Below the pieces are notes generated by a model. The model was not told the DNA's origin, ran no database searches, and saw nothing but the letters and a program-made list of their open reading frames with translations. From assembly GCA_014804425.1 (NCBI GenBank), contig JAAUZV010000014.1:437121-501120 (forward strand): a stretch of 64,000 nt of DNA. The letters run 5' to 3'. Shown one piece after another: positions 1 to 64,000 of this stretch. Both the position numbers and the translations under genes were made by a program. Positions within the stretch are counted from its first letter, which is position 1, and every line of letters begins with the position of its first letter. Source of the DNA: Lachnospiraceae bacterium. GTDB lineage: Bacteria; Bacillota; Clostridia; Lachnospirales; Lachnospiraceae.

Positions 1-392
1 TCCTCCGACTCCCATCCTTTTCCCCGTCTGCCGCGCCCCATCGTCTGGGTATCCGCAACCACAAGCGCGCCGTGCGGCGCACCCTCCTCCGCAAGACGCT
101 TCGCGTCAATATTCGTAGAGCCTGTTTCTCCGTAGGAATACACCGTCCTGCCCGCCCATGCAGTCGTAAGCCGGCTTGTGACCTCCTCTGCGGAGATTAC
201 GTCGGGCGCGCTTTTTAAGCAGTAGCCCCGGTTCGGAACCGCCTCGATCTCATAGCCTTCCGCTTTCAATTGATTGATGATCTTCCAGACAGCCGTGCGT
301 GATACACCGAAGCGTTCGCACAGCTCCTGCCCGGACACATAGCTCCCGCCGCGCAGGAGCTTCAGGATCTGCGTCTTTTTTGTTTCTTCCAT
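1..392 (-). CDS. birA: Biotin--[acetyl-CoA-carboxylase] ligase / biotin operon repressor BirA, N-terminal ~130 codons (gene continues past the left edge)
   Basis: Own translation of the reverse strand from ATG (392-390): MEETKKTQILKLLRGGSYVSGQELCERFGVSRTAVWKIINQLKAEGYEIEAVPNRGYCL, a winged-helix HTH. It continues to VVADTQTMGRGRRGKGWES, the biotin-ligase GRGRxGRxW motif. Absent from the ORF track because the ORF is open at the window edge. Confidence 0.85.
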   Translation of the reverse strand, partial: MEETKKTQILKLLRGGSYVSGQELCERFGVSRTAVWKIINQLKAEGYEIEAVPNRGYCLKSAPDVISAEEVTSRLTTAWAGRTVYSYGETGSTNIDAKRLAEEGAPHGALVVADTQTMGRGRRGKGWESE

Positions 393-451
393 TTCCTAAT
401 CCCCGTCATGCCAAATATGGCGTTATCATCTGCGAAGATTTTCTTCTCACA

Positions 452-1456
452 CTAAAACGCGCCGAGTGTCGCCGCCATGACCGCCTTGATCGTGTGCATG
501 CGGTTTTCCGCCTCCTCAAACACATGGGAGCGCGCGGACTCAAACACCTCGTCCGTCACTTCCATTTCGGTCAGGCCGTATTTTTCATGGATTTCCTTTC
601 CGATCTTCGTGTCCAGATCATGAAACGCAGGAAGGCAATGCAAAAACACCGCTTTCTCTCCCGCATGATCCATGACCTCACTTGTCACGCGATACGGCGT
701 TAAATCGCGGATACGTTCCTCCCATACGCTGTCCGGCTCGCCCATGGACACCCATACATCGGTGCAGATCACGTCCGCGCCTTTTGTTCCTTCCTTGACA
801 TCCGAGGTCAGCGTGACCGTTCCGCCGCTCTCCTTCGCGTATTCCCTGCACTGTGCCACAAGCGCCTCGTCCGGAAAATACTTCTCCGGCGCGCACGCCG
901 TAAAATGCAGTCCGAGCTTTGCGCATACGATCATCAGCGAATTTCCCATGTTATAACGGGCGTCACCCATATACACCAGTTTTAAGCCCGCAAGATGCCC
1001 GAACAGCTCACGGACCGTCAGCATATCGGCAAGCATCTGCGTCGGATGATACTCGTTCGTCAGTCCGTTCCAGACCGGAACACCCGCATGGGCGGCAAGC
1101 TCCTCCACGATCGTCTGCTCGAAGCCCCGATACTCAATCCCCTCATACATGGAGCCGAGCACGCGCGCCGTATCCTTAATGCTTTCCTTTTTCCCGATCT
1201 GCGAGCCCGACGGATCTAAATAAGTCGTTCCCATGCCGAGGTCATGCGCCGCCACCTCAAATGAGCAGCGCGTCCGCGTACTGGTCTTCTCAAAAATGAG
1301 CGCCACGTTTTTTCCGCGCAGCACATCGACCGGGATTCCTTTTTTCTTTTTTTCCTTTAATTCCGCCGCCAAATCCAGCAGATAAGTGATCTCCTGCGGC
1401 GTAAAATCCATTAACGTTAAAAAATGACGTCCTTTTAAGCTGATCGTTTCACTCAT
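452..1456 (-). CDS. argF: Ornithine carbamoyltransferase
   Basis: ATG at 1456 with GGAGGA about 7 nt upstream. Motifs [13 protein letters not shown] (STRTR), EYHPTQ and FLHCLPAF are present. The 50 extra N-terminal codons in the tracked ORF have no RBS. Anabolic versus catabolic role cannot be decided from sequence. Confidence 0.92.
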
Positions 1457-1523
1457 GCGAATCCTCCATGCCTTTCCATAACCTGCGAAGTGAACTTGTT
1501 TACTTTTGAAAACAATTGTGCAG

Positions 1524-1553
1524 AAAAAAGAGCCGCGCTGCGCGCAGCTCTTT
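1524..1553 (-). terminator. Rho-independent terminator after the SPFH gene
   Basis: Minus strand reads AAAGAGCTGCGCGCAGCGCGGCTCTTTTTTCTG: a GC-rich stem followed by a T-run. Confidence 0.6.
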
Positions 1554-1633
1554 CGAAGTATCACTTGCGTGATTCTTTCAGGATGAATATTTCCTATCAG
1601 ATGCACAACGTATCGCCAAACGCTCCCGTAAGC

Positions 1634-2563
1634 TTATTTCGTAATGACCTCCTTAAAGGTCGTAGCAAGCCCTGCGATTCCCTGTAAATCGGACGGAATG
1701 ATGATCTTGGTCGCCTGCCCGTTCGCCGCTTTCTCAAACGCCTCTAAGCTCTTTAACTGCAACACCTTATCATCCATACCAGATTCCTTTAAGAAACGGA
1801 TACCGTCCGCCGTTGCCTGCTGCACTCTCAAAATGGCCTCCGCCTGACCTTCCGCCTCACGGATCATTTTCTCTTTCTGTGCCTCTGCGCGGAGGATGGC
1901 TGCCTGCTTCTCTGCTTCCGCCTCAAGAATCGCCGCCTCTTTCTTACCTTCCGCAACGGTCACGCTTGCTTTTTTCTCACCTTCCGCTCTCGTAACCGCT
2001 TCACGGCGCTCACGCTCCGCCTTCATCTGTCTCTCCATCGCATTCTGGATCTCTGCGGGAGGAATGATATTCTTTAACTCGACACGCGTAACCTTAATAC
2101 CCCACGGGTCAGTCGCCACATCCAAAGACGCACGCATTTTCGTGTTGATCGTCTCACGCGATGTCAGTGTCTGGTCAAGCTCTAAGTCACCGATGATGTT
2201 ACGCAGCGTCGTCGCCGTCAGATTCTCGATCGCCATGATCGGGTTCTCCACGCCGTATGCGAACAGTCTCGGATCGGTGATCATGAAAAATACGACCGTA
2301 TCGATCCGCATCGTAACGTTATCCTTCGTGATAACGGGCTGCGGCGCAAAGTCCACAACCTGCTCTTTTAACAGGACTCTCTTTGCAACCTTATCGATCA
2401 GCGGCATTTTGAAGTGAATGCCTACAGGCCATGTTCCCTGATAAGCGCCGAGACGCTCCACAACAAACGCCTGTGCCTGCGGAACGATCTTTACGCAGGA
2501 TGCAAGGATCATAATGAGTAATACAAGTACAACAAGAAGTGCGATAATTCCCGGATTATTCAT
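1634..2563 (-). CDS. SPFH/band-7 (stomatin/prohibitin-like) membrane protein
   Basis: ATG at 2563 gives MNNPGIIALLVVLVLLIMILASC (N-terminal TM). The SPFH core follows (VVERLGAYQGTW...DNVTMRIDTVVFF...LRNIIGDLELDQTLTSRE), then an Ala/Glu-rich coiled coil. Sits downstream of an NfeD gene, the classic pairing. Confidence 0.88.
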   Translation of the reverse strand: MNNPGIIALLVVLVLLIMILASCVKIVPQAQAFVVERLGAYQGTWPVGIHFKMPLIDKVAKRVLLKEQVVDFAPQPVITKDNVTMRIDTVVFFMITDPRLFAYGVENPIMAIENLTATTLRNIIGDLELDQTLTSRETINTKMRASLDVATDPWGIKVTRVELKNIIPPAEIQNAMERQMKAERERREAVTRAEGEKKASVTVAEGKKEAAILEAEAEKQAAILRAEAQKEKMIREAEGQAEAILRVQQATADGIRFLKESGMDDKVLQLKSLEAFEKAANGQATKIIIPSDLQGIAGLATTFKEVITK

Positions 2564-2673
2564 AACTGTTCCCTTTCCGCTTACCCGCCTTCGGGTAAGT
2601 CCTTTTCGATTTTGATTGCATGTAAGCCCCCCGGCTTTTCTGTAATGCTGACGTACGCAGACCTGTCTGCTTC

Positions 2674-3105
2674 CTATTTCGGCTCCACGATCAGCTTCAC
2701 GCCGCTTACCTGCCTGACAACGACCACCATGCCAACCGGAAGTCTCATGCCCTCGTAGAGCGTACGGGCCGACCATTCCTGTCCGCCGACCTTAACCTCG
2801 CCGATCCCCTCAAGATTATTGATCTCACTTGTCACGATCGCCTGCATGCCGATCATGCTCTCCACATTCGTCCGCACCCGGTCCTTATTGAAATAGCGGA
2901 CGGCAAGCGGTCTTGTAAACCACAAAAGCACCAGAGAGACCACAAAAAACAGGATGATCTGAAGCCACAGGGGCGCCGAAAAGGCAGCTGCGACCGCTGC
3001 GATCAGACTTCCGCCCGCAAACCAGATCGTCGTCAACGCCATCGACACAAGCTCGACCACGATAAATACAGCGAGCGCTATCAGCCATATGACAGTCAAA
3101 TTCAT
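2674..3105 (-). CDS. NfeD-family membrane protein (partner of the SPFH protein)
   Basis: Three N-terminal TM helices plus a C-terminal OB-like tail (GIGEVKVGGQEWSARTLYEGMRLPVGMVVVVRQVSGVKLIVEP). ATG at 3105 has GGGGA 6-7 nt upstream; the ATG at 3111 is an alternative start. Confidence 0.8.
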   Translation of the reverse strand: MNLTVIWLIALAVFIVVELVSMALTTIWFAGGSLIAAVAAAFSAPLWLQIILFFVVSLVLLWFTRPLAVRYFNKDRVRTNVESMIGMQAIVTSEINNLEGIGEVKVGGQEWSARTLYEGMRLPVGMVVVVRQVSGVKLIVEPK

Positions 3106-3239
3106 AACCATTCCCCTTTCTTCTGTTCTGTGTGTATTATCTTACACCATTTTGAAAAAAAAAGAAACCCTCCTGCCTAGAGTTTCTTTCTTTTTTCATA
3201 TCGTTCAGCCGCGCCATTCGCAAAGGCGCCTCTGGCGCT

Positions 3240-4469
3240 TTACCAAAACGCATGATCGCCGATGATCAGATCGCTGCTGCGGATGGTCTTTACATTAAAA
3301 TGAAGCACATCGCCGACATTGCTGACGCCGCTCATCGCCTCGATCGCCGCCTGGGTACACGAATCCGGCACACCGCGCTGCAGCGCTTTCGCCACTCTGC
3401 CCGTCATGGCAGGCGTAAACTGTCCCGGCGCATAAATAACGCCCGATATTGTATTAGGGTACGCCGGATGCTTCACGCGGTTCATCACGACCGCGCCGAC
3501 CGCAAGCTGTCCCTCATACGTCTGATTGCCCGCCTCACACCAGATCAACGCCGCTAAAAGCTGCAGATCACTGTAGTTCGCCTCGACATTAGCCTGCTCC
3601 TCGCTGAGCGCCGCCCTGCGGGCTGCCGCATCCTCCTGTGCCCTGCGTCTTGCTTCCGCCTCAGCCGCTTCGCGCTCCGAGATCTCCTCCATGGTCTCTC
3701 CCGTCGCGCATAACAGATCTACCGTTACATATTGGGCGGACACATAGCCCTCGCTCCCGTCATAAGCGACCTTGAGCCATTCGCCCATATCTTCATAAAT
3801 ATCGACAATATCCCCCTCGGCAAGCAGCGCGTAAATACCCGCATCCGTAGACGCCGCCTTGCGGATGCGCAGTCCGCTCTCATTTACCGTTGCCGTCCAT
3901 CTTCCTACCTGCGCCAACGCTTCCTGCGCTTCCTCATCAAATAACAGATAATCGTTCTTCGCCCATCCGACAACGCTGCCCGAACGAAGAAGCGTCCATC
4001 CGTCACCCTCCTCTAAAATCTCACCGTAACAGTCCGCATACAGCCTGCCGATGATCGGTGCATCCTCGCTTGCCGATGCCCGGACATTCAGTGTGCTCTG
4101 CACATTTGTCATAACAAATGCGTTTTGACTCTCTGCGGCATCCGCCGCCTCCGGTCCATCTGCCGACGCCTGTTCCTGCGCTGCTTCTAAAGACGCCTGC
4201 GTCCCCCTCGTCTCTATGCCGGACGGGGTCCCCTGCGCTCCTCCTGCTTCGGAGTTTAATGAAAGCTCCGTATCCAAGATCAGTGCCACACCGGCGCTCA
4301 GCGCATCTGTATCCAGCATCAGCTCAGCTCCCGCCTGCAGCGCATCCACATGTTCGGTGCCGCCCGCCATGACTGTTCTCGTTGAAGCGGCTACATACGC
4401 CAAGATCACAACAACCGCCATGATCATCGCAGCCGCGCGGGACAGTCTTCCGCCTGTTGCTCCCTTCAT
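3240..4469 (-). CDS. Secreted cell-wall hydrolase, SleB/CwlJ-type catalytic domain with SH3b-like repeats
   Basis: ATG at 4469 with GGAGG upstream, followed by a signal/anchor helix. Two SH3b-like segments are visible (LNVRASASEDAPIIGRL..., GLRIRKAASTDAGIYALL...). The C-terminus LLAALIWCEAGNQTYEGQLAVGAVVMNRV...GVIYAPGQF is typical of the Hydrolase_2 family. Confidence 0.8.
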   Translation of the reverse strand: MKGATGGRLSRAAAMIMAVVVILAYVAASTRTVMAGGTEHVDALQAGAELMLDTDALSAGVALILDTELSLNSEAGGAQGTPSGIETRGTQASLEAAQEQASADGPEAADAAESQNAFVMTNVQSTLNVRASASEDAPIIGRLYADCYGEILEEGDGWTLLRSGSVVGWAKNDYLLFDEEAQEALAQVGRWTATVNESGLRIRKAASTDAGIYALLAEGDIVDIYEDMGEWLKVAYDGSEGYVSAQYVTVDLLCATGETMEEISEREAAEAEARRRAQEDAAARRAALSEEQANVEANYSDLQLLAALIWCEAGNQTYEGQLAVGAVVMNRVKHPAYPNTISGVIYAPGQFTPAMTGRVAKALQRGVPDSCTQAAIEAMSGVSNVGDVLHFNVKTIRSSDLIIGDHAFW

Positions 4470-4773
4470 ATGAAACCTCCGTGTGATTTGTGTTTTCCGT
4501 ATCGAAATCTTTGTGCGTTTTTTACTTTCCCTTACAAGTTTATTGCTTTCTTGTGTCAAATATTACGATTTTATTAAATAATGTTACGGCACATATAATA
4601 ACAAAGCAGGATACTTTTGTCAAGTTCCCTGCCCTCGTTAAAATTTCACACAATTTCTATTTCTTTTATGGTTATTTCATACAACTTCTACAGAAGTCAA
4701 CTCGCGAATATGACAAAAAAATAATTTCCATATCGTCCGGCCATCCTGTCGGACAATCCATTCTCCGCCTGAT

Positions 4774-5568
4774 CTACAGCCGCTTTGACTTTTCCACACA
4801 GGCTGTCAGCGCCTCCACGACTGCGCTACGCATTCCTTGACGCTCCAGCACTCGCACGCCTTCGATCGTTGTCCCGGCAGGCGAGCAGACCATATCCTTC
4901 AGTTCTGCGGGATGCTTCCCCGTCTCCAGGATCAGCTTTGCCGTTCCCAAGACTGTCTGCGCCGCAAATTCATATGCCTGCGCCCTCGGCATACCGCCGA
5001 GCACCGCCGCATCCGCCATCGCCTCCACAAACATGCACACATAGGCGGGCGCGCTTCCCGCTACCGCACCAACCGTATCCATCAGACGCTCCGGCACCTC
5101 GACCGCCCTTCCGAACGAGGAAAGGAGCTTTTCTGCCAGCATCTTATCCTCATCCGTCGCCTGCAAGTTATAACAAACACCCGTGCAGCCCTCGCCGACA
5201 AGCGCCGGCGTATTCGGCATACACCTTACCAGACGGAGCGTTTTTCCGAATTCCTGCTCGATATAAGCGGTCGTTTTGCCTGCCGCAATGGAAATAACAA
5301 GTGTTTTTTCATCGACACGGTCCTTCACCTGCGCGATCACCTGTGGAAACATCTGAGGCTTGACCGCTAAAAAGAGAATGTCCGACTCCTCTGCCACACG
5401 ACAATTGTCCGGTGTCGTCTCAATCCCGAAACGTTCCGATACCGCATCCAGCGTTTTTGCGGTCGCCGCCGAACCGATCAGTTCTTCCGGCTTAACCACC
5501 TGTTTTTCCAGCATGCCGCCAATGATCGCTTTCGCCATATTGCCAAGTCCGATAAAACCGATTTTCAT
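4774..5568 (-). CDS. proC: Pyrroline-5-carboxylate reductase
   Basis: ATG at 5568 gives MKIGFIGLGNMAKAIIGG (Rossmann GxGxxG). The conserved C-terminal region PAELKDMVCSPAGTTIEGVRVLE is present. Confidence 0.92.
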   Translation of the reverse strand: MKIGFIGLGNMAKAIIGGMLEKQVVKPEELIGSAATAKTLDAVSERFGIETTPDNCRVAEESDILFLAVKPQMFPQVIAQVKDRVDEKTLVISIAAGKTTAYIEQEFGKTLRLVRCMPNTPALVGEGCTGVCYNLQATDEDKMLAEKLLSSFGRAVEVPERLMDTVGAVAGSAPAYVCMFVEAMADAAVLGGMPRAQAYEFAAQTVLGTAKLILETGKHPAELKDMVCSPAGTTIEGVRVLERQGMRSAVVEALTACVEKSKRL

Positions 5569-5602
5569 ATACTTCCTTCCTTTCTGTTTTGCATTCCGTA
5601 TC

Positions 5603-6397
5603 TTAGGAACGCCTCTGGCGTGCAGCTTCATACAGCAGGATTCCCGCTGCCATCGCCGCATTTAAGGATTCCACATGTCCCGCCATTGGAATCGTAACGC
5701 AGCGATTTGCCCGCTTCACGGTCTCCTCCCGCAATCCGTTTCCCTCATTTCCGATCAAAAAAGCACACGGCTCCCGGTAGTCCGGTTCATCATAGACACA
5801 TGCGCCGTCTCCCGGACAGGCCGCATAGGTACGCACCCCTGCTGCCGCAAGCTGTTCCAGCGCCTCCCCCAGATCATCCGTCACGACAAACGGCACCCGG
5901 TATACGGAGCCCATCGTGGAGCGGATCGTCTTCGGACTGTAAATGTCCGCCGTATCCCGCGTCATGATCACACCGGATACGCCCGCACCCTCCGCCGTTC
6001 TGAGCATCGTGCCGAGATTTCCCGGGTCCTGTATCTGTTCCAGCACAAGAAGCAGCTGCGCCCTGCCGCTTTCCATTTTTAATAACGTATGTAATTTATA
6101 GTGAGACTGTTTTACCACCGTCAAAATGCCCTGCGGCGTTTTTGTATCGCTGATCTTGCGGAACACCTCGCTGCTCACAAGCTCGCAGGAAAGCGCATCC
6201 AGTTTTTCCCGCATGGCGGCATCCGCCGTATGATAACAGGATTCCTCCGCGTAAACCACCACGATCCGGTCCTCCGGCGCCTCCATAAACAGCTTTCGCC
6301 CCTCCGCCAGAAACACATCCGCCTCGGCGCGCGCTTTCGCCTTTGCAGAAAGCTCCGCAAGCTCCTTTACTTTTTTATTCGCCGTACTGGTGATCAT
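5603..6397 (-). CDS. TrmH/SpoU-family RNA 2'-O-methyltransferase
   Basis: SpoU motifs LVLEQIQDPGNLGTMLRTAEGAG, FLIGNEGNGL and IPMAGHVESLNAAMAAGILLYE. ATG at 6397 is preceded by GGGGG. The tracked ORF extends upstream only because the 18-bp tandem repeat happens to be open in frame. Confidence 0.85.
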   Translation of the reverse strand: MITSTANKKVKELAELSAKAKARAEADVFLAEGRKLFMEAPEDRIVVVYAEESCYHTADAAMREKLDALSCELVSSEVFRKISDTKTPQGILTVVKQSHYKLHTLLKMESGRAQLLLVLEQIQDPGNLGTMLRTAEGAGVSGVIMTRDTADIYSPKTIRSTMGSVYRVPFVVTDDLGEALEQLAAAGVRTYAACPGDGACVYDEPDYREPCAFLIGNEGNGLREETVKRANRCVTIPMAGHVESLNAAMAAGILLYEAARQRRS

Positions 6398-6424
6398 ATA
6401 AGCCCCCATTCTTACACAGCAAAC

Positions 6425-6550
6425 CGAACTTGTCCGGTTGAGCGAACTTGTTCGGTTAAGCGAACTTGTTCGGTTAAGCGAACTTGTTCGGTTAAGCGAA
6501 CTTGTTCGGTTAAGCGAACTTGTTCGGTTAAGCGAACTTGTTCGGTTTAT
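6425..6550. repeat. Tandem repeat, 7 copies of an 18-bp unit (CGAACTTGTTCGGTTAAG), five perfect and two degenerate end copies
   Basis: Counted directly: units start at 6425, 6443, 6461, 6479, 6497, 6515 and 6533. Each unit contains the inverted repeat CGAAC-TT-GTTCG. The array lies between the pfkA terminator and the methyltransferase start. Confidence 0.97.
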
Positions 6551-6562
6551 TCCCCACCCGCT

Positions 6563-6592
6563 AAAAAAGGGTTTGCGCCCGGCAAACCCTTT
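6563..6592 (-). terminator. Rho-independent terminator of pfkA
   Basis: Minus strand reads AAGGGTTTGCCGGGCGCAAACCCTTTTTT: a 10-bp stem with a T-run. Confidence 0.8.
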
Positions 6593-6644
6593 CCGTGATG
6601 TTCCCTTCCACCAAAAATTGAGACGCGCAAGCCGGATCATCCCG

Positions 6645-7619
6645 TTACTGTGCAAGTACGCGGCTCACCTCATACTGATACTCTGAAATATCCTTTTTCA
6701 TCGCCAGCGCTTCCTCAATATCGAAATCCCGAAATTCTCCGTTCTTATAGCCGACAACGCGGTTGCTCTTACCCTGACAGAGAATATCCGCCGCATAAGC
6801 GCCCATGACCGATGCGTAGAAACGATCCTTACAGGTCGGATTACCGCCACGCTGCATGTAGCCTAAGATCGTCGCTCTCGTCTCAATGCCCGTCGCCGCC
6901 TCAATGCGCCTTGCCATGGACGTGGAATGTCCGATGCCCTCGGCATTGATGATAATGTGATGCGTCTTCCCGCGCTTTCTGTTCGCGATGATATTATTAA
7001 TGATACTTTGCTCGTTATAATCGTATTTCTCCGGAAGAAGAATATCCTCCGCGCCGTTTGCAACGCCGCACCATAAAGCAATATAACCCGCATTGCGTCC
7101 CATGACCTCAATGATGCTGCACCGCTCATGGGAGGATGAGGTATCACGCACCTTATCGATCGCGCTCATTGCCGTATTGACTGCCGTATCAAAGCCGATC
7201 GTATAATCCGTGCAGGCAATATCCAAGTCGATCGTTCCGGGAAGTCCCACGGTGTTGATCCCGTGGCGCGCAATCTGCTGCGCTCCCCGATAAGAACCGT
7301 CTCCCCCGATCACGACAAGCCCGTCAATCCCGTGTTTGCGGCATATCTCCGCGCCTTTCTCCTGTCCCTCCTCCGTTCGGAACTCAGAGCAGCGCGCGGT
7401 TCCGAGAATCGTTCCGCCGCGTTGGATAATATCCGAGACAGAGTGCCGATCCATGTCAATGATCTCTTCGTTCAAAAGCCCCTGATAGCCTTTCTTGATT
7501 CCCTTTACCGAGACGCCGTTTGCAAGCGCTTTTCTCACGACGGAACGGATTGCCGCATTCATACCGGGCGCATCCCCGCCGCTCGTCAATACACCGATTG
7601 TCTTGATCTGATTCGCCAT
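6645..7619 (-). CDS. pfkA: ATP-dependent 6-phosphofructokinase
   Basis: IGVLTSGGDAPGMNAAIR, VVIGGDGSYRGA, GLPGTIDLD, EVMGRNAGYIAL and LGYMQRGG motifs are all present. Confidence 0.95.
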   Translation of the reverse strand: MANQIKTIGVLTSGGDAPGMNAAIRSVVRKALANGVSVKGIKKGYQGLLNEEIIDMDRHSVSDIIQRGGTILGTARCSEFRTEEGQEKGAEICRKHGIDGLVVIGGDGSYRGAQQIARHGINTVGLPGTIDLDIACTDYTIGFDTAVNTAMSAIDKVRDTSSSHERCSIIEVMGRNAGYIALWCGVANGAEDILLPEKYDYNEQSIINNIIANRKRGKTHHIIINAEGIGHSTSMARRIEAATGIETRATILGYMQRGGNPTCKDRFYASVMGAYAADILCQGKSNRVVGYKNGEFRDFDIEEALAMKKDISEYQYEVSRVLAQ

Positions 7620-7740
7620 CGTTCTACCATGCCCTTTCCGTCGTCCGTTTTATCTTTTATCTATTGAAGTCATTTTAATCTATTTTGAAACATTTTTCAA
7701 TACAGGCGGACATAAAAATGTGCAGGAGTTCTTTATCTAT

Positions 7741-7817
7741 ATAGGAAATTTCCCAGTCCCAGAAGAATTCGCCTTTGGCGAATTCTTCGAAAGAATGGCG
7801 CAAGGCGCCATTCTTTT
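7741..7817. repeat. REP-like element: tail motif ATAGGAAATTTCCCAGTCCC plus two stacked hairpins
   Basis: Hairpins AGAAGAATTCGCC-TTT-GGCGAATTCTTC and AAAGAATGGCGC-AA-GGCGCCATTCTTT. The reverse complement of 7741-7775 matches 15380-15414 at 31 of 34 aligned positions after one single-base indel. Confidence 0.85.
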
Positions 7818-10800
7818 ATAGCCGGCTTAAGTCCACCCTCTGACTGTAGCTGAGCTTCACGTTCTCCTCCCCGAACGCATCCGCAAGCCGTTTCAGCAGA
7901 TCCGCATCGGTACGAACCTTCCAGTTCGCGTCCAGTTCTTTTTTCGCGCGAATATCTTCTATATAAATAATAACGCCGTCCTTCCCCTCCTGCTCCCACA
8001 GCAGCGACTTTAACGTATCCTCGGAAGCTTGATAAACCTCCTTCGTCGGAAACTTGATCCACACATTCCGCGGAATATCCTCAAAAAACACGATGCGCTC
8101 GCAGATGAGCTTGGCGTCCTTATCCTCCTCCGCGGAAACCCGCCCCGTGACGAACACCTTTGCGTCCTCGATCAGCTTTGCGGAATTATGCTCATAATCA
8201 CGCGGAAAAATCACAACTTCGATCGTACCGACCAAATCCTCCAGCGTGATAAACGCCATCACCTTATCGTTTTTTGTATATTTGATCTTTTTATCCGCGA
8301 TCATGCCGCCCGCCGTGACCTTCTGGCCATCCTTCAGCGCAGCCTCTCCCGTCTCCTCATCCAAATAAAAATCCGATGTTTTGACCGAACTGTAGCGCTC
8401 CCACAGCGCCTTATCCTGCTCTAACGGATGCCCGCTGACGTAGACGCCGAGCACCTCTTTCTCAAAGGCAAGCAGCATATCCTGTCCATACTCACCCACG
8501 TCCGGCAGGGTGATTTCAAACGCCTCGCGGCTTTCCTCGCCGACAAGGTCAAATAAAGACATCTGTCCCGCCATATGATTTTTTTTGTCCTGATGCAGAG
8601 AGTCCAAAATCTGCACATACACGCACATAAACTGCTTGCGCGTACCGCCCAGACTGTCGAACGCGCCTGCCTTAATGAAATTTTCGATGGCGCGCTTATT
8701 CATCTCGCATCCGGCGTCGCTCATCCTCGTCAGGAAATCCTCGATGCTTTTGAATTTACCGCCGCGCTCACGCTCCTTCACAACCGCCTCAATGACCGGC
8801 CTGCCGACGCTCTTGATCGCCGTCAGCGCATAACGGATCTTGTTCTCGGAAACGGAGAAGCCGCCGCTCCCCTCGTTGATATCGGGGGGCAGGATCTCAA
8901 TACCCATACTGCGCGACACCAGAATATACTCACACGCTTTGCCCGGATTATCGATCACAGAAGTGAGGAGCGCCGCCATGAACTCGATCGGATAATAATG
9001 CTTTAAGTATGCCGTCTGATATGCGACGACCGCATAGCACGCTGCATGGGACTTATTGAACGCATACTTTGCGAAGTCCATCATCGTATCGTAAATCTGA
9101 CTGGCAACCTCCGGCGCGATGCCTGCCGCCTCACAGCCGGGCACGCCTTCCTCCTTGTTGCCGTAAACAAAGTTCTTGCGCTCCTGCTCCATCACATATT
9201 GCTTCTTTTTACTCATGGCACGGCGCACAAGATCACTCCGCCCGAGCGTATAGCCGCCTAAGTCGCGCACGATCTGCATAACCTGCTCCTGATAGACAAT
9301 ACAGCCGTATGTCGCCTCCAAGATCGGCTTTAACTGCGGACAGGCATAGGTGATCTCATCCACATGATCTTTTCCGTAAATATACTTCGGGATAAAGTCC
9401 ATCGGTCCCGGGCGATAAAGGGAAATCCCCGCGATAATATCCTCCAGACTGCGCGGCTTTAACTCCTTCATGAAGCTTTTCATGCCCCCGCTCTCTATCT
9501 GAAAAATACCGTCCGTCCGTCCCGTTCCGATCTCTTCAAATACCGCTTTATCATCATAATCCAGCTCATTCATCGAAAGCGTGATGCCCCGCGTCTGTTC
9601 GACATTGCGCACCGCATCCTGAATGACCGTCAGCGTCCGCAGACCTAAGAAGTCCATCTTCAAAAGACCAAGCTGCTCGATGGTCGTCATCGTAAACTGG
9701 GTCGTGATCTCTCCCTCGGCCCCTCTCGAAAGCGGCACAAACTCCTCCGCGGGACGCTGGCAGATCACAACGCCCGCCGCATGAATGGAAGTATGGCGCG
9801 GCAATCCTTCCAAGCGCTTTGCCATGTCGATCAGCTCATGCACCTGCGCGTCACTCTCATAGAGCGTGCGAAGCTCGGGATTGACCTCAAGCGCGCGGGA
9901 AAGCGTGATGTTTAACTCATACGGTATCATTTTGGCAATATTGTCCACAAAGGCATACGGCAGATCCATCACACGCCCGACGTCGCGGATGACACCCTTC
10001 GCCGCCAGCGTACCGAACGTCACGATCTGGACTACCTTATCCGCACCGTATTTCGCGGTCACATAATCAATGACCTCCTGCCGGCGCTCATAACAGAAAT
10101 CCACATCAATATCCGGCATGGACACACGCTCCGGATTTAAGAAACGTTCAAATAACAATTGATATTTAATCGGATCAATGTCCGTGATATGCAGACAATA
10201 TGATACAATGGAGCCTGCCGCGGAGCCTCGTCCCGGCCCGACCGCGATCCCGTGTTCTCTGGCGTAATTGATATAGTCCCAGACGATCAAAAAATAATCG
10301 ACATAGCCCATGTTCCGTATGACGTCCAGCTCATAGGAGAGCCGCTCGGAAAGCCCTTCCCCGCCCTGCGGGTAACGCTCCTTCATGCCTCTGTTGCAAA
10401 GTTCGTTTAAGTAGCTCCACGAATCATACCCCTCCGGCACGTCAAAATGCGGCAGCTTCGTCACACCGAACTCGATCGTCACGTCACAGCGGTCCGCGAT
10501 GCGCTGCGTGTTCTCAAGCGCCTCGACAGCGTAGGGGAACACCATTTTCATCTCGTCCTCGCTCTTCACGTAATACTGTCCGCCCTCGTAGCGCATGCGA
10601 TCCTCGTCCGCAAGCTTCTTGCCCGTCTGTAAGCAGAGCAGGATGTCATGCGGCTTTACATCGTCCGCGTAGGTATAATGCACATCGTTCGTCGCCACAA
10701 GCGGGATGCCGAGCTCCTTCGACATCGCCATCAGCGCCATATTCACGGTCTGCTGCGTCGGAATCCCGTGATCCTGCAGCTCCAGAAAATAATTTCCCTT

Positions 10801-11301
10801 GCCGAAGATTGCCTCATAGCGCAGCGCTGTTTTTTTCGCTTCCTCGATCAGTCCCTTGGCTATGTTGCGCTGCACCTCCCCCGCAAGGCAGGCGGAAAGC
10901 GCGATGATGCCCTCATGAAATTCCTCAAGCAGCTCCATATCCACGCGTGGTTTATAATAGTATCCTTCCGTAAATCCGCGGGATACGATCTTCATCAGGT
11001 TTGCATAACCCGTGTTATTTTCTGCAAGCAGCACCAAATGGTAATAGCGGTCGTCGGAAACATGTGTCTCTTTTTCAAAACGCGAGCCCGGTGCGACATA
11101 GACCTCACAGCCGAGGATCGGCTTAATGCCCGCCTCCGTCGCCTCACGGTAAAAATCGATCACGCCGTACATGACGCCGTGATCCGTGATCGCCGCCGCA
11201 TTCATGCCAAGCTCTTTCACGCGCTTCACGTATTCCTTGATCTTATTTGAACCGTCCAAAAGACTATACTCGGTATGGACATGTAGATGTGCGAACGACA
11301 T
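7816..11301 (-). CDS. dnaE: DNA polymerase III alpha subunit (DnaE type)
   Basis: ATG at 11301 with AAGGAGG upstream. PHP domain FAHLHVHTEYSLLDGS, polymerase core with PDIDVDF, and FNKSHAACYA. The product of about 1160 aa has no proofreading insertion, so it is DnaE rather than PolC. Confidence 0.95.
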   Translation of the reverse strand: MSFAHLHVHTEYSLLDGSNKIKEYVKRVKELGMNAAAITDHGVMYGVIDFYREATEAGIKPILGCEVYVAPGSRFEKETHVSDDRYYHLVLLAENNTGYANLMKIVSRGFTEGYYYKPRVDMELLEEFHEGIIALSACLAGEVQRNIAKGLIEEAKKTALRYEAIFGKGNYFLELQDHGIPTQQTVNMALMAMSKELGIPLVATNDVHYTYADDVKPHDILLCLQTGKKLADEDRMRYEGGQYYVKSEDEMKMVFPYAVEALENTQRIADRCDVTIEFGVTKLPHFDVPEGYDSWSYLNELCNRGMKERYPQGGEGLSERLSYELDVIRNMGYVDYFLIVWDYINYAREHGIAVGPGRGSAAGSIVSYCLHITDIDPIKYQLLFERFLNPERVSMPDIDVDFCYERRQEVIDYVTAKYGADKVVQIVTFGTLAAKGVIRDVGRVMDLPYAFVDNIAKMIPYELNITLSRALEVNPELRTLYESDAQVHELIDMAKRLEGLPRHTSIHAAGVVICQRPAEEFVPLSRGAEGEITTQFTMTTIEQLGLLKMDFLGLRTLTVIQDAVRNVEQTRGITLSMNELDYDDKAVFEEIGTGRTDGIFQIESGGMKSFMKELKPRSLEDIIAGISLYRPGPMDFIPKYIYGKDHVDEITYACPQLKPILEATYGCIVYQEQVMQIVRDLGGYTLGRSDLVRRAMSKKKQYVMEQERKNFVYGNKEEGVPGCEAAGIAPEVASQIYDTMMDFAKYAFNKSHAACYAVVAYQTAYLKHYYPIEFMAALLTSVIDNPGKACEYILVSRSMGIEILPPDINEGSGGFSVSENKIRYALTAIKSVGRPVIEAVVKERERGGKFKSIEDFLTRMSDAGCEMNKRAIENFIKAGAFDSLGGTRKQFMCVYVQILDSLHQDKKNHMAGQMSLFDLVGEESREAFEITLPDVGEYGQDMLLAFEKEVLGVYVSGHPLEQDKALWERYSSVKTSDFYLDEETGEAALKDGQKVTAGGMIADKKIKYTKNDKVMAFITLEDLVGTIEVVIFPRDYEHNSAKLIEDAKVFVTGRVSAEEDKDAKLICERIVFFEDIPRNVWIKFPTKEVYQASEDTLKSLLWEQEGKDGVIIYIEDIRAKKELDANWKVRTDADLLKRLADAFGEENVKLSYSQRVDLSRL

Positions 11302-11614
11302 GCGCGCCTCCTTTGTGTTCTTGACCGCCATGAGTGCCTGCAGCACAGGAAAATCATTGCGTGGTATACCAATCTCATTTCCGTTCAGTATAACATAATT
11401 TGAGACAGAAAAAAAGAGTTCCCGTCAGCGGCAACCCGGATATCCCCCGTATACGCTCACGCAGAAATTTTGTGCCGGTCATGTTCCGCATGATTCTCCC
11501 CGCATCAAAAAGCATTCATAGAGAAAGGGGGATACCTTTTGGCATCTCCCCCTCTCCGTTTCCCATATCGCAAAATCACACGCTCTGTGATTGGCTGATC
11601 CGCATCCAAAGCGC

Positions 11615-12397
11615 TTACTTTGCAACGATCGCATAAGCACCGAGTCCGGCATTGACCGCAAAAGTGACCGTGTCCGGATCTGTATCCAAATCTTCAAGAA
11701 CCGTTATCACCCCGCCCTCCTGTACGCAAAGCACGGAATAGGTTAGGGATGTATCCGCCGATCTCGGCAGACCGGCCACAAACGCAATATTTCCGTCCGA
11801 CAGTGTCACCCATTTACCATCTTCTCTGGCTCCCAGTTCAATATACAGGCATGCGGTAATGTCCGCTCCCATCGCATCCGCCGCCGCATGAATACTCGCC
11901 ATGGCATTCACACTTTTGTTCGGATCAACGTCATAAATAATAATTGCCGGTGTCTGCTCTTGCGTTAATCCAAGTGCCGTCCTTACATCCGCCTCCGATG
12001 TACTGACTGCCGTGCCGAGCACGCCCGTCGCACCATACACTCCTCCGACAGAGGTTTTTATCTCTGTACCTGCTACACTTACAAGGGCGTTTTCAACCTT
12101 GGTCATTCTCTGTTCAAAGGTTGGCGTCGGTGTCGGTGCCGCTGTCGATGCCCCGCTCGCAACTACCGGGGCGCTTTCCGACGAATCAGCTCCCGTTAAC
12201 GGTGTCGGTGTCGCTGTCGGTGTCGGCGTCGCTGTCGGCGTCGGCTCGGGGGTCTCTGTCGGATCATCGTTCGTTGTCATCACCCCTTCCGGCTGTTCAT
12301 TGTCTGTGCCCGTTGCACACACCAGCAATGTAGAAGCTATCACCATTGTTGCCGCAAACATTACAGCCACCGCTTTTTTCATTGTTCCAAACTTCAT
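11615..12397 (-). CDS. Secreted/lipoprotein-like protein with Thr/Pro-rich linker, function unknown
   Basis: ATG at 12397 with AGGAGGAG upstream. Signal peptide MKFGTMKKAVAVMFAATMVIASTLLVCATG, then linker TETPEPTPTATPTPTATPTP, then a 170-aa C-terminal domain I do not recognise. Confidence 0.6.
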   Translation of the reverse strand: MKFGTMKKAVAVMFAATMVIASTLLVCATGTDNEQPEGVMTTNDDPTETPEPTPTATPTPTATPTPLTGADSSESAPVVASGASTAAPTPTPTFEQRMTKVENALVSVAGTEIKTSVGGVYGATGVLGTAVSTSEADVRTALGLTQEQTPAIIIYDVDPNKSVNAMASIHAAADAMGADITACLYIELGAREDGKWVTLSDGNIAFVAGLPRSADTSLTYSVLCVQEGGVITVLEDLDTDPDTVTFAVNAGLGAYAIVAK

Positions 12398-12654
12398 TCT
12401 CTTTCTCCTCCTGCCTACTATTTGGGGACGATACATCCTTCCGTCTCAAAACCGGCGCGATTATCATAAAGGATAGCCGCAGCAAAAGCATCCCCGCAAA
12501 AAAGATATGTCTGTTGCCGTCTTATGTATTCCCATCCGCACCAACATTGCGAATTTCCGTTTTATTTTATGCTCTTTTTCGGTAATATTGGGTCATGCTC
12601 TCTTCTATTTCGCTTTTTTCATTCAGTCCCGGCAGAAAAGCAGCGGAATGATGA

Positions 12655-12690
12655 CAAAAAAATCGCTGTCAGCTCTGCGCTGACAGCGAT
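12655..12690 (-). terminator. Rho-independent terminator of metK
   Basis: Minus strand reads ATCGCTGTCAGCGCAGAGCTGACAGCGATTTTTTTT: a 12-bp stem with a T-run. Confidence 0.85.
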
Positions 12691-12712
12691 ATCTCTTTTG
12701 GATATTTATTGA

Positions 12713-13900
12713 TTACAAATATTTCTTTAACACATCGACCTTATCAAGCTGCTCCCACGGCAGATTTAAGTCGTTTCGCCCGAAGTGTCCGTACGCCGCG
12801 GTCTGCTTGTAAATCGGTCTGCGCAGATCGAGCATTTTGATGATGCCCGCAGGTCTTAAATCAAAATTGTCGCGGATGATACCGACCAGCTTCTCCGAGC
12901 TTACTTTTCCCGTGCCGAACGTATCGATCATGACGGATGTCGGCTCCGCTACACCGATCGCGTAGGATAACTGAATCTCGCACTTATCGGCAAGTCCCGC
13001 CGCCACGATATTTTTTGCGACATAGCGCGCCGCATACGCCGCGGAACGATCGACCTTCGTGCAGTCCTTCCCCGAAAATGCACCGCCGCCGTGTCTTGCG
13101 TAGCCGCCGTAGGTATCCACAATGATCTTGCGTCCCGTCAGACCTGCATCGCCGTGCGGTCCGCCGATCACAAAGCGTCCCGTCGGATTGATAAAGTATT
13201 TCGTATTCTCATCGATCAGTTCCTTCGGAAGCACCGGATCAAACACATACTTTTTGATGTCCTCATGAATCTGCTCCTGAGAAACCTCCTCGTCGTGCTG
13301 TGTGGATAACACAACCGCCTCTAAGCGGATCGGCTTATTATTTTCATCATATTCCACGGAGACCTGACTCTTGCCGTCCGGTCTTAAATAAGAAAGCGTC
13401 CCGTCCTTTCTCACCTTGGTAAGCTGTAATGCCAGCTTGTGCGCAAGTGAGATCGGGTACGGCATATATTCCTCAGTCTCGTTTGTCGCATAGCCGAACA
13501 TCATACCCTGATCGCCCGCGCCGATCGCTGCAAGCTGCTCGTCGGACATTTTCGCCTCTCTTGCCTCCAGCGCCTTGTCTACACCCATCGCAATATCGGG
13601 AGACTGTTTGTCCAGTGCGACCATGACCGCGCAGGTATTCCCGTCAAATCCTGTCTTTGCATCATCATAACCGATCTCGTTCACCGTTTTTCTGACGATC
13701 GCCGGAATGTCCAGATTTGCCTTTGTCGTGATCTCGCCCGTAACAAGCACAAACCCTGTACATGCGGCCGTCTCACAGGCAACGCGGCTCATCGGATCCT
13801 GCTCCATGCAGGCGTCTAAGATGGCGTCGGAAACCGCATCGCAGACTTTGTCGGGATGTCCCTCCGTAACGGATTCGGACGTAAATAAGTGTTTTTCCAT
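12713..13900 (-). CDS. metK: S-adenosylmethionine synthase
   Basis: [47 protein letters not shown]. Preceded by a SAM-I riboswitch. Confidence 0.97.
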
Positions 13901-13923
13901 GATTGGTTCCTCCTTCTTTATTA

Positions 13924-13957
13924 CAAAAAAATAAGTCCGCAGCTAAGCGGACCTGAC
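13924..13957 (-). terminator. Expression-platform terminator of the SAM riboswitch
   Basis: Minus strand reads GTCAGGTCCGCTTAGCTGCGGACTTATTTTTTT, immediately upstream of the metK RBS. Confidence 0.8.
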
Positions 13958-13972
13958 ATCACAGATAATCAA

Positions 13973-14102
13973 ATCCTCTTATTGTTCGATCAACCGCAGA
14001 TGATGTGCGGTCAACAATATTCGCTCAGGTTGGCACCTTCCGGTTATGGGGTTGCCGTGGCTTCACAGATCCTATGTATCTCCACCACTCCGAATAAGAG
14101 AA
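13973..14102 (-). ncRNA. SAM-I (S-box) riboswitch aptamer
   Basis: Minus strand reads CTCTTATTCGGAGTGGTGGAGATACATAGGATCTGTGAAGCCACGGCAACCCCATAACCGGAAGGTGCCAACCTGAGCG...AATAAGAGG. This contains the conserved S-box blocks (CTCTTAT..AGAG/GG.GGAG, GAAGCC..GCAACC, GGTGCCAA, closing AAGAG) and sits upstream of metK. Confidence 0.9.
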
Positions 14103-14262
14103 TATTCCCCGTAAAACGAGGGGTTCAATATGGAATTTTCCTATCTGCTATTAACATACATCAAACGTCTGTCCATGTCAATGGATTTGATTGACAATAT
14201 TGTAAAAAAATTTTATAATTTTACTATCACTATTGTTACTTTTGACCGAAGGGAGGTACGCT

Positions 14263-15336
14263 ATGAAAAGACTGAGCACGCAGGAATTAGTCCCGGGAAT
14301 GGTCACGGCGGAGGACGTCTATAGCTACAGCGATCAACTGATCCTTCCCAAAGGACTTACCTTAACAGACAAAACCATTACAAAGCTTGAATTTTACTCC
14401 ATCCTCTCTATCCGTATTGAGGATGATCGGAATGAATCATTAGGGAGCCCGTCTCCCAGCCTTTCCGTTTCCGAGCATGTGCAGAGCAGCCCGGAATTTC
14501 AGGCATTCAAGCGCTATTTTGATGAATCCTTGGCCGGCTTCAAAAGCAGTCTGAACGATATTGTTGAGAACAACGCACCGATCGATACGGACGCTATGCT
14601 GGAACAGGCATTATCCCTGGTTCAGACCAAAAAGGCTTCCTTCAACGTATTTACCATGCTGCAAAGTATGCGCTCCTACGATGATCAGACCTATGCACAT
14701 TCCATGAACGTCGCCCTGATCTGCAATATTTTTGCCCGGTGGCTTCTTTTTTCACAGGAGGATATTGAGCTGGCGACGCTGTGCGGCATGCTGCATGACA
14801 TCGGCAAACTCGTCATTCCCGATTTTATCATTAAAAAGCCTGCGAGACTGACTGAGCAAGAGTATTCCATCATTAAAACGCATCCGTATGAAGGCTATAA
14901 GATCCTGCGCGCGCAGAACGTGAATGAGCATGTCTGCAACGCCGCATTAATGCATCACGAGCGCTGTGACGGTACCGGTTATCCGCTCGGACTCGTCGGC
15001 AATAAGATCGACAAATTCGCAAAGATCGTTTCCATCGCTGACGTATATGACGCCATGACAAGCGCGCGTATCTACCGCGGTCCGCTCTGCCCGTTTGAGG
15101 TGATCGATATTCTCGTTTCCGAGGGACTGCAGAAATATGACCCCGGCTATTATATGACTTTTATGAACAATGTCGTAACAACCTACCTGTTAAACCGCGT
15201 CCGCCTAAGCGACGGCAGGGAGGGCGAGGTTGTCTTCATCAATCCGAACAACCCTGCACGGCCGACCGTACGCGTGGGAGATACCTTTGTAGATCTCTTC
15301 AAAGAGACGGAGCTGTCCATTGTAAAGATTGTATAA
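14263..15336 (+). CDS. HD-GYP domain protein (putative c-di-GMP phosphodiesterase) with an uncharacterised N-terminal domain
   Basis: ATG at 14263 with GGGAGG upstream. Motifs HSMNVA...LHDIGKLVIP...HHERCDGTGYPLGL (HD and GYP). Confidence 0.85.
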   Translation: MKRLSTQELVPGMVTAEDVYSYSDQLILPKGLTLTDKTITKLEFYSILSIRIEDDRNESLGSPSPSLSVSEHVQSSPEFQAFKRYFDESLAGFKSSLNDIVENNAPIDTDAMLEQALSLVQTKKASFNVFTMLQSMRSYDDQTYAHSMNVALICNIFARWLLFSQEDIELATLCGMLHDIGKLVIPDFIIKKPARLTEQEYSIIKTHPYEGYKILRAQNVNEHVCNAALMHHERCDGTGYPLGLVGNKIDKFAKIVSIADVYDAMTSARIYRGPLCPFEVIDILVSEGLQKYDPGYYMTFMNNVVTTYLLNRVRLSDGREGEVVFINPNNPARPTVRVGDTFVDLFKETELSIVKIV

Positions 15337-15523
15337 AAAAGATTTGCGCGCGGCGCAAATCTTTCAAAGAATTCGCCTTTGGCGAATTCTTTCGGGACTG
15401 AGGAATTTCCTATAAGTTAAAAAAGAACGCTGCGCGTTCTTTCGAAGAATCGCTAAAGCGATTCTTCTAGGACTGAGAAAATTCCTGTTTAGTAAAAAAA
15501 GAGTGCATAGCACTCTTTTTTTA
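15336..15523. repeat. Array of five stacked hairpins with two copies of the GGACTGAG-N-TTCCT tail motif (REP-like)
   Basis: Hairpins at 15336-15365, 15366-15393, 15419-15444, 15445-15467 and 15494-15522. All have the form AAAGA-stem-loop-stem-TCTTT with different stem cores. Tail motifs are GGGACTGAGGAATTTCCTATA (15394-15414) and TAGGACTGAGAAAATTCCTGT (15468-15488). Confidence 0.9.
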
Positions 15524-15560
15524 TTTTTCTGTCTCTATCACAGACATCCTCCGCCTCATC

Positions 15561-16364
15561 TCAATTTCCCGTGCTATAATACCGCTTCACGCTTACTCGC
15601 CAGAACAGATAGGCAGCGGCGTATACAACGATCCCCACAAACGGCGCGATATAAATATAAATCACAGGATAATCAGCCATATCCTCTTTGCGCAAAAGAT
15701 ACTGCGCCGGAAAGTAATTGACGAATGCAAACGGGACAACATAGATCAAGATCCCCTGTATCAGCTTGTGATATATACTGATCGGATAACCTGCAAATTT
15801 TCGCATATTCCAATAAAAAATATCACGGATACTGTTAGTCTCCACAAAGTAGAAGCACAAAGACGAAAAAATAATGAACATACCGCCCTGTATCAGGATT
15901 CCACCGATGATCGCGCCGATATAATACAGGATCGTGACAAAGTCCCAATGAATCCCAACCCTGCCTGCCGATATGACAAACAGAAGGATTCCCAGTGTCC
16001 CGTGTCCTGCGGACGCGATCAGGTCGGCATTATTCAAGATCAGCTGTAACAGCAGGCTTCTTGGTCTGACGAGAAGCCGGTCAAATCTTCCCTCCCTGAT
16101 CGTATCCGAAAACCGCCTCAAATCCGCAAACAGGGATACCACAAACGCATAGGTCAAAAAAAGAATACTATACAAAAACAGCATTTCATTGACATTCCAG
16201 TCGTTAATCCTGTCAAACTTGAGCAATGCCAAATAAATCGCGATAATATTTGCGGATTCCCTGATGAATACCGCAAGTGTGGCAACCAGCGAATCTACCC
16301 GGTATTGCATCCTCGTATGGATACTCATCTTCAATGATTGGAGTACAACCCTGATCTCACCCAT
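15561..16364 (-). CDS. ABC-2 family transporter permease (uncharacterised ABC system, permease 2)
   Basis: ATG at 16364 with GGGAGG upstream, 6 nt after the preceding stop. Six predicted TM helices, and the RFDRLLVRPRS motif typical of the ABC-2 membrane family found with COG4586-type ATPases. Confidence 0.75.
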   Translation of the reverse strand: MGEIRVVLQSLKMSIHTRMQYRVDSLVATLAVFIRESANIIAIYLALLKFDRINDWNVNEMLFLYSILFLTYAFVVSLFADLRRFSDTIREGRFDRLLVRPRSLLLQLILNNADLIASAGHGTLGILLFVISAGRVGIHWDFVTILYYIGAIIGGILIQGGMFIIFSSLCFYFVETNSIRDIFYWNMRKFAGYPISIYHKLIQGILIYVVPFAFVNYFPAQYLLRKEDMADYPVIYIYIAPFVGIVVYAAAYLFWRVSVKRYYSTGN

Positions 16365-16369
16365 CTCGC

Positions 16370-17158
16370 TTAACCTCCCTGCACCACAAGCTTTTTTACG
16401 CCTCTTTTCCAAAACAGGTTTGCTATGATCCCCAGAATCACAATCCAAAGTATCTGAACCGCAATGCCCGAAAGGATTTCCGACCCGCTCAGCTCGCCGA
16501 GATAAATCCTCACCGGCGTAAAATAAATGGACTCAAACGGCGTAAAAGAAATGATTTTTCTAAGCGCTGCCGGCATAAACCATAACGGCAGTAACGTTCC
16601 CGCCATAATATTGACAAATACATTTTTGATCGTTATGATTCCCCACACACTAAAAAGCCAAAAGCTCCATGTCTGGATCATAAAGCTGATCAGCCACAGG
16701 ATCAGATAACCGAATGCCACGCTGATAAACATCGCAATCAGACCGGGTGCGCTTTTCGGGGGACACAATTTCGTGTGCAGCATTGTAAAAAGCAGCGCTG
16801 GCAGGAAATGAAAAACCAGCTTAAATACCCCTTCGCCGATATTCTCCGCCAGCATCCGCAGCAGGAAGCTGACCGGTTTCAAAAATTCATTCGTGATGCT
16901 TCCGTCATGAATTTTATGTTCCAAAAACATTTCATTAAAATCAAATGCATTTGACAGTCCCAGTGTAATGACAAAGCTCGTGGCTACCATGCGGTAAGAG
17001 ATTCCGTCCACCTCCGCCGCGCCGCCATATAGCGCTTTATAGATGCACAGGTAGACCACGATCGTGATCGCCGTATTGACAATTCCCATGAAAAAATCTA
17101 ATCTGTACGCCATTTTATCCTGAAATTTCTTGACGGCAAATTCCACATACGCTCTCAT
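16370..17158 (-). CDS. ABC-2 family transporter permease (permease 1)
   Basis: ATG at 17158 with GGAGGGG upstream. Multi-TM protein in operon with two ABC ATPases. Confidence 0.75.
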   Translation of the reverse strand: MRAYVEFAVKKFQDKMAYRLDFFMGIVNTAITIVVYLCIYKALYGGAAEVDGISYRMVATSFVITLGLSNAFDFNEMFLEHKIHDGSITNEFLKPVSFLLRMLAENIGEGVFKLVFHFLPALLFTMLHTKLCPPKSAPGLIAMFISVAFGYLILWLISFMIQTWSFWLFSVWGIITIKNVFVNIMAGTLLPLWFMPAALRKIISFTPFESIYFTPVRIYLGELSGSEILSGIAVQILWIVILGIIANLFWKRGVKKLVVQGG

Positions 17159-17310
17159 ACATTGCCCCTCCATGCTTTCGCAAATCCGTGCGGAGAATGC
17201 AATGCGAATTTGTTTGCTTTGCATTCTCCTGTGTGAGAAAGGTTCCGCTTAAGCGGAACCGTAGAAAATCTTCGCGAAACGGCCCTTGCCGTGAGCGTTA
17301 GATTTTCTTC
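17159..17310 (-). other. Structured intercistronic spacer (nested stem-loops) between ATPase and permease genes
   Basis: On the transcript, an outer stem GUGUGAGAA/UUCUCACAC encloses hairpins GAAAAUCU...AGAUUUUC and GGUUCCGC-UUAA-GCGGAACC. A further hairpin GGAGAAUGC...GCAUUCUCC follows. Confidence 0.6.
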
Positions 17311-18279
17311 TCACACTGTCTCCTTTGCTGTCGGATCATCCAGAACAAGCCTTCCCTCGTAAATGTCGCGGATGATCCCGTCTATTTCCGGTTCACAGAT
17401 GGAAATATCCTTGATATTTTTTTGTGCAAAGAGATTTTCCATCACGGTATTCATAGGTGTCTCGCTGATATCAAAGGTCCGCGTCTCCTTCTCATCATTT
17501 TCAAGCAGTATTTCGACGGTCTTGGAATTGGCATATTTATTTTTGATCTGATCAATGCTTCCGTCATAGATCTTTTTTCCCTTATCAATGATGATCAGTC
17601 GGTCACAGACCTTCTCGATATCCTGCATATCATGCGTGGTGAACAGGATGGTTGTCTGTTCTTTTTCATTGATATACCGGATAAATTCCCGTATTTTTTC
17701 TTTTGCCACCACATCCAGTCCGATCGTCGGCTCATCCAAAAATACAATTTCCGGTGAATGGAGGAGTGCGGCAACAATATCCCCCCGCATCCGCTGTCCC
17801 AGCGATAGCTGCCTGACGGGCTGGTTGATAAAATCCTCCATCTCCAGCAGCTTCGAAAACAGGCTGAGGTTTTTTTCATATTTCTCCTGCGGGATTCTGT
17901 AAATGAATTTCATCAATTCAAAGCTTTCAATCAACGGCAGATCCCAGTTCAGCTGCGTTTTCTGCCCGAAAACAACACCGATATGTTTCACATACTGCTT
18001 TCGCTGCTTATACGGAATGTAGCCTCTGATCGTTACATCCCCCGCATCCGGATACAGGATGCCGGAAAGAATTTTGATCGTCGTGGATTTCCCCGCTCCG
18101 TTCGGGCCGATGAATCCGACGATCTCGCCCCGTTTGATCGAAAAGCTCACCGTGTCAACCGCTTTTTTGATCTCATAGCTTCTGTTAAAAAGATATTTCA
18201 GCGAAGCGGTCATGCCTTTCCCGCGTTTTGCGATCCTATAATATTTTTTGATGTCCCCTACCTCTATGATGTTTTCCAT
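17311..18279 (-). CDS. ABC transporter ATP-binding protein (second ATPase)
   Basis: Walker A GPNGAGKST, signature LSLGQRMR, Walker B IVFLDEPTIGLD, H-loop TTHDM, and a C-terminal extension of about 80 aa. Confidence 0.9.
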   Translation of the reverse strand: MENIIEVGDIKKYYRIAKRGKGMTASLKYLFNRSYEIKKAVDTVSFSIKRGEIVGFIGPNGAGKSTTIKILSGILYPDAGDVTIRGYIPYKQRKQYVKHIGVVFGQKTQLNWDLPLIESFELMKFIYRIPQEKYEKNLSLFSKLLEMEDFINQPVRQLSLGQRMRGDIVAALLHSPEIVFLDEPTIGLDVVAKEKIREFIRYINEKEQTTILFTTHDMQDIEKVCDRLIIIDKGKKIYDGSIDQIKNKYANSKTVEILLENDEKETRTFDISETPMNTVMENLFAQKNIKDISICEPEIDGIIRDIYEGRLVLDDPTAKETV

Positions 18280-19193
18280 TCGCGCCCTCCGTATATCTTC
18301 TTGATCGTACCTTCTAAATCCGGTTCATACAAACGAATATCACCGATCTTGCTTTTTTTCATCAGATGCTTCAAAATCTGGGTGGTTTCTATTTTTTGTT
18401 TATCATAGTCAATTGTGATCCGGTCAGACTCAATCCGGTATTTTTCCAAAGGAAGGTCTTCCAGATCGGGAAGCCCTTCCACAATCCTGACCTCCATCCG
18501 GTAATAGGGTGAAAACTCGCATATCATACGCTCTGCTTTCCCGTCAAAAATGATCTCACCCTCATGGAGCAAGATCACCCGATCGCAAAGCTTTTCCACC
18601 TCCGCAAGATGGTTGCTTGTGTAAATGATGGTCGCTTGTTTTTCTTTCCCGTCGGCTTCAAAAAACTGTATGATCTTATGCTTTATGGAAACATCCACAC
18701 CGATCAATACTTCATCAAGCAGTAATATCTGAGGCTCTGCAAGAAGAGCATATACCAGCTCGCATCTCATCCGCTCCCCGAGTGACAGATTTCCCGGTCT
18801 TAGATCCATAAACGCTCCGGTTTCAAAAATTTCCTGAAGCTGTTCCAGTCTTCGTGCAAATACGTGCGGATCGATCTGATACATGCTCATGCAGTTTTGA
18901 AGCGAAGCCTTTACCGTAAGCTCCTCCCATAATTGAGATCTCGTTCCCGATAAGTATACCAGTTCCCGAAGGGACTGATGATCTTCTATGATGCTTTCCT
19001 TTCCGCCGGTTCTGATAAATCCGGCATCCGGCTTTATCACTCCCGCTATAACATTCAGCAGCGTCGTCTTTCCTGCGCCGTTTAATCCGATCAATCCCAC
19101 ATGTTCTTTTTTCGCAACATGAAGGGATATGTTTTTTAACACGCTTTTATTTTTGAACGTTTTCGATACATCCTTTAATACGATCAGAAGCAT
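18264..19193 (-). CDS. ABC transporter ATP-binding protein (first ATPase, divergent Walker B context)
   Basis: Walker A GLNGAGKTT, signature LSLGERMR, Walker B ILLLDEVLIGVD (Val replaces the usual Pro), H-loop TSNHL. Overlaps the next ATPase gene by 16 nt. Confidence 0.88.
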   Translation of the reverse strand: MLLIVLKDVSKTFKNKSVLKNISLHVAKKEHVGLIGLNGAGKTTLLNVIAGVIKPDAGFIRTGGKESIIEDHQSLRELVYLSGTRSQLWEELTVKASLQNCMSMYQIDPHVFARRLEQLQEIFETGAFMDLRPGNLSLGERMRCELVYALLAEPQILLLDEVLIGVDVSIKHKIIQFFEADGKEKQATIIYTSNHLAEVEKLCDRVILLHEGEIIFDGKAERMICEFSPYYRMEVRIVEGLPDLEDLPLEKYRIESDRITIDYDKQKIETTQILKHLMKKSKIGDIRLYEPDLEGTIKKIYGGREWKTS

Positions 19194-19230
19194 TCACCGC
19201 CTTTTGCAAATTCTTCCCGACTGCGAAATC

Positions 19231-19259
19231 ACTATACGAAAAAAAATCCCGCACGTCAA
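19231..19259 (-). promoter_or_regulatory. Sigma-A-type promoter for the ABC genes (TTGACG-17-TATAGT), its -35 box lying in the loop of the upstream terminator
   Basis: Minus strand reads TTGACGtgcgggattttttttcgTATAGT, about 35 nt upstream of the ATPase ATG. Confidence 0.55.
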
Positions 19260-19271
19260 CGAGTGCGGGAT
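19238..19271 (-). terminator. Rho-independent terminator after the kinase gene
   Basis: Minus strand reads TCCCGCACTCGTTGACGTGCGGGATTTTTTTT. Confidence 0.7.
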
Positions 19272-19297
19272 AAACAACCTTTATTCAGGGACAAACC
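19267..19297 (-). promoter_or_regulatory. Candidate LytTR-regulator binding site (imperfect direct repeats, 21-bp spacing)
   Basis: Plus strand has GGGATAAACAACC at 19267 and GGGACAAACC at 19288, a 21-bp start-to-start distance. The proximal copy lies 8 nt upstream of the -35 box. Confidence 0.3.
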
Positions 19298-19333
19298 GTG
19301 TTCCCGTTACTTTCACACCGCGAACGGGAATTG

Positions 19334-20116
19334 TTATCCCAGCATCACGCTTACAATGAACATGCCGCCTTTCTCATAAATATCCATATCTCCCTCATAC
19401 TTCTGAACAATTGCCTTCATCTGCTTCATACCATATCCATGCCCCGGCTCTTCCTTGGAGGATGCCAATTCCGGATTCTCTCTTAAAACAGAATGGTCAA
19501 TGCTGTTCTTAACCGTTATCATGTCAAAGCCTTTCTTGGATGCGATGTCCACTTCCAGTTTTGGTGAATCGGAATCCAGCGCGCCGTTTACTGCATTGTC
19601 CAGCATATTATTCAGCAAGGAGGAAAAGTCCACGCTATCCATATAGGAAAACGGAAGATTTTCGATCTCGGCTTTGATCTCTATGCCCTTTTCTTTTGCC
19701 AGAGAGAGCTTCGTGTTGATGATATGACTTAACAGGGAATTGCCGACATTGACATAGGTATACATCCTGTTTAACTTGTCCAGAATCTCTCCCGCATACT
19801 GTTTGGCTTCTTCTGTTCTGTTTTCTTCCAGATACGAGAGAATCACCATCGTATGATTTTTCATATCGTGCTTTAACAGCCCGATCTGCTGTTGTATCCT
19901 CCGTATCTCGCCATCCATTTCCTGCTGTTTATCATAAGCATGCTCCATATCTGACAATCTCTTTTCCATATCCAGATTGTCCGCCACATACCGCGTGAGC
20001 AGCCTGTCCTGCTCCTCCTGTTTTGCTTTATCCTTCCGTTTTCTTTTGACTTCCTTCATCAACAATACTGCCAGTACGATGATGATTGCCACAAGAATGA
20101 TCTCCATATGCTTCAC
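19334..20116 (-). CDS. GHKL-type sensor histidine kinase (AgrC/LytS-class, HPK10-like) with a single N-terminal TM helix
   Basis: H-box LLKHDMKNHTMVI, N-box LLNNMLDNAVNG, G-box GHGYGMKQM. Only one TM helix (EIILVAIIIVLAVLLM). The GTG start at 20116 forms a GTGA overlap with the regulator stop; the ATG at 20107 is an alternative. Confidence 0.8.
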   Translation of the reverse strand: MKHMEIILVAIIIVLAVLLMKEVKRKRKDKAKQEEQDRLLTRYVADNLDMEKRLSDMEHAYDKQQEMDGEIRRIQQQIGLLKHDMKNHTMVILSYLEENRTEEAKQYAGEILDKLNRMYTYVNVGNSLLSHIINTKLSLAKEKGIEIKAEIENLPFSYMDSVDFSSLLNNMLDNAVNGALDSDSPKLEVDIASKKGFDMITVKNSIDHSVLRENPELASSKEEPGHGYGMKQMKAIVQKYEGDMDIYEKGGMFIVSVMLG

Positions 20117-20829
20117 GCTTTCCGAAGTATTTCCAGAATCTTTTTTCTTACCTCTTTTTCATAGCTCCTGCCAACAGGGAGCGCAACGCACTCCTCTCCG
20201 GCTCTCAATAAGATTTCATTATTGCTCATTTTTTCAATATATTCCGCATGGATCAGATAACCTTTATGGCATCGGATAAATCCCTTTCCCTGAAGCTCAT
20301 TTTCCATATTTGTCATTGTCTCTCTGACGCGGATCGTATCCTCTCTGCGTCTTAACACAAGATAATTTTTTTCCGCCTCTACATAAATAATGTCTTTGAT
20401 GCGCACCCGGATCAGCTCCTGACCCTTTCGGATCACTACCTCCTGCTTGTTTGCAAGTAATTCTTTTTGGACCCGCTTTCCCACTTCATCCATTTCCTGA
20501 TCCATATGCGTTTTTCGGATAAATCCAAACGGTCTGTACGCAAAAGTCTGATACACTAATGCATCGTGACTCGTTATGAAGATCAGGATTGTCGGCAGAC
20601 CCTGCTCCTTGATATATTCCGCGATCTCCATCCCGTTATGATAGGGCATATCGATATCTAAAAACAATACGTCTATCGTTTCCCTTTGCAGGTATTCCAT
20701 CAATTCTCTCGGATCATCAATACCGGTATATCGTGCCGATATGTCATTTTCATCAAAACAATTCCGAACCTTTTTTAAGATTTGATCCAGGATTTCTTTT
20801 TCATCATCACATACTACGATATGGTACAT
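20113..20829 (-). CDS. LytTR/AlgR-family response regulator
   Basis: Receiver domain (VCDDE...LFLDIDMP) plus a LytTR DNA-binding domain (IIYVEAEKNYLVLRRREDTIRVRETMTNMENEL...FIRCHKGYLIH). Confidence 0.9.
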   Translation of the reverse strand: MYHIVVCDDEKEILDQILKKVRNCFDENDISARYTGIDDPRELMEYLQRETIDVLFLDIDMPYHNGMEIAEYIKEQGLPTILIFITSHDALVYQTFAYRPFGFIRKTHMDQEMDEVGKRVQKELLANKQEVVIRKGQELIRVRIKDIIYVEAEKNYLVLRRREDTIRVRETMTNMENELQGKGFIRCHKGYLIHAEYIEKMSNNEILLRAGEECVALPVGRSYEKEVRKKILEILRKA

Positions 20830-20848
20830 TTTTGTCTCCTGTCATCTG

Positions 20849-20875
20849 AAAAGAGTGCATAGCACTCTTTTTTTA
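20849..20875. repeat. 27-nt hairpin AAAAGAGTGCATAGCACTCTTTTTTTA, identical to 15497-15523
   Basis: Exact 27/27 identity in direct orientation. Its last 3 nt form the GH43 stop codon (TAA on the minus strand). Confidence 0.95.
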
Positions 20876-22225
20876 CTTTGTAAAGACAAACTCTTTCAGT
20901 TCAAACAGGCATCGGTTCCGAAAAGGTTCTCCCGTCCAGTCAGACGGATACTCTGTCAAAATCCGAAAAAACAGACTGTGTCTTCCGGTTACCGCCTTCA
21001 CCCTTTCCGTGACCGCGCCGCTTTCTCTGCCGATCTTAAGCCGCCCGATCTCCTCCCCATCCTTTCCGTCGAGCAGCACCTGCAGAATACTGTCACAGCC
21101 CATACCATTGATATTTACGGAAAGCTCCATCGTTCTGCTGCCGAAATCGTCTCCGAAATCAAAGTATTTATATCCGATCACGCATCCTTCCGTCACATTT
21201 GTCACAACACGCTCAAATACATTTTTCTCGGTCACAAACGCACCGCCCTCCAGCACACAGGCGATTTCTGCCGGCGTGATCTCATACGGATTCAGGGCAT
21301 CTTCAAATCCCAAAGACGTCATCTCCACCGCGGGAATCGTTCCGTCCGAAAGAATCTCAATCTTCTCGACACAGGCACGCCGGGACATAATGGTACCGTT
21401 GGTCATCCGATGGTAAAAAACATACCACTGCCCGTTGATCTGCGCAACAGAGCCATGATTGTTTCCGCCCGGATATTCCACCCCATTATCTATGATATAT
21501 CCCCGATAAGTAAACGGTCCCGTCGGGCTGTCCGAAGTGGCATACGCAAGCCTGCTGCCGCGCTTCGGCGAATAGATGAGATAGTAGGTATCCCCGATCT
21601 TTCTTGGCGAGCACGCTTCATAAAACAGCGCGTCCGTCTCCGTGAATCCCCCTTCCTCCCGTTTCTCGCAGGGAATGATATGCTCGATGCAGCTCCCGTC
21701 AATGACCTCATACATACTGCCGCTGTCGATCTGCGCCATAAAAGAACGTTCAAATCCGCAGTATATGTACGTTCTGCCATCATCATCCACCAGTACTCCC
21801 GGATCGATAAACCAGCCGTTGCAGCAGATTTCGTCAGAAATCGTATAGTGATACTTATTCAACAGCCGAAACGGTCCCTCCGGTTTGTCGCTCACCGCGA
21901 CACAGCCTATGGAACCTATGATATAGGCGTAAAGATAATATTTTCCGTCCTTTTCCACAACATCCGGCGCATAGAGATAGTGGGAACGGTCTGTCCAATC
22001 CGTATCAGACTCATGATCAAAAGTCTGCTGCGTGCGAAAGATGTCGCCGTGGCACACCCACTGATTCAGATGATCAAGCGGCGCGCTCCAGCATTTTAAC
22101 ACATGATCGCAAAATTTCACTGATCCCGCATTGTCGTGCGAACCATAGATATAGATTCTGTCACCGAACACTCTCGGCTCGCCGTCCGGAATGTATTCCC
22201 AGAGCGGCAGATATGGATTTGGCAT
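20873..22225 (-). CDS. Glycoside hydrolase family 43 (beta-xylosidase/alpha-L-arabinofuranosidase-like) with C-terminal beta-sandwich domain
   Basis: N-terminal NPYLPLWEYIPDGEPRVFGDRIYIYGSHD, then YAPDVVEKDGKYYLY and GWFIDPGVLVDDDG, typical of a GH43 five-bladed propeller. No signal peptide. Confidence 0.8.
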   Translation of the reverse strand: MPNPYLPLWEYIPDGEPRVFGDRIYIYGSHDNAGSVKFCDHVLKCWSAPLDHLNQWVCHGDIFRTQQTFDHESDTDWTDRSHYLYAPDVVEKDGKYYLYAYIIGSIGCVAVSDKPEGPFRLLNKYHYTISDEICCNGWFIDPGVLVDDDGRTYIYCGFERSFMAQIDSGSMYEVIDGSCIEHIIPCEKREEGGFTETDALFYEACSPRKIGDTYYLIYSPKRGSRLAYATSDSPTGPFTYRGYIIDNGVEYPGGNNHGSVAQINGQWYVFYHRMTNGTIMSRRACVEKIEILSDGTIPAVEMTSLGFEDALNPYEITPAEIACVLEGGAFVTEKNVFERVVTNVTEGCVIGYKYFDFGDDFGSRTMELSVNINGMGCDSILQVLLDGKDGEEIGRLKIGRESGAVTERVKAVTGRHSLFFRILTEYPSDWTGEPFRNRCLFELKEFVFTK

Positions 22226-22277
22226 GGATGTCCTCCTTTTATATATTGAAAGAACTGCCGCAAAACGGCAGTCCCTT

Positions 22278-23570
22278 TTATCCGACTTTTAATTGAAATT
22301 TTTTGAGCTGTGTTTCATCGGACACACGCTCAATCTGCGCGCCGAGTGCCTGAAGCTTATATTCCAGATCCTCATAACCGCGCTCAATGTATTGGATCTC
22401 GTCGAGCGTTGAAAATCCGTCCGCCGCAAGCGCCGCAATAACAAGCGCCGCCCCTGCCCGAAGATCGGGAACTGTCATTCCCGCCCCAAGGTATTTGGAA
22501 ACGCCGTCAATGATCGCCATCGTGCTCTCTACCTTGATCTCCGCTCCCATCTTTGTGAGCTCGTCAACATACTTGAAGCGGTTCTCAAAAATACTCTCCG
22601 ATACGATGCTCGTTCCCTGTGCCAAACCGAGCACCGCCACAATCTGCGGCTGCATATCCGTCGGAAAACCGGGATACGGAAGCGTCTTCACCTGTGTGTT
22701 GTGCAGCCGTTTTGCCGCCACAACTCTGACTGCATCGTCCGATTCCTCAACCTCACAGCCAATCTCTATCAGCTTTGCCGTGATCGATTCCAAATGCTTC
22801 GGAATCACATTTTTTACTGTTACATCACCCTTTGTCGCCGCAGCCGCCATCATGAACGTTCCCGCCTCTATTTGATCGGGAATGATCATATACTCGGTTT
22901 TATGTAGCTTCGTTACGCCCTTGATCCGAATGACGTCCGTTCCTGCGCCCTTGATATTGGCGCCCATGGAGTTCAAAAAGTTCGCCAGATCGACCACATG
23001 CGGTTCCTTCGCCGCGTTCTCAATGATGGTCTTGCCTTCCGCCATGCTTGCCGCCATCATCACATTGATGGTCGCTCCGACCGATACTTTATCCATGAAG
23101 ATATGGTTTCCGGTCAGGTGCTTTGCCTCCGCCACGATCGCGCCGTGAACGATGCGCACATCTGCGCCCAGCGCTTTAAATCCCTTGATATGCTGATCGA
23201 TCGCGCGGACACCGATATTGCATCCGCCCGGAAGCGGGACTTCCGCATGCTTGTATTTGCCGAGAAGCGCGCCGATCAAATAATAGGAGGCGCGGATCTT
23301 CTTCATATACTCGTCTTCAATTACTAAATTGTGAATCTGTGAACCGTTTATCTTAACAGTGTGTCTGTCGATCCGGGTAATGACAGCCCCGACGCTCGAC
23401 ATTGCCTGCATCAGTACATTCGTATCCCTGACATCCGGTACATTCTCTATCAAAACTGTTTCGTCCGTCATGATGGATGCCGCCAAAATCGCAAGCGCCG
23501 CATTTTTGGCTCCTCCGATCTCGACTTCGCCCACAAGGGGTGTGCCGCCTTTTACTGCGTATTGATCCAT
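22278..23570 (-). CDS. murA: UDP-N-acetylglucosamine 1-carboxyvinyltransferase
   Basis: ATG at 23570. VEIGGAKNAALAILAA, active-site loop LPGGCNIGVRAIDQH, and YPGFPTDMQPQ. Confidence 0.95.
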   Translation of the reverse strand: MDQYAVKGGTPLVGEVEIGGAKNAALAILAASIMTDETVLIENVPDVRDTNVLMQAMSSVGAVITRIDRHTVKINGSQIHNLVIEDEYMKKIRASYYLIGALLGKYKHAEVPLPGGCNIGVRAIDQHIKGFKALGADVRIVHGAIVAEAKHLTGNHIFMDKVSVGATINVMMAASMAEGKTIIENAAKEPHVVDLANFLNSMGANIKGAGTDVIRIKGVTKLHKTEYMIIPDQIEAGTFMMAAAATKGDVTVKNVIPKHLESITAKLIEIGCEVEESDDAVRVVAAKRLHNTQVKTLPYPGFPTDMQPQIVAVLGLAQGTSIVSESIFENRFKYVDELTKMGAEIKVESTMAIIDGVSKYLGAGMTVPDLRAGAALVIAALAADGFSTLDEIQYIERGYEDLEYKLQALGAQIERVSDETQLKKFQLKVG

Positions 23571-23721
23571 AACGCACCTCATCTATATTTCTAATCTATG
23601 CATATCATTATTATATGCAGGAAACGACTCATCCTACACTCTAATCAACCATGTTGACAACAACCCGCGCATGCGGGTGCCGGCGCAACAACGGTAAGGC
23701 GACCTATCGCAGAGCTCTACA

Positions 23722-23755
23722 TACAATATATGGTATGAGCATACCATATATTGTA
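23722..23755. promoter_or_regulatory. Perfect 34-bp palindrome in the murA leader
   Basis: TACAATATATGGTATGAGCATACCATATATTGTA: 16 complementary positions on each side of a 2-nt centre, verified base by base. Confidence 0.9.
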
Positions 23756-23778
23756 ACTGTCCGTTCACCTATGCGCTT

Positions 23779-23807
23779 ATTATAGCGCAGATGTTCCCTC
23801 GTGTAAA
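23779..23807 (-). promoter_or_regulatory. Candidate sigma-A promoter of murA (TTTACA-17-TATAAT)
   Basis: Minus strand reads TTTACAcgagggaacatctgcgcTATAAT, about 200 nt upstream of the murA ATG. Confidence 0.5.
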
Positions 23808-23857
23808 TCAGAACTTTTGAACAAAGTCAGAGAGAAGTTTGCCAATTTTATGCACAG

Positions 23858-25459
23858 TTAGTCCAAATACGGCCGCGGATCGACCTGGACTCCGTTGATC
23901 AGCATTTCAAAGTGCAGGTGCGGTCCCGTACTTCTTCCTGTATTGCCCGAGTAAGCAATCGCCTGCCCTTGCACGACATACTGTCCCGGACTGACGATCA
24001 CCCTGCTGCAATGCCCGTATCTTGTCTGCCTGCCGTCGGGATGATTGATATAAACCACATAACCGTAACCGCTCGCCCAGCCTGCTCTCGCAACCGTTCC
24101 CGACGAAGACGCCATGACCGTGGTTCCGATCGGCACCGCCCAGTCAACGCCCTTATGATTCGTCGAAGCGCCCTTTGTCGGCGCGGTGCGCCCGCCGAAG
24201 CCCGAGGTAAGGCGTCCGCCGTAGATCGGCTTGATATAAGACGGAGGAATGATCGTTCCGCGCTCAACGATCTTCGGTACCGCTTCGAGCGTCACCTCCT
24301 GCATGAGAATCTCCCTGCCAAGCTCCTCGGTATTTTTGTAGCTGATACTCGCCACGACCTTACGGTGTCCCTGGGAAGGCTCCTGCAGCGTCACCTGCTG
24401 GGTCGTATACCAGCTGTCATTATCAATATAGATAATGTCCGCATCATAATCTTCCTCATAATACCTCTGCTCGCTCCAAAGAACGGACAATGACGGCTCC
24501 GGCACGGTAATGATCAGCTCGTCATCAATATGAAGGATCGAGTTTTGATCTCTGAGCGTGTCCGGATTCATCGCGATCAGTTCTTCCATCGGAAGATCAA
24601 ATTTCATGGATATTTCCGAAAGCGTATCCCCCGGCTGGATCGTGTATATCTGCTGCACTTCCTGATTCTCCGTGATCAGTGCGATCGCCGTATCAAGATC
24701 GGTGAGCTCGTCCTGCGGCAGATATGCCTCCACGACCTCAATATCCTCGTTATATGTCATACCGGAAATACCGAGATCGAAATCTTCAAATGTCTGCTCC
24801 TCAAATTCCTCCTCACGGTTCATCGCTTCCTCAAGAAACCATTCCACACCGGCTACAGTCAGGAACTCTTCCTCCTCCTGCTCTTCTCCGGCCGTCTCGT
24901 CCTGCTTCGCCGTACTTGTGATCACGGGTGTCAGCACATTCAGCTCTCGCTCCGGGTCTAAGACAAGCGATAATGTATAGGCGTTCTCCTCATCATATTT
25001 GCGTAGCGCCGCATCCAGTAGACTGTACACCTCATCCGTGCTTGCCAGATTGACGGTCGTCTCATTGACCTTCACGGTATAGGAACGCTGCATAGTTTCC
25101 TGTCTTGTCCTTTTCAGCGCGTCGTAAATCCTCGCACGGACGGTTCCCTCGTCGTCCACCATGCCGATGTAAACTTCTTCGCCGACAATCTCTACATCCG
25201 CATTCATAAAAACAAGCTCGGACGAGTTCGAGGACATAACAATAGAACGGCGCGCATCCCGGATAAAGCGGTCCACCTTTTCTTCGGCGTCCACCGTTCC
25301 GACCAGTTCCCCGTTTACGGTTACGGTAAAAAAATTATTCCCTGTGCTCTGCAATTTGGTATAATAGGGTAAGAACAGCGCATTCACGGCAAGTGCGAAC
25401 CAAATCGTCTTGATATAGGTAAAGCGCAGTCTTTTATAATATTTTGTAATCAGTCTCAT
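23858..25459 (-). CDS. LysM- and M23-domain peptidoglycan endopeptidase, membrane-anchored
   Basis: N-terminal TM helix, LysM (YTIQPGDTLSEISMKFDLPMEELIAMNP) and M23 motifs (HKGVDWAVPIGTTV...GNTGRSTGPHLHFEM). The tracked start at 25471 is TTG; the ATG at 25459 is preferred. Confidence 0.88.
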   Translation of the reverse strand: MRLITKYYKRLRFTYIKTIWFALAVNALFLPYYTKLQSTGNNFFTVTVNGELVGTVDAEEKVDRFIRDARRSIVMSSNSSELVFMNADVEIVGEEVYIGMVDDEGTVRARIYDALKRTRQETMQRSYTVKVNETTVNLASTDEVYSLLDAALRKYDEENAYTLSLVLDPERELNVLTPVITSTAKQDETAGEEQEEEEFLTVAGVEWFLEEAMNREEEFEEQTFEDFDLGISGMTYNEDIEVVEAYLPQDELTDLDTAIALITENQEVQQIYTIQPGDTLSEISMKFDLPMEELIAMNPDTLRDQNSILHIDDELIITVPEPSLSVLWSEQRYYEEDYDADIIYIDNDSWYTTQQVTLQEPSQGHRKVVASISYKNTEELGREILMQEVTLEAVPKIVERGTIIPPSYIKPIYGGRLTSGFGGRTAPTKGASTNHKGVDWAVPIGTTVMASSSGTVARAGWASGYGYVVYINHPDGRQTRYGHCSRVIVSPGQYVVQGQAIAYSGNTGRSTGPHLHFEMLINGVQVDPRPYLD

Positions 25460-25599
25460 TCTGTTTTCCAAAGATAACGCTGCACCCGGATGGCGCAGTC
25501 TTCATCATCTTTCGTTTTTAATTGTAACATTTTTGTAATAAATACATTCTAGCAATATTTTGCCCGCTTGTAAAGTAAAATGCGGCGGAAAGGAAGGAC

Positions 25600-26958
25600 A
25601 TGGACAATATTTTTTTCCATATTGACGTCAATTCAGCCTTTTTAAGCTGGACCTCGGTTGAAAACCTAAAAACGGGCGCCGGTATTGATCTGCGCGAAAT
25701 CCCCTCCATCATCGGCGGCGATTCCTCCAAACGCCACGGCATCGTCCTTGCCAAATCCATTCCCGCAAAAAAATACCACGTCGAGACAGCGGAACCGATC
25801 GGCAGCGCCTTAAAAAAATGTCCCTCACTCGTGATCGCCCCGCCGGACCATGCCATGTATCACCGCTATTCCCAGGCGCTGATGGCGCATCTTTCTTCTT
25901 TTTGTCCGGATTTGGAGCAGGTCAGCATTGACGAATGCTATATGGATTATACGCCGATTGCCTCTCATTATGCATCCCCTGTCGCCGCTGCCACACTGAT
26001 CAAGGATTCCGTGTATGAAAAACTCGGCTTTACCGTCAATATCGGTATTTCCGACCGCAAAGTGCTTGCCAAAATGGCATCCGATTTTCGCAAGCCCAAT
26101 CTCGTACACACCCTGTTCTGCTCCGAGATTGCCGGGAAGCTATGGCCGCTTCCCATATCGCGCCTGTTTCTGTGCGGGCGCTCCAGTACGGAAACGCTTA
26201 AAAAGCTCGGCATCGTCACGATCGGCGATCTCGCCGCCGCGGACCCCGCTATTGTGACCGCGCACTTGAAAAGCCACGGTCAGACGCTCTGGAACTACGC
26301 GAACGGTATCGACGATTCCGAGGTCGTCACGCAGGAAGCGGAGGCAAAGGGCATCGGAAATTCAACCACGCTCTCTGCGGATGTCACCGACGAAGCCGCG
26401 GCGCGCCGCGTTTTGTTATCGCTCGCGGAATCCGTTGCCGCAAGACTGCGCGAGGCACAGAAACGCGCGCTCTGTGTGACCGTCGAGATCAAATATGCTT
26501 CTTTTTTATCCGTGTCGCACCAGACCATGCTCGATACCTCCACCGACAGCACGAATTTCATCTACGAAACCTCCTGCCGGCTTTTTCGCGAACTGTGGAA
26601 CGGAGAACCGATACGTCTGCTCGGTATCCGCACCGCCAAGCTGTGCGCGGCGGACGATCCCGTACAGCTCAGCCTGTCCGACCTTGCCCTGGATACCGGC
26701 AACCCCCTCCGCACAAGCGGGCACTGCGATTCCGCATCCGCCCTCACGCAGGCACATCCTTCCGCACGGACGGATACCTCCGCCGTCCTCGCACAGACGG
26801 ACGATCCCCTTTCCGGTGCGCGGGCAGAAAAATATCAAAAGCTCGACAAGGCGCTTGACAGCATCCGAAGCCGCTACGGAAACGCTTCCGTTGTGCGTGG
26901 CTCGCTTTATCAGCCGCAGCAGCATCGGAATTCCTCCGAACAAAAAAAAGAATTGTAA
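25600..26958 (+). CDS. dinB: DNA polymerase IV (Y-family)
   Basis: FFHIDVNSAFLSW, SIDECYMDYT and ISDRKVLAKMASDFRKPN motifs, with a C-terminal low-complexity extension of about 90 aa. Confidence 0.9.
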   Translation: MDNIFFHIDVNSAFLSWTSVENLKTGAGIDLREIPSIIGGDSSKRHGIVLAKSIPAKKYHVETAEPIGSALKKCPSLVIAPPDHAMYHRYSQALMAHLSSFCPDLEQVSIDECYMDYTPIASHYASPVAAATLIKDSVYEKLGFTVNIGISDRKVLAKMASDFRKPNLVHTLFCSEIAGKLWPLPISRLFLCGRSSTETLKKLGIVTIGDLAAADPAIVTAHLKSHGQTLWNYANGIDDSEVVTQEAEAKGIGNSTTLSADVTDEAAARRVLLSLAESVAARLREAQKRALCVTVEIKYASFLSVSHQTMLDTSTDSTNFIYETSCRLFRELWNGEPIRLLGIRTAKLCAADDPVQLSLSDLALDTGNPLRTSGHCDSASALTQAHPSARTDTSAVLAQTDDPLSGARAEKYQKLDKALDSIRSRYGNASVVRGSLYQPQQHRNSSEQKKEL

Positions 26959-26973
26959 ACACAATTCTTTTTT
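26942..26973. terminator. Bidirectional terminator between dinB and the flavin reductase gene
   Basis: AAAAAAAAGAATTGT-AAAC-ACAATTCTTTTTT. Overlaps the dinB stop codon. Confidence 0.75.
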
Positions 26974-26988
26974 CATGTACAAAAATTA

Positions 26989-27555
26989 TCAGACACCCTT
27001 TTTTACGCTGAACCCAAATTTGCCAAGTGCCGCTCCAAGCTCATGATAAGTGCCGTGTGAATAGACGATTGGCTCTGCCTGTTCTAAATGAAACGCGTTT
27101 TTTTCATCCATATACGCGTCGTCCACGAGCACCGCCGCTACCGTGCCGATAAACATGTCGTGCGTTCCGAGCGCAAGCTTATTTGTCACTTTGCACTCGA
27201 TGTTAACGGGACTTTCCTTTACATAGGGCGCACGCACCTTCGTGCCCGTTACGGGCGTTAAACCCGCACCCTCCCATTTATTCTCATCCCGCCCGCTCCG
27301 CACGCCGCAATAATCCGCCGCGCGGGCCAGCTGCTTCGTCGTCAGATTGACGACAAATTCTCCCGTCTCCTCTATCATATGGTAGGAATAGCGCTCAGGC
27401 CGTACAGAAACGGATACCATAGGCGGATCGGAGCAGACCGTCCCTACCCAGCTCGCTGTAAACAGATTAGGGTTTCCGTTCTTATCCGCGACGCTGATCA
27501 GCACGGCCGGAATCGGATAGAGCATATTGCCCGGCTTCCATAATTGTTTCCCCAC
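26989..27555 (-). CDS. Flavin reductase-like (FMN-binding split-barrel) protein
   Basis: WKPGNMLYPIPAVLISV...NLFTASWVGTVCSDPPMVSVSVRP is typical of the flavin reductase domain. GTG start. Confidence 0.75.
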   Translation of the reverse strand: MGKQLWKPGNMLYPIPAVLISVADKNGNPNLFTASWVGTVCSDPPMVSVSVRPERYSYHMIEETGEFVVNLTTKQLARAADYCGVRSGRDENKWEGAGLTPVTGTKVRAPYVKESPVNIECKVTNKLALGTHDMFIGTVAAVLVDDAYMDEKNAFHLEQAEPIVYSHGTYHELGAALGKFGFSVKKGV

Positions 27556-27606
27556 GGTCCTTACGGCTCCTTTCTGTCTGAGTGACTCATAAGCACAACA
27601 TTTCCA

Positions 27607-28527
27607 TCAGAACGTCGGCAGAAGATTGAAGATTGACGCAGCCCAGATCCCGATATTGGCAAGCGCCGCGATCAATGTCACGATTGCGATTGTCTTTAAT
27701 CCCGCCACGTTCTTTTCGGTTCTTGCAAGCTGCTCCTTCATCTCTATCTGAGATGCCGCGATCGCCTCCGCCAGCTTCTTATTTTCATCTACGACCGCTG
27801 CCTGCACGTTACGGTATACCTTAACGTTTTCTTTATGTACATGGTCGGTCAGCTCTTCCTTCACCGCATTCAGCCGTTCCTCAAATCCCTCCGGCTTTTC
27901 GCTGGCGAGCCTCTCCGCAATCTCATCCAGTGTCGGATATCTGTCCAATTTTGATGCGATTCCTTCAAATGCCGTGCGGTAATTCAGCTTCTCTGCAATC
28001 TCGTCCGATGTCGGCTGCTGCTCCAGCTTTGCCGCAATCTCATTCAACTTCTCGCTGGTGTCAAGCCTTGCGATCAGTTCCTCGGATACCGAGGACTTCT
28101 CCAGCTTCTCCACGATCTGTTCCAGCTCCGCGCGCGTGTTTAATCTGTTCTCTAACGCATCCAGCCGCTCCATCGTCTCAAGCTTTGCCATGGTGAGCTG
28201 CTTTGTCTGGGTAATCAGCTTCTGCGACAGGTCTTCCAGCTGCTCGCCGGTCACGCCCTGCGCTGCCGCTCCCTCCGCCTGCCCGCTCTGATCCTGTGCG
28301 TCCGCATACGCTTTTATCTTAGCGTTTCCGGCATCGATCATTGCCTGTAAATTATCCGCCAATTCTAAATTCTTGAGATTCAGCTTACGAATCTCCTGTA
28401 TTCTCGTATCATATTCGGCAACCTGCACGCGAAGACGCTCCAGTTCCTTTTCCTCCGCCGCCGCATTCGCCTTGATCATATCCTGTGCCGTAAATTTGTG
28501 TGCAATTTTATCCATAAAGCTATCCAT
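27607..28527 (-). CDS. Tail-anchored coiled-coil protein, function unknown
   Basis: About 270 aa of heptad-rich sequence with internal repeats (EKLNEIAAKLEQQPTSDEIAEKL / SKLDRYPTLDEIAERL). A single C-terminal TM helix follows (LKTIAIVTLIAALANIGIWAASIF). ATG at 28527; GTG at 28536 is an alternative. Confidence 0.6.
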   Translation of the reverse strand: MDSFMDKIAHKFTAQDMIKANAAAEEKELERLRVQVAEYDTRIQEIRKLNLKNLELADNLQAMIDAGNAKIKAYADAQDQSGQAEGAAAQGVTGEQLEDLSQKLITQTKQLTMAKLETMERLDALENRLNTRAELEQIVEKLEKSSVSEELIARLDTSEKLNEIAAKLEQQPTSDEIAEKLNYRTAFEGIASKLDRYPTLDEIAERLASEKPEGFEERLNAVKEELTDHVHKENVKVYRNVQAAVVDENKKLAEAIAASQIEMKEQLARTEKNVAGLKTIAIVTLIAALANIGIWAASIFNLLPTF

Positions 28528-28602
28528 GTTTTCCACCCAGACCCTTTCTTCCTCTTTTCATGTACCCCACAAATGTCCGCCTGTTTTTCTTATGTGCCTA
28601 TT

Positions 28603-28631
28603 ATTATAACATACAGTTTTGATTCTCTCAA
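28603..28631 (-). promoter_or_regulatory. Candidate sigma-A promoter (TTGAGA-17-TATAAT) of the coiled-coil gene
   Basis: Minus strand reads TTGAGAgaatcaaaactgtatgtTATAAT. Confidence 0.5.
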
Positions 28632-28986
28632 GCTCTTTCGATTTTGTGCAACCTGCACTACTTTTCTTTCCATTTTTTGGATGTTTTATAAATATTAACC
28701 AATAATTCACGATTCGTTCATGATTTGTTCATAATCTATCGCTATACTAAAATTAATTCAAGAAGTTGCTTATATCATGATTTTCATTATTTTTTTCATA
28801 ATAAGCCTGAGTGCCGAAAGGTACTCAGGCACTCCTCATTTTAGGGGGTAAATAAAAAGAAGGAGTGTTGCGCCATAACCGGAATCTTGTTATTTTGCAA
28901 CGCTCCCATCCAATAGATTCATTTATCAATTCGTACAAAAATCTTCATTCGCACTTATGGCTGCTTTGGCCGGATGCATCATTCTG

Positions 28987-29556
28987 TTATCTGACCCACA
29001 TTCCCCAGTTGCTATTCCATTCCCAACCGGCGTCAATCAATGCCTGTTCCTGCGGAGATACCTTCTTTTTCGGTGTCTGTTCCGGCTCGCCTGCACTCTC
29101 TGTTTCCGTCTGATTTTCAGTCACGCTTCCGCCGCCGATCACACTTCCATCCGTATAATAAGCAATTCTTCCCTCTGTTCTGCCGTTGTTCAAATAATGG
29201 CTGTAGAGCGCCTCCGCATCATACCCGAACGCCGCCTTCAAATCTAAATAGTCATCCGCATAGCGCACATAATCAAACTCTGCTGCCGAAACACTGCTGT
29301 AAGCGATCCGCTGCTCCGAAATGCCGCATGTCACATAATGGTTGTAGAGCGCTTCCGCATCATATCCGAACGCCGCCTTCAGATCCAAATAGTCATCCGC
29401 ATAACGCACATAATCAAAGTTCTCTCTCGTGATCGTCTCACTCGCAGACACATTCATGGGCAGGCACGCCGCCGTAAAAAGGAATCCCGCCAGCCCTGCT
29501 ACAGCCACGCCCTTCATCCCCTTAACGATCCTGTTCCCTCGTTCTCTTCTTTTCAT
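28987..29556 (-). CDS. Secreted protein with two copies of a 47-aa repeat (FDYVRYADDYLDLKAAFGYDAEALY.HY...G..E.RIAY)
   Basis: Signal peptide followed by two near-identical repeats. The underlying DNA repeats lie at about 29194-29280 and 29335-29421 (141-bp period). Confidence 0.7.
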   Translation of the reverse strand: MKRRERGNRIVKGMKGVAVAGLAGFLFTAACLPMNVSASETITRENFDYVRYADDYLDLKAAFGYDAEALYNHYVTCGISEQRIAYSSVSAAEFDYVRYADDYLDLKAAFGYDAEALYSHYLNNGRTEGRIAYYTDGSVIGGGSVTENQTETESAGEPEQTPKKKVSPQEQALIDAGWEWNSNWGMWVR

Positions 29557-29722
29557 CCCTTAGTACCCTTCCTTTCGATAAACGTTCAGGAATCACCTGT
29601 ATGTTACAGATTCATTGTAATTACTCCTCAAGCAGGTTGTCAATCCTTTTATAAAAGAGCAACTTACAAGAGCTTACGCAAGCAACTTACACGGGCAGCT
29701 TACAGCAAAATCAAAGCCGCTC

Positions 29723-30361
29723 CTAGTCCTGCTCTTCTATTTTTCTGACTTCCTCGTTAAGGGAAAGCATCTTCGCATCCAGCTCCGAAACCATACGCGC
29801 GCATTCCATCAGCTCACGCTCGATCGTTTCCGGTGTCTCCCCCTCAAATTTGTAATGAATCTTATGCTCCAGGCTCGCCCAAAAATCCATCGCAACCGTT
29901 CGGATCTGAATTTCCACTTTCGTATCAACGATCCTGTCCGACAGATTGATCGGCACGGTGACAAGCATGTGATAGCTCTGATAGCCGTTCGGCTTCGGAT
30001 TTGTAAAGTAATCCTTGATCCCAATGACCTTCAGATCGCTCTGGCGCTCGATCATTTTCGCGATCTGTGCAATATCTGACGTAAAGGAACAGATCACGCG
30101 GATCCCCGCAATGTCATTCACATGCTCGATCATATTTTCGATCGTCGAATCATATCCGTTGCGCTTCAACTTCTTAACGATACTCTCCGATGTCTTGATC
30201 CTCGACTTGATATGCTCGATCGGATTATACTTATGTACGTGCTGAAATTCATCATTCAGGATCTCCAGCTTTGTTCCGATTTCTTTCAATGCCGATTGGT
30301 AGACAAGCTGCACTTCTTTCCACTTATCCACCTCGCTGTTTGCACTAGGCCAAAATTCCAT
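29723..30361 (-). CDS. Small alarmone synthetase (RelQ/RelP-type GTP pyrophosphokinase)
   Basis: DIAGIRVICSF, GYQSYHMLVTVP and EIQIRTVAMDFWASLEHKIHYK. The ATG at 30361 follows GGGGGAG; the tracked start at 30367 is GTG. Confidence 0.88.
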   Translation of the reverse strand: MEFWPSANSEVDKWKEVQLVYQSALKEIGTKLEILNDEFQHVHKYNPIEHIKSRIKTSESIVKKLKRNGYDSTIENMIEHVNDIAGIRVICSFTSDIAQIAKMIERQSDLKVIGIKDYFTNPKPNGYQSYHMLVTVPINLSDRIVDTKVEIQIRTVAMDFWASLEHKIHYKFEGETPETIERELMECARMVSELDAKMLSLNEEVRKIEEQD

Positions 30362-30556
30362 TTCCACTCCCCCAATCCAAGCTTACACTCAGGCTGTCGT
30401 TTTTGTGCTAAATTCTGTAATCATTATACCATATTTCGGAAAAAATGTACATTTTTCACAAATATTTAATGGTTTATTTACAAATACTACATTTTATCGC
30501 TATACTTTATATTTATCAGACGTATCTTGATCAAACAAAGTTGAAAGGAACTCGCA

Positions 30557-30823
30557 ATGTTTCGTTTATGGGCAAAAATATGGAAAGAAAATCATATGCT
30601 CCGCGATACCGTGATCATTGACGATCGCGAGGATACGCGGACACACAAGGTTTTTCGCGCGCTTGACGAAGTCTGCATCCGTTTTGACCTCGGCAAACCG
30701 ATCTGGCTCGACAGCAACATCCGCGAATTCCAGCAGCATGCCAAGACCCGCTTCCGACAGGACAGTTTTATCGAGCAGATTCCGTTTGATTATTTGGAGT
30801 TCCAGATCATCGAAGAAGATTGA
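30557..30823 (+). CDS. Small conserved-looking hypothetical protein (88 aa)
   Basis: ORF with an ATG start, followed by a clean terminator at 30899-24. No recognisable motif, so coding status rests on ORF and terminator context only. Confidence 0.5.
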   Translation: MFRLWAKIWKENHMLRDTVIIDDREDTRTHKVFRALDEVCIRFDLGKPIWLDSNIREFQQHAKTRFRQDSFIEQIPFDYLEFQIIEED

Positions 30824-30898
30824 TATCGCCCACACAATTACTAATTTACGCAGAATCCCCAGAAAACATTCCAAAACGCAGGTAAAAAATCCTGCAAG

Positions 30899-30924
30899 CG
30901 CAGGCAGAAAGCCTGCGTTTTTTT
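30899..30924 (+). terminator. Rho-independent terminator
   Basis: CGCAGGC-AGAAA-GCCTGCG followed by TTTTTTT. Confidence 0.8.
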
Positions 30925-30977
30925 ATACATAACAACAGGAAACACATAAAGCATGTGATTGATTGCTCATTTTTATA

Positions 30978-31006
30978 TTGACACGCCCCATTGCATGTTG
31001 TAATAT
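30978..31006 (+). promoter_or_regulatory. Candidate sigma-A promoter (TTGACA-17-TAATAT) with a leader of about 150 nt before the hemolysin-III gene
   Basis: TTGACAcgccccattgcatgttgTAATAT. Confidence 0.55.
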
Positions 31007-31162
31007 AGGTATGCCGCAACATAGTTTTGTTTACTATGTTATAAAGTTTTATAAAGCGGTTTATACTATGAGCAGCTTCCTTTGTTTTTTCATATCTGCA
31101 TATATGTCTTGCTGACAGATTCGCAGATTCTACATTTATTTATAGGAAAGAAGGGATATTTT

Positions 31163-31813
31163 ATGACAATTACGATCCGTGAACCCGGAAGTGCCATCAC
31201 ACATCTGATCGCTATGGTCTTCGCTTCCATTGCAGCAACACCGCTCCTGATCAAAGCAAGTATGTCTGCGGACTCCCGTCATCTTTTGGCGATGACGGTC
31301 TTCATACTCAGCATGGTGCTTCTGTACGGCGCAAGCACGCTATATCATTCCGTTAATGTCGGCGGCAGGCTTCTCCGCATATTCCGCAAGCTGGATCACA
31401 TGATGATCTTTGTGCTGATCGCCGGCTCCTATACGCCTGTATGCCTGATCGTTCTTGGCGGACAGCTCGGATATCTGCTCCTTGCCGTCGTATGGGGTAT
31501 CGCACTCGCCGGCATGATCGTCAAGGCATGCTGGATTACCTGTCCGAAATGGTTTTCCTCCATCCTGTATATTTCCATGGGCTGGGTGTGCCTCTTTGTA
31601 TTCGGACAGCTCATCCATACGCTTCCTCTTGCCGCTTTTTTATGGCTGCTCGCAGGCGGATTGATCTATACGGCGGGGGGCGTTATTTATGCGCTGAAGC
31701 TTTCCGTATTTAACGCAAAGCATGCGTATTTCGGTTCCCACGAGGTATTCCATCTGTTTGTCATGGCAGGAAGCGTCTGTCATTTTATCTTTATGTATTG
31801 TTTTGTGGCATAA
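31163..31813 (+). CDS. Hemolysin III / PAQR family membrane protein
   Basis: ATG at 31163. Seven TM helices, with SAITHLIA near the N-terminus, YHS..., LDHMMIFVLIAGSYTP, and C-terminal HEVFHLFVMAGS. Confidence 0.88.
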   Translation: MTITIREPGSAITHLIAMVFASIAATPLLIKASMSADSRHLLAMTVFILSMVLLYGASTLYHSVNVGGRLLRIFRKLDHMMIFVLIAGSYTPVCLIVLGGQLGYLLLAVVWGIALAGMIVKACWITCPKWFSSILYISMGWVCLFVFGQLIHTLPLAAFLWLLAGGLIYTAGGVIYALKLSVFNAKHAYFGSHEVFHLFVMAGSVCHFIFMYCFVA

Positions 31814-31871
31814 AAAAGAATGGCGCAGAGCGCCATTCTTTCAAAAGAAATGCTTCCGGCATTTCTTTTTT
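31812..31871. terminator. Two stacked bidirectional hairpins between the hemolysin-III gene and galE
   Basis: AAAAAAGAATGGCGC-AGA-GCGCCATTCTTTC and AAAAGAAATGC-TTCC-GGCATTTCTTTTTT. The first stem is the same as in the hairpin at 7790-7817. Confidence 0.75.
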
Positions 31872-32886
31872 ATTCCTCATATCCGTTCGGGTTATTACTC
31901 TGCCATCTCCAGGAGTCCTCGCACATCTCGCGGATACCGTACTCCGCGGTCCAGCCGAGTTCTTCTTTCGCAAGCGACGCATCAGCATAGCAGGTGGCAA
32001 TGTCCCCCGCGCGCCTCGGCTTGATCTCATAGGGAATCTTCACGCCGTTCGCTTCCTCAAAATTCTTTACAATATCCAGAACGCTGTAGCCGACGCCCGT
32101 ACCGAGGTTGTAAATCTTTAAGCCCGCTTTTTCCTCGACCTTCTTTACCGCTTTCACATGACCCTTCGCCAGATCCACAACGTGGATATAATCTCTCACC
32201 CCGGTTCCATCCGGCGTATCGTAATCATTTCCGAACACACCGAGCTGTTTCAGCTTGCCGACCGCGACCTGCGTGATGTAGGGCATCAGATTGTTCGGAA
32301 TGCCGTTCGGATTCTCGCCGATCGTTCCGCTCTTATGCGCGCCGATCGGATTGAAATAACGAAGCAGGATGACGTTCCACTCCGGATCCGCCTTCTGCAT
32401 ATCGCTTAAAATCTGCTCCAGCATGGATTTGGTCCAGCCGTACGGATTGGTACATTGTCCTTTCGGGCACTGTTCCGTGATCGGGATCACCGCCGGATTG
32501 CCGTACACGGTTGCCGAAGATGAAAAAATGATGTTTTTGCAGCCATGCTTTCTCATCACGTCCACAAGCGTGAGTGTTCCGGCAATGTTGTTATTGTAAT
32601 ATTCCCACGGCTTTTGTACGGATTCTCCGACCGCCTTTAAGCCCGCGAAATGTATGCAGCAGTCAATTGCTTCTTTTGCAAAAATTTCTTCCAGCGCCTC
32701 ACGGTCTAAAATATCCGCCTTGTAAAAAGGAACTGCCTTTCCCGTAATTTTTTCCACACGCTTCAGGGACTTCTCGCTGGAATTACTCAGATTATCCAGC
32801 ACAACAACCTCATACCCCGCATTCTGCAGCTCCACTACCGTATGGCTTCCGATATAACCCGCACCGCCCGTTACTAAAATCGACAT
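31870..32886 (-). CDS. galE: UDP-glucose 4-epimerase
   Basis: [31 protein letters not shown] (YxxxK) and RYFNPIGAH. Confidence 0.95.
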
Positions 32887-32917
32887 ACCCCATCCTCCTT
32901 ATTTTTCATCAGAGGCG

Positions 32918-33838
32918 TTACTCCCAGAGTTTTTCAGGATATACGCCCTCATCCTTCAGATTCTGTATGGATTCCACAACAAAGGGTTTATCCTCCTTAT
33001 AGGTGACGCCGAACCACTTGTCCTTCGAGGGCAGCACTTCCACCGTCGCTTTCCCCGCCTGAAGCAGTCTGTCTACCTCGATCGGCAAAAAGCACTCGGA
33101 TTTTAAGGGATTGACCGGCACTTCCTCGGCAAAAAACCTTTGAAGCGCCTGCTCCAGCTCGCCTAAAATGCTCGGCATAAAGCCCCACATATTCATGGAT
33201 ACGAGCGTTTCCATCGGAATCGGCACATAGGTCTCTCCGTCGTCCTCCGTGTACGCCGCACCGCCGTGCATCTTGACGATCTTCGTGCGCTCCGCGATGT
33301 TGACAAGAAATCCGTTCTGGTCCGTGATGCAGCAGCCGCGCGCCACGGAACCGTTATCCGTCAGCGTGTTGCCAAGCTCATAGCCCACCATCGCATAGCG
33401 GTACTTCTCGCCGTCCTCATGCGTCGTCAGAAAATCGTACAGCGTCTGGAATGCGCTCTGTCCATAATAATCATCCGAATTGATCACCGCAAACGGTCCG
33501 TCGATCGCATCCTTGCAGCATAGAATCGCATGTGCGGTTCCCCAAGGCTTCATACGTCCCTCAGGAATGACAACGCCCGCGGGAACATTGCTAAGCTCCT
33601 GAAATACATATTCGACCTCGATATACTTGCTGACCGTGTCGCCGATGCAGGAACGAAAATCCGCCTCATTCTCTTTTTTAATAATGAAAATGACCTTTCG
33701 GAATCCCGCCCTGACCGCATCGTAGATTGAAAAGTCAATGATCTTATTTCCATGCTTATCAATCGGATCGATCTGCTTTAGCCCTCCGTACCTGCTGCCC
33801 ATTCCGGCTGCAAGTATTACCAATGTTGGTTTCTCCAT
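32918..33838 (-). CDS. Sugar-phosphate nucleotidyltransferase-fold protein (substrate not assignable)
   Basis: LAAGMGSRYGGLKQ signature, then KPWGTAHA and INSDDYYG. In an operon with galE. Confidence 0.7.
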   Translation of the reverse strand: MEKPTLVILAAGMGSRYGGLKQIDPIDKHGNKIIDFSIYDAVRAGFRKVIFIIKKENEADFRSCIGDTVSKYIEVEYVFQELSNVPAGVVIPEGRMKPWGTAHAILCCKDAIDGPFAVINSDDYYGQSAFQTLYDFLTTHEDGEKYRYAMVGYELGNTLTDNGSVARGCCITDQNGFLVNIAERTKIVKMHGGAAYTEDDGETYVPIPMETLVSMNMWGFMPSILGELEQALQRFFAEEVPVNPLKSECFLPIEVDRLLQAGKATVEVLPSKDKWFGVTYKEDKPFVVESIQNLKDEGVYPEKLWE

Positions 33839-33970
33839 ATTTCCCTCCTAGTTTAACGTAAGATTTTTGCTTTCTGCAAGACACGAATGTTACGATAACC
33901 TGTCAAAATGTTGTATCTGTATCGCTGCCGCTCAAAATGCCGCGTACGGATGCTGCACCGCCGGAACCCC

Positions 33971-35029
33971 CTATGCCGTGCTCTCATCCTTTCCGCGCCA
34001 TTTTTTAAGCGCGCGCACGAGTGCCGCATAAATCTTATCCAGTCCGACCGCCAGCGCGTAAATATACCCCACGCAGCTTATAAACAGGAGCAGCGTGTTG
34101 GAACCGCTCATTGTAACGCCCGAAAAATTCGGAAGATATTTATACATGAATACATGATGCAGCAAAAAATACGCATACGAGTGTCTGCCGACCGTGCTGA
34201 TCAGACTCCTTACCCGCTCCGACTTTATCCATTCCGCAGCCTCCATCAGGATCAGATAGACCGATACCGATATGGCAAAGATCACATGATAGGCGTTAAA
34301 CCGATAGCCTGTCTTTTCCACCGCAATTACAACGATGAAAAGCACGACGCCGACTGCCGCCGCAATCCTTCTGCCGATTTTTACCGCCCGCTGCTTCGGA
34401 CTCCTTCGCAGCATCTCGATCATCATGCCGAGCACAAAATACATGCTGCACATGATCGGGTTTTTCTCCGGCACCATCGGAAAGGGATTATAATATATCA
34501 ATACCACGCTCAACGCAAAAAATACGACGGGTAAGATATATTTACACTTGCACATCACGAGCCGGTACAGCGGAAACAGAATATAGAGTATCACGATCAC
34601 ACCCAAAAACCACTCACCGATCATATAAAATGTCGGGATCCAATCATTAAAATACCCGTCCATCGCAATCACCGACAGCAGGAAATGAAGCTTCGGTCCG
34701 CCCGGCATGGATTTCACCCGATAAAAGAAATCGAGGAATGCAAACAGATACGCAAGCCAAAACAGCGGATAGAGTCCGAAGAACCTTTTTTTGTAAAATT
34801 CCTTCAGTGAAAAGTTTTCCCCGTAGCGATAGATCAATGCCGCGCCGGACACCATAAAAAAGCACGACACCGCGATCGGTCCCCACACAATATGCACGAT
34901 CCCCTGATAAAACTCCACGTCCGCGTTGATCCCAAACGTTTTTACCGCAACCGAAAAATGAAATGACGTCACCATCAAAAAGCAGACGATGCGGATCAGA
35001 TCAAGATATAACACCCGTTCTTTTTTCAT
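33971..35029 (-). CDS. Acyltransferase family 3 (membrane O-acyltransferase)
   Basis: ATG at 35029 gives MKKERVLYLDLIRIVCFLMVTSFHF. About 10 TM helices. Confidence 0.8.
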   Translation of the reverse strand: MKKERVLYLDLIRIVCFLMVTSFHFSVAVKTFGINADVEFYQGIVHIVWGPIAVSCFFMVSGAALIYRYGENFSLKEFYKKRFFGLYPLFWLAYLFAFLDFFYRVKSMPGGPKLHFLLSVIAMDGYFNDWIPTFYMIGEWFLGVIVILYILFPLYRLVMCKCKYILPVVFFALSVVLIYYNPFPMVPEKNPIMCSMYFVLGMMIEMLRRSPKQRAVKIGRRIAAAVGVVLFIVVIAVEKTGYRFNAYHVIFAISVSVYLILMEAAEWIKSERVRSLISTVGRHSYAYFLLHHVFMYKYLPNFSGVTMSGSNTLLLFISCVGYIYALAVGLDKIYAALVRALKKWRGKDESTA

Positions 35030-35171
35030 TTTCGACCTTTTGCCCCTTTCAAAACCTGCGGAGCCGCAATGTCTCGCGTAAACAGCCCTTCGCCCCGCAC
35101 GAAATAAGTATAACACATTTTTCGCACACTGTCACTCGGATGTGCTATAATCAAACGTAGGTGAGGTGATA

Positions 35172-35198
35172 GATTGAAAAATCAAAGATTTTTCAATC
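35172..35198. promoter_or_regulatory. Perfect inverted repeat GATTGAAAAATC-AAA-GATTTTTCAATC between the yggS promoter and RBS
   Basis: 12-bp arms verified. An extended -10 box TGCTATAAT lies about 25 nt upstream. Confidence 0.6.
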
Positions 35199-35222
35199 AG
35201 CAAGCAAGAATGGAGAATTTTT

Positions 35223-35930
35223 ATGATCAGAGAAAACGTAATGCAGGTACATGCACATATCGCTGCCGCCTGTGCGCGGTGCGGACGTGAGCCGTCCGAG
35301 GTAACGCTCGTTGCGGTCAGCAAGACAAAACCGCTCTCCATGATCGAGGAATGCGTTGCAGCGGGAGAACGGATCTTCGGCGAAAACTATGTGCAGGAGC
35401 TGACGGAAAAATATGCACAATGTAACGCCAACGTCACATGGCATATGATCGGGCATTTGCAGCGCAACAAGGTCAAATATATCATAGACAAAACCGCGCT
35501 CATTCATTCCGTCGATTCCCTGCGTCTTGCCGCGCAGATCGAATCGGAGGCCGCCAAAAAAGAACTGACCGTGGATATTCTTCTCGAAGTCAACATCGCG
35601 GAAGAAGACTCCAAGTGGGGCTTTACCGCCGCCGAGGCGCCGGACGCCGTCGCGCGCATCGCCGCGGATTGTCCTCATGTGCGCGTGCGCGGATTCATGA
35701 CTTCCGCTCCCTACACGGACACGCCTGAAAGCAACCGTGTGCACTTCCGCCGTCTGCATGCTCTTTTTACAAGCATACAGGAAGCCCCGCCAAAGGCTGC
35801 CGACGGAAATCCGGTCTGCTTTGACACACTCTCCATGGGTATGACGGGTGACTATGAAGTCGCGATCGAGGAGGGCGCAACGATGGTGCGCGTCGGCACG
35901 GGCATTTTCGGCGAGCGCAGCTATCCCTGA
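35223..35930 (+). CDS. yggS: YggS-family pyridoxal-phosphate homeostasis protein
   Basis: LVAVSKTKP (PLP lysine), FGENYVQE, WHMIGHLQRNKVK, SMGMTGDYEVAIEEGATMVRVGTGIFG. Confidence 0.92.
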   Translation: MIRENVMQVHAHIAAACARCGREPSEVTLVAVSKTKPLSMIEECVAAGERIFGENYVQELTEKYAQCNANVTWHMIGHLQRNKVKYIIDKTALIHSVDSLRLAAQIESEAAKKELTVDILLEVNIAEEDSKWGFTAAEAPDAVARIAADCPHVRVRGFMTSAPYTDTPESNRVHFRRLHALFTSIQEAPPKAADGNPVCFDTLSMGMTGDYEVAIEEGATMVRVGTGIFGERSYP

Positions 35931-35948
35931 CCGCAGCCTGCGATCTGC

Positions 35949-36800
35949 TTACGCATCCGGATTCTGCTTATGATATTCGGCAAATACATCCAGAATCTCC
36001 TTGTACAGCCGGTTTCCTTTCTCCTGTTGAAAATGCTTGACTAATGCGATATTTAATTTTTGCTTATCCGAAGACTTCACAACATAATCATAGATAAACT
36101 TATAGCTTCCGGCCTCCAGCCCTTCTTCCTTAACCGCCTTGCGGATTTTCTTTCTCATGCTCTCGGGCAGGGACGGTTTCTCGGCTTTTTTCTGATCGGA
36201 CGCCTTTTTTCCGGATGCCTTCTGATCGGACGGATCGGACGCCTCCTTGCTGGATGCCTTCGACGTTGATGACGTCTTACCGGAAGCCTTTTGCTTCGAC
36301 TGCCTGCTGCCGCTTACGGGCCGATCAGCCTGCATCGGTTCGGGAGCCGGATTCTTCTGCATATCCGCATGCTCGCCTCCCGCCGCCTGCACGCCCTTGC
36401 CCGCGTCTGACTGCGCCGCTGTCTGCGTCACCGCTTTTTGCTTTTGCAGCGATTCGCAGCGCGTGATCGCAATCTGCTTATTTGTCTTTCTCCAAAATTC
36501 GATACAGCTGTCGTATCCCTTATCCTTACTGATAATATAGTATACGCGCTCCTGCCCGCTTCCGATCAGGTATCCGAGATAGGTGACAAGCTGAAAATCC
36601 AGATAATTTTTTGCCACACGCTCCGTCTTCGTGTAGGTGACATCCGCCTTTGCCTTTGTCAGCTCCACATGCTTGTCAAACGCGATCGAGCCGGTCCGCG
36701 TCCCATAAAAAACAATGACCTTATCCTTTGCGGACAGCTCCTCCAAGCCCAATAACCCTGCCAGTCCCGTATTTTCCAAGTCAACCAGATAGGTTGCCAT
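35949..36800 (-). CDS. NYN/PIN-like domain protein with low-complexity Lys/Ser/Ala linker and helical C-terminal domain
   Basis: The N-terminus MATYLVDLENTG...VIVFYG...YYIISKDKGYD resembles NYN/PIN-fold nuclease cores (acidic residues after beta strands). The middle 90 aa are low complexity. Assignment is tentative. Confidence 0.45.
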   Translation of the reverse strand: MATYLVDLENTGLAGLLGLEELSAKDKVIVFYGTRTGSIAFDKHVELTKAKADVTYTKTERVAKNYLDFQLVTYLGYLIGSGQERVYYIISKDKGYDSCIEFWRKTNKQIAITRCESLQKQKAVTQTAAQSDAGKGVQAAGGEHADMQKNPAPEPMQADRPVSGSRQSKQKASGKTSSTSKASSKEASDPSDQKASGKKASDQKKAEKPSLPESMRKKIRKAVKEEGLEAGSYKFIYDYVVKSSDKQKLNIALVKHFQQEKGNRLYKEILDVFAEYHKQNPDA

Positions 36801-36859
36801 CCGTTCCCCCTCCTTTTTGTACCGCCTGCCTATCCCATTCCGGTACCCTGCGGCATGCC

Positions 36860-38002
36860 TTACAACCGCACCTCTCTGCCGTGTTTATAAACCCTTTGCA
36901 GCTCCCAATCATCGTTTACCACGAGCAGATCCGCTTTTTTTCCGACCGCAATGCTTCCGTAATCGGCGTCGATGCCGAGTGCCGCCGCCGGATTGCTTGT
37001 CGCGGCGCGCACCGCCGCCTCAGCCGGAACCCCCATACGGATCGCCGTCACCATGCAGTCATACAGATTGGTCACGCTCCCCGCGATCGTACCGTCCGAA
37101 AGCACTGCCCGTTTTCCGCGCACCGTGACCGCCTGACCGCCAAGCTCATACATACCGTCCGGCATTCCCGCCGCCATCATGCTGTCGCTGATCAGGATGA
37201 CATGCTCCTCCCCGAACAGCCGGAACGTCATACGCACCGCGCACGCATCCACATGCACGCCGTCGCTGATCAATTCCACATCCGCGCCGTGATCAAACGC
37301 CGCGCCGATCACTCCCGGCTCCCTGTGCGAAAACGGCGGCATCGCGTTAAACAGATGCGTCACCTGCTTTGCCCCCGTTTGCATCGCCCGGGCACATGCA
37401 GCATAGTCCGCCGTCGTATGCGCCACTGAAAAGCGAAATTGCTCCGCGCACGCTTCCATACACGCGATCGCCCCCTTCTGCTCAGGCGCGATTGCTACGA
37501 TCCTGATCAGCCCTTCCGCCTTCGCGTTCAGTCCGCGCAGCAGCTCTATGTCCGGAAGCCGCAGATATGCACTGTTCTGCGCGCCTTTTTTGGCTTCCGA
37601 TAAAAAGGGACCTTCCAGATAAATCCCTTTTAAGCACTCGCTTTCCTTCGCATATGCCGCCGCCTCTGCGCAGATCTTACGCAGCCGTTCTTCCGGCAAT
37701 GTCATTGTCGCGGGCGATATGACCGTGATTCCGTGGCAGAGCTCGTACCGCTCAATGGCTTCAAACGCCTCCTTGGTCCCTTCACAAAAATCATGTCCCG
37801 CGCAGCCGTGAAAATGAAGATCCACAAGTCCCGGCAAAATAGTAGCGCCCTGCACATCCACCGTTTCCGCGTCATGCAGGCGCGCTTCCTCCACCGTCTC
37901 TTTCTGCGGAACAATCCGCTCTATAATGCTATTTCGGAGCAGAAGGTTCCGCTTGCAAAACCCCTGCTCCGCAATATATACATTTCCGCCCAAAAGCCAC
38001 AT
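36860..38002 (-). CDS. nagA: N-acetylglucosamine-6-phosphate deacetylase
   Basis: GLVDLHFHGCAGHDF, VAHTTADY, THLFNAM, ELISDGVHV. Confidence 0.9.
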   Translation of the reverse strand: MWLLGGNVYIAEQGFCKRNLLLRNSIIERIVPQKETVEEARLHDAETVDVQGATILPGLVDLHFHGCAGHDFCEGTKEAFEAIERYELCHGITVISPATMTLPEERLRKICAEAAAYAKESECLKGIYLEGPFLSEAKKGAQNSAYLRLPDIELLRGLNAKAEGLIRIVAIAPEQKGAIACMEACAEQFRFSVAHTTADYAACARAMQTGAKQVTHLFNAMPPFSHREPGVIGAAFDHGADVELISDGVHVDACAVRMTFRLFGEEHVILISDSMMAAGMPDGMYELGGQAVTVRGKRAVLSDGTIAGSVTNLYDCMVTAIRMGVPAEAAVRAATSNPAAALGIDADYGSIAVGKKADLLVVNDDWELQRVYKHGREVRL

Positions 38003-38040
38003 AAAATGTTTTTCCCTTCCGCGGCATTTCTCCCGCAGTC

Positions 38041-39345
38041 CTATCGGATGACCTCCGCAATGGTATCAAGCACTTCGTCCCTGCTGAACGGCTTTACGAT
38101 AAATTTCGACGCACCGAGCTTGATCGCCTCTATTACCTTCTGCTGCTGTCCCGCTGCCGTGATCATCACAACATTGGCCGCCGGATCAAGTTCTTTTATT
38201 CTGCGCAGCGCCTCAACACCGTCCATTACGGGCATCGTAATATCCAGCGAGATCATATCGGGATGGTATTTCTGATAGACTTCGATCGCTTCCTCCCCGT
38301 TTTCCGCCTCGCAAACGACCGTATAGCCCGCCTTCTCCACCAGCACGCGCAGTGCATGGCGGATCAGCATAGAATCATCCACGATAATGATCGTGCCCTT
38401 ACTGTTCTCCGTCACCGCGCTTCCCGCCTGCTTTGCAACCTGTTTCTTATACGGCACGGTTCCCGGAACAATGTCCTCATTGACCGAAATAAACAATTCC
38501 AGTAACTTGCCTTTCAGATAAATCGGCACGATATAGCCCTTACCCTTCATCTGCTGCGATTCATGGGCAAACGGCGACTCCATATCGATAAAGATTCCTT
38601 TTTCGCTCAAACCGGAAGCAAACAATCCGCTGCATATGTTTGCAAACTCACCGATCACGTCATACGCAATGTCCTTTTTGCGCCTCGCCTGCTCACCTGC
38701 ATAGCCCGTTGCCAGCGTGTAAAGCCCCTCGTCATCCTCTTTTCCCACAAAGGCGAGCCAAACCTGATAGTCCCCGTTAATCTTCTGTCCCACGAGCGCA
38801 TGATACTCATAATCCTCCACACGGCGAATCCTGTCTATATAAAAATCCATCGTGATAAAACGCGCGATATTCCTCAAAACGAGCGCCGTCACATCTGTCA
38901 CAAACGGCTTCGCCGCAAACGCGAATACCGGAACGATCGCATCAATATCATCTTTCTTGAGCGCTTTCATGTCCTGATCTGAAAAGCCCTTGGTTTCCTG
39001 AAAACGCGAGAGATAGGCGTCGATCTCCGAAACCGGAACACAATTCTTCTCAACAAGTATCTGAAGGAACTTCATGAACGCATTGCCCTGCTGGTCTAAG
39101 AGCTCCATGAGCTGCTTCCCCGTCAGATAACCCTTCTCCAATGCAATATCGCCAAAGCGCTTATCCTGCTGCGCCTGCAGATGATGGATTTCCTCTACCT
39201 GCTCGTTCGTCAGATAACCGGCTGCCACGGCGATCGTTCCCAGCTTTGCCCGCGCATCCGTCTGCTCCGCTAATACGCTATCCATCATATCCTTTGTAAT
39301 CACGTTTTGTTCGAGCAAAAACGCGCCAAATAACTGACTAAACAT
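38041..39345 (-). CDS. Multidomain signalling protein: tandem MshEN-like motifs, CheX/CheC-like domain and C-terminal receiver
   Basis: N-terminal 24-aa motifs are separated by 5-aa spacers (see finding). The middle domain has DVIGEFANICSGLF...P, close to the CheC/CheX D-x3-E-x2-N-x22-P site. The C-terminal CheY-like receiver reads IIIVDDSMLIRH...MISLDITMPVMDG...VMITAAG...KPF. Confidence 0.7.
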   Translation of the reverse strand: MFSQLFGAFLLEQNVITKDMMDSVLAEQTDARAKLGTIAVAAGYLTNEQVEEIHHLQAQQDKRFGDIALEKGYLTGKQLMELLDQQGNAFMKFLQILVEKNCVPVSEIDAYLSRFQETKGFSDQDMKALKKDDIDAIVPVFAFAAKPFVTDVTALVLRNIARFITMDFYIDRIRRVEDYEYHALVGQKINGDYQVWLAFVGKEDDEGLYTLATGYAGEQARRKKDIAYDVIGEFANICSGLFASGLSEKGIFIDMESPFAHESQQMKGKGYIVPIYLKGKLLELFISVNEDIVPGTVPYKKQVAKQAGSAVTENSKGTIIIVDDSMLIRHALRVLVEKAGYTVVCEAENGEEAIEVYQKYHPDMISLDITMPVMDGVEALRRIKELDPAANVVMITAAGQQQKVIEAIKLGASKFIVKPFSRDEVLDTIAEVIR

Positions 39346-39471
39346 ATTGGCACCTTCCCCCTTTGCGGTTTTATTCTGACGCCCCGCATCGCGGCGTCCC
39401 TGTTTATTTTTACATTGTACTATAAAACATCCCGAATTTGAAGCTATTTTTGTTAAAATCAGGGAATTTAT

Positions 39472-39500
39472 TTGTCATTGCACCCAATCCGATGTATAAT
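39472..39500 (+). promoter_or_regulatory. Candidate sigma-A promoter (TTGTCA-17-TATAAT)
   Basis: TTGTCAttgcacccaatccgatgTATAAT, 45 nt upstream of the 72-aa ORF. Confidence 0.55.
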
Positions 39501-39544
39501 TGTTACAAGCAACATCAAATTATTTCAAAAGGAGCAGGATTCAG

Positions 39545-39763
39545 ATGGATATCAAAGAGCAAATTACAAGCACAGTAGAAAAGATCACAAAGGACAAGAC
39601 GCTGATGGCGCAGTTTCAAAAAGATCCCGTCAAGACGGTGGAAAACGTGATGGGCGTCGATCTCCCCGATGATACGGTGAAGAAGATCGTGGACGGCGTA
39701 AAGTCCAAGATCAACGTCGATAAGGTTTCCGATGCGCTCGACGGCATCAAGAAGCTGTTTTAG
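39545..39763 (+). CDS. Small hypothetical protein (72 aa, Lys/Asp-rich, helical)
   Basis: ATG at 39545 with AAAGGAG upstream. Has its own promoter and a terminator at 39794-39836. Confidence 0.55.
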   Translation: MDIKEQITSTVEKITKDKTLMAQFQKDPVKTVENVMGVDLPDDTVKKIVDGVKSKINVDKVSDALDGIKKLF

Positions 39764-39793
39764 ACCGTAGGATTTCCTATCGTAAAAAAGCAT

Positions 39794-39836
39794 GACCGTG
39801 CAGTCACAATTTGGAACTGCACGGTCTTTAATCTTT
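39794..39836 (+). terminator. Rho-independent terminator
   Basis: GACCGTGCAGT-loop-ACTGCACGGTC followed by TTTAATCTTT. Confidence 0.65.
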
Positions 39837-39950
39837 CCGACTTGCATTATTTTTATAGATATGGTATAAACTAATTAAGTAAAGACCATCTCCTGCCCCC
39901 ATTTGTCCCGGTTCATTGAATCGGTTGACCGGGCGGGAAGATGGTCTTTC

Positions 39951-40448
39951 TTATTTCCTACCATATACCTTCTGTATTTCTTTGTTCTTCATTATCACAA
40001 TCTTATCAATAAACCGTGTATGTCTTGAAAAGTAAAGCGCTTCTATCTGTTTTCTGATTTCATCATCCGATAGCGGACAATCTGTAACACTAAAAATAAA
40101 GCTTGAAGCTTGTTTCCTTTTTTTCGACACCACATTGTAAAACAAGTCTTTGCTTCTCCCGGTTGGTGATTTCAAGTCAAACCGCTCACCATCTATCAAA
40201 TAATCCGGGGTCTGTACACCTTGCGGAACCATTATCTGCGGCACAAATTCAACGTATTTCCCATCCACCTTGTATGTCGTGCCATTGACCGCATATTCTT
40301 GCCTTTCGATAACGCTTCCTTTTATTCCTGCACATTTTGTCCATTCATTTGTAATATCCATGAAATCTATTTTATCACTTAGACCCACTTCCTGCAATCC
40401 CGGCGTGTCACCGACTACAAAAGCCTGCTTCCGCCGTCGCGGGCGCAC
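39951..40448 (-). pseudogene. Orphan C-terminal fragment resembling the nuclease-like tail domain of phage minor-capsid / polyvalent proteins
   Basis: The frame opens with GTG directly after an in-frame stop and has no RBS. YKVDGKYVEF...TPDYLIDGERFDLKSP...ASSFIFSVTDCPLSDDEI...IDKIVIMKN matches, from memory, a tail module seen on large phage/ICE proteins. The segment is visibly AT-richer than its flanks and lies next to a tRNA. Confidence 0.4.
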
Positions 40449-40537
40449 TTGAGTATGGTCCTGTCATGACAAATTCCATGACAAAAAAATATAAAACAGC
40501 CCTTTTACTGTATAATTATAGGTTATAAGAAGATACA

Positions 40538-40588
40538 TAAAAATACCGCAAAACCACTGATTTCACAAGAAATCCTCCGGTTTTGCGG
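40538..40588 (-). terminator. Terminator downstream of tRNA-Ala
   Basis: Minus strand reads CCGCAAAACCGGAGGATTTCTTGTGAAATCAGTGGTTTTGCGGTATTTTT. Confidence 0.7.
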
Positions 40589-40601
40589 CATTTTTCGTTC
40601 A

Positions 40602-40674
40602 TGGAGTATACGGGATTCGAACCCGTGGCCTCAACATTGCGGATGTTGCGCGCTCCCAGCTGCGCTAATACCCC
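40602..40674 (-). tRNA. tRNA-Ala, anticodon CGC (73 nt, CCA not encoded), with an unusual C at position 33
   Basis: Hand-folded: acceptor GGGGTAT/ATACTCC with G3:U70, D arm GCGC-AGCTGGGA-GCGC, anticodon arm CAACA-TCCGCAA-TGTTG, T arm ACGGG-TTCGAAT-CCCGT, discriminator A73. Confidence 0.8.
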
Positions 40675-40839
40675 ATCTGCGACGACTCTATTATACTACT
40701 TCATTTCTATTCTGAAAAGTAGAAAAATAAATTTTTCTCAAAATATTTGTCCGTAAATAGCAATATCTCATTTCAAAATTGTGTTCCTGGCGCAAATAGA
40801 TTATAATAAAACCTATCTGATTTTACACGAGAGGGAACG

Positions 40840-41295
40840 ATGCATATGATGATAATCAGAGATTACCAAAAAGCCGACTGGGATTCCATCGAGCGCATCC
40901 ACGACCGCGCCAGAAAAATCGAGTTATGTCTCGCCGGACTGAGCGATGCCTTTCTCCCCCTGCGCGTCGCGGCTGAGCGCGAGGGCTTATTTGATTATCC
41001 GGGCTTATTCGTTGCCGAGCGTGAGGAACAGGTCGTTGGTTTTACCGCCTGCACAGAAGATGAACTGGCGTGGCTCTATGTAGATCCACCAAGCATGCGC
41101 AAAGGAATCGGTCGCAGCCTTGCCGCACATGCAATGACTCAATTCCCGGGAATCCGATACATTGAAGTATTGAAAGGAAACAATCCGGCGATCGCTCTAT
41201 ATAAAAGCCTTGGTTTTCGGGCAACCGGCATTGAAAAGGGAAACATGCCCGGAAATGAGTGCTATTCGGTTGAGGTCTGCACTTTCAGTCGTTAA
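40840..41295 (+). CDS. GNAT-family N-acetyltransferase
   Basis: WLYVDPPSMRKGIGRSL (acetyl-CoA Q/RxxGxG/A motif) ...ALYKSLGF. Confidence 0.8.
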   Translation: MHMMIIRDYQKADWDSIERIHDRARKIELCLAGLSDAFLPLRVAAEREGLFDYPGLFVAEREEQVVGFTACTEDELAWLYVDPPSMRKGIGRSLAAHAMTQFPGIRYIEVLKGNNPAIALYKSLGFRATGIEKGNMPGNECYSVEVCTFSR

Positions 41296-41306
41296 ATGCT
41301 CTTTTT

Positions 41307-41873
41307 TCACAGCCTCCTCTCATAATAATCCGTATACGTCTTTCCGTCGTCCCCGCCGACCAGAACTTCCTCAGACCGGACAAAGCCCGCCTTCTCCACC
41401 GCGCATCTGCGCTCTGACGCAAAGGGCGGAACCTTGGTCGCCGCCATGCGGCAGCCGAAGCCCTTAAATGCGTCGGGCACGATCAGGGATAAAATCTCCG
41501 TAATCCACTCCTCACGCTCGTGATCGCTTTTCAAATCTAAACGAAGCAGACCGCAGTCATTAAAATAGTCCTGCGCTTCGCGGTTAAACAATTCGATCGT
41601 TCCGACGGCGCGTCCGATCTGCTTGTCAATGATCGCCCAGCGCACGAACCATTTTTCACGATATGCCTGCTGCCAGAATTCCACGGCGCTTTTCATCCGC
41701 TCGGGCGATGTGTAATGGAAGTCATCACCGTTGCAATTGTCGCTGTTAAAGAACGGCACCGCCTGCTCATCGGAATACACCGATAGCAGATCGTCCGCAT
41801 CCGCCGCCTCGATCAGCCTTAGCAAAACCTTTTCGCTTTCATAGACAGGACATGTTTCATAGGGATCTCTCAT
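41307..41873 (-). CDS. GNAT-family N-acetyltransferase (RimJ/RimL-like)
   Basis: ATG at 41873 follows GGAGGT. Has VLLRLIEAADADDL...WAIIDK...GRAVGTIEL...SERRCAVEKAGF. Confidence 0.7.
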   Translation of the reverse strand: MRDPYETCPVYESEKVLLRLIEAADADDLLSVYSDEQAVPFFNSDNCNGDDFHYTSPERMKSAVEFWQQAYREKWFVRWAIIDKQIGRAVGTIELFNREAQDYFNDCGLLRLDLKSDHEREEWITEILSLIVPDAFKGFGCRMAATKVPPFASERRCAVEKAGFVRSEEVLVGGDDGKTYTDYYERRL

Positions 41874-41948
41874 AAAGTACACCTCCGTTTTTTTAGCTTG
41901 CTTTTTTCCATGTACTCATTGTAGCACAGCAACTACGACAACGGCATG

Positions 41949-42869
41949 TCATCGTTTTTGGTATAAAGAAACAATTTCTTCCGCCGACGTCAGCAATTGT
42001 CTGCGAATATGTTCCGGTGATAGGACCTCCGCCTGATCGCCAAGGGACAGCAGCGTTCCGAGCCAGAACTGTTCGTTTTCCACCACCGTTGCCCTGATCA
42101 GCACATCGCCGTTCGGAAATTCCTCCTCGACCTTCCCTTTCAGATACTCAATGACCCGCGTTCTCACCGATTCCCTGCATTGGATGAGGATTTCCGTGTA
42201 CCGGCGGGAATCTGTCTTGTCGATCATGGATAAAATCGCGTCTGCCGATGCGTGTTCTTTTGTAAAGGGCATATCTGTCATGTGAAGCCCGCTCATCCGC
42301 ACAAGCTTATATGTCCGGTAATCCTGTTTGACCTTAGAATAGGCGAGAAGATACCATGCATACCATCGGTACAGGACCGCAATCGGCTCTACGCTGTGCG
42401 TGCGCGTCTCCCTGTTATTATTCGTATAGGTAAACTCCACCGTACGCTTTTCCGCCACGGCAGCCTGCAGCAGACGCAGCGCTTCCTGCTCCCCCTCCTG
42501 CAATACAGAAAAATCCAAAACCATCCCGTTCCCGGTAGCGCCCCCTTTCGACGCATGAATGATTTTTTCCGTCAGCTGTTTCGCTTTTCTGTCACCGGTC
42601 GCTGAAACCAGACCCTGAAGAGCCGTCAGAATATAGGAGTAGTCGTCCGGGGTAGCAAAACCGTGATCGAGCCGGTACGTTTCAGAAATCTCATAACCAC
42701 CGGAGGCTCCGGTCGTCGCAATGACGGGAATTCCTGCCATGCAAAGAGAATCGATGTCCCGCTGGATCGTCCGCTGCGACACTTCAAAATGCTTAGCCAA
42801 TTCGTTTGCGGACGTTCTTCCGTGATTTAAAAGGTACACCGTGACCGCATACAGGCGCTCGATTTTCAT
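41949..42869 (-). CDS. HTH + WYL domain transcriptional regulator (YafY-like)
   Basis: N-terminal HTH LLNHGRTSANELAKHFEVSQRTIQRDIDSL. WYL-type segment VEFTYTNNNRETRTHSVEPIAVLYRWYAWYLLAYSKVKQDYRTYKLVRM. Confidence 0.85.
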   Translation of the reverse strand: MKIERLYAVTVYLLNHGRTSANELAKHFEVSQRTIQRDIDSLCMAGIPVIATTGASGGYEISETYRLDHGFATPDDYSYILTALQGLVSATGDRKAKQLTEKIIHASKGGATGNGMVLDFSVLQEGEQEALRLLQAAVAEKRTVEFTYTNNNRETRTHSVEPIAVLYRWYAWYLLAYSKVKQDYRTYKLVRMSGLHMTDMPFTKEHASADAILSMIDKTDSRRYTEILIQCRESVRTRVIEYLKGKVEEEFPNGDVLIRATVVENEQFWLGTLLSLGDQAEVLSPEHIRRQLLTSAEEIVSLYQKR

Positions 42870-42923
42870 TTGCTTATATCCTCCCAGACGTGTGTATTGC
42901 CATTCCTACTGTTGCAGGATAGC

Positions 42924-42961
42924 AAAAGAACTATGACACCATTATGTCATAGTTCTTTTTT
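42924..42961 (-). terminator. Terminator of the TetR-MMPL-YhgE-like operon
   Basis: AAAAGAACTATGACA-loop-TGTCATAGTTCTTTTTT. Confidence 0.75.
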
Positions 42962-42965
42962 AGAA

Positions 42966-44672
42966 TCAATCTTTTCGGATCGCCTCCGTGCGGATGATGA
43001 ATTTCACGCTTGAATCCACGCCTTCAGGCGCTCCGCTGAACGTCCGATAGGATTCCCCCGCATCCATGACGGCGTTAAGTCTTTCCGAAAATTCCACGAG
43101 ATTGCCGTTATCCATGCTGGAAAATACTGCTGCCAGTTCCTGAATGCCCTCCTCGTCAAACTGCCTCATTCCGTTACAGAGCGTCCTGCTGCCGTCCTCT
43201 AACAGATTCGCTCCGTCGCCCAAGGCCGTCAGACCGTCGTAAAGCGTCCATGCGCCCTGATTTGCAGTATCAATACCGCCGCTTAAATCATTCGCTCCCT
43301 GCACGAGCGTCATCATATCGCCTGCATTTGCCGCAAGTCCGTCGTAGATGCCACTTAAAGTTGCAAGGTAGGTCAACTCATTCTGTGTCATGCCCTGTGC
43401 CTGCATCACGCTTGCGATTGCCTGCTCCTTCGACATGCCGTAGCCTGCCATCATCTGTCCGACCGCCTGCTCAAACTGTGCATAGCCGTCATGTGCCGGC
43501 TTGAGCTGTACCATCATGTCATTCAGCGTTTCTGCAAGCTGCCCGACGCCTCCCGCAACCGCCTTTCCGCCGTCAGAGAGCTGCTGCATTCCCGCTGCCA
43601 GCGCATAAGCTCCCTCTTGGGCGCTCGCCGCCCCCTCTGCCAAATCCTGCGCACCTGCCGCAAGCTGTTCACTGCCGTCCACAAGCTGCCTTGAACTGTC
43701 GGACAACAGCGTCATTGCATCCTCCAAGGTATCAAGCTGCCCGGACACACCGCTTAAATCAATGTCTGCGCCAAGGTCGATATCAGAAAACAGATTCGGA
43801 AGAATCATGCTCAGGGTCATTTCAAGCTCAAAGTTCACAACATCTGCTTCAATCTCCAAATAGTCGGGCGCATCCACATTGACCGCTCCCGTACCCGCGC
43901 CGTTTTCGGCAAGTGTTTCCCTTGTCTCCTCACTGAGATTGAGGTTCTCGGCAAGTCCCGGAAACGCAACCCCAATGATGATTGCGTTATTCCCCTCGGT
44001 AAGAATCTTTCCGCTGGATACCGTGATACTTGAGAAATGCTCCAGCGGCAGGATTGCACCGCTGATCACCGCAAACGGTACATAAACCTCCGTCTCTTCC
44101 CCGCCGATCACCGTCGTCTGCTTCGCGCGGTTCTCATAGTCAAAACGAATTACAACGTGCCCGCTTTTTCCTGCAAGCTCCTCCGGTTTGATCTCCACGC
44201 CGTCCAGATAATAAGTCATTGTCAAACCGATCGGCAGTTCCGCATCCGTTGTTCCCTGATAGAAAATATCCGAACCCTCCGCCTGCCATGTGATCGCATT
44301 GCCGCTTCCGGCCGTATAGGTCTGTGTTCCCTTCACGTTCTCAATGTCTGTCAAAGTGGTCTCATCCTCAAGAACCTGCGCGCCCTCGCCGTTCTTCAAT
44401 TGATTGCTCACAATGATATTTCTTGTTGTTCCGTCTGCTCCGGCGATCACATAAACGGTCTCATCCTTGCCTGACTCTGCGCTGTGGGAAATGATCTGCT
44501 GGCCGAATGCCTCCGTCAGCACTTCCTCAGTCGCTTCTTCTTTTTCCGCCGCACTTACTTTATCCACATGAAGATCATTGATCAATACCGTGCCGACACA
44601 TCCGGTCACGGTCACAACTGCCGCCGTAACAGCAACACCTTTTATCCAATTTCCACGTTTCATCCGTTTCAT
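42966..44672 (-). CDS. Membrane-anchored/secreted protein with YhgE/Pip-like helical repeats
   Basis: N-terminal anchor/lipobox-like VTVTGCVG. The C-terminal half has degenerate repeats of the type LVDGSEQLAAGAQDLAEGA.. / LSDGGKAVAGGVGQL / LYDGLTALGDGANLLEDGSRTLCNG. Confidence 0.6.
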   Translation of the reverse strand: MKRMKRGNWIKGVAVTAAVVTVTGCVGTVLINDLHVDKVSAAEKEEATEEVLTEAFGQQIISHSAESGKDETVYVIAGADGTTRNIIVSNQLKNGEGAQVLEDETTLTDIENVKGTQTYTAGSGNAITWQAEGSDIFYQGTTDAELPIGLTMTYYLDGVEIKPEELAGKSGHVVIRFDYENRAKQTTVIGGEETEVYVPFAVISGAILPLEHFSSITVSSGKILTEGNNAIIIGVAFPGLAENLNLSEETRETLAENGAGTGAVNVDAPDYLEIEADVVNFELEMTLSMILPNLFSDIDLGADIDLSGVSGQLDTLEDAMTLLSDSSRQLVDGSEQLAAGAQDLAEGAASAQEGAYALAAGMQQLSDGGKAVAGGVGQLAETLNDMMVQLKPAHDGYAQFEQAVGQMMAGYGMSKEQAIASVMQAQGMTQNELTYLATLSGIYDGLAANAGDMMTLVQGANDLSGGIDTANQGAWTLYDGLTALGDGANLLEDGSRTLCNGMRQFDEEGIQELAAVFSSMDNGNLVEFSERLNAVMDAGESYRTFSGAPEGVDSSVKFIIRTEAIRKD

Positions 44673-44689
44673 CTCACATCATCCTTTCT

Positions 44690-46804
44690 CTATGAATTCT
44701 GCAGCTCGCCAACGACTCTGTCTTTTTTCTCCCTTTTCTTGCGGAAGCCCATACTGGTATGACAGATCAGTCCGTCAAAGATCAGGAACATGCTCGGCAG
44801 CACGAGCAATACGACTGCCATACTGATCAGCGCGCCTCTCGCCATCAGCATACACAGAGCGCTGATCATATCTATATTACTGTAAAGACCGACGCCAAAG
44901 GTTGCTGCGAAAAAGCTCAGCGCACTGACGATCACCGATTGAATCGACTGGCTGTGCGCTGAAAATACCGCTTCTTTTTTATCCTTGCCCTCATAGCGCG
45001 CATCCTTATATTTATTTGTCATCAAGATCGCATAATCGACTGTCGCGCCGAGCTGGATCGTTCCGATGACAATGGAAGCGATAAACGGCAACGTCGTCTT
45101 TGTATAATACGGAATACCCATATTGATGAAGATCGCGAACTCGATGACCGCCACCAAGATGACCGGCAGCGAGATCGACTTGAACACAAGCAGGATGAGT
45201 AAAAAGATCACCCCGATGGATACGATCGATACCGTCTGGAAATCATGGTTAGTAATGGAAATCAGATCCTTGGTGCAGGACGCCTCTCCGATCACCATGC
45301 CGGCTGCGTCATAACGCTTCACAATATCCACAAGTGCATCACATTGATCATTTACTTCATCCGTTGCCACCGCGTATTCCGATCCGATCATCATCATCTC
45401 GTACCGGTCATTTGCGACCTCACCCGTCAATGACTCCGGAAGGATTTCCTTCGGAATGGTCGGTCCGAGCAGTGCGCTTAAACCGAGTACATTCTTGACG
45501 CCGTCCACTTCTTTGATCTCTGACAGCATCCGGTCCATATCGCTGGTCTTCATATGAGAATCAACTAAAATGATATGTGTGCTTCCCATTTCAAATGTTT
45601 CATCCAATTTATCATTCGCCATGATGCTGGGCAGACCCTTTGGCAGCGTACCTGCCAGATCATAGTATACCTCGGTGCGGGTGTATCCGATCGTAGCCGG
45701 AACCCAGATCAGTGCAAACAGGACTGCCAATATGATGTAATGCTTCGTCACGAACTTCGTTACGATCGTGAATTTCGGTAAAAGCTGCTTGTGGCTCGTG
45801 CGCTCCAGCGCCTTATCAAACAGTAAGATCATGGACGGCAGGACGGTCACACAGCAGATCACGCCGATCACAACGCCCTTCGCCATAACGATACCCAGAT
45901 CCAGACCGAGCGTGAAGCTCATGAAGCACAGCGAAATGAATCCGGCAACCGTTGTCAAAGAACTTCCCATGACGGAGGTAATGGAGTTTCCGATCGCATG
46001 TGCCATCGCGTCATATTTATCTGTCGGATTGTTTGCTTTTTCCGCCTTATAGCTGTGCCACAGGAAAATGGAATAATCCATCGTCACACCTAATTGCAGT
46101 ACCGCGCTCAGCGCTTTCGTTACATAGGAGATCTCTCCCCAGAAGATATTCGTTCCTAAATTGTAGACGATCGCGATTCCGATACTCAACAGGAAGAACA
46201 ATGGTATCAGGAAGGAGTCCATCGTCAGCGACAATACGACCAGCGCTAAGATCACTGCGATCACCACATAAACCGGAACTTCCTTGTCGGACAGATTCTT
46301 GATATCCGTGACAACCGCGCTCATTCCGCTGATAAAGCAGCGCTCATCCGCAATACTTCGGATCTCCTCGATCGCGTCCATCGTCTCATCTGCAGACATC
46401 GTTGTGTCAAACAGGATTGCCATCATCGTACAGTCCGCATCCCCGTTATAGAACGCTTCCCTGATCGAATCCGGCAGAATGCTGATTGGGATGGAAATGT
46501 CTGCGATATCATCATACCAAATGACGTTTTTGACATGATCCACAGCCTCCATCTTCTCCTCCAGTATACTGATCTCTCTCGGCGTCATGCCGTCCAACAC
46601 ACAGATGGAGAACGCACCCGTTCCGAACTCATCGACAAGAATGTCCTGTCCCTCCATCGTCTCAATGTCTTCGGGAAGATACGAGAGAATGTCATAATTG
46701 ACTCTCGTGTTGACATACCCGATTCCCGCCGGAATCAGCAGCAGCAGACTCAAGACAAAAATGACATATCTGCATTTTACGATTCCCTTTCCAAGCTTAT
46801 ACAT
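44690..46804 (-). CDS. MMPL/RND-superfamily transporter
   Basis: Two blocks of about 6 TM helices, each preceded by an extracytoplasmic domain. VTMDYSIFLWHSY and GATVDYAILMTNKY are typical MMPL TM motifs. The ATG at 46804 is preferred over 46825. Confidence 0.85.
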   Translation of the reverse strand: MYKLGKGIVKCRYVIFVLSLLLLIPAGIGYVNTRVNYDILSYLPEDIETMEGQDILVDEFGTGAFSICVLDGMTPREISILEEKMEAVDHVKNVIWYDDIADISIPISILPDSIREAFYNGDADCTMMAILFDTTMSADETMDAIEEIRSIADERCFISGMSAVVTDIKNLSDKEVPVYVVIAVILALVVLSLTMDSFLIPLFFLLSIGIAIVYNLGTNIFWGEISYVTKALSAVLQLGVTMDYSIFLWHSYKAEKANNPTDKYDAMAHAIGNSITSVMGSSLTTVAGFISLCFMSFTLGLDLGIVMAKGVVIGVICCVTVLPSMILLFDKALERTSHKQLLPKFTIVTKFVTKHYIILAVLFALIWVPATIGYTRTEVYYDLAGTLPKGLPSIMANDKLDETFEMGSTHIILVDSHMKTSDMDRMLSEIKEVDGVKNVLGLSALLGPTIPKEILPESLTGEVANDRYEMMMIGSEYAVATDEVNDQCDALVDIVKRYDAAGMVIGEASCTKDLISITNHDFQTVSIVSIGVIFLLILLVFKSISLPVILVAVIEFAIFINMGIPYYTKTTLPFIASIVIGTIQLGATVDYAILMTNKYKDARYEGKDKKEAVFSAHSQSIQSVIVSALSFFAATFGVGLYSNIDMISALCMLMARGALISMAVVLLVLPSMFLIFDGLICHTSMGFRKKREKKDRVVGELQNS

Positions 46805-46986
46805 CGTCTCATCCGCTCCTTTCATTTTGGAAAACCTGATCGTTCTTCCCTGCGGCTCCTTGCCTCCGCAGGCGTTTTTGTTTCTGTGTGGAGCAGTATA
46901 CGCAATCTTTTCACGAAAAAAAATATGCAAAAAAAGAGAACTGTCTTCAAGAAAAAGACAATTCTCATTTTCTGTTAGTCCATTTT

Positions 46987-47039
46987 ATACAAAATCGCCA
47001 TTTTGTATTTGTGCAAGATGATGCAGATTACTTGCACAA
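46987..47039. promoter_or_regulatory. Two adjacent inverted repeats, candidate TetR operators / MMPL promoter region
   Basis: ATACAAAAT-CGCC-ATTTTGTAT (46987-47008) and TTGTGCAAG-N13-CTTGCACAA (47009-47039), between the tetR stop and the MMPL start. Confidence 0.45.
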
Positions 47040-47075
47040 TTCTCTACAGGATTCTTCGTACCGCATTCCTGCTCA

Positions 47076-47654
47076 TTACTGCATCGCCTCGATCATATCC
47101 TTCATGGAATGCGTCAACAGAAACTCATAGATATCCGCCATATCCGAGGGCGAAACATCCGAATCCTCGTTCAGCCAGCGCATGACAATGAAGGTGAGGG
47201 AATGGGCATAATAGTCTGCCAGGTTCTCCATCGTTAGGAATTTCTTCATGAGCGGATTGCCCGTTTCCGCCCTCCCGCGCGTCTCCTCCATCATATACTC
47301 ATAAAGCAGACTCTTAATGCATTCCTTCGTGATCGACTGAAAGGAATTCTGCCCCTCCAACCTGCTCGCTTTGTGGTAAAATTCGCGTTCCTTTGAGAGA
47401 TTGGTAAAAATGATCGTGATCGCCGCATTGATCATTCCGCTTTTGATCAACGGCATCATCGGCTCTAAGATTTCTGTGCGGATGATGTACTCCAAGAGTT
47501 CGTATTTATCCTGAAAATGGTTATAAAAAGTCGGTCTGATCACGCCGGCTCCGTCCGTGATATCCTTGATCGTGATTTTTTCAATCGGCATGCGGAGGGT
47601 AAGCTCCTTAAAGCTCTCCGCCAGCCGCAGATCCATCTCGCTTTTTGTCTGCAT
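47076..47654 (-). CDS. TetR/AcrR-family transcriptional regulator
   Basis: HTH region IEKITIKDITDGAGVIRPTFYNHFQDKYEL. Confidence 0.88.
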   Translation of the reverse strand: MQTKSEMDLRLAESFKELTLRMPIEKITIKDITDGAGVIRPTFYNHFQDKYELLEYIIRTEILEPMMPLIKSGMINAAITIIFTNLSKEREFYHKASRLEGQNSFQSITKECIKSLLYEYMMEETRGRAETGNPLMKKFLTMENLADYYAHSLTFIVMRWLNEDSDVSPSDMADIYEFLLTHSMKDMIEAMQ

Positions 47655-47919
47655 AGTTACCCGCCTTAACACTTAGAATGTCCCCTGCCGTTCGTGGGGA
47701 CGACACAAAAAGTATTTTAGCGTAAAACCGAACGTTTGACAATGCGGGCGGCTGTTTTTTGTTCCCGAATTTCTTACTTTTTTATAAAAAAAGAACCAAC
47801 TCGGATTTTGTCAAAACAACCGGAATCCTGTTTGACGCGCTTGTACTTTCCTATTTAATGTGATAAACTTTGTTATATTTTTACACAAGCGCGGCGAACG
47901 AACCGCGGAGGAGGCAGGA

Positions 47920-48924
47920 ATGAGCAAACAGACGGACAACTATTTGGCGCTGGCACCGGCATTGGGATTACGTTACGATCCCTTGAATCAGGTGCTGTAC
48001 GGTCAAAGGAACGGCTATGATATCCTCATTTACGCAGCAAATCCCGGACAGCCCTATCTGCTGACCATACATACCGGGGCAAGAAATATGTTCGGTGCGA
48101 ATCTTACCAAGGAACAGACCAAAGAGCTGACCAAATCTGTAAAACCCATCCTCACATGCCTGCAGAACGGCAATGACATTGTGATAACGGTAAATGCTGC
48201 GACAGGCGCCAAGGTCTCTTTCGAGAAGCTGACCGCAAACACAGGGGAAGCGCTAAACGCATTGACCTCCTTCCTGTACGGAAAGGGATTTGCCCCCTGC
48301 TGTAGTATTTGCGGAATGCAAAAATTTGTTGCGCCCCACGAGCTGGAAGGGAGATATTATCACCTATGCCCGGATTGTGAGACATCCATGCGCACAAGGA
48401 TCGCTGCACCGAAGCCGCAGAAACAGGAGAATGTCATCGGCGGCATTGTAGGCGCACTGCTCGGCTCCCTGATCGGCGTCTTCTGTATTGTGCTGCTCTC
48501 GCAGCTGGGCTATGTAGCGGCGTTCTCCGGGGTTGCCATGGCCATAGGCGTGCTGGCCGGCTATGAGAAGCTGGGCGGTAAACTGACCAAAAAAGGCATT
48601 GTCATCAGCATTGTGATCATGCTGGGCATGACGTTTGCCGGAAATCAGCTTGACTGGGCAATCTCCCTCTACACCAAAGGCGGCGGTTCTAAGTTAGGTC
48701 TTACGATTTTTGACTGTTTTCGAATGGTTCCCTGGGCCATTTCCAACGGAGTGATCAAGAAAAGCACTTACATATTTAACCTTGTCCTGATCTACCTGTT
48801 TTTGTTGGTGGGCGCGATTCCGACGATCAACGCCAAGATCAAGGATAAGCAGAAGATCGGCCGCATGGTGAGAATCGGTTCCGTCGGCCCGTTCAACAAC
48901 AACAGCAGCAACTATATGCAGTAA
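47920..48924 (+). CDS. Membrane protein with N-terminal soluble domain, Cys4 zinc-ribbon (CCSICG...CPDC) and about 5 TM helices, function unknown
   Basis: ATG at 47920 with GGAGGAGG upstream. Motifs read from the translation. Confidence 0.6.
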   Translation: MSKQTDNYLALAPALGLRYDPLNQVLYGQRNGYDILIYAANPGQPYLLTIHTGARNMFGANLTKEQTKELTKSVKPILTCLQNGNDIVITVNAATGAKVSFEKLTANTGEALNALTSFLYGKGFAPCCSICGMQKFVAPHELEGRYYHLCPDCETSMRTRIAAPKPQKQENVIGGIVGALLGSLIGVFCIVLLSQLGYVAAFSGVAMAIGVLAGYEKLGGKLTKKGIVISIVIMLGMTFAGNQLDWAISLYTKGGGSKLGLTIFDCFRMVPWAISNGVIKKSTYIFNLVLIYLFLLVGAIPTINAKIKDKQKIGRMVRIGSVGPFNNNSSNYMQ

Positions 48925-48941
48925 AAACTTTCCGCAAACAG

Positions 48942-48980
48942 AAAAATACCGATGCAGAATATTTTCTGCACCGGTATTTT
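48942..48980. terminator. Bidirectional terminator
   Basis: AAAAATACCGATGCAGAA-TATT-TTCTGCACCGGTATTTT, with one A/C mismatch. Confidence 0.7.
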
Positions 48981-49014
48981 GAATAAACAGTCTGATTGCT
49001 TTATCAGCGTTTCC

Positions 49015-50118
49015 TTAAAAATCACGAATTTCCGCGAGCGCGGGCAGCGCATTTCCGTCATAATCAAACAACGCCTGATTTGCCCACTCATTACCGCAGG
49101 GTCCCTTATCGCCGATATAGGCAAGCGATTCCGGTGTTGCCCAGCCGGAACCGGGTACGGGAATCCATGCGGGCTCCCAATAGAAAAATCCTTTTCCCCT
49201 GCCGTTCGGAACGTCCCGGATGACCTGCATGACTTCCTTCATAAACTTCCGCTGTCCCTCGGGTGTCATCGGATACGGTACTTTCTCGGCAAGCTCCGCT
49301 TTCGTCGCCATGCCCTTGCGCTCCTCATCCGCAAGTTTTTCGTACGCCTGATAGTCTTCCATCGTATATCCCATGGACACCTCGGCAACGATCACATCCT
49401 TTTGATAACGTTCGGAAATGTCTTTCATATTATCGGCAAGACCCGAAAGAGGGCCGTGCCAGAACGGATAATAGGATAATCCGATGATATCGAAATCCTC
49501 ACCACGCTCCATATAATGGTCGAACCAATCCCGATACAGCGCGTTATTGCCGCCGTTATCCAAATGGATCATGACCGGAAGGTTTGCGTCTACCGCGCGC
49601 GCGGCACGGATCCCCGCGCTGATAAACCGCGCGATATTGTCGTAAGCGGGCATTTTCGCGTTCGGCCACAACAGTCCGTTCGTCACCTCGTTTCCGATCT
49701 GGATCATCGTCGGAAATGCGTTTTCTTTTTTCAGTGTAAGCAGCACCCTGCACGTATAGTCATACACTGCCTGCTCCAGCTGGTCGTCGTCATAACCCGC
49801 CCACGCCTTCGGCTTGATCTGCTTCCCCGGGTCTGTCCAAAAATCACTGTAATGCAGGTCAAGAAGAAACTGCATACCCTGTGCAAGCGCACGCTTCGCA
49901 ATTCTTACGGTCACGGCAAGGTCATTTGTCCCCGCGCCGTAAGGTTTCTTTGTCTCCGAATAGGGATCGTTCCACAGACGCAGACGCACAGCGTTTGTCC
50001 CGTAGCGTTTCAGGATGGAGAACAGCTCGCCCTCCTGCCCGTTGTCATAAAATCTTCCCCCACACCGCTCAACTTCCTCGATGGTGGAGACATCCATTCC
50101 TTTGATAAATTCTGCCAT
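49015..50118 (-). CDS. Arabinogalactan endo-beta-1,4-galactanase, GH53 (intracellular form, no signal peptide)
   Basis: [69 protein letters not shown]. Confidence 0.88.
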   Translation of the reverse strand: MAEFIKGMDVSTIEEVERCGGRFYDNGQEGELFSILKRYGTNAVRLRLWNDPYSETKKPYGAGTNDLAVTVRIAKRALAQGMQFLLDLHYSDFWTDPGKQIKPKAWAGYDDDQLEQAVYDYTCRVLLTLKKENAFPTMIQIGNEVTNGLLWPNAKMPAYDNIARFISAGIRAARAVDANLPVMIHLDNGGNNALYRDWFDHYMERGEDFDIIGLSYYPFWHGPLSGLADNMKDISERYQKDVIVAEVSMGYTMEDYQAYEKLADEERKGMATKAELAEKVPYPMTPEGQRKFMKEVMQVIRDVPNGRGKGFFYWEPAWIPVPGSGWATPESLAYIGDKGPCGNEWANQALFDYDGNALPALAEIRDF

Positions 50119-50125
50119 AAGCCCT

Positions 50126-50341
50126 CTAGTCCTCAAATTCTGTGATTCTGTCGGCGATTCTGCCATAACGGAATCTGGCCAGCTCGTTCTTTTTTAATAC
50201 GTCCTCTTCCGTGCCGTGATACTGGCAGCGGATACAGTAGTATTCTTTTTTATCGCGGTCGTAAAACATATCAATATCAAGGTCTCGCATAAAGCAGGAC
50301 GGACACCGGTAATTTAATTTGCCTTTTCCAGATTGAGCCAT
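50126..50341 (-). CDS. Small Cys4 zinc-ribbon protein (71 aa)
   Basis: CPSC...CIRC. GGAGGT lies 9 nt upstream of the ATG, inside the upstream gene. The gene overlaps the upstream gene by 28 nt and ends 7 nt before the GH53 start. Confidence 0.6.
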   Translation of the reverse strand: MAQSGKGKLNYRCPSCFMRDLDIDMFYDRDKKEYYCIRCQYHGTEEDVLKKNELARFRYGRIADRITEFED

Positions 50342-52152
50342 GTCGTAAATACCTCCTTATCAGAAATTTCCGTTTGATAGCCTAACGTGAACATCGGGGA
50401 GAATGCATAGCCCTCCTTCACATAGCCGGATGCCTTGTCGCAATCGGTGCTGAGCGATACACGCGTCTCGATCTGCGGCACTACCGCCGTTACGCGCTCT
50501 GCGCCCGCAAGGGAAGCCTCCCTGCACTTGTATGCGTAATCAATCGTTTCCTTTTCAGCGCCCTTTTCGATGCTGAGGGTAATGCCGGTCATGTCCTCGG
50601 AATACTCCGTTGTTCCGTAGCATGCCACCATATACTCGTTTAAATCCACTTTTGCATTCGGATCGCTCATGGAAAGCACCTTGCGCTCGATACCGATGCG
50701 CGAGCTGCCCTCTTCAAATAACAGCCTTGTCTGAAGCTTCATGGTCAGGTCGGCAAACTCAATTTCCACCGGATCGAGCGTCAGGATTCGGGTCTGTCCT
50801 TCCTCTGAAAAATGCGCCTTCGTGCGGCAGAGACATAAGTCCACTTCCTCGCCGTTGTAAGTTAACTTTGCGCTTCTGACCGTTCCTTCGCCGGCATAGT
50901 GCGTAAAGTATCCGGCGCGGTATTTTTCCTGCATCAGGAACGGGTAGGACGCGTCGGTCACATGCTTTGTCCCGATGCCGACCGGCCAATTGAGCTTCGC
51001 CGCATAAGGTCTGAGGTCAACGATCGCGCCGCCCTGATCCATATTGACGCATGCACGCATATACGGATCGCAATACCAGAACAGCTGCTTGTCCGAACCG
51101 TAAAGAATATCTTTCCAAAGCGCACACTCCGGCTCGGTATAGCGTCTGTTCTCACGATACCAGTCCGCGAATTCCGCCATCGTCATATCGCTTAATTTTC
51201 CTTCTTTTTTCAGCTTGCCGTAATAAGCGCAGCCATCCTCGTAGGATTTGAGCAGCAGCTCATAGGGCGCCTCCCAGCGTCCCATCTTGTTCATCCAGCC
51301 GGGTCCTACGAACATCATGTTGTACGCATAGCCGTTATTGAACTTTGCTAAATGACGATACTGGTCGATCAGATTATATAAATACGGGAACTCCCATGTT
51401 TCCGTATCATAGATCATACCGCGCAGTACGTTCTGCGGATGCGTACCGAAATTGGAGCCGTTGCCGTCATAGCAAGCGAGCAGATCGCGGGATAAATGCG
51501 GGATCGCCACGATGCCGGAATCCTCCGCCTCATTCGCAGCAGGCGCATGCGTATTCTGCTTACTCGGAATCCACGGCGCCCACGGACCGCCGTCCATGAA
51601 GGTGTACCACGAGTTGTTGCAGGTGTGATATGCTTTCGGTCCTTCCTCCCAGCATGTCGCAACCGCACATTTCACCATTGGATATTTTTCTTTGATATAA
51701 TTCGTCAGCTCCGCGTCCATGTAATAGGAGCCTGTTGACTCAGGATAAAAACCGAAGCGCTCATGGAATTTGCCGAACACATCGTCTACGATGGATTTCT
51801 TGTCCTCCATCGAGAACATCCAGATACAAAAATCCTTTGTCTTGTATTTCTCACGGAACTCCTTGCACGGAAGTCCTAAGAGCGTCAGCGCGATCTCGTC
51901 GCCGTACTGCTCATGATCCGCCTTTGCCAGTTCCACTGCCTCATCATTAAAAAGAGAAGCGTACGTCATCTGGATCGTTGTCTTCAATCCGTTCTTATGC
52001 GCAATTGCCTGCTGTGTCTTGAAAATGTCGAGAGACTCCGTCAAAAGCGCCTTTCTCCCGATGTCTTCCTCTTTCCCGTGTCCGGTTACTTTTTCGGCAT
52101 ACTCCGGCACCATCTCGGGACGATGAATGATGTTGACGATAAATTTCTCCAT
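50314..52152 (-). CDS. Uncharacterised 612-aa cytoplasmic protein, candidate carbohydrate-active enzyme by context only
   Basis: Strong RBS (AAGGAGG) and no signal peptide. First gene of an operon with the Zn-ribbon gene and GH53. I cannot place the sequence in a known family by eye. Confidence 0.5.
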   Translation of the reverse strand: MEKFIVNIIHRPEMVPEYAEKVTGHGKEEDIGRKALLTESLDIFKTQQAIAHKNGLKTTIQMTYASLFNDEAVELAKADHEQYGDEIALTLLGLPCKEFREKYKTKDFCIWMFSMEDKKSIVDDVFGKFHERFGFYPESTGSYYMDAELTNYIKEKYPMVKCAVATCWEEGPKAYHTCNNSWYTFMDGGPWAPWIPSKQNTHAPAANEAEDSGIVAIPHLSRDLLACYDGNGSNFGTHPQNVLRGMIYDTETWEFPYLYNLIDQYRHLAKFNNGYAYNMMFVGPGWMNKMGRWEAPYELLLKSYEDGCAYYGKLKKEGKLSDMTMAEFADWYRENRRYTEPECALWKDILYGSDKQLFWYCDPYMRACVNMDQGGAIVDLRPYAAKLNWPVGIGTKHVTDASYPFLMQEKYRAGYFTHYAGEGTVRSAKLTYNGEEVDLCLCRTKAHFSEEGQTRILTLDPVEIEFADLTMKLQTRLLFEEGSSRIGIERKVLSMSDPNAKVDLNEYMVACYGTTEYSEDMTGITLSIEKGAEKETIDYAYKCREASLAGAERVTAVVPQIETRVSLSTDCDKASGYVKEGYAFSPMFTLGYQTEISDKEVFTTWLNLEKAN

Positions 52153-52258
52153 GTCTGCCTCCTTATGATATGACTTTCTGTATTATCTCCATAACAGCAG
52201 GCCCGACGGCTGAGCCGTTATGTTGTATTCCGCCGCTATTGCGCACCTTGATCCGCTT

Positions 52259-52275
52259 GGTTGCGCAACCGGTTG
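52259..52275. promoter_or_regulatory. Candidate LacI-family operator (GGTTGCGCAACCGGTTG)
   Basis: Perfect 12-bp palindrome GGTTGCGCAACC overlapping the palindrome CAACCGGTTG. Near-identical to 54845-54861 (14 of 17 positions). Confidence 0.45.
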
Positions 52276-52404
52276 TCCTCTTTTCCATAGTCTACCAAAG
52301 CGCCGTTTCCTTGTCAATTATTATCCGTCCGGCTTTTTCACTGATTTTGCGACGACTTCTTTGTACATTTTTCCCAAATTGCGCAGATCGGGATGCGGCG
52401 CCGA

Positions 52405-52974
52405 TCACTTCATCCATCCGGCGCCGGCATTCCATGCTTTTCCGACCTGCTCACCGGACACATAGTATCCATGCTGGAATTGATCAAAGATCAGTGCATC
52501 CAATTTTACGGGATCCACTTTTCCATTCTCCGCAAGTACGCTTTCTTCGGCCGCAGTATTTACAATTTTTCCTACGATACAATAGAAGCTCTCTGTTTCC
52601 ACAACCTCTGCAAGTGTGCACTCCATCACCACCGGGAATTCCTCGATGATCGGTGCATCTACATGAACACTTTTTGCCGCCGTATAGCCGGTTCTTTCAA
52701 ATTTGTCAGGCATCTTGTTTCCTGTGGCTATCCCGAAGAAATCAGCCACATCCATATGCGCCCGGTCTGCAATGCTTACCGTAAACGCTTTTCTCTTCAG
52801 CAGATTTTGGGTCGTCTTATGCTCTTCATCAATAAATAATGCGATTCTGTCTTCATTGCAGATCATCCCCCATGCAGCATTCATCACATTTACTTTGTCT
52901 TCCTCCCCATATGCGGCCACCATCAGAACCGGCATAGGATAAACAGCCTGAACCACTCCTAAATCTTTCTTCAT
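52405..52974 (-). CDS. Flavin reductase-like (FMN-binding split-barrel) protein
   Basis: VYPMPVLMVAAYGEEDKVNVMNAAWGMI..., a paralogue type of the 26989-27555 gene. Confidence 0.75.
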   Translation of the reverse strand: MKKDLGVVQAVYPMPVLMVAAYGEEDKVNVMNAAWGMICNEDRIALFIDEEHKTTQNLLKRKAFTVSIADRAHMDVADFFGIATGNKMPDKFERTGYTAAKSVHVDAPIIEEFPVVMECTLAEVVETESFYCIVGKIVNTAAEESVLAENGKVDPVKLDALIFDQFQHGYYVSGEQVGKAWNAGAGWMK

Positions 52975-53049
52975 CTCATTTTTCCTCCATTTTCGTTGTT
53001 TTCATTCTTCTATGCTTAAACAGAGAAAGTTTCTATATTAATATTTAGC

Positions 53050-53151
53050 TCAATTAACTGTCCCTTGGGTACCGGAATCATATTGTTGATATTGACTCAA
53101 ATATTTTATGTAAGAATCCTTCACTCCATATATTCTTATGTTATTTTTCAT
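53050..53151 (-). pseudogene. Truncated toxN/abiQ-like type III toxin gene (33 codons)
   Basis: AAGGAG RBS followed by MKNNIRIYGVKDSYIKYLSQYQQYD. This resembles, from memory, the ToxN/AbiQ N-terminus (MKFYTISSKYIEYLKEFD). A stop follows after 33 codons. Confidence 0.5.
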
Positions 53152-53202
53152 AAAACTCCTTCGTACGCGAGCAAAAACATTCTTTAAATGCCGCATTATC
53201 CG

Positions 53203-53235
53203 ACAGAAAAGGCAGAGACTCAAGTAGTCCCTGCC
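53203..53235 (-). terminator. Rho-independent terminator between the RNA repeats and the toxN remnant
   Basis: Minus strand reads GGCAGGGACT-ACTTG-AGTCTCTGCC followed by TTTTCTGT. Confidence 0.7.
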
Positions 53236-53243
53236 ATCTGCTA

Positions 53244-53315
53244 ACCCGCTCATTTAAGGGCTGTGCATCACCCACTTATAACTCGCTCATTTATAAGGCT
53301 GTGCATCACCTACTA
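53244..53315 (-). ncRNA. Candidate ToxI/antiQ-like antitoxin RNA: two direct repeats of 35 and 37 nt plus a partial third
   Basis: Minus strand has TAGTAGGTGATGCACAGCCTTATAAATGAGCGAGT and TATAAGTGGGTGATGCACAGCCCTTAAATGAGCGGGT, then TAGCAGATGGCA... The order promoter - repeats - terminator - toxin matches type III TA loci. Confidence 0.5.
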
Positions 53316-53320
53316 CATTT

Positions 53321-53350
53321 AGTATACACGATTTTTCTCTAAAAACAACT
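53321..53350 (-). promoter_or_regulatory. Candidate promoter of the repeat RNA (TTGTTT-16-TGTATACT)
   Basis: Minus strand reads TTGTTTttagagaaaaatcgtgTATACT, with an extended -10 TG. Confidence 0.45.
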
Positions 53351-53404
53351 TCTTTTATAAAATTTTTCTTCTTTTTAAATCTCTTCATACTGCAGCAATC
53401 GCAA

Positions 53405-53695
53405 TCACTCTATCCACCTAATGAATCCATCTGTATTCTCTGCTGCTTCCATAGCTTTATCGTAGCTTTCATACTGTCCGGCAGACGCATTGATCCTATC
53501 CGGGTTCAGTATGTCGCTAAAATAAACAGTAAAACATAAACCCTTTTTATCATTGGCTATTTGAGGATCATCTTCATAATCCCCCGTCCCATAGAAGGTG
53601 TCCCCGGCACAAATATAAATATCATAATTTGTTGTTCCCCCATAAATGCCGATCCCCTTTTTCCGAATTGAAGGTTTGATTTCTTCAACCGTCAT
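53405..53695 (-). CDS. Hypothetical 96-aa protein in an AT-rich islet
   Basis: ORF with GGAAAGGGA upstream. No recognisable motif. Confidence 0.45.
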   Translation of the reverse strand: MTVEEIKPSIRKKGIGIYGGTTNYDIYICAGDTFYGTGDYEDDPQIANDKKGLCFTVYFSDILNPDRINASAGQYESYDKAMEAAENTDGFIRWIE

Positions 53696-53752
53696 ATTGA
53701 ATCCCTTTCCAATTTTACAATGGCTGATTTTCGGAAAATCGCCCGCTCCTCT

Positions 53753-54772
53753 TTACTTCGTCGATTCCTTCAGCACCACCTCATACTTAAGCAGCGTTTT
53801 CTTAGAAACCTCTTTTCCCTCAAGATGGTCGAGCAGCGTCCTGCACGTTACCGTGCCGAGCGCCGCCGCATCAAAATGAAGCGAGGTGATGGCGGGAAGA
53901 TTGTTCTCTAACAACGGACTGTTATAAAAAGATGCCACCCGCATATCCTCCGGCACGCTGACGCGATTTTTTTTCAGGGTGTTCAACACTTGGCAGCAGA
54001 TGGAATCGTCCATACAAAGAATACATTCCGCGCCTTTTTTCACGAACTCTGCGACCATCCGCTCCAGCATCGGCCCGTTGTCTGCATCCAGACAGATCAA
54101 AGAGGAATCCACGGGCAGCTCCTGCTCTTCAAACGCATCCAGATAGCCCTGAAGCCGCGTATTCGTAATGACGATCTCCCTGCTGCCGCCGATCAGCGCA
54201 ACCTTATGAAGTCCTTTCATCAACAGCACAGAGGTCAGCTCCCTGCACGCCTCCCTGTGATCATGGTCAATCTGAATCAAATCGGCATCCGACGACGTTC
54301 CGATCACCACGAACGGCATTTGGCGCTGCTTGAGATACGCCGCGGGCGCATCCTCTACCAGCGTCCGGCTTAAAATGATCCCATCCACTTTATTGTTTAA
54401 CACCAGCCGTTCCAACTGCGTAAGATCATGATCGCAGATCATGGACACGACCATATCATAGTCCGCCGCCGCAGCAGCCTCGCTGATCCCGAGCATACAT
54501 TGCTGAAAAAAGGATGAATCTACAAAATTATGATTTCCCGGCAGGATCAGCCCGATGTTATACGTCTTGTTTTGCGCAAGCCCTTTTGCGATCACATTCG
54601 GCTTATAATCATGCTCCTCGATATAGCGCAGCACACGTTCCTTCGTGTCGCTCCCGATGCGGCCTTTCCCGGAGATCACACGGGAAACCGTCGTCTTGGA
54701 AACCCCGAGCGCTTCCGCCACATCGGCGATCGTCATCTTCTTTAATCCCTGCTTCTCCTTTTCCATCGTCAT
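53753..54772 (-). CDS. LacI-family transcriptional regulator
   Basis: ATG at 54772 follows GGAGGT. HTH MTIADVAEALGVSKTTVSRVISG...RVLRYIEEHDYKPNVIAKGL, then a periplasmic-binding-fold sugar domain. Confidence 0.9.
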   Translation of the reverse strand: MTMEKEKQGLKKMTIADVAEALGVSKTTVSRVISGKGRIGSDTKERVLRYIEEHDYKPNVIAKGLAQNKTYNIGLILPGNHNFVDSSFFQQCMLGISEAAAAADYDMVVSMICDHDLTQLERLVLNNKVDGIILSRTLVEDAPAAYLKQRQMPFVVIGTSSDADLIQIDHDHREACRELTSVLLMKGLHKVALIGGSREIVITNTRLQGYLDAFEEQELPVDSSLICLDADNGPMLERMVAEFVKKGAECILCMDDSICCQVLNTLKKNRVSVPEDMRVASFYNSPLLENNLPAITSLHFDAAALGTVTCRTLLDHLEGKEVSKKTLLKYEVVLKESTK

Positions 54773-54833
54773 TTTGTACCTCCGGACAGCATATGATTTG
54801 TCTATTCCGTACATTTCTTTTTATTTCATGATA

Positions 54834-54861
54834 TGCTATAATGCAATTGCGCAATCGGTTG
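54834..54861 (+). promoter_or_regulatory. Extended -10 promoter (TGCTATAAT) with an adjacent candidate LacI operator CAATTGCGCAATCGGTTG
   Basis: The palindrome ATTGCGCAAT (54846-54855) starts 4 nt after the -10 box, upstream of the GH42 gene and divergent from the regulator gene. Confidence 0.5.
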
Positions 54862-54952
54862 TTCAATCGATACCGATCGTCATTCTTATGATAACAATGT
54901 TCTTTTTTATCGTCAATCCTATTTGTACCGGACAAGAAAGGAATAGGACAGC

Positions 54953-59168
<4,216 letters not shown>

Positions 59169-59195
59169 GCAGTGTGATATTTGCTATGGCATATA

Positions 59196-59237
59196 AAGAG
59201 CCGGGAAATACCCTAAGGTATTTCCCGGCTTATTTTC
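59196..59237. terminator. Bidirectional terminator
   Basis: AGCCGGGAAATACC-CTAA-GGTATTTCCCGGCT flanked by an A-tract and a T-tract. Confidence 0.8.
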
Positions 59238-59839
59238 TATCTCCCTTTATATTCCTCATACCGCTTCCTATTCAACCGAAACGTCAAACCGTCGTAGCGC
59301 TCCCCCCGCACCATGCGAATTCCTTCTTTCCTGTCGCATTCTTCAAACCCCATTTTTTCGGCAATATGTATCATTCTTTGATTGCCCGACCATGTCTGCG
59401 TATAAATTTCTTTTACGCCATGCCCCAGAAGATAATCAATAAATAAGGTAAGTGCCTGTCTGCCGAACCCTTTTCCTCTCGCTTCCCCATCCGGTATATC
59501 AATTCCGACCGTACAGTGCCCTTCATCCTCCGTATAGCAATATGCATCGTCGATGTCATAAGCATTCACCCAGCCGATATAACGATTTTCTTCTTTTACG
59601 ACAATTTGAAAAGAGTATCTCATGGCATCGGGCGAAAGGCTTTGACATCGCTCCGCCCAGCCCTGCATCGTATGAATATACTCCTCTAACTCCACACTTT
59701 TTTCTTCTGCCGTAAGCCCCTCATATTCCCATGGCGCGTCCCATAACTGCCACTCCGTCTCATTTTGTTCCCAATCAATTCGCTTTTCAATATCAGATTG
59801 TAAAAAATCCCTTAAGATCAAATCATCATTTTCTAACAT
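59237..59839 (-). CDS. GNAT-family N-acetyltransferase
   Basis: ATG at 59839. GIDIPDGEARGKGFGRQALTLFIDYLL (acetyl-CoA motif). Confidence 0.8.
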   Translation of the reverse strand: MLENDDLILRDFLQSDIEKRIDWEQNETEWQLWDAPWEYEGLTAEEKSVELEEYIHTMQGWAERCQSLSPDAMRYSFQIVVKEENRYIGWVNAYDIDDAYCYTEDEGHCTVGIDIPDGEARGKGFGRQALTLFIDYLLGHGVKEIYTQTWSGNQRMIHIAEKMGFEECDRKEGIRMVRGERYDGLTFRLNRKRYEEYKGR

Positions 59840-59856
59840 ATGCGTACCCTTCCCCA

Positions 59857-61653
59857 TCAAAGATATTGCCCCGCCTGAACCTTCCACATCGCTGCATATT
59901 TACCGCCGTTTGCAAGCAGCTTCACATGACTTCCTTCCTCGATGATCCTGCCGTTTTCCAGCATATAGATCCGGTCGGCGATTCTGGTCGTAGAGAGGCG
60001 GTGAGAGATGAACACGACCGATTTGTGTTCCGCTGCGGAAAGCATCGAATGATTGAGATGATACTCAGCGATCGGATCAAGCGCGGAAGACGGCTCATCC
60101 AAAATGATCAAATTGGCGTCCTTGTAAAACACCCTCGCTACCGCCAGCTTTTGCGCTTCTCCGCCCGACAGATTCACGCCGTCATCCTCAAATTCCGTCG
60201 TCAGGTTGGTGGAAAGTCCGTTCTGCAGCGTTTCCAGACGTTCGGAAAAACCGCTTTTCTCTATGGCAGCCCGAACCGCTTCATCGGCTCCTTTTTCCGC
60301 AAAATCAAGCAGTACATTCTCCTTTACGGTTGCGGCAAAAATTTTGAAATCCTGAAAGACCGTTCCGATCTTTCGGCGGTATTCCTCCACATCATATTCC
60401 TTGATATTTACACCGTCTAAAAGAATTTCCCCCTCATTCGGATCATACAGACGCATGATCAATTTGATCAGTGTGGTTTTTCCCGCGCCATTATAGCCGA
60501 CGATCGCAATTTTGCTGTACGGGTCTATTTTCATACTGATATTTTTCAGAATATATCCGTCGTGATCATTGTATCCAAACGACACGTTTTTCAGTTCGAT
60601 CTCCGTCGGCATTTCGGGCAGCATGCGGTTTTCTTTGCTGATGATCTTCGGTTCGATATTCAGGAAATTCCGCATTTTTTCCACATACAGGCCGATCTCC
60701 TGCATTTGCGGATAAATACCGGAAAACCGATTCATGTTATTTTTCATTCTGTTGACGGCTCCTCTCATTACCGCAACATTGCTGTAGGAAATCCGGTGAA
60801 GGACTACCGCGCTGTATACAAGATAGATCATATACACAACGTCAATAAGGAAGCTGTTGCAGAGATAATCTTTACAAAACTGCTGCCAGAAACGCTTTCC
60901 CGCATGCTTCCTGTCGATGGCAAGGGTACTGTCGTTCGTTTCATCAAAATCCCTTAACATCAAATCCGAAACCTCGGTGTTCAGCCGCACTTCTTTCGCG
61001 TAATCATTCAGATAAAACACACGATTTACATATCCAAGCTTACGCTCATAAGGATTCTTCTCGTTTCGAATGTCGAATTTCAGCCGGTTTAACGCCTTGC
61101 CCGCCCAAAGAGAAGCGATAAAGGAAACCGCAACAAACAAAAAAGAAACCGGATCATTCCCGATAAAAAATGCGCCCGAAAGAAGGATGGCGGTAATACC
61201 CGTGAATATACTTGATAGTACGCCGAACATCCTGTCTGCCTGATTTTCCGCCTCGGAAACCGACAGCACATAATCGTTATAAAATTCCGGGTCATCATAA
61301 CATGCAAGATCAATTTCCTTCGCCTTTTGAAACATCATTTCCTTAATCGCCTGTTTGATCTTCGGCTCGCTTTTCATTTGAATCTTCTGATAAAGAAACG
61401 CGTTAAAGAGCAATCCGAGGACGACAAAGAGGAGCAGACAGACAAGAAAAACTGCCGCGTCCTGAAACGGTCTGCCAAATTCCGCACATTCCAAAACATA
61501 ATTCAGTCCAAATGTAAATTCCATAAATATCACAAATTCGTTTCTGATATGCTCTATGATCATCAGGATGATACAGGCAGGGGCCGCCTTGAAGCAAAGC
61601 TTAAAAAGAAACCAATTGTCTGCAAGAACGCTCTTGAAACCTTGTTTTTTCAT
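59857..61653 (-). CDS. ABC transporter, fused permease/ATPase (exporter half-transporter B)
   Basis: Six-TM domain plus an NBD with GYNGAGKTT, LSGGEAQKLAVAR, ILDEPSSALD and ISHRL. Confidence 0.9.
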   Translation of the reverse strand: MKKQGFKSVLADNWFLFKLCFKAAPACIILMIIEHIRNEFVIFMEFTFGLNYVLECAEFGRPFQDAAVFLVCLLLFVVLGLLFNAFLYQKIQMKSEPKIKQAIKEMMFQKAKEIDLACYDDPEFYNDYVLSVSEAENQADRMFGVLSSIFTGITAILLSGAFFIGNDPVSFLFVAVSFIASLWAGKALNRLKFDIRNEKNPYERKLGYVNRVFYLNDYAKEVRLNTEVSDLMLRDFDETNDSTLAIDRKHAGKRFWQQFCKDYLCNSFLIDVVYMIYLVYSAVVLHRISYSNVAVMRGAVNRMKNNMNRFSGIYPQMQEIGLYVEKMRNFLNIEPKIISKENRMLPEMPTEIELKNVSFGYNDHDGYILKNISMKIDPYSKIAIVGYNGAGKTTLIKLIMRLYDPNEGEILLDGVNIKEYDVEEYRRKIGTVFQDFKIFAATVKENVLLDFAEKGADEAVRAAIEKSGFSERLETLQNGLSTNLTTEFEDDGVNLSGGEAQKLAVARVFYKDANLIILDEPSSALDPIAEYHLNHSMLSAAEHKSVVFISHRLSTTRIADRIYMLENGRIIEEGSHVKLLANGGKYAAMWKVQAGQYL

Positions 61654-63479
61654 GCCCGTGCCTCCTCTTTATAATTTTCATCCGCAAGATAATTCTGCGC
61701 CTGTTTTGTGAACATTTCGCAGTACTTTCCGTTTTGCTCCATGAGCTCCCGGTGGCTTCCCTGCTCGATCACCGTACCGTTTTCCAGCATGAATACCATA
61801 TCCGCGTCCTTTACCGAAGAAAGCCTGTGGGAAATAAACAGCGTGATATGCCCCTTGCTTTCATCCATAATGCCCTTGTAAAGATCATATTCCGCAATGG
61901 GGTCGAGCGCGCTGGAGGGTTCGTCAAATACCTTCACGGAGGCATTCTGTGCAAAGGCTCTCGCCACAACAATCTTTTGCTGTTCTCCGCCCGATAACAC
62001 CGCCCCGTCGCGATCAAATTCTTTTGTCATCATCGTGTTCATGCCGCCCGGCAACGATTGGATCTTATCCCAGACGCCCGCACAGCGAAGCGCGCGCTCC
62101 GCGGTCTCGTCCGGATTTTCAAATTGTGCGCCCATGAGCACATTGTCCCTGACCGACATTGCCATGACCTTGTAATCCTGAAACGCCGCCGAAAATAATT
62201 TTCTGTATGATTTCAGATTGTATTCCCTGATATTTACGCCGTTCACAAGAATCTCGCCGCTCGTCGGATCGTAAAGCCGAAAAAGCAGCTTGATGATCGT
62301 CGATTTCCCTGCGCCGTTATGACCGACCAGCGCACAGACTTTATCGCCCTCGATCCGAAACGACAGATTCCGAATCACGGGATTGTCATTTTTATACGCA
62401 AAGCAGACATTCCTAAATTCAATCGAATGCACTTTTTCTTCCGGAATCATCCCGTCCTGATCTTCGGGAATCGCTTCCCTGTATTCCATAAATGTGCGGA
62501 AGTATTCAAGAAACTGACCGTTTTTCATCGCTTCCATAAAATCATTGAACATCCCGATCAGAATCCACGACGACGTGGACATGGCGGTAAACATGATCGC
62601 AAGCTCCGCAAGCCCCATTGTTTTTGATACGATCGTCCGATATGCGGCATAAATCATGATTCCCTCAAAAACAAGCGCAAACGTCGTAACGTTCTGCGCC
62701 CACGAGTAAAAGATTGCTTTTCCCGCGTACTTGTCCGCGACCTCAGCCTTCCCTTCAACCGACTCACGATAGCGCTTCATCATCAAATCGTGGATGTTGG
62801 AATAGCGAATTTCCTTTGCATATTCCGCAAGATGCATGACACGGTTGACGTACTCCGCCTTGCGGTTGTTTTTCACATTATCTTCATAACGGCCGCCCCA
62901 GATTTTATTCATCAGACCGCCAAAGAAAAAATTACCGATAATGGGAGAGATCACGAACAGAACGGAATAGGGATCTATCAGAAACATGGACGAAAATGCC
63001 ACTGCAGCCGCAATCACACCGAAGATCACCTGAAAGAAAAAATTCACCGAATTCGTCATTTTTTGCGCGGAGCCGTCCAGCGCCGTCGTGTATCTATTAT
63101 AGAAATCAGCGTCTTCGAAGCAGCGCAGCTCCACGTTTCTCGCTTTTGCATACAGCTTGCGGTAAAGACTGCGATAAATCTCATTATCCGTATATGGGAT
63201 CACAACCGAATTCAGATAGCTTTCGTACATCGCAAATAGACTGAACACGACAAAACAGATTCCGATAAAGCCGAGGATCGTCTGAAACGGCGCCTCGGTT
63301 TCAATCGCATTGATCACATACCGCAGAAAAAAGATGCTCATAAAAATCCATTCGACATATCCCACGATCGCATGCACCGCCGTATGTATCACGCGCTTTT
63401 TGCTGATACCCCACACGGTTTTTACCGCATAGGCATTGTTGGCGAACACTCTCGCTTTCCTTTTTTTGTTCCTGCTCAT
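61650..63479 (-). CDS. ABC transporter, fused permease/ATPase (exporter half-transporter A)
   Basis: GHNGAGKST, LSGGEQQKIVVAR, VFDEPSSALD and ISHRL. There is a 4-nt overlap with the partner gene, so a heterodimeric exporter is likely. Confidence 0.9.
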   Translation of the reverse strand: MSRNKKRKARVFANNAYAVKTVWGISKKRVIHTAVHAIVGYVEWIFMSIFFLRYVINAIETEAPFQTILGFIGICFVVFSLFAMYESYLNSVVIPYTDNEIYRSLYRKLYAKARNVELRCFEDADFYNRYTTALDGSAQKMTNSVNFFFQVIFGVIAAAVAFSSMFLIDPYSVLFVISPIIGNFFFGGLMNKIWGGRYEDNVKNNRKAEYVNRVMHLAEYAKEIRYSNIHDLMMKRYRESVEGKAEVADKYAGKAIFYSWAQNVTTFALVFEGIMIYAAYRTIVSKTMGLAELAIMFTAMSTSSWILIGMFNDFMEAMKNGQFLEYFRTFMEYREAIPEDQDGMIPEEKVHSIEFRNVCFAYKNDNPVIRNLSFRIEGDKVCALVGHNGAGKSTIIKLLFRLYDPTSGEILVNGVNIREYNLKSYRKLFSAAFQDYKVMAMSVRDNVLMGAQFENPDETAERALRCAGVWDKIQSLPGGMNTMMTKEFDRDGAVLSGGEQQKIVVARAFAQNASVKVFDEPSSALDPIAEYDLYKGIMDESKGHITLFISHRLSSVKDADMVFMLENGTVIEQGSHRELMEQNGKYCEMFTKQAQNYLADENYKEEARA

Positions 63480-63511
63480 TGGTATCCCCCGTATCAAATT
63501 CTTTTATTCGG

Positions 63512-64000
63512 CTACGCCCCCAGCCGTGATTTTTTATTTAACATGTACCCGCTCACGGCGCCGAGCATGCCGCCGACAATATGCCCCATATGGGAGATAT
63601 TGTCCTTGACGGCAATACCCTCATAAACCTGCTGCCCGATAAAAATCACCGTGACCAGAATGAACGTCAGCGGAATCTCGCCCTCCTCAAATCCGGTAAA
63701 AGAAGCAAGCAGAATAAACGCAAACACAACGCCGCTCGCCCCCAGCAGACCAATATGCGGAAAGAAAATATAATTGATCAGCGCAGGGACAAACGCCGTG
63801 ATCACGATCACCTCAAGCAGTTCCTTCGAACCGTGTTTTTCCTCCAGCATCGGTCCGAGCAGCAATAGATACGACGCGTTCCCGATAAAATGACTCCAGC
63901 CCGCATGTCCAAAGACATGGGTAAAAAACCGAAGATAGGTGAGCGGATTCACCAGCGAGGAATGATAGGTCATAAATAGTAACCGCGTACTTCCCCCCGA
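63512..64000 (-). CDS. Rhomboid-family intramembrane serine protease (probably continues past the right edge)
   Basis: HAGWSHFIGN, GASG (catalytic Ser) and HMGHIVGG (catalytic His). Only 5 TM helices lie downstream of the ATG at 63973. The frame stays open to the window end, so the true start may be outside the window. Confidence 0.75.
   Translation of the reverse strand, partial: SGGSTRLLFMTYHSSLVNPLTYLRFFTHVFGHAGWSHFIGNASYLLLLGPMLEEKHGSKELLEVIVITAFVPALINYIFFPHIGLLGASGVVFAFILLASFTGFEEGEIPLTFILVTVIFIGQQVYEGIAVKDNISHMGHIVGGMLGAVSGYMLNKKSRLGA

Follow-up and report, generated by a model that had tools for sequence, protein, structure and literature searches.

Probable relocation of a resident six-gene LytTR/ABC-2 exporter block to a terminator hairpin in a Lachnospiraceae genome

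In enterobacteria, REP sequences reportedly lie at the join-points of duplications, an observation that Shyamala et al. are said to have made in 1990. The locus described here belongs to a 64-kb stretch of DNA (the window) from a Lachnospiraceae bacterium of the gut. It resembles the REP/BIME rearrangements of enterobacteria in that short, dispersed extragenic palindromes that also act as terminators supply homology between distant loci, and in that these units form mosaics or arrays between convergent genes, with strain-variable copy number. Unlike those systems, it has a Firmicute host and unrelated stems and box motif, and no gene for a RAYT (Y1 HUH) transposase is seen in the window. Further, a whole two-operon block has moved rather than been duplicated in tandem, and only one of its junctions falls in a repeat. 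A second relevant process is homology-facilitated illegitimate recombination (HFIR), which is characterized by one homologous end and one illegitimate end (PMC3240628). At our locus, too, one junction is anchored by homology and the other is illegitimate, with 1-3 nt of microhomology. Anchors in HFIR are usually hundreds of base pairs of ordinary homology on incoming linear DNA, whereas the anchor here is a hairpin of 13-27 nt, with the same chromosome as the simplest candidate for the donor. Microhomology-mediated template switching (FoSTeS/MMBIR), as generally understood, likewise entails the copying and pasting of a distant segment at structure-forming, T-rich breakpoints with little homology at one end; in the present case, however, the mechanism can only be inferred, and a second deletion is required to account for the loss of the donor copy. 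Finally, integrase-less att-flanked elements (CIMEs) and integron cassettes share three features with this locus: direct repeats enclose the genes, the empty site has one repeat only, and no recombinase is encoded inside; but our block has no 5' repeat at its usual locus, one of its junctions is non-conservative, and there is neither attC architecture nor an integrase in view.

Comparison with related genomes indicates that a resident six-gene block was probably relocated in a single event by hairpin-anchored recombination. The block stands at a chromosomal site other than that in its closest relatives, which makes it a case of operon shuffling, seen without a transposase or integrase in view in the 64-kb window, and not a new kind of mobile element. 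The block is a LytTR two-component system with a separately promoted ABC-2 exporter operon. Its genes, all on the minus strand, encode a LytTR-family response regulator (20113-20829; 238 aa; Pfam Response_reg and LytTR), a GHKL (HATPase_c_5) histidine kinase (19334-20116; Pfam and translation), two ABC ATPases (18264-19193, 309 aa, and 17311-18279, 322 aa; Pfam ABC_tran) for which the top NCBIfam match is the DrrA subfamily, under its cut-off, and two ABC-2 permeases (both Pfam ABC2_membrane_6) at 16370-17224 (262 aa in public gene calls) and 15561-16448 (267 aa, 15561-16364, in public gene calls). A terminator-like hairpin followed by T8 (19231-19271, minus strand; terminator 19246-19271) lies inside the block and is kept in the relative L018 at 11627-11652; a predicted sigma-70-like promoter for the ABC operon, TTGACG-17-TATAGT, overlaps it. 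The neighbours are a GH43 glycoside hydrolase gene (20873-22225, minus strand; Pfam), whose terminator would have taken in the cassette, and an HD-GYP-type HD_5 gene (14233-15336, plus strand; Pfam), which is convergent with GH43 in relatives with an empty site.

The 27-mer AAAAGAGTGCATAGCACTCTTTTTTTA occurs as two exact plus-strand copies, at 15497-15523 and 20849-20875, in direct orientation and with the six minus-strand genes enclosed. None is expected by chance (100 shuffles), the sole further match in the window is the palindromic reverse of the left copy, and the pair stretches to 31 nt with one mismatch. An earlier note on this DNA had reported that these repeats exactly bracket six co-oriented genes, and both the coordinates and the gene families were confirmed by searches and Pfam. 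The right hairpin (20849-20875) is GH43's own intrinsic terminator, its T-tail shortened to four T at the start of the cassette. As had also been claimed, it holds the GH43 stop codon: its last three nucleotides, TTA at 20873-20875, are that codon in the minus-strand reading. A hairpin adjoins the GH43 stop in all lineages, and the right copy's orthologue is the single hairpin straight after it in L004/L103, L038 and L006-L010. The note was right to place this copy close to the regulator; the spacing needs correction, as it ends 19 nt before the ATG (20829) and about 8 nt, not 20, before the RBS GGAG.

The left hairpin (27-mer at 15497-15523; full palindrome with a 14-bp stem at 15493-15523) is a hybrid of two terminators. 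In comparisons with relatives, its flank on the cassette side is orthologous to the cassette's native terminator, and that on the HD-GYP side to the flank of the GH43-site hairpin. It is predicted to act in both directions, ending transcription of the ABC operon on one side and of the HD-GYP gene on the other. It is indeed the last in a five-hairpin array, the fifth of five perfect hairpins between 15338 and 15523 (15338-15364, 15366-15392, 15422-15442, 15444-15467 and 15493-15523). The array proper (15337-15492, plus strand) lies between the HD-GYP stop and the left hairpin and holds a ~75-nt unit twice in tandem; both units contain a pair of perfect hairpins and a box that reads AGGAAAYTTC..CARTCCC on the minus strand. 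This array is unrelated to the insertion: it is also present at the empty site of L038 and is ancestral to the site.

The insertion itself, at the GH43 terminator hairpin, had been foreseen, together with an empty site in relatives consisting of GH43, a single hairpin and the HD-GYP gene. That empty site is found in three related lineages at ~93-95% nucleotide identity (JAAUZE010000008.1, comprising L003/L004/L103; CAZZNE010000009.1, L038; and the P0002 lineage, L005-L010). The cassette is elsewhere in relatives: copies with 93-95% nucleotide identity lie downstream of GH53 in several of them (L016, L018, L019/L147, L020-L023, L153-L155 and L156), and the regulator shares 94-95% identity with its GH53-linked orthologues P0121-P0124. 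Both reciprocal states, GH43 site empty and GH53 site filled, occur on a single contig of GCA_014804755.1; no locus pair with both sites filled was found among the relatives examined. In the window the GH53 locus is empty (L016 6515-9748 matches window 52231-48998, and L016 15205-20717 matches window 48883-43378). The cassette's former site is a 90-nt spacer (48925-49014) between GH53 (49015-50166, minus strand) and a convergent 354-aa ORF (47860-48924, plus strand); at ~48.9 kb, it is 28 kb from the cassette's present position. At ~48935-48941, the GH53 terminator T-tract is fused directly to what follows the T-tract of the cassette terminator in relatives. The relocated state is known from one event in a single strain; L001 and L002 match the window at 100% identity.

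A chimeric join at a short repeat could produce such an arrangement in a metagenome assembly, and the data are indeed metagenome-derived, with related contigs that often break near hairpin arrays. Against this, the GH43-cassette junction is base-for-base the same in two independent assemblies (an ENA k119 contig and a Logan contig), the GH53 site is independently empty, and a repeat of 27-31 nt is presumably no longer than the k-mers used by the assemblers. Junction 1 holds sequence absent from the native locus, and neither site has the promoter region, an outcome that a chimera could not yield. We therefore give an assembly artefact next to no credence.

The two junctions are of different kinds. 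At junction 1, the regulator's 5' leader follows directly on the GH43 hairpin and four T, with T/TCA microhomology of at most 3 nt; as read from the alignments, it is an illegitimate join about 20 nt upstream of the regulator start. The junction segment CAGATGACAGGAGACAAAA (20830-20848, minus strand, 19 nt) carries the RBS, and upstream-region alignment places the beginning of native leader homology within it, at about -20 from the regulator start; by BLAST, homology to relatives stops at 20841-20842. An extended -10 box (TGnTAnAAT) upstream of the regulator is conserved in five relatives, and the window lacks both this box and the native leader upstream of it. The native promoter was left behind because junction 1 joins the GH43 T-tract at this point, in agreement with the earlier proposal that the regulator has no promoter of its own. 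Junction 2 lies inside hairpin homology of 13-27 nt. One homologous and one illegitimate, microhomology-bearing junction is the pattern of HFIR.

These junctions also bear on polarity, which we take, from sequence comparison, to run from GH53 to GH43. At least five lineages are GH53-linked versus one that is GH43-linked, the promoter is missing at the GH43 site, and the window's two loops are identical; the lineages themselves form an unrooted star. Were the GH43-linked state ancestral, the hairpin repeats would have recombined to release the cassette, which would then have settled at the GH53 locus in the ancestor of the relatives. Direct-repeat recombination does leave exactly one hairpin, as at the empty sites, and the star-like relationship of the lineages gives no root. 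Yet the GH53-linked copy would then have had to gain ~50-100 nt of conserved upstream sequence, including the extended -10 box, and at least five sampled lineages are GH53-linked versus one strain. Moreover, hairpin loops vary between lineages (TAT, TAG, ATA, GGG and AAG), and the identity of the window's two copies points to a recent event. We regard this reverse course as unlikely.

Relocation from GH53 would have begun with the block in its usual place, equipped with its own extended -10 promoter and an intrinsic terminator whose GAGTGC-stem hairpin and the GH43 terminator both belong to one dispersed REP-like family. The segment from ~20 nt upstream of the regulator start through this terminator would have moved into the GH43 terminator 28 kb away. 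Two hairpins would have entered the exchange and two emerged, with crossover or conversion within them leaving them identical and in direct orientation; the old copy would have been lost and the GH53 site sealed, T-tract to T-tract. Inserted sequence and sequence missing at the donor differ by ~45-50 nt at the 5' end; therefore a single clean cut-and-paste is insufficient. In an MMBIR/FoSTeS-like route, a replication or repair template switch would stall at the hairpin, copy the cassette and return via hairpin homology, and the donor copy would then be deleted by microhomology. Alternatively, the block may have moved by break-and-rejoin cut-and-paste, or by HFIR with the hairpin as sole homologous anchor. 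For recombination that depends on RecA, 13-27 nt would make a very short anchor. Most likely, the process required no dedicated element enzyme. The divergence pattern fits either the strain's own copy or an unsampled sister lineage as donor, and re-acquisition from such a lineage by HFIR is counted within the relocation explanation.

The shape of the moved segment raises another possibility. The conserved extended -10 box predicts a transcription start, and the segment begins 2-6 nt downstream of that start; its far end is its own intrinsic terminator, and it is joined to an apparent terminated 3' end of GH43 mRNA (hairpin plus U4). Such a transcript-shaped block could be a bacterial "retro-copied" operon: a reverse transcriptase would copy the operon mRNA and switch template onto the GH43 mRNA 3' end, and the cDNA would recombine into the chromosome, with GH43 homology at one end and the terminator hairpin at the opposite one. 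An RNA-templated origin of this kind is very improbable: no reverse transcriptase was seen in the window, transcription would have had to pass the internal terminator (19246-19271), and the missing donor copy is not accounted for.

The earlier note had ascribed the second hairpin to duplication upon insertion. At the GH53 locus, the native cassette terminators of L018 (15301-15333, loop GGG) and L156 (~1586-1614, loop AAG) have the same GAGTGC stem as the GH43 terminator, with other loops. Because these two cassettes end in a GAGTGC-stem terminator of their own, the two repeats were, on this comparison, already there as members of a REP-like family of dispersed hairpins and are no target-site duplication. 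A census of seven related sequences (the window plus six loci belonging to two relatives, ~151 kb) found hairpins built on a small set of stems that recur at non-orthologous intergenic positions, the pattern of REP/BIME sequences. Recurrent stems include GAGTGC (7 copies), GAACGC (5) and ATTTGC (3), and hairpins recur in pairs 1 nt apart; the AGGAAAYTTC..CARTCCC box recurs beside them and is found in other Lachnospiraceae species too. Hairpin units differ in copy number among strains, with at least one 49-nt hairpin insertion accompanied by a 5-nt duplication. The note had allowed that a very abundant terminator repeat would speak against its reading, and this is partly so: the hairpin belongs to a common terminator/REP-like family, its core having more than 119 matches over many phyla and several in each related genome.

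Could the hairpin instead be the att or end site of a non-autonomous, CIME- or MITE-like integrative element, one that an enzyme encoded elsewhere in the genome moves in trans, whether a site-specific recombinase or a HUH/Y1 enzyme (RAYT, IS200/IS605-type) specific for the hairpin? The block's ends carry identical 27-nt core repeats, of which the empty site has one, the hairpin family is dispersed and variable, with its 49-nt insertion, and every donor or target breakpoint but one lies at a hairpin T-tract. But at the GH53 locus the cassette has a hairpin at its 3' end only and none upstream, and relatives at ~80% identity have the cassette without any hairpin of this type. Further, junction 1 cuts the hairpin tail and drops the promoter, which a conservative site-specific exchange would not do; the 64 kb yielded no recombinase; and no second hairpin-bracketed pair was found in the 119 hairpin-containing loci examined. 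Such an element is improbable. As the note had stated, there is neither integrase nor transposase among the ORFs scanned in the 64-kb window, those of the cassette and its flanks included, and no reverse transcriptase turned up there either. An element with attL/attR ends was rejected on the lack of an integrase in the window and on ends that differ between loci. An integron gene cassette was rejected as well, given no integrase in the window, a repeat that forms a perfect terminator hairpin of 10-14 bp flanked by A/T, and a block of six genes with an internal promoter. A transposon or IS with target-site duplication was also rejected: the six ORFs all encode regulator, kinase, ATPases or permeases, the repeat was not made at the target, and there is no inverted-repeat pair at the block's inner ends, the only long pairs being the palindromic hairpins.

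The block is more AT-rich than its flanks, as had been noticed by eye: its GC is 0.443, the mean for five cassette genes in the ORF set is 0.437 versus 0.512 +/- 0.033 for the 44 other window ORFs, and GC3 is 0.52 versus 0.60. One might read this as the mark of a foreign island newly gained from an unrelated donor, given cassette genes ~2.3 sd under the others and relatives at ~80% identity with the cassette in a third genomic context. Low GC is, however, common to all copies of the cassette, and it is old because every copy shares it. Sister-lineage cassettes are 93-95% identical, the same divergence as their flanks; the window's cassette diverges from relatives no more than its flanks do, with three lineages about equidistant. 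Recent horizontal acquisition from an unrelated donor is thus extremely improbable, and the cassette is, by these comparisons, a long-standing resident of this Lachnospiraceae species complex.

The relocation would have left the two-component genes without a promoter of their own and reliant on read-through of a weakened GH43 terminator (U4 versus U6-7), with the ABC operon retaining its promoter. In translation, the kinase shows one TM helix, at its N terminus, and lacks an extracellular domain. A peptide-quorum LytTR system of the Agr/Com/Blp type, with an HPK10 kinase of 5-7 TM helices and a pheromone gene, was rejected: the kinase has one TM helix, no small peptide gene lies in the block, and NCBIfam AgrA/LytR matches fall far under cut-offs. 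From general knowledge, Bce-like intramembrane-sensing modules offer a closer parallel, with a minimal-anchor kinase lacking a sensor domain beside a separately promoted ABC exporter. They differ in having an OmpR regulator and FtsX-type permeases, where our block has a LytTR regulator, ABC2_membrane_6 permeases, and two ATPases with two permeases. The likeness suggests that the transporter may report a signal to the kinase in Bce-like fashion.

The six minus-strand genes of the cassette are bracketed, as the earlier note had it, by two exact copies of a 27-nt sequence in direct orientation (15497-15523 and 20849-20875). These are the only copies in the 64-kb window, where none is expected by chance, and the match lengthens to 31 nt at one mismatch. 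Both are perfect A-tract/stem/T-tract hairpins, the left one with a stem of 14 bp and the right one with a stem of 10 bp; both are terminator-like by score and form the main helix in folds of the surrounding RNA. The left copy is indeed the fifth and final perfect hairpin of a series. The right copy holds the stop codon of the GH43 gene (20873-22225, minus strand), as had been noted, but the distance of about 20 nt given to the regulator RBS proves to be 19 nt to the regulator ATG. A minimum-free-energy fold of 20827-20890 (minus strand) shows that the GH43 3' end (TTTGTCT) may pair with the RBS region (AGACAAA); this unproven outer helix would enclose the terminator and might mask the RBS, or it may be a coincidence. 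Rfam models gave no match at the hairpins or arrays, and elsewhere only sub-threshold chance matches and a SAM riboswitch (RF00162, 63 bits; 13976-14100, minus strand) upstream of the S-adenosylmethionine synthetase gene (12713-13900).

Exact-protein look-ups with the GH43 sequence returned the window's own strain alone (L001 and L002, 100% identical), and the 367-aa HD-GYP ORF on the other flank (14233-15336, plus strand) has no exact protein on record. Related contigs were reached through GH43 proteins 98% and 95% identical to that of the window. In GCA_014804755.1 (JAAUZE010000008.1; loci L003, L004 and L103), GH43 is followed by 107 nt and then by the convergent HD-GYP gene, and one hairpin, TAAAAAAAGAGTGC-TAG-GCACTCTTTTTTTA, adjoins the GH43 stop. 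The same vacant site with a single hairpin is found in GCA_964655525.1 (CAZZNE010000009.1; L038), with loop TAT, and in the P0002 lineage (L005-L010), with loop ATA. In BLAST alignments of the vacant-site loci to the window, homology on the GH43 side breaks off at precisely position 20849. The empty site that the earlier note proposed to look for thus exists in three lineages, and its suggestion of an insertion at a terminator hairpin stands. Most of the multi-hairpin array left of the cassette is already present at the vacant site of L038, and so the array is an ancestral part of the spacer rather than a product of the insertion. More distant GH43 homologues (~81% identical; P0035) have an unrelated gene context and were uninformative. 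Within one metagenome series, L009/L010 and L006-L008 carry two different sequences over the last ~40 nt, past the second of the hairpins arrayed in the GH43 spacer, which suggests more polymorphism at this site.

The nearest regulator homologues (94-95% identity) belong to relatives in which the GH43 site is vacant. In these organisms, GH53 is followed by the whole six-gene block, which matches window 15495-20842 at 93-95% nucleotide identity, and then by a convergent gene of ~331 aa (scored in L016, L018, L019/L147, L020-L023, L153-L155 and L156). The GH53 locus of the window lacks the cassette: L016 6515-9748 corresponds to window 52231-48998 and L016 15205-20717 to window 48883-43378, with just a 90-nt spacer between the mapped blocks. 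The two states are reciprocal, since the window has GH43 filled and GH53 vacant, and GCA_014804755.1 has the opposite, with both sites on one contig. On this comparison, the cassette is best described as a resident that switched chromosomal site. Relatives at ~80% identity, tried as outgroups, have the block in a gene context of a third kind (SpoIIID/MatE ... guaA) and lack a similar hairpin, so the event is not polarised by them. A regulator scan of metagenomes yielded six loci and no further arrangement. Between two GGnGGAGC repeats (L016 ~15205 versus L018 15275-15385), GCA_014804755.1 has lost ~110 nt, and with them the cassette's terminator hairpin as well as the 3' end of the ~331-aa convergent ORF.

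The interior is more AT-rich than its surroundings, as first noticed by inspection: GC is 0.443 for the whole block, and within the ORF set the mean is 0.437 for the five cassette genes and 0.512 +/- 0.033 for the 44 other ORFs, just one of which has a GC content as low as the highest cassette-gene value. The reading of this block as a foreign island nevertheless fails, because relatives carry it and its divergence equals that of the flanks (92-97%), the window, JAAUZE and CAZZNE being about equidistant. Low GC is thus an old trait of the block rather than a mark of recent foreign origin. Direct repeats, low GC and a vacant site together can therefore make an old resident block look like a genomic island or a case of target-site duplication.

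The junctions are given here in the cassette's own orientation. The ancestral GH43 site reads CAAAG-T-A6/7-GAGTGC-loop-GCACTC-T6/7-A-flank, and the native 3' end of the cassette reads GGCAGAAAA-T-A6-GAGTGC, then GGG (L018) or AAG (L156), then GCACTC-T6-A. In the window, the GH43 side is CAAAG-T-A7-GAGTGC-TAT-GCACTC-TTTT joined to CAGATG-ACAGGAGAC-AAAA-ATG, and the HD-GYP side is GACAGAAAAA-T-A7-GAGTGC-TAT-GCACTC-T7-A-CTAAACAGG. The GH43-side copy is GH43's own terminator with its T-tail shortened, and the HD-GYP-side copy is a hybrid, flanked upstream by cassette sequence and downstream by sequence of the GH43 site. The earlier note had the hairpin duplicated by insertion, a claim that falls because the native cassette already ended in a hairpin of the same stem. 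Two hairpins of one family were present before the event and two after it, and their identity, loop included, reflects crossover or conversion inside the hairpin, with no target-site duplication. The loop otherwise differs both by lineage and from one native hairpin to the other (TAT, TAG, ATA, GGG and AAG), yet the window copies are perfectly identical, which argues that the event was recent.

The join on the GH43 side is illegitimate. Native leaders in five relatives read TGgTAAAAT-GAAAATATTA-TCAnnnnn(A/G)CAGGAGAC..ATG; the window has kept the leader only from TCA (~-20) and lacks the conserved extended -10 box along with all that precedes it. At the donor site in the window, the GH53 terminator T-tract is fused to TTTGCGG..., a sequence that in L156 follows the T-tract of the cassette terminator; the missing segment thus spans T-tract to T-tract. 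It exceeds the inserted segment by ~45-50 nt at the 5' end. These GH53-site breakpoints were placed by eye against L018 and L156, global alignment of vacant and filled sites having given spurious blocks. In L016 (9895-9945), L153, L154 and L155, but not in L018 (9925-9960), a 49-nt hairpin-bearing insertion, flanked by AGGAT in duplicate, sits where stem meets loop in a CATTAGGAT hairpin upstream of the regulator; here a hairpin unit behaves like a MITE.

The event is marked by reciprocal filled and vacant sites, a promoter left behind, a donor sealed T-tract to T-tract, and one junction in hairpin homology with the other non-homologous. As the earlier note had observed, no integrase or transposase was found in the scanned ORFs of the 64-kb window, nor was a reverse transcriptase; a copy of the operon made on an RNA template would suit the transcript-like shape of the block, but we consider it highly improbable. 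There is so far no sign of a dedicated mobile element, and we infer that general replication or repair machinery was used, recombination being anchored by a short hairpin terminator from a dispersed family. In one route, synthesis through GH43 would halt at the hairpin/T-tract, re-prime through microhomology on the leader of the regulator, at a distance of 28 kb, copy as far as the cassette terminator and return via hairpin homology, the original copy being lost later through a microhomology deletion. In another, breaks at structure-prone hairpins would set the block free, possibly from a sister lineage as donor, and its re-insertion would use the hairpin as the one anchor of homology, the second join being illegitimate. 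This second route resembles homology-facilitated illegitimate recombination (HFIR), described in PMC3240628 as having a homologous anchor at one end and an illegitimate join at the other. An excised circle with Campbell integration is less likely, because excision from T-tract to T-tract would bring along the promoter region, which is absent from the new site. The case is a new, well-documented example of known recombination, whether REP-mediated, homology-facilitated illegitimate or template-switching, and a clean natural instance of a regulatory/transport module moved within a chromosome, with reciprocal filled and vacant sites known.

The cassette encodes, all on the minus strand, a LytTR response regulator (by Pfam family), a GHKL (HATPase_c_5) kinase that lacks a sensor domain and has a single N-terminal TM helix, two ABC ATPases (best NCBIfam model DrrA-like, below cut-off) and two ABC2_membrane_6 permeases. 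Past the kinase gene, a terminator-like hairpin (19231-19271, minus strand), also kept in L018, divides the two-component genes from the ABC genes; it overlaps the -35 box of a good predicted sigma-70-like promoter of the ABC operon (TTGACG-17-TATAGT), and an 8-bp inverted repeat, TTCCCGTT..AACGGGAA, lies upstream. The relocation has rewired regulation: the two-component system stands promoterless behind a xylan-degradation gene and now likely relies on read-through from GH43 past the U4-shortened terminator, and the ABC operon retains its own predicted promoter. With its LytTR regulator, sensorless kinase and adjoining, separately promoted ABC-2 exporter, the block is like transporter-coupled intramembrane-sensing modules and, by this analogy, may answer an exported or toxic compound; it belongs to neither the Agr/Com-type nor the Bce-type systems.

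The hairpin core AAAGAGTGCnnnGCACTCTTT has more than 119 matches over many phyla (Haloplanus, cyanobacteria and Mycoplasma among others), including at least three contigs of GCA_014804755.1 and at least eight in another Lachnospiraceae MAG; being so generic, an exact core match is no evidence of relatedness. No locus of the genome-wide core scan had two copies bracketing genes. The earlier note would have yielded to a merely abundant terminator repeat around a block of ordinary composition; the core is generic and no other bracketed locus emerged, but the GC of the block does differ. In the window and loci from two relatives, perfect 21-27-nt hairpins with few stems (GAGTGC, GAACGC, ATTTGC, TTCGCC, TGGCGC and others) recur at non-orthologous intergenic sites, often paired 1 nt apart beside an AGGAAAYTTC..CARTCCC box. 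The resulting unit of ~75 nt, strain-variable in copy number and also present in other Lachnospiraceae species, is intergenic at window 15337-15492, 7740-7816 and 31815-31869 and at L004 18489-18554 and 19740-19781, L072 1035-1105, L117 ~3336-3420 and L141 ~3843-3925. The units lie directly past gene terminators, with recurring stem types, variable loops and no Rfam match. Dispersed, paired and strain-variable, the family behaves like REP/BIME elements, which explains the 13-27 nt of homology common to two unrelated loci. No relevant work on REP elements of Lachnospiraceae came up in the literature search, and the hairpin-plus-box arrays look like an undescribed REP/BIME-like family that may merit separate study. 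Such terminator/REP-like hairpins appear to be rearrangement hot spots in Lachnospiraceae and may help operon shuffling in gut Firmicutes.

An intergenic 18-nt tandem repeat, AGCGAACTTGTTCGGTTA, at 6430-6550 of the window has ~7 copies, every one of which contains a GAAC..GTTC palindrome; in L004 the orthologous position is taken by a hairpin-plus-box unit instead, and one public contig of the window strain stops at the repeat. The spacer that separates metK from the gene for DNA polymerase III alpha (11347-12712) is strain-variable, holding a 273-aa ORF with no Pfam match in the window and an NTP_transf_2/HepT toxin-antitoxin pair in L004 (14085-15003). The homology blocks of the GH43 and GH53 sides lie ~11 kb apart in the window (~32.1-43.4 kb) versus ~28 kb in GCA_014804755.1. 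A small ORF at 39951-40448 (minus strand; GC 0.41) carries a CdiA C-terminal toxin domain.

Follow-up and report, generated by a model that had tools for sequence, protein, structure and literature searches.

The window, by which we mean the whole 64-kb stretch of Lachnospiraceae DNA analysed here, holds at positions 38041..39345 of the minus strand a complete ORF with an ATG start, 434 codons for amino acids and a stop; all features of the gene given below lie on this strand. Its product combines an N-terminal array of MshEN_N-type repeats with a CheX-like domain and a CheY-like receiver (REC). The N-terminal 'MF' is invariant across the family of this protein and a strong Shine-Dalgarno sequence, AAGGGGGAAGG, is found immediately upstream of the ORF (39352-39363). 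Together with it, the putative expression signals (39352..39442) comprise a GC-rich 5'-UTR hairpin (GACGCC...GGCGTC; 39378-39398) and a -35/-10-like pair (TTCAAA-17-TACAAT; 39414-39442). Their assignment is tentative because the promoter and terminator scan of the window returned counts at or below the shuffled expectation, i.e. no excess of promoter-like sequences. The AF2 model of the whole protein has a pLDDT of 89.3 and a pTM of 0.82; as the full-length fold search is swamped by the REC domain, residues 1-312 were modelled separately. The three-domain reading (MshEN-type, CheX-like and receiver), proposed in an earlier note made from the DNA letters, survives profile, structure-prediction and family-conservation tests. 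Further weak Pfam matches, e.g. FumaraseC_C, CARD, IZUMO, DUF4388 and PDE8A_N, were discarded as noise: they are sub-threshold and overlap either the helical repeats or the REC domain.

The repeat array (residues 1-119; 38989..39345) is delineated by DSSP of the models, by the NCBIfam profile NF053729 and by PDB profile matches to MshE (5HTL) and PilF (6F8L). It consists of eight helices, which form four helix-pair repeats with a 29-residue period, i.e. a 24-residue motif followed by a 5-residue spacer. The three 24-residue segments with 5-residue spacers noted earlier are present exactly as quoted. Of the 11 key positions of the motif, the segments at residue 5, 34 and 63 match 9, 10 and 11, respectively. 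The first of these, repeat 1 (residues 5-28, LFGAFLLEQNVITKDMMDSVLAEQ; 39262..39333), has Leu rather than Arg/Lys at position 1, is moderately conserved and is weaker than repeats 2 and 3. Repeat 2 (residues 34-57, KLGTIAVAAGYLTNEQVEEIHHLQ; 39175..39246), which aligns to MshE motif I, shows near-invariant K/R34, L35, G36, A39 and Q57; across the family it has Asn/His54 in place of the second conserved Leu and Ala/Val at the first. Repeat 3 (residues 63-86, RFGDIALEKGYLTGKQLMELLDQQ; 39088..39159) displays invariant R63, F64, G65, A68, L83 and Q86, and shares with repeat 2 an Ala (A39, A68) at motif position 6. The fourth, degenerate copy that had also been proposed corresponds to repeat 4 (residues 92-115; 39001..39072; mean match 0.59), in which the hydrophobic helix-pair pattern is kept, the Gly at position 3 is missing and Phe replaces the terminal Gln. 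A helical connector (residues 120-146; 38908..38988), with conserved G120, F121, A128-L-K130 and D135, leads from the array to the CheX-like domain.

The background of such motifs is low: elsewhere in the window, six-frame ORFs totalling 57,645 aa contain only three isolated 9/11 matches and none of 10 or more, and at least one segment at 9/11 was obtained in only 168 of 20,000 shuffles of the window protein. The NCBIfam profile NF053729 ('c-di-GMP_motif, MshE-related') matches three stretches and scores 77.9 bits (cutoff 38); it equally recovers 37/37 of the split relatives described below. Thus, of the profile matches that the earlier note had suggested looking for, the MshE-related one was recovered, but the Pfam profile search found no T2SSE_N match in the window protein, consistent with the MshEN_C subdomain being absent. 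A profile of the family aligns residues 29-86 on residues 4-61 of Vibrio cholerae MshE (5HTL, E = 8.6e-6), and in Foldseek the AF2 model superposes on the c-di-GMP-bound MshE of the same entry over 55 columns with an rmsd of 0.7-1.0 Å, 33 % identity and a probability of 1.0. Placing repeats 2 and 3 on MshE yields 18/55 (33 %) identical positions, in agreement with the Foldseek superposition on 5HTL at 0.7 Å, this register being deduced indirectly from the identity value of that alignment. The fit to the MshEN motif is near-perfect for repeats 2 and 3, and conservation and model together make this pair the best candidate for a c-di-GMP site. Changing two to three of the Leu residues in MshE abolishes binding, and XpsE-type MshEN domains have lost it (Wang et al., 2016; PMC5013675). 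In PilF, the GSPII-B domain binds with a KD of 6 nM, Leu or Lys at position 1 being compatible with nanomolar binding, and GSPII-A, in which one motif is good and the other degenerate, is a non-binder (PMC11731258).

The CheX-like domain (residues 147-290; 38476..38907) adopts the CheX fold in its entirety and has one predicted active site. Its top 13 Foldseek matches are all CheX crystal structures, covering ~152/154 residues with TM-scores of 0.65-0.74 (3H2D, 3H4Y, 3HM4, 3IIC, 1XKO, 3HZH_B, 1SQU and 6VPW; E 1.5e-7 to 4.6e-6), CheC and FliY structures reaching a TM-score of only ~0.4, and a PDB profile search retrieved chains of the CheC/CheX family only. The predicted catalytic helix, supported by conservation and by alignment with CheX, is D229-V-I-G-E233-F-A-N236 (D-x3-E-x2-N; 38638..38661), in which D229, E233 and N236 are invariant in sets of 40 and of 120 fused members; in the split members E233 is invariant and N236 is conserved in at least 90 %. 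E233 and N236 align to E96 and N99 of Thermotoga maritima CheX. This is the only E-x2-N helix of the domain, the first helix having R158-N159 and no Glu. The family consensus N-x20-PP, represented by S257-P258 in the window protein, has a spacing identical to that of T. maritima CheX. Thus, where the sequence had been described as within one residue of the CheC/CheX signature, the D-x3-E-x2-N motif stands, whereas the supposed deviation disappears. The Pfam profiles are divided: the window protein scores just above the gathering threshold (GA) for CheC (PF04509; 23.0 vs 22), but below it for CheX (PF13690; 17 vs 27). Pfam CheX is nevertheless matched by 39/40 family members at E <= 0.01, and the NCBIfam profile 'CheY-P phosphatase CheX' by 15/37 split members.

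A poorly conserved linker (residues 291-317; 38395..38475) precedes the CheY-like receiver (residues 318-434; 38044..38394); in the split relatives, which have two genes, its place is taken by a stop codon, an intergenic spacer and a start codon. The receiver is identified by Pfam, PDB and fold matches and is complete, as had been supposed: Response_reg is matched with E = 4e-32 and the phospho-acceptor pocket is intact, with D323, D324, D368, T396 and K418 all invariant. Its identity to T. maritima CheY amounts to 45-46 %, with a TM-score of 0.95, and that to the stand-alone REC encoded beside the split relatives to 47-50 %. In the PDB profile search CheY is matched at 1e-30 and Spo0F at 1e-19 to 1e-20; a Spo0F-like reading was rejected, as the CheY matches are better by ~10 orders of magnitude.

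Full-length homologs of the window protein form at least 120 clusters and are present in 340 reference species, all of them Lachnospiraceae, which rules out an orphan in the sense of a protein without homologs; the term used earlier holds for the lack of a linked kinase or che neighbours, but not in the face of hundreds of full-length relatives. The carriers include Butyrivibrio, Roseburia, Lachnospira (with Lachnospira eligens) and Agathobacter, all of which are flagellated genera. Beyond the fused proteins, the array and CheX part belongs to a larger family of ~295-residue proteins without the REC domain, which match residues 1-290 of the window protein over their whole length and represent the '(MshEN_N)2-CheX' architecture discussed below. 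A CheY-like REC is present at 78/78 informative metagenome loci: it is fused in 20 and encoded by a separate gene in 58, the latter starting 11-107 nt downstream on the same strand. The same pairing recurs in two unrelated further contexts. The adjacent stand-alone receivers are 44-54 % identical to the fused one, and fusion has at least two independent origins, one of them by simple loss of a stop codon, which leaves an 11-residue linker. Across 80 genome and 80 metagenome loci there is no third conserved partner, other neighbours reaching at most 13/80 loci in one set and at most 10/80 in the other; the top neighbour clusters are housekeeping genes, among which the members of the family invariably lie dispersed. 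With nothing except the REC partner conserved, a functional assignment from operon context was dropped. The domain identities, the conservation of their key residues and the obligate pairing of phosphatase-type protein and receiver are thus direct observations. Because the REC is fused or adjacent at every informative locus, no third partner is conserved and fusion has occurred at least twice, the predicted CheX-type phosphatase and this receiver are, on comparative grounds, a dedicated pair, of which the window gene is the fused form. The constant presence of the REC, fused or adjacent, and its repeated fusion also speak strongly, and independently of the earlier note, for the idea put forward there of a phosphatase directed at its own receiver.

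In keeping with what had been noted for the immediate neighbourhood, the entire 64-kb window lacks chemotaxis and flagellar genes, and no che or flagellar linkage is conserved among ~160 related loci. Nor does a riboswitch for c-di-GMP, or any other RNA, lie close to the gene, the window containing a SAM riboswitch and one tRNA only. The window does encode the c-di-GMP phosphodiesterase of the HD-GYP type that had been recognized at 14263-15336 (Pfam HD_5, 98.5 bits; motifs HDIGK and HHERCDGTGYP). Genes for methyl-accepting chemotaxis proteins (MCPs) lie in the flanks of 11/80 genome loci, a density typical of chemotactic genomes, which serves as a weak proxy for co-occurrence with CheA and flagella at the level of the genome. 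Since che and flagellar linkage is absent from both the window and the related loci, it is homology, together with what is generally known of the carrier taxa, that points to chemotaxis; a role of the module in this process is thus putative.

We consider it somewhat more probable than not, and the likeliest of the readings, that the protein is a fused sensor-phosphatase with a dedicated receiver, in which c-di-GMP tunes the dephosphorylation of the partner receiver. The gene product would then be the fused form of a self-contained two-part module, composed of the MshEN_N array-CheX protein and its CheY-like receiver. The receiver would be phosphorylated on D368, most likely by CheA, given its CheY-like character and the constant lack of a kinase gene beside the module. 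E233 and N236 of the CheX-like domain would be inserted into the active site of the receiver and the acyl phosphate hydrolysed, comparable to the CheX-CheY3 pair of Borrelia burgdorferi. Binding of c-di-GMP to the array, primarily to repeats 2 and 3 and possibly to repeats 1 and 2, would alter via the helical connector how the phosphatase engages the receiver, and the lifetime of REC~P would become a function of c-di-GMP. The output might be the strength of a phosphate sink that competes with motor CheY, or else the amount of an alternative CheY~P; in both cases the chemotactic or flagellar behaviour of Lachnospiraceae would be coupled to c-di-GMP status. Of this scheme we infer the binding of the ligand, the catalysis, the direction of the regulation, the phosphodonor and the output in the cell. 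Several observations count against it: Asn/His and Ala/Val occupy the Leu positions of repeat 2, Ala occupies position 6 and MshEN_C is absent. To these are added the Pfam CheX score below threshold and the missing che and flagellar linkage. In its favor count the profile, fold and conservation evidence for the array and the CheX-like domain, the pairing with the receiver, the intact phospho-acceptor residues, the HD-GYP phosphodiesterase in the window, the flagellated carrier genera and the MCP genes in the flanks.

An alternative that we judge unlikely is that the linked receiver serves for input or targeting, such that its phosphorylation by CheA or another kinase and c-di-GMP jointly gate the action of the CheX-like domain on motor CheY~P in trans. 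The dephosphorylation of CheY~P would then be under an AND/OR gate with two inputs. Stand-alone CheX enzymes do use free CheY~P as a substrate in trans, exemplified by the 3HZH complex among the matches, a CheY-like REC could dock to CheA or to the switch, and obligate linkage is equally expected of a regulatory domain. However, the receiver is a separate single-domain protein at 58 of the 78 loci, which is a better fit to a substrate or partner than to an allosteric domain, and its fusion through loss of a stop codon, with a linker of 11 residues, implies that both proteins were already working as a 1:1 complex.

Quite unlikely, in our estimate, is a role outside chemotaxis, with the module as a c-di-GMP-controlled single-domain response-regulator switch that would receive its phosphate from an unlinked orphan kinase or from acetyl phosphate and act by protein-protein interaction on another target (e.g. 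biofilm, pili or development). The lack of che and flagellar neighbours in the window and at the ~160 loci, the constant scattering among housekeeping genes and the resemblance of the REC to Spo0F-type single-domain receivers as well would all fit. Against this, the best REC matches are to CheY, CheY-type receivers are the only known substrates of CheX-fold phosphatases, the carriers are typical flagellated genera, and the chemoreceptor density in the flanks is that of chemotactic genomes.

Very improbable is that the array no longer binds c-di-GMP and is a degenerate MshEN_N-derived helical scaffold for dimerisation or partner binding, or a site for another nucleotide: while the family-wide departures from the motif (Asn54, Ala39, Ala68, the degenerate repeat 4 and the Arg-less repeat 1) and the non-binding PilF GSPII-A and XpsE-type precedents point that way, in repeats 2 and 3 there is almost no variation in R/K-L/F-G, in the second Gly, in the hydrophobic pair or in the Gln at the end, indicating purifying selection on exactly the ligand-contact positions, the NF053729 cutoff is exceeded about two-fold, and Arg at position 1 is dispensable in the nanomolar binder PilF GSPII-B (PMC11731258).

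Returning to the sensor-phosphatase with its dedicated receiver, a more speculative extension, to which we assign a low probability, is that the four-repeat array functions as a graded or cooperative multi-site c-di-GMP sensor with overlapping candidate sites (repeats 1+2, 2+3 and 3+4), and that the obligate pair is a general converter of messenger level into phosphorylation of a diffusible CheY-like protein that controls flagellar behaviour. If so, it would link c-di-GMP directly, and in a way not recognised so far, to phosphosignalling of the two-component or chemotaxis type, and flagellar behaviour, and hence flagellin exposure, would be under its control in dominant Lachnospiraceae of the human gut. 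Roseburia, Agathobacter, Lachnospira eligens and Butyrivibrio are abundant flagellated commensals of the human gut, in which c-di-GMP signalling and motility control are, to our knowledge, essentially unstudied. The routes by which c-di-GMP enters the chemotaxis phosphorelay are under active study; those known are indirect and run via PilZ proteins such as YcgR, MapZ, PlzD and PlzC, the last acting on CheX in Vibrio (PMC12799141, PMC12887009). A putative c-di-GMP sensor covalently joined to a CheX-type protein and provided with its own CheY-like partner would be a minimal one- or two-protein system, suited to reconstituting the coupling in vitro.

The core of this architecture has been catalogued before: Wang et al. 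(2016; Nat Commun 7:12481, PMC5013675, Supplementary Table 4, Fig. 3b) list '(MshEN_N)2-CheX' in silico for Deltaproteobacteria and Firmicutes, with Glov_2742 of Geobacter lovleyi as the example. Compared at the level of the catalogued architecture, the two share tandem MshEN_N-only motifs, without MshEN_C, N-terminal to CheX. The window protein is this architecture with a fused REC, and hence not a new architectural class. The entry, made by computation alone, mentions no linked receiver, and our literature search found no experimental characterisation of MshEN_N-CheX proteins. What is new here, as judged from the loci compared, is the obligate link of the catalogued sensor-phosphatase architecture to a receiver, split or fused: its presence at 78/78 loci makes a concrete and testable addition to the 2016 entry.

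With the CheX phosphatases (T. maritima 1XKO/1SQU, B. burgdorferi CheX-CheY3 3HZH and V. vulnificus 6VPW) the CheX-like domain shares the fold over its whole length, the single D/S-x3-E-x2-N helix and, in the family consensus, the N-x20-PP spacing of the T. maritima protein. Yet it is only 12-19 % identical to them, lies outside a che operon, and unlike them has a 146-residue sensor and connector ahead of it and its own receiver behind it or paired with it. The array, in turn, has in common with MshE (5HTL) and the GSPII domains of Thermus thermophilus PilF, the c-di-GMP receptors of T2SS/T4P ATPases, pairs of 24-residue motifs, 5-residue spacers and four-helix-bundle geometry. PilF also furnishes precedents for three consecutive motifs (GSPII-C) and for a residue other than Arg at position 1 (GSPII-B). 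The window array differs from both in having four consecutive repeats, no MshEN_C/T2SSE_N1 and no ATPase, and in the family-specific Ala at position 6 and Asn54. A receiver and an MshEN-type site also coexist in one polypeptide in Bdellovibrio Bd2402 (REC - MshEN_N - UNK), for which tight c-di-GMP binding was reported, and in other MshEN-REC proteins (Wang et al., 2016; PMC5013675). These, however, have a different domain order and no CheX phosphatase. The Cle proteins of Caulobacter, likewise CheY-like receivers, act on the flagellar motor in a c-di-GMP-dependent manner; they bind the ligand with an Arg-rich extension at the C-terminus instead of MshEN motifs and lack a phosphatase domain. 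The closest in logic is the PlzC-CheX pair of V. cholerae, in which a c-di-GMP effector modulates CheX and thereby the CheY-P-dependent reversal frequency (Park et al., PNAS 2026; PMC12799141). In both, c-di-GMP signalling would be tied to chemotaxis via CheX. PlzC, however, is a separate PilZ protein that acts in trans, with a motility role that seems separable from c-di-GMP binding, whereas the window protein carries its putative MshEN-type sensor covalently within the phosphatase-like protein itself.

The gene at 38041-39345 (reverse strand) encodes, from an ATG start, a 434-aa protein which combines c-di-GMP motifs of the MshEN_N-only kind with a CheX fold and is a receiver-fused variant of the catalogued, uncharacterised (MshEN_N)2-CheX family. 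Strong purifying selection acts on the functional residues of its c-di-GMP-type motif array, its CheX-type catalytic domain and its phosphorylatable CheY-like receiver (REC). Upstream of the ORF lie a promoter-like element and a strong Shine-Dalgarno sequence; between them the 5' leader contains a GC-rich hairpin (GACGCC...GGCGTC, 39378-39398, reverse strand), which is no terminator as no T-run follows it.

The N-terminal array comprises repeat 1 (residues 5-28, LFGAFLLEQNVITKDMMDSVLAEQ), repeat 2 (residues 34-57, KLGTIAVAAGYLTNEQVEEIHHLQ) and repeat 3 (residues 63-86, RFGDIALEKGYLTGKQLMELLDQQ), the first followed by the spacer TDARA and the second by AQQDK, exactly as the earlier note had quoted them. 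Its claim that these segments fit the published MshEN motif also holds: with a period of exactly 29 residues, they match 9, 10 and 11, respectively, of the 11 key positions used for scoring, and the array scores 77.9 bits (cutoff 38) against the curated NCBIfam domain model 'c-di-GMP_motif, MshE-related'. The rest of the window (six-frame ORFs, 57,645 residues) yields three isolated 9/11 matches and none higher, and just 0.8 % of the shuffled versions of the protein contain even a single 9/11 segment. The degenerate fourth copy is likewise present (repeat 4, residues 92-115), retaining the hydrophobic pattern without the Gly and the terminal Gln.

A profile of residues 1-125, built from 30 family sequences, recovers Thermus thermophilus PilF and Vibrio cholerae MshE from the PDB, with MshE residues 4-61, i.e. 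its ligand-binding motif pair, aligned with family residues 29-86. For residues 1-312, the AF2 model (pLDDT 86.9, pTM 0.82) can be superposed on MshE with bound c-di-GMP (5HTL) at 0.7-1.0 A, sharing 33 % identity with it across the 55 aligned columns; the register pairing repeats 2+3 has this same identity (18/55), against 20 % for 1+2 and 24 % for 3+4. Repeats 2+3 are thus the best candidate c-di-GMP site. Repeat 1 has Leu at motif position 1, which is not disqualifying, since PilF GSPII-B, with Lys and Leu at this position, binds at 6 nM (PMC11731258). PilF GSPII-C, in which three consecutive motifs bind one ligand, offers a precedent for three motifs in a row. GSPII-A pairs a good motif with a degenerate one and does not bind, which speaks against repeats 3+4 being a functional site (PMC11731258). 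As caveats on c-di-GMP binding, both Leu positions of repeat 2 are substituted family-wide (Ala/Val50, Asn/His54), and motif position 6 is Ala in repeats 2 and 3.

The CheX-like phosphatase domain proposed earlier is borne out by fold, catalytic residues and family-level profiles alike, with Pfam marginal for the window protein alone (CheC just over threshold, CheX under it). The best 13 Foldseek matches of the central domain are all CheX crystal structures (TM 0.65-0.74), covering nearly the whole ~154-residue target, with CheC, FliY and FliM clearly lower. A family profile of residues 118-312 matches only CheC/CheX-family chains in the PDB, and 39 of 40 family members match Pfam CheX. The signature D229-x3-E233-x2-N236 is invariant in the family, and the N-x20-PP spacing is that of Thermotoga maritima CheX. 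The C-terminal domain is, as had been noted, a complete CheY-like receiver (Pfam E = 4e-32; D323, D324, D368, T396 and K418 invariant), and it is most closely related to bona fide CheY proteins (T. maritima CheY: 45-46 % identity, TM 0.95).

The earlier description of the protein as an orphan, in the sense of one lacking relatives, has to be given up. At least 120 clusters, of 431-447 aa and with 48-96 % identity at full coverage, share the full-length architecture, which occurs in 340 species-representative genomes, the best 80 of which are all Lachnospiraceae or unclassified Clostridia, including Butyrivibrio, Lachnospira, Roseburia, Agathobacter, Acetatifactor and '[Lactobacillus] rogosae', among others; uncultured Lachnospiraceae MAGs carry proteins 97-98 % identical to that of the window organism. 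Searched exhaustively with HMMER, residues 1-300 retrieved 543 representatives at E <= 1e-10, most of them of 285-300 aa and aligning end to end, and therefore array-plus-CheX proteins without a receiver; the fused type (~430 aa) accounts for only ~13 of the best 150 matches. These short forms, also found in Lachnospiraceae and annotated as 'hypothetical protein' or 'CheY-specific phosphatase CheX', are the '(MshEN_N)2 - CheX' architecture listed for Geobacter lovleyi Glov_2742 and 'Deltaproteobacteria, Firmicutes' (Wang et al. 2016, Supplementary Table 4, PMC5013675). Our literature search found no characterisation of any family member.

Phosphatase and receiver are inseparable in evolution. 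On two different short-form contigs the next same-strand gene, 13-78 nt downstream, encodes a 119-138-aa single-domain receiver that shares 47-50 % identity with the fused REC along the entire domain, and all other neighbours differ between the two contexts. Among 80 metagenome loci found with the short-form alignment, 58 are split, with the REC ORF starting 11-107 nt past the stop codon, 20 are fused, and two are cut off by a contig end too early to be scored; the receiver is thus fused or adjacent in 78/78 informative loci. No third gene is conserved, the commonest further ORF cluster reaching at most 10/80 metagenome and 13/80 genome loci, and the recurrent neighbours beyond REC are housekeeping genes. 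When the array-plus-CheX part is placed on a neighbour-joining tree, computed without support values, fused forms including the window protein make up one 29-tip clade, and a lone fused sequence (locus L111) is nested among split forms outside it. In place of the TAG stop codon seen in its split relatives, L111 has an open frame in which the old Shine-Dalgarno spacer is translated ('...ELN-ERNDK-MAKVLLVDDS...'). Given this separate placement and read-through, fusion arose at least twice; such repeated fusion is a classic Rosetta-stone signature of two proteins working as a 1:1 pair. In the split relatives L105, L112 and L113 (about 4870-4900), the stop codon of the first gene is followed by GGAGG and then the REC ATG within ~10-20 nt, a spacing which suggests tight translational coupling.

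Several other features of the window deserve mention. The studied gene is followed, after a 38-nt gap without a terminator, by a NagA-like amidohydrolase (36860-38002, -) and then by a PIN7-domain (PF18475) protein (35949-36800, -) with a long Ser/Lys/Ala-rich low-complexity middle. Just upstream, a 165-aa ORF (39951-40448, -) with a precomputed CdiA_C (PF18451) toxin-domain match and an 87-aa ORF (39500-39763, +) without a Pfam match may form an orphan toxin/immunity-like pair; no full-length CdiA lies nearby. The previously noted HD-GYP protein, a candidate c-di-GMP phosphodiesterase (14233-15336, +; Pfam HD_5 98.5 bits), has the canonical motifs (HDIGK, HHERCDGTGYP) and an uncharacterised ~140-aa N-terminal domain. 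It adjoins metK; a SAM (S-box) riboswitch (13976-14100, -; Rfam RF00162, 63.4 bits) directly precedes the S-adenosylmethionine synthetase gene (12713-13900, -). A RelA_SpoT-type small alarmone synthetase (29723-30367, -), ~8 kb from the studied gene, has counterparts at two related loci (L004, 12743-13411; L007, 18978-19643), two genes downstream in Butyrivibrio, and within 8 kb in 11/80 genome loci; this recurrence may reflect residual synteny or a loose association of (p)ppGpp and c-di-GMP genes. A LytTR-type two-component pair (19334-20829, -; REC-LytTR regulator 20113-20829, GHKL kinase 19334-20116) adjoins ABC-2 transporter genes (15561-19193). An apparent operon (42966-47672, -) combines the genes of a TetR regulator (47076-47672) and an MMPL-family transporter (44690-46930) with that of a 568-aa protein (42966-44672) which begins with a signal or transmembrane segment and lacks a Pfam match. 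A galactan/beta-galactoside utilisation cluster (49015-59168) contains two GH53 endo-galactanases (49015-50166, -; 56994-59168, +), a GH42 beta-galactosidase (54953-57007, +), a LacI regulator (53753-54814, -) and a 612-aa ORF without a Pfam match (50314-52152, -).

Mechanistically, we propose that the CheX domain would dephosphorylate its own or the partner REC~P, and that c-di-GMP bound to the array would modulate this reaction by way of the helical connector conserved at residues 120-146. As no kinase is linked to the module, CheA would be the obvious candidate phosphodonor; for the output, the candidates are a phosphate sink, an alternative CheY that binds the motor, and a target outside chemotaxis. 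A chemotaxis role is favoured by the best REC matches being CheY proteins, by CheX enzymes having no known substrates other than CheY-type receivers, by the genera carrying the fused form being flagellated, and by chemoreceptor genes in the flanks of 11/80 genome loci. Against it, no che or flagellar genes are linked to the module in related loci or in the 64-kb window, the earlier note having already seen none near the gene. This prediction concerns relevant organisms and is both attractive and readily testable.

The core idea was already published in 2016; what is new is the obligate CheY-like partner, its repeated fusion and the occurrence of fused proteins in a Lachnospiraceae clade only. 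The predicted working principle resembles that of the recently described V. cholerae PlzC-to-CheX route (PMC12799141). However, whereas PlzC is a separate PilZ protein acting in trans, the window protein has an MshEN-type sensor built into the phosphatase itself.
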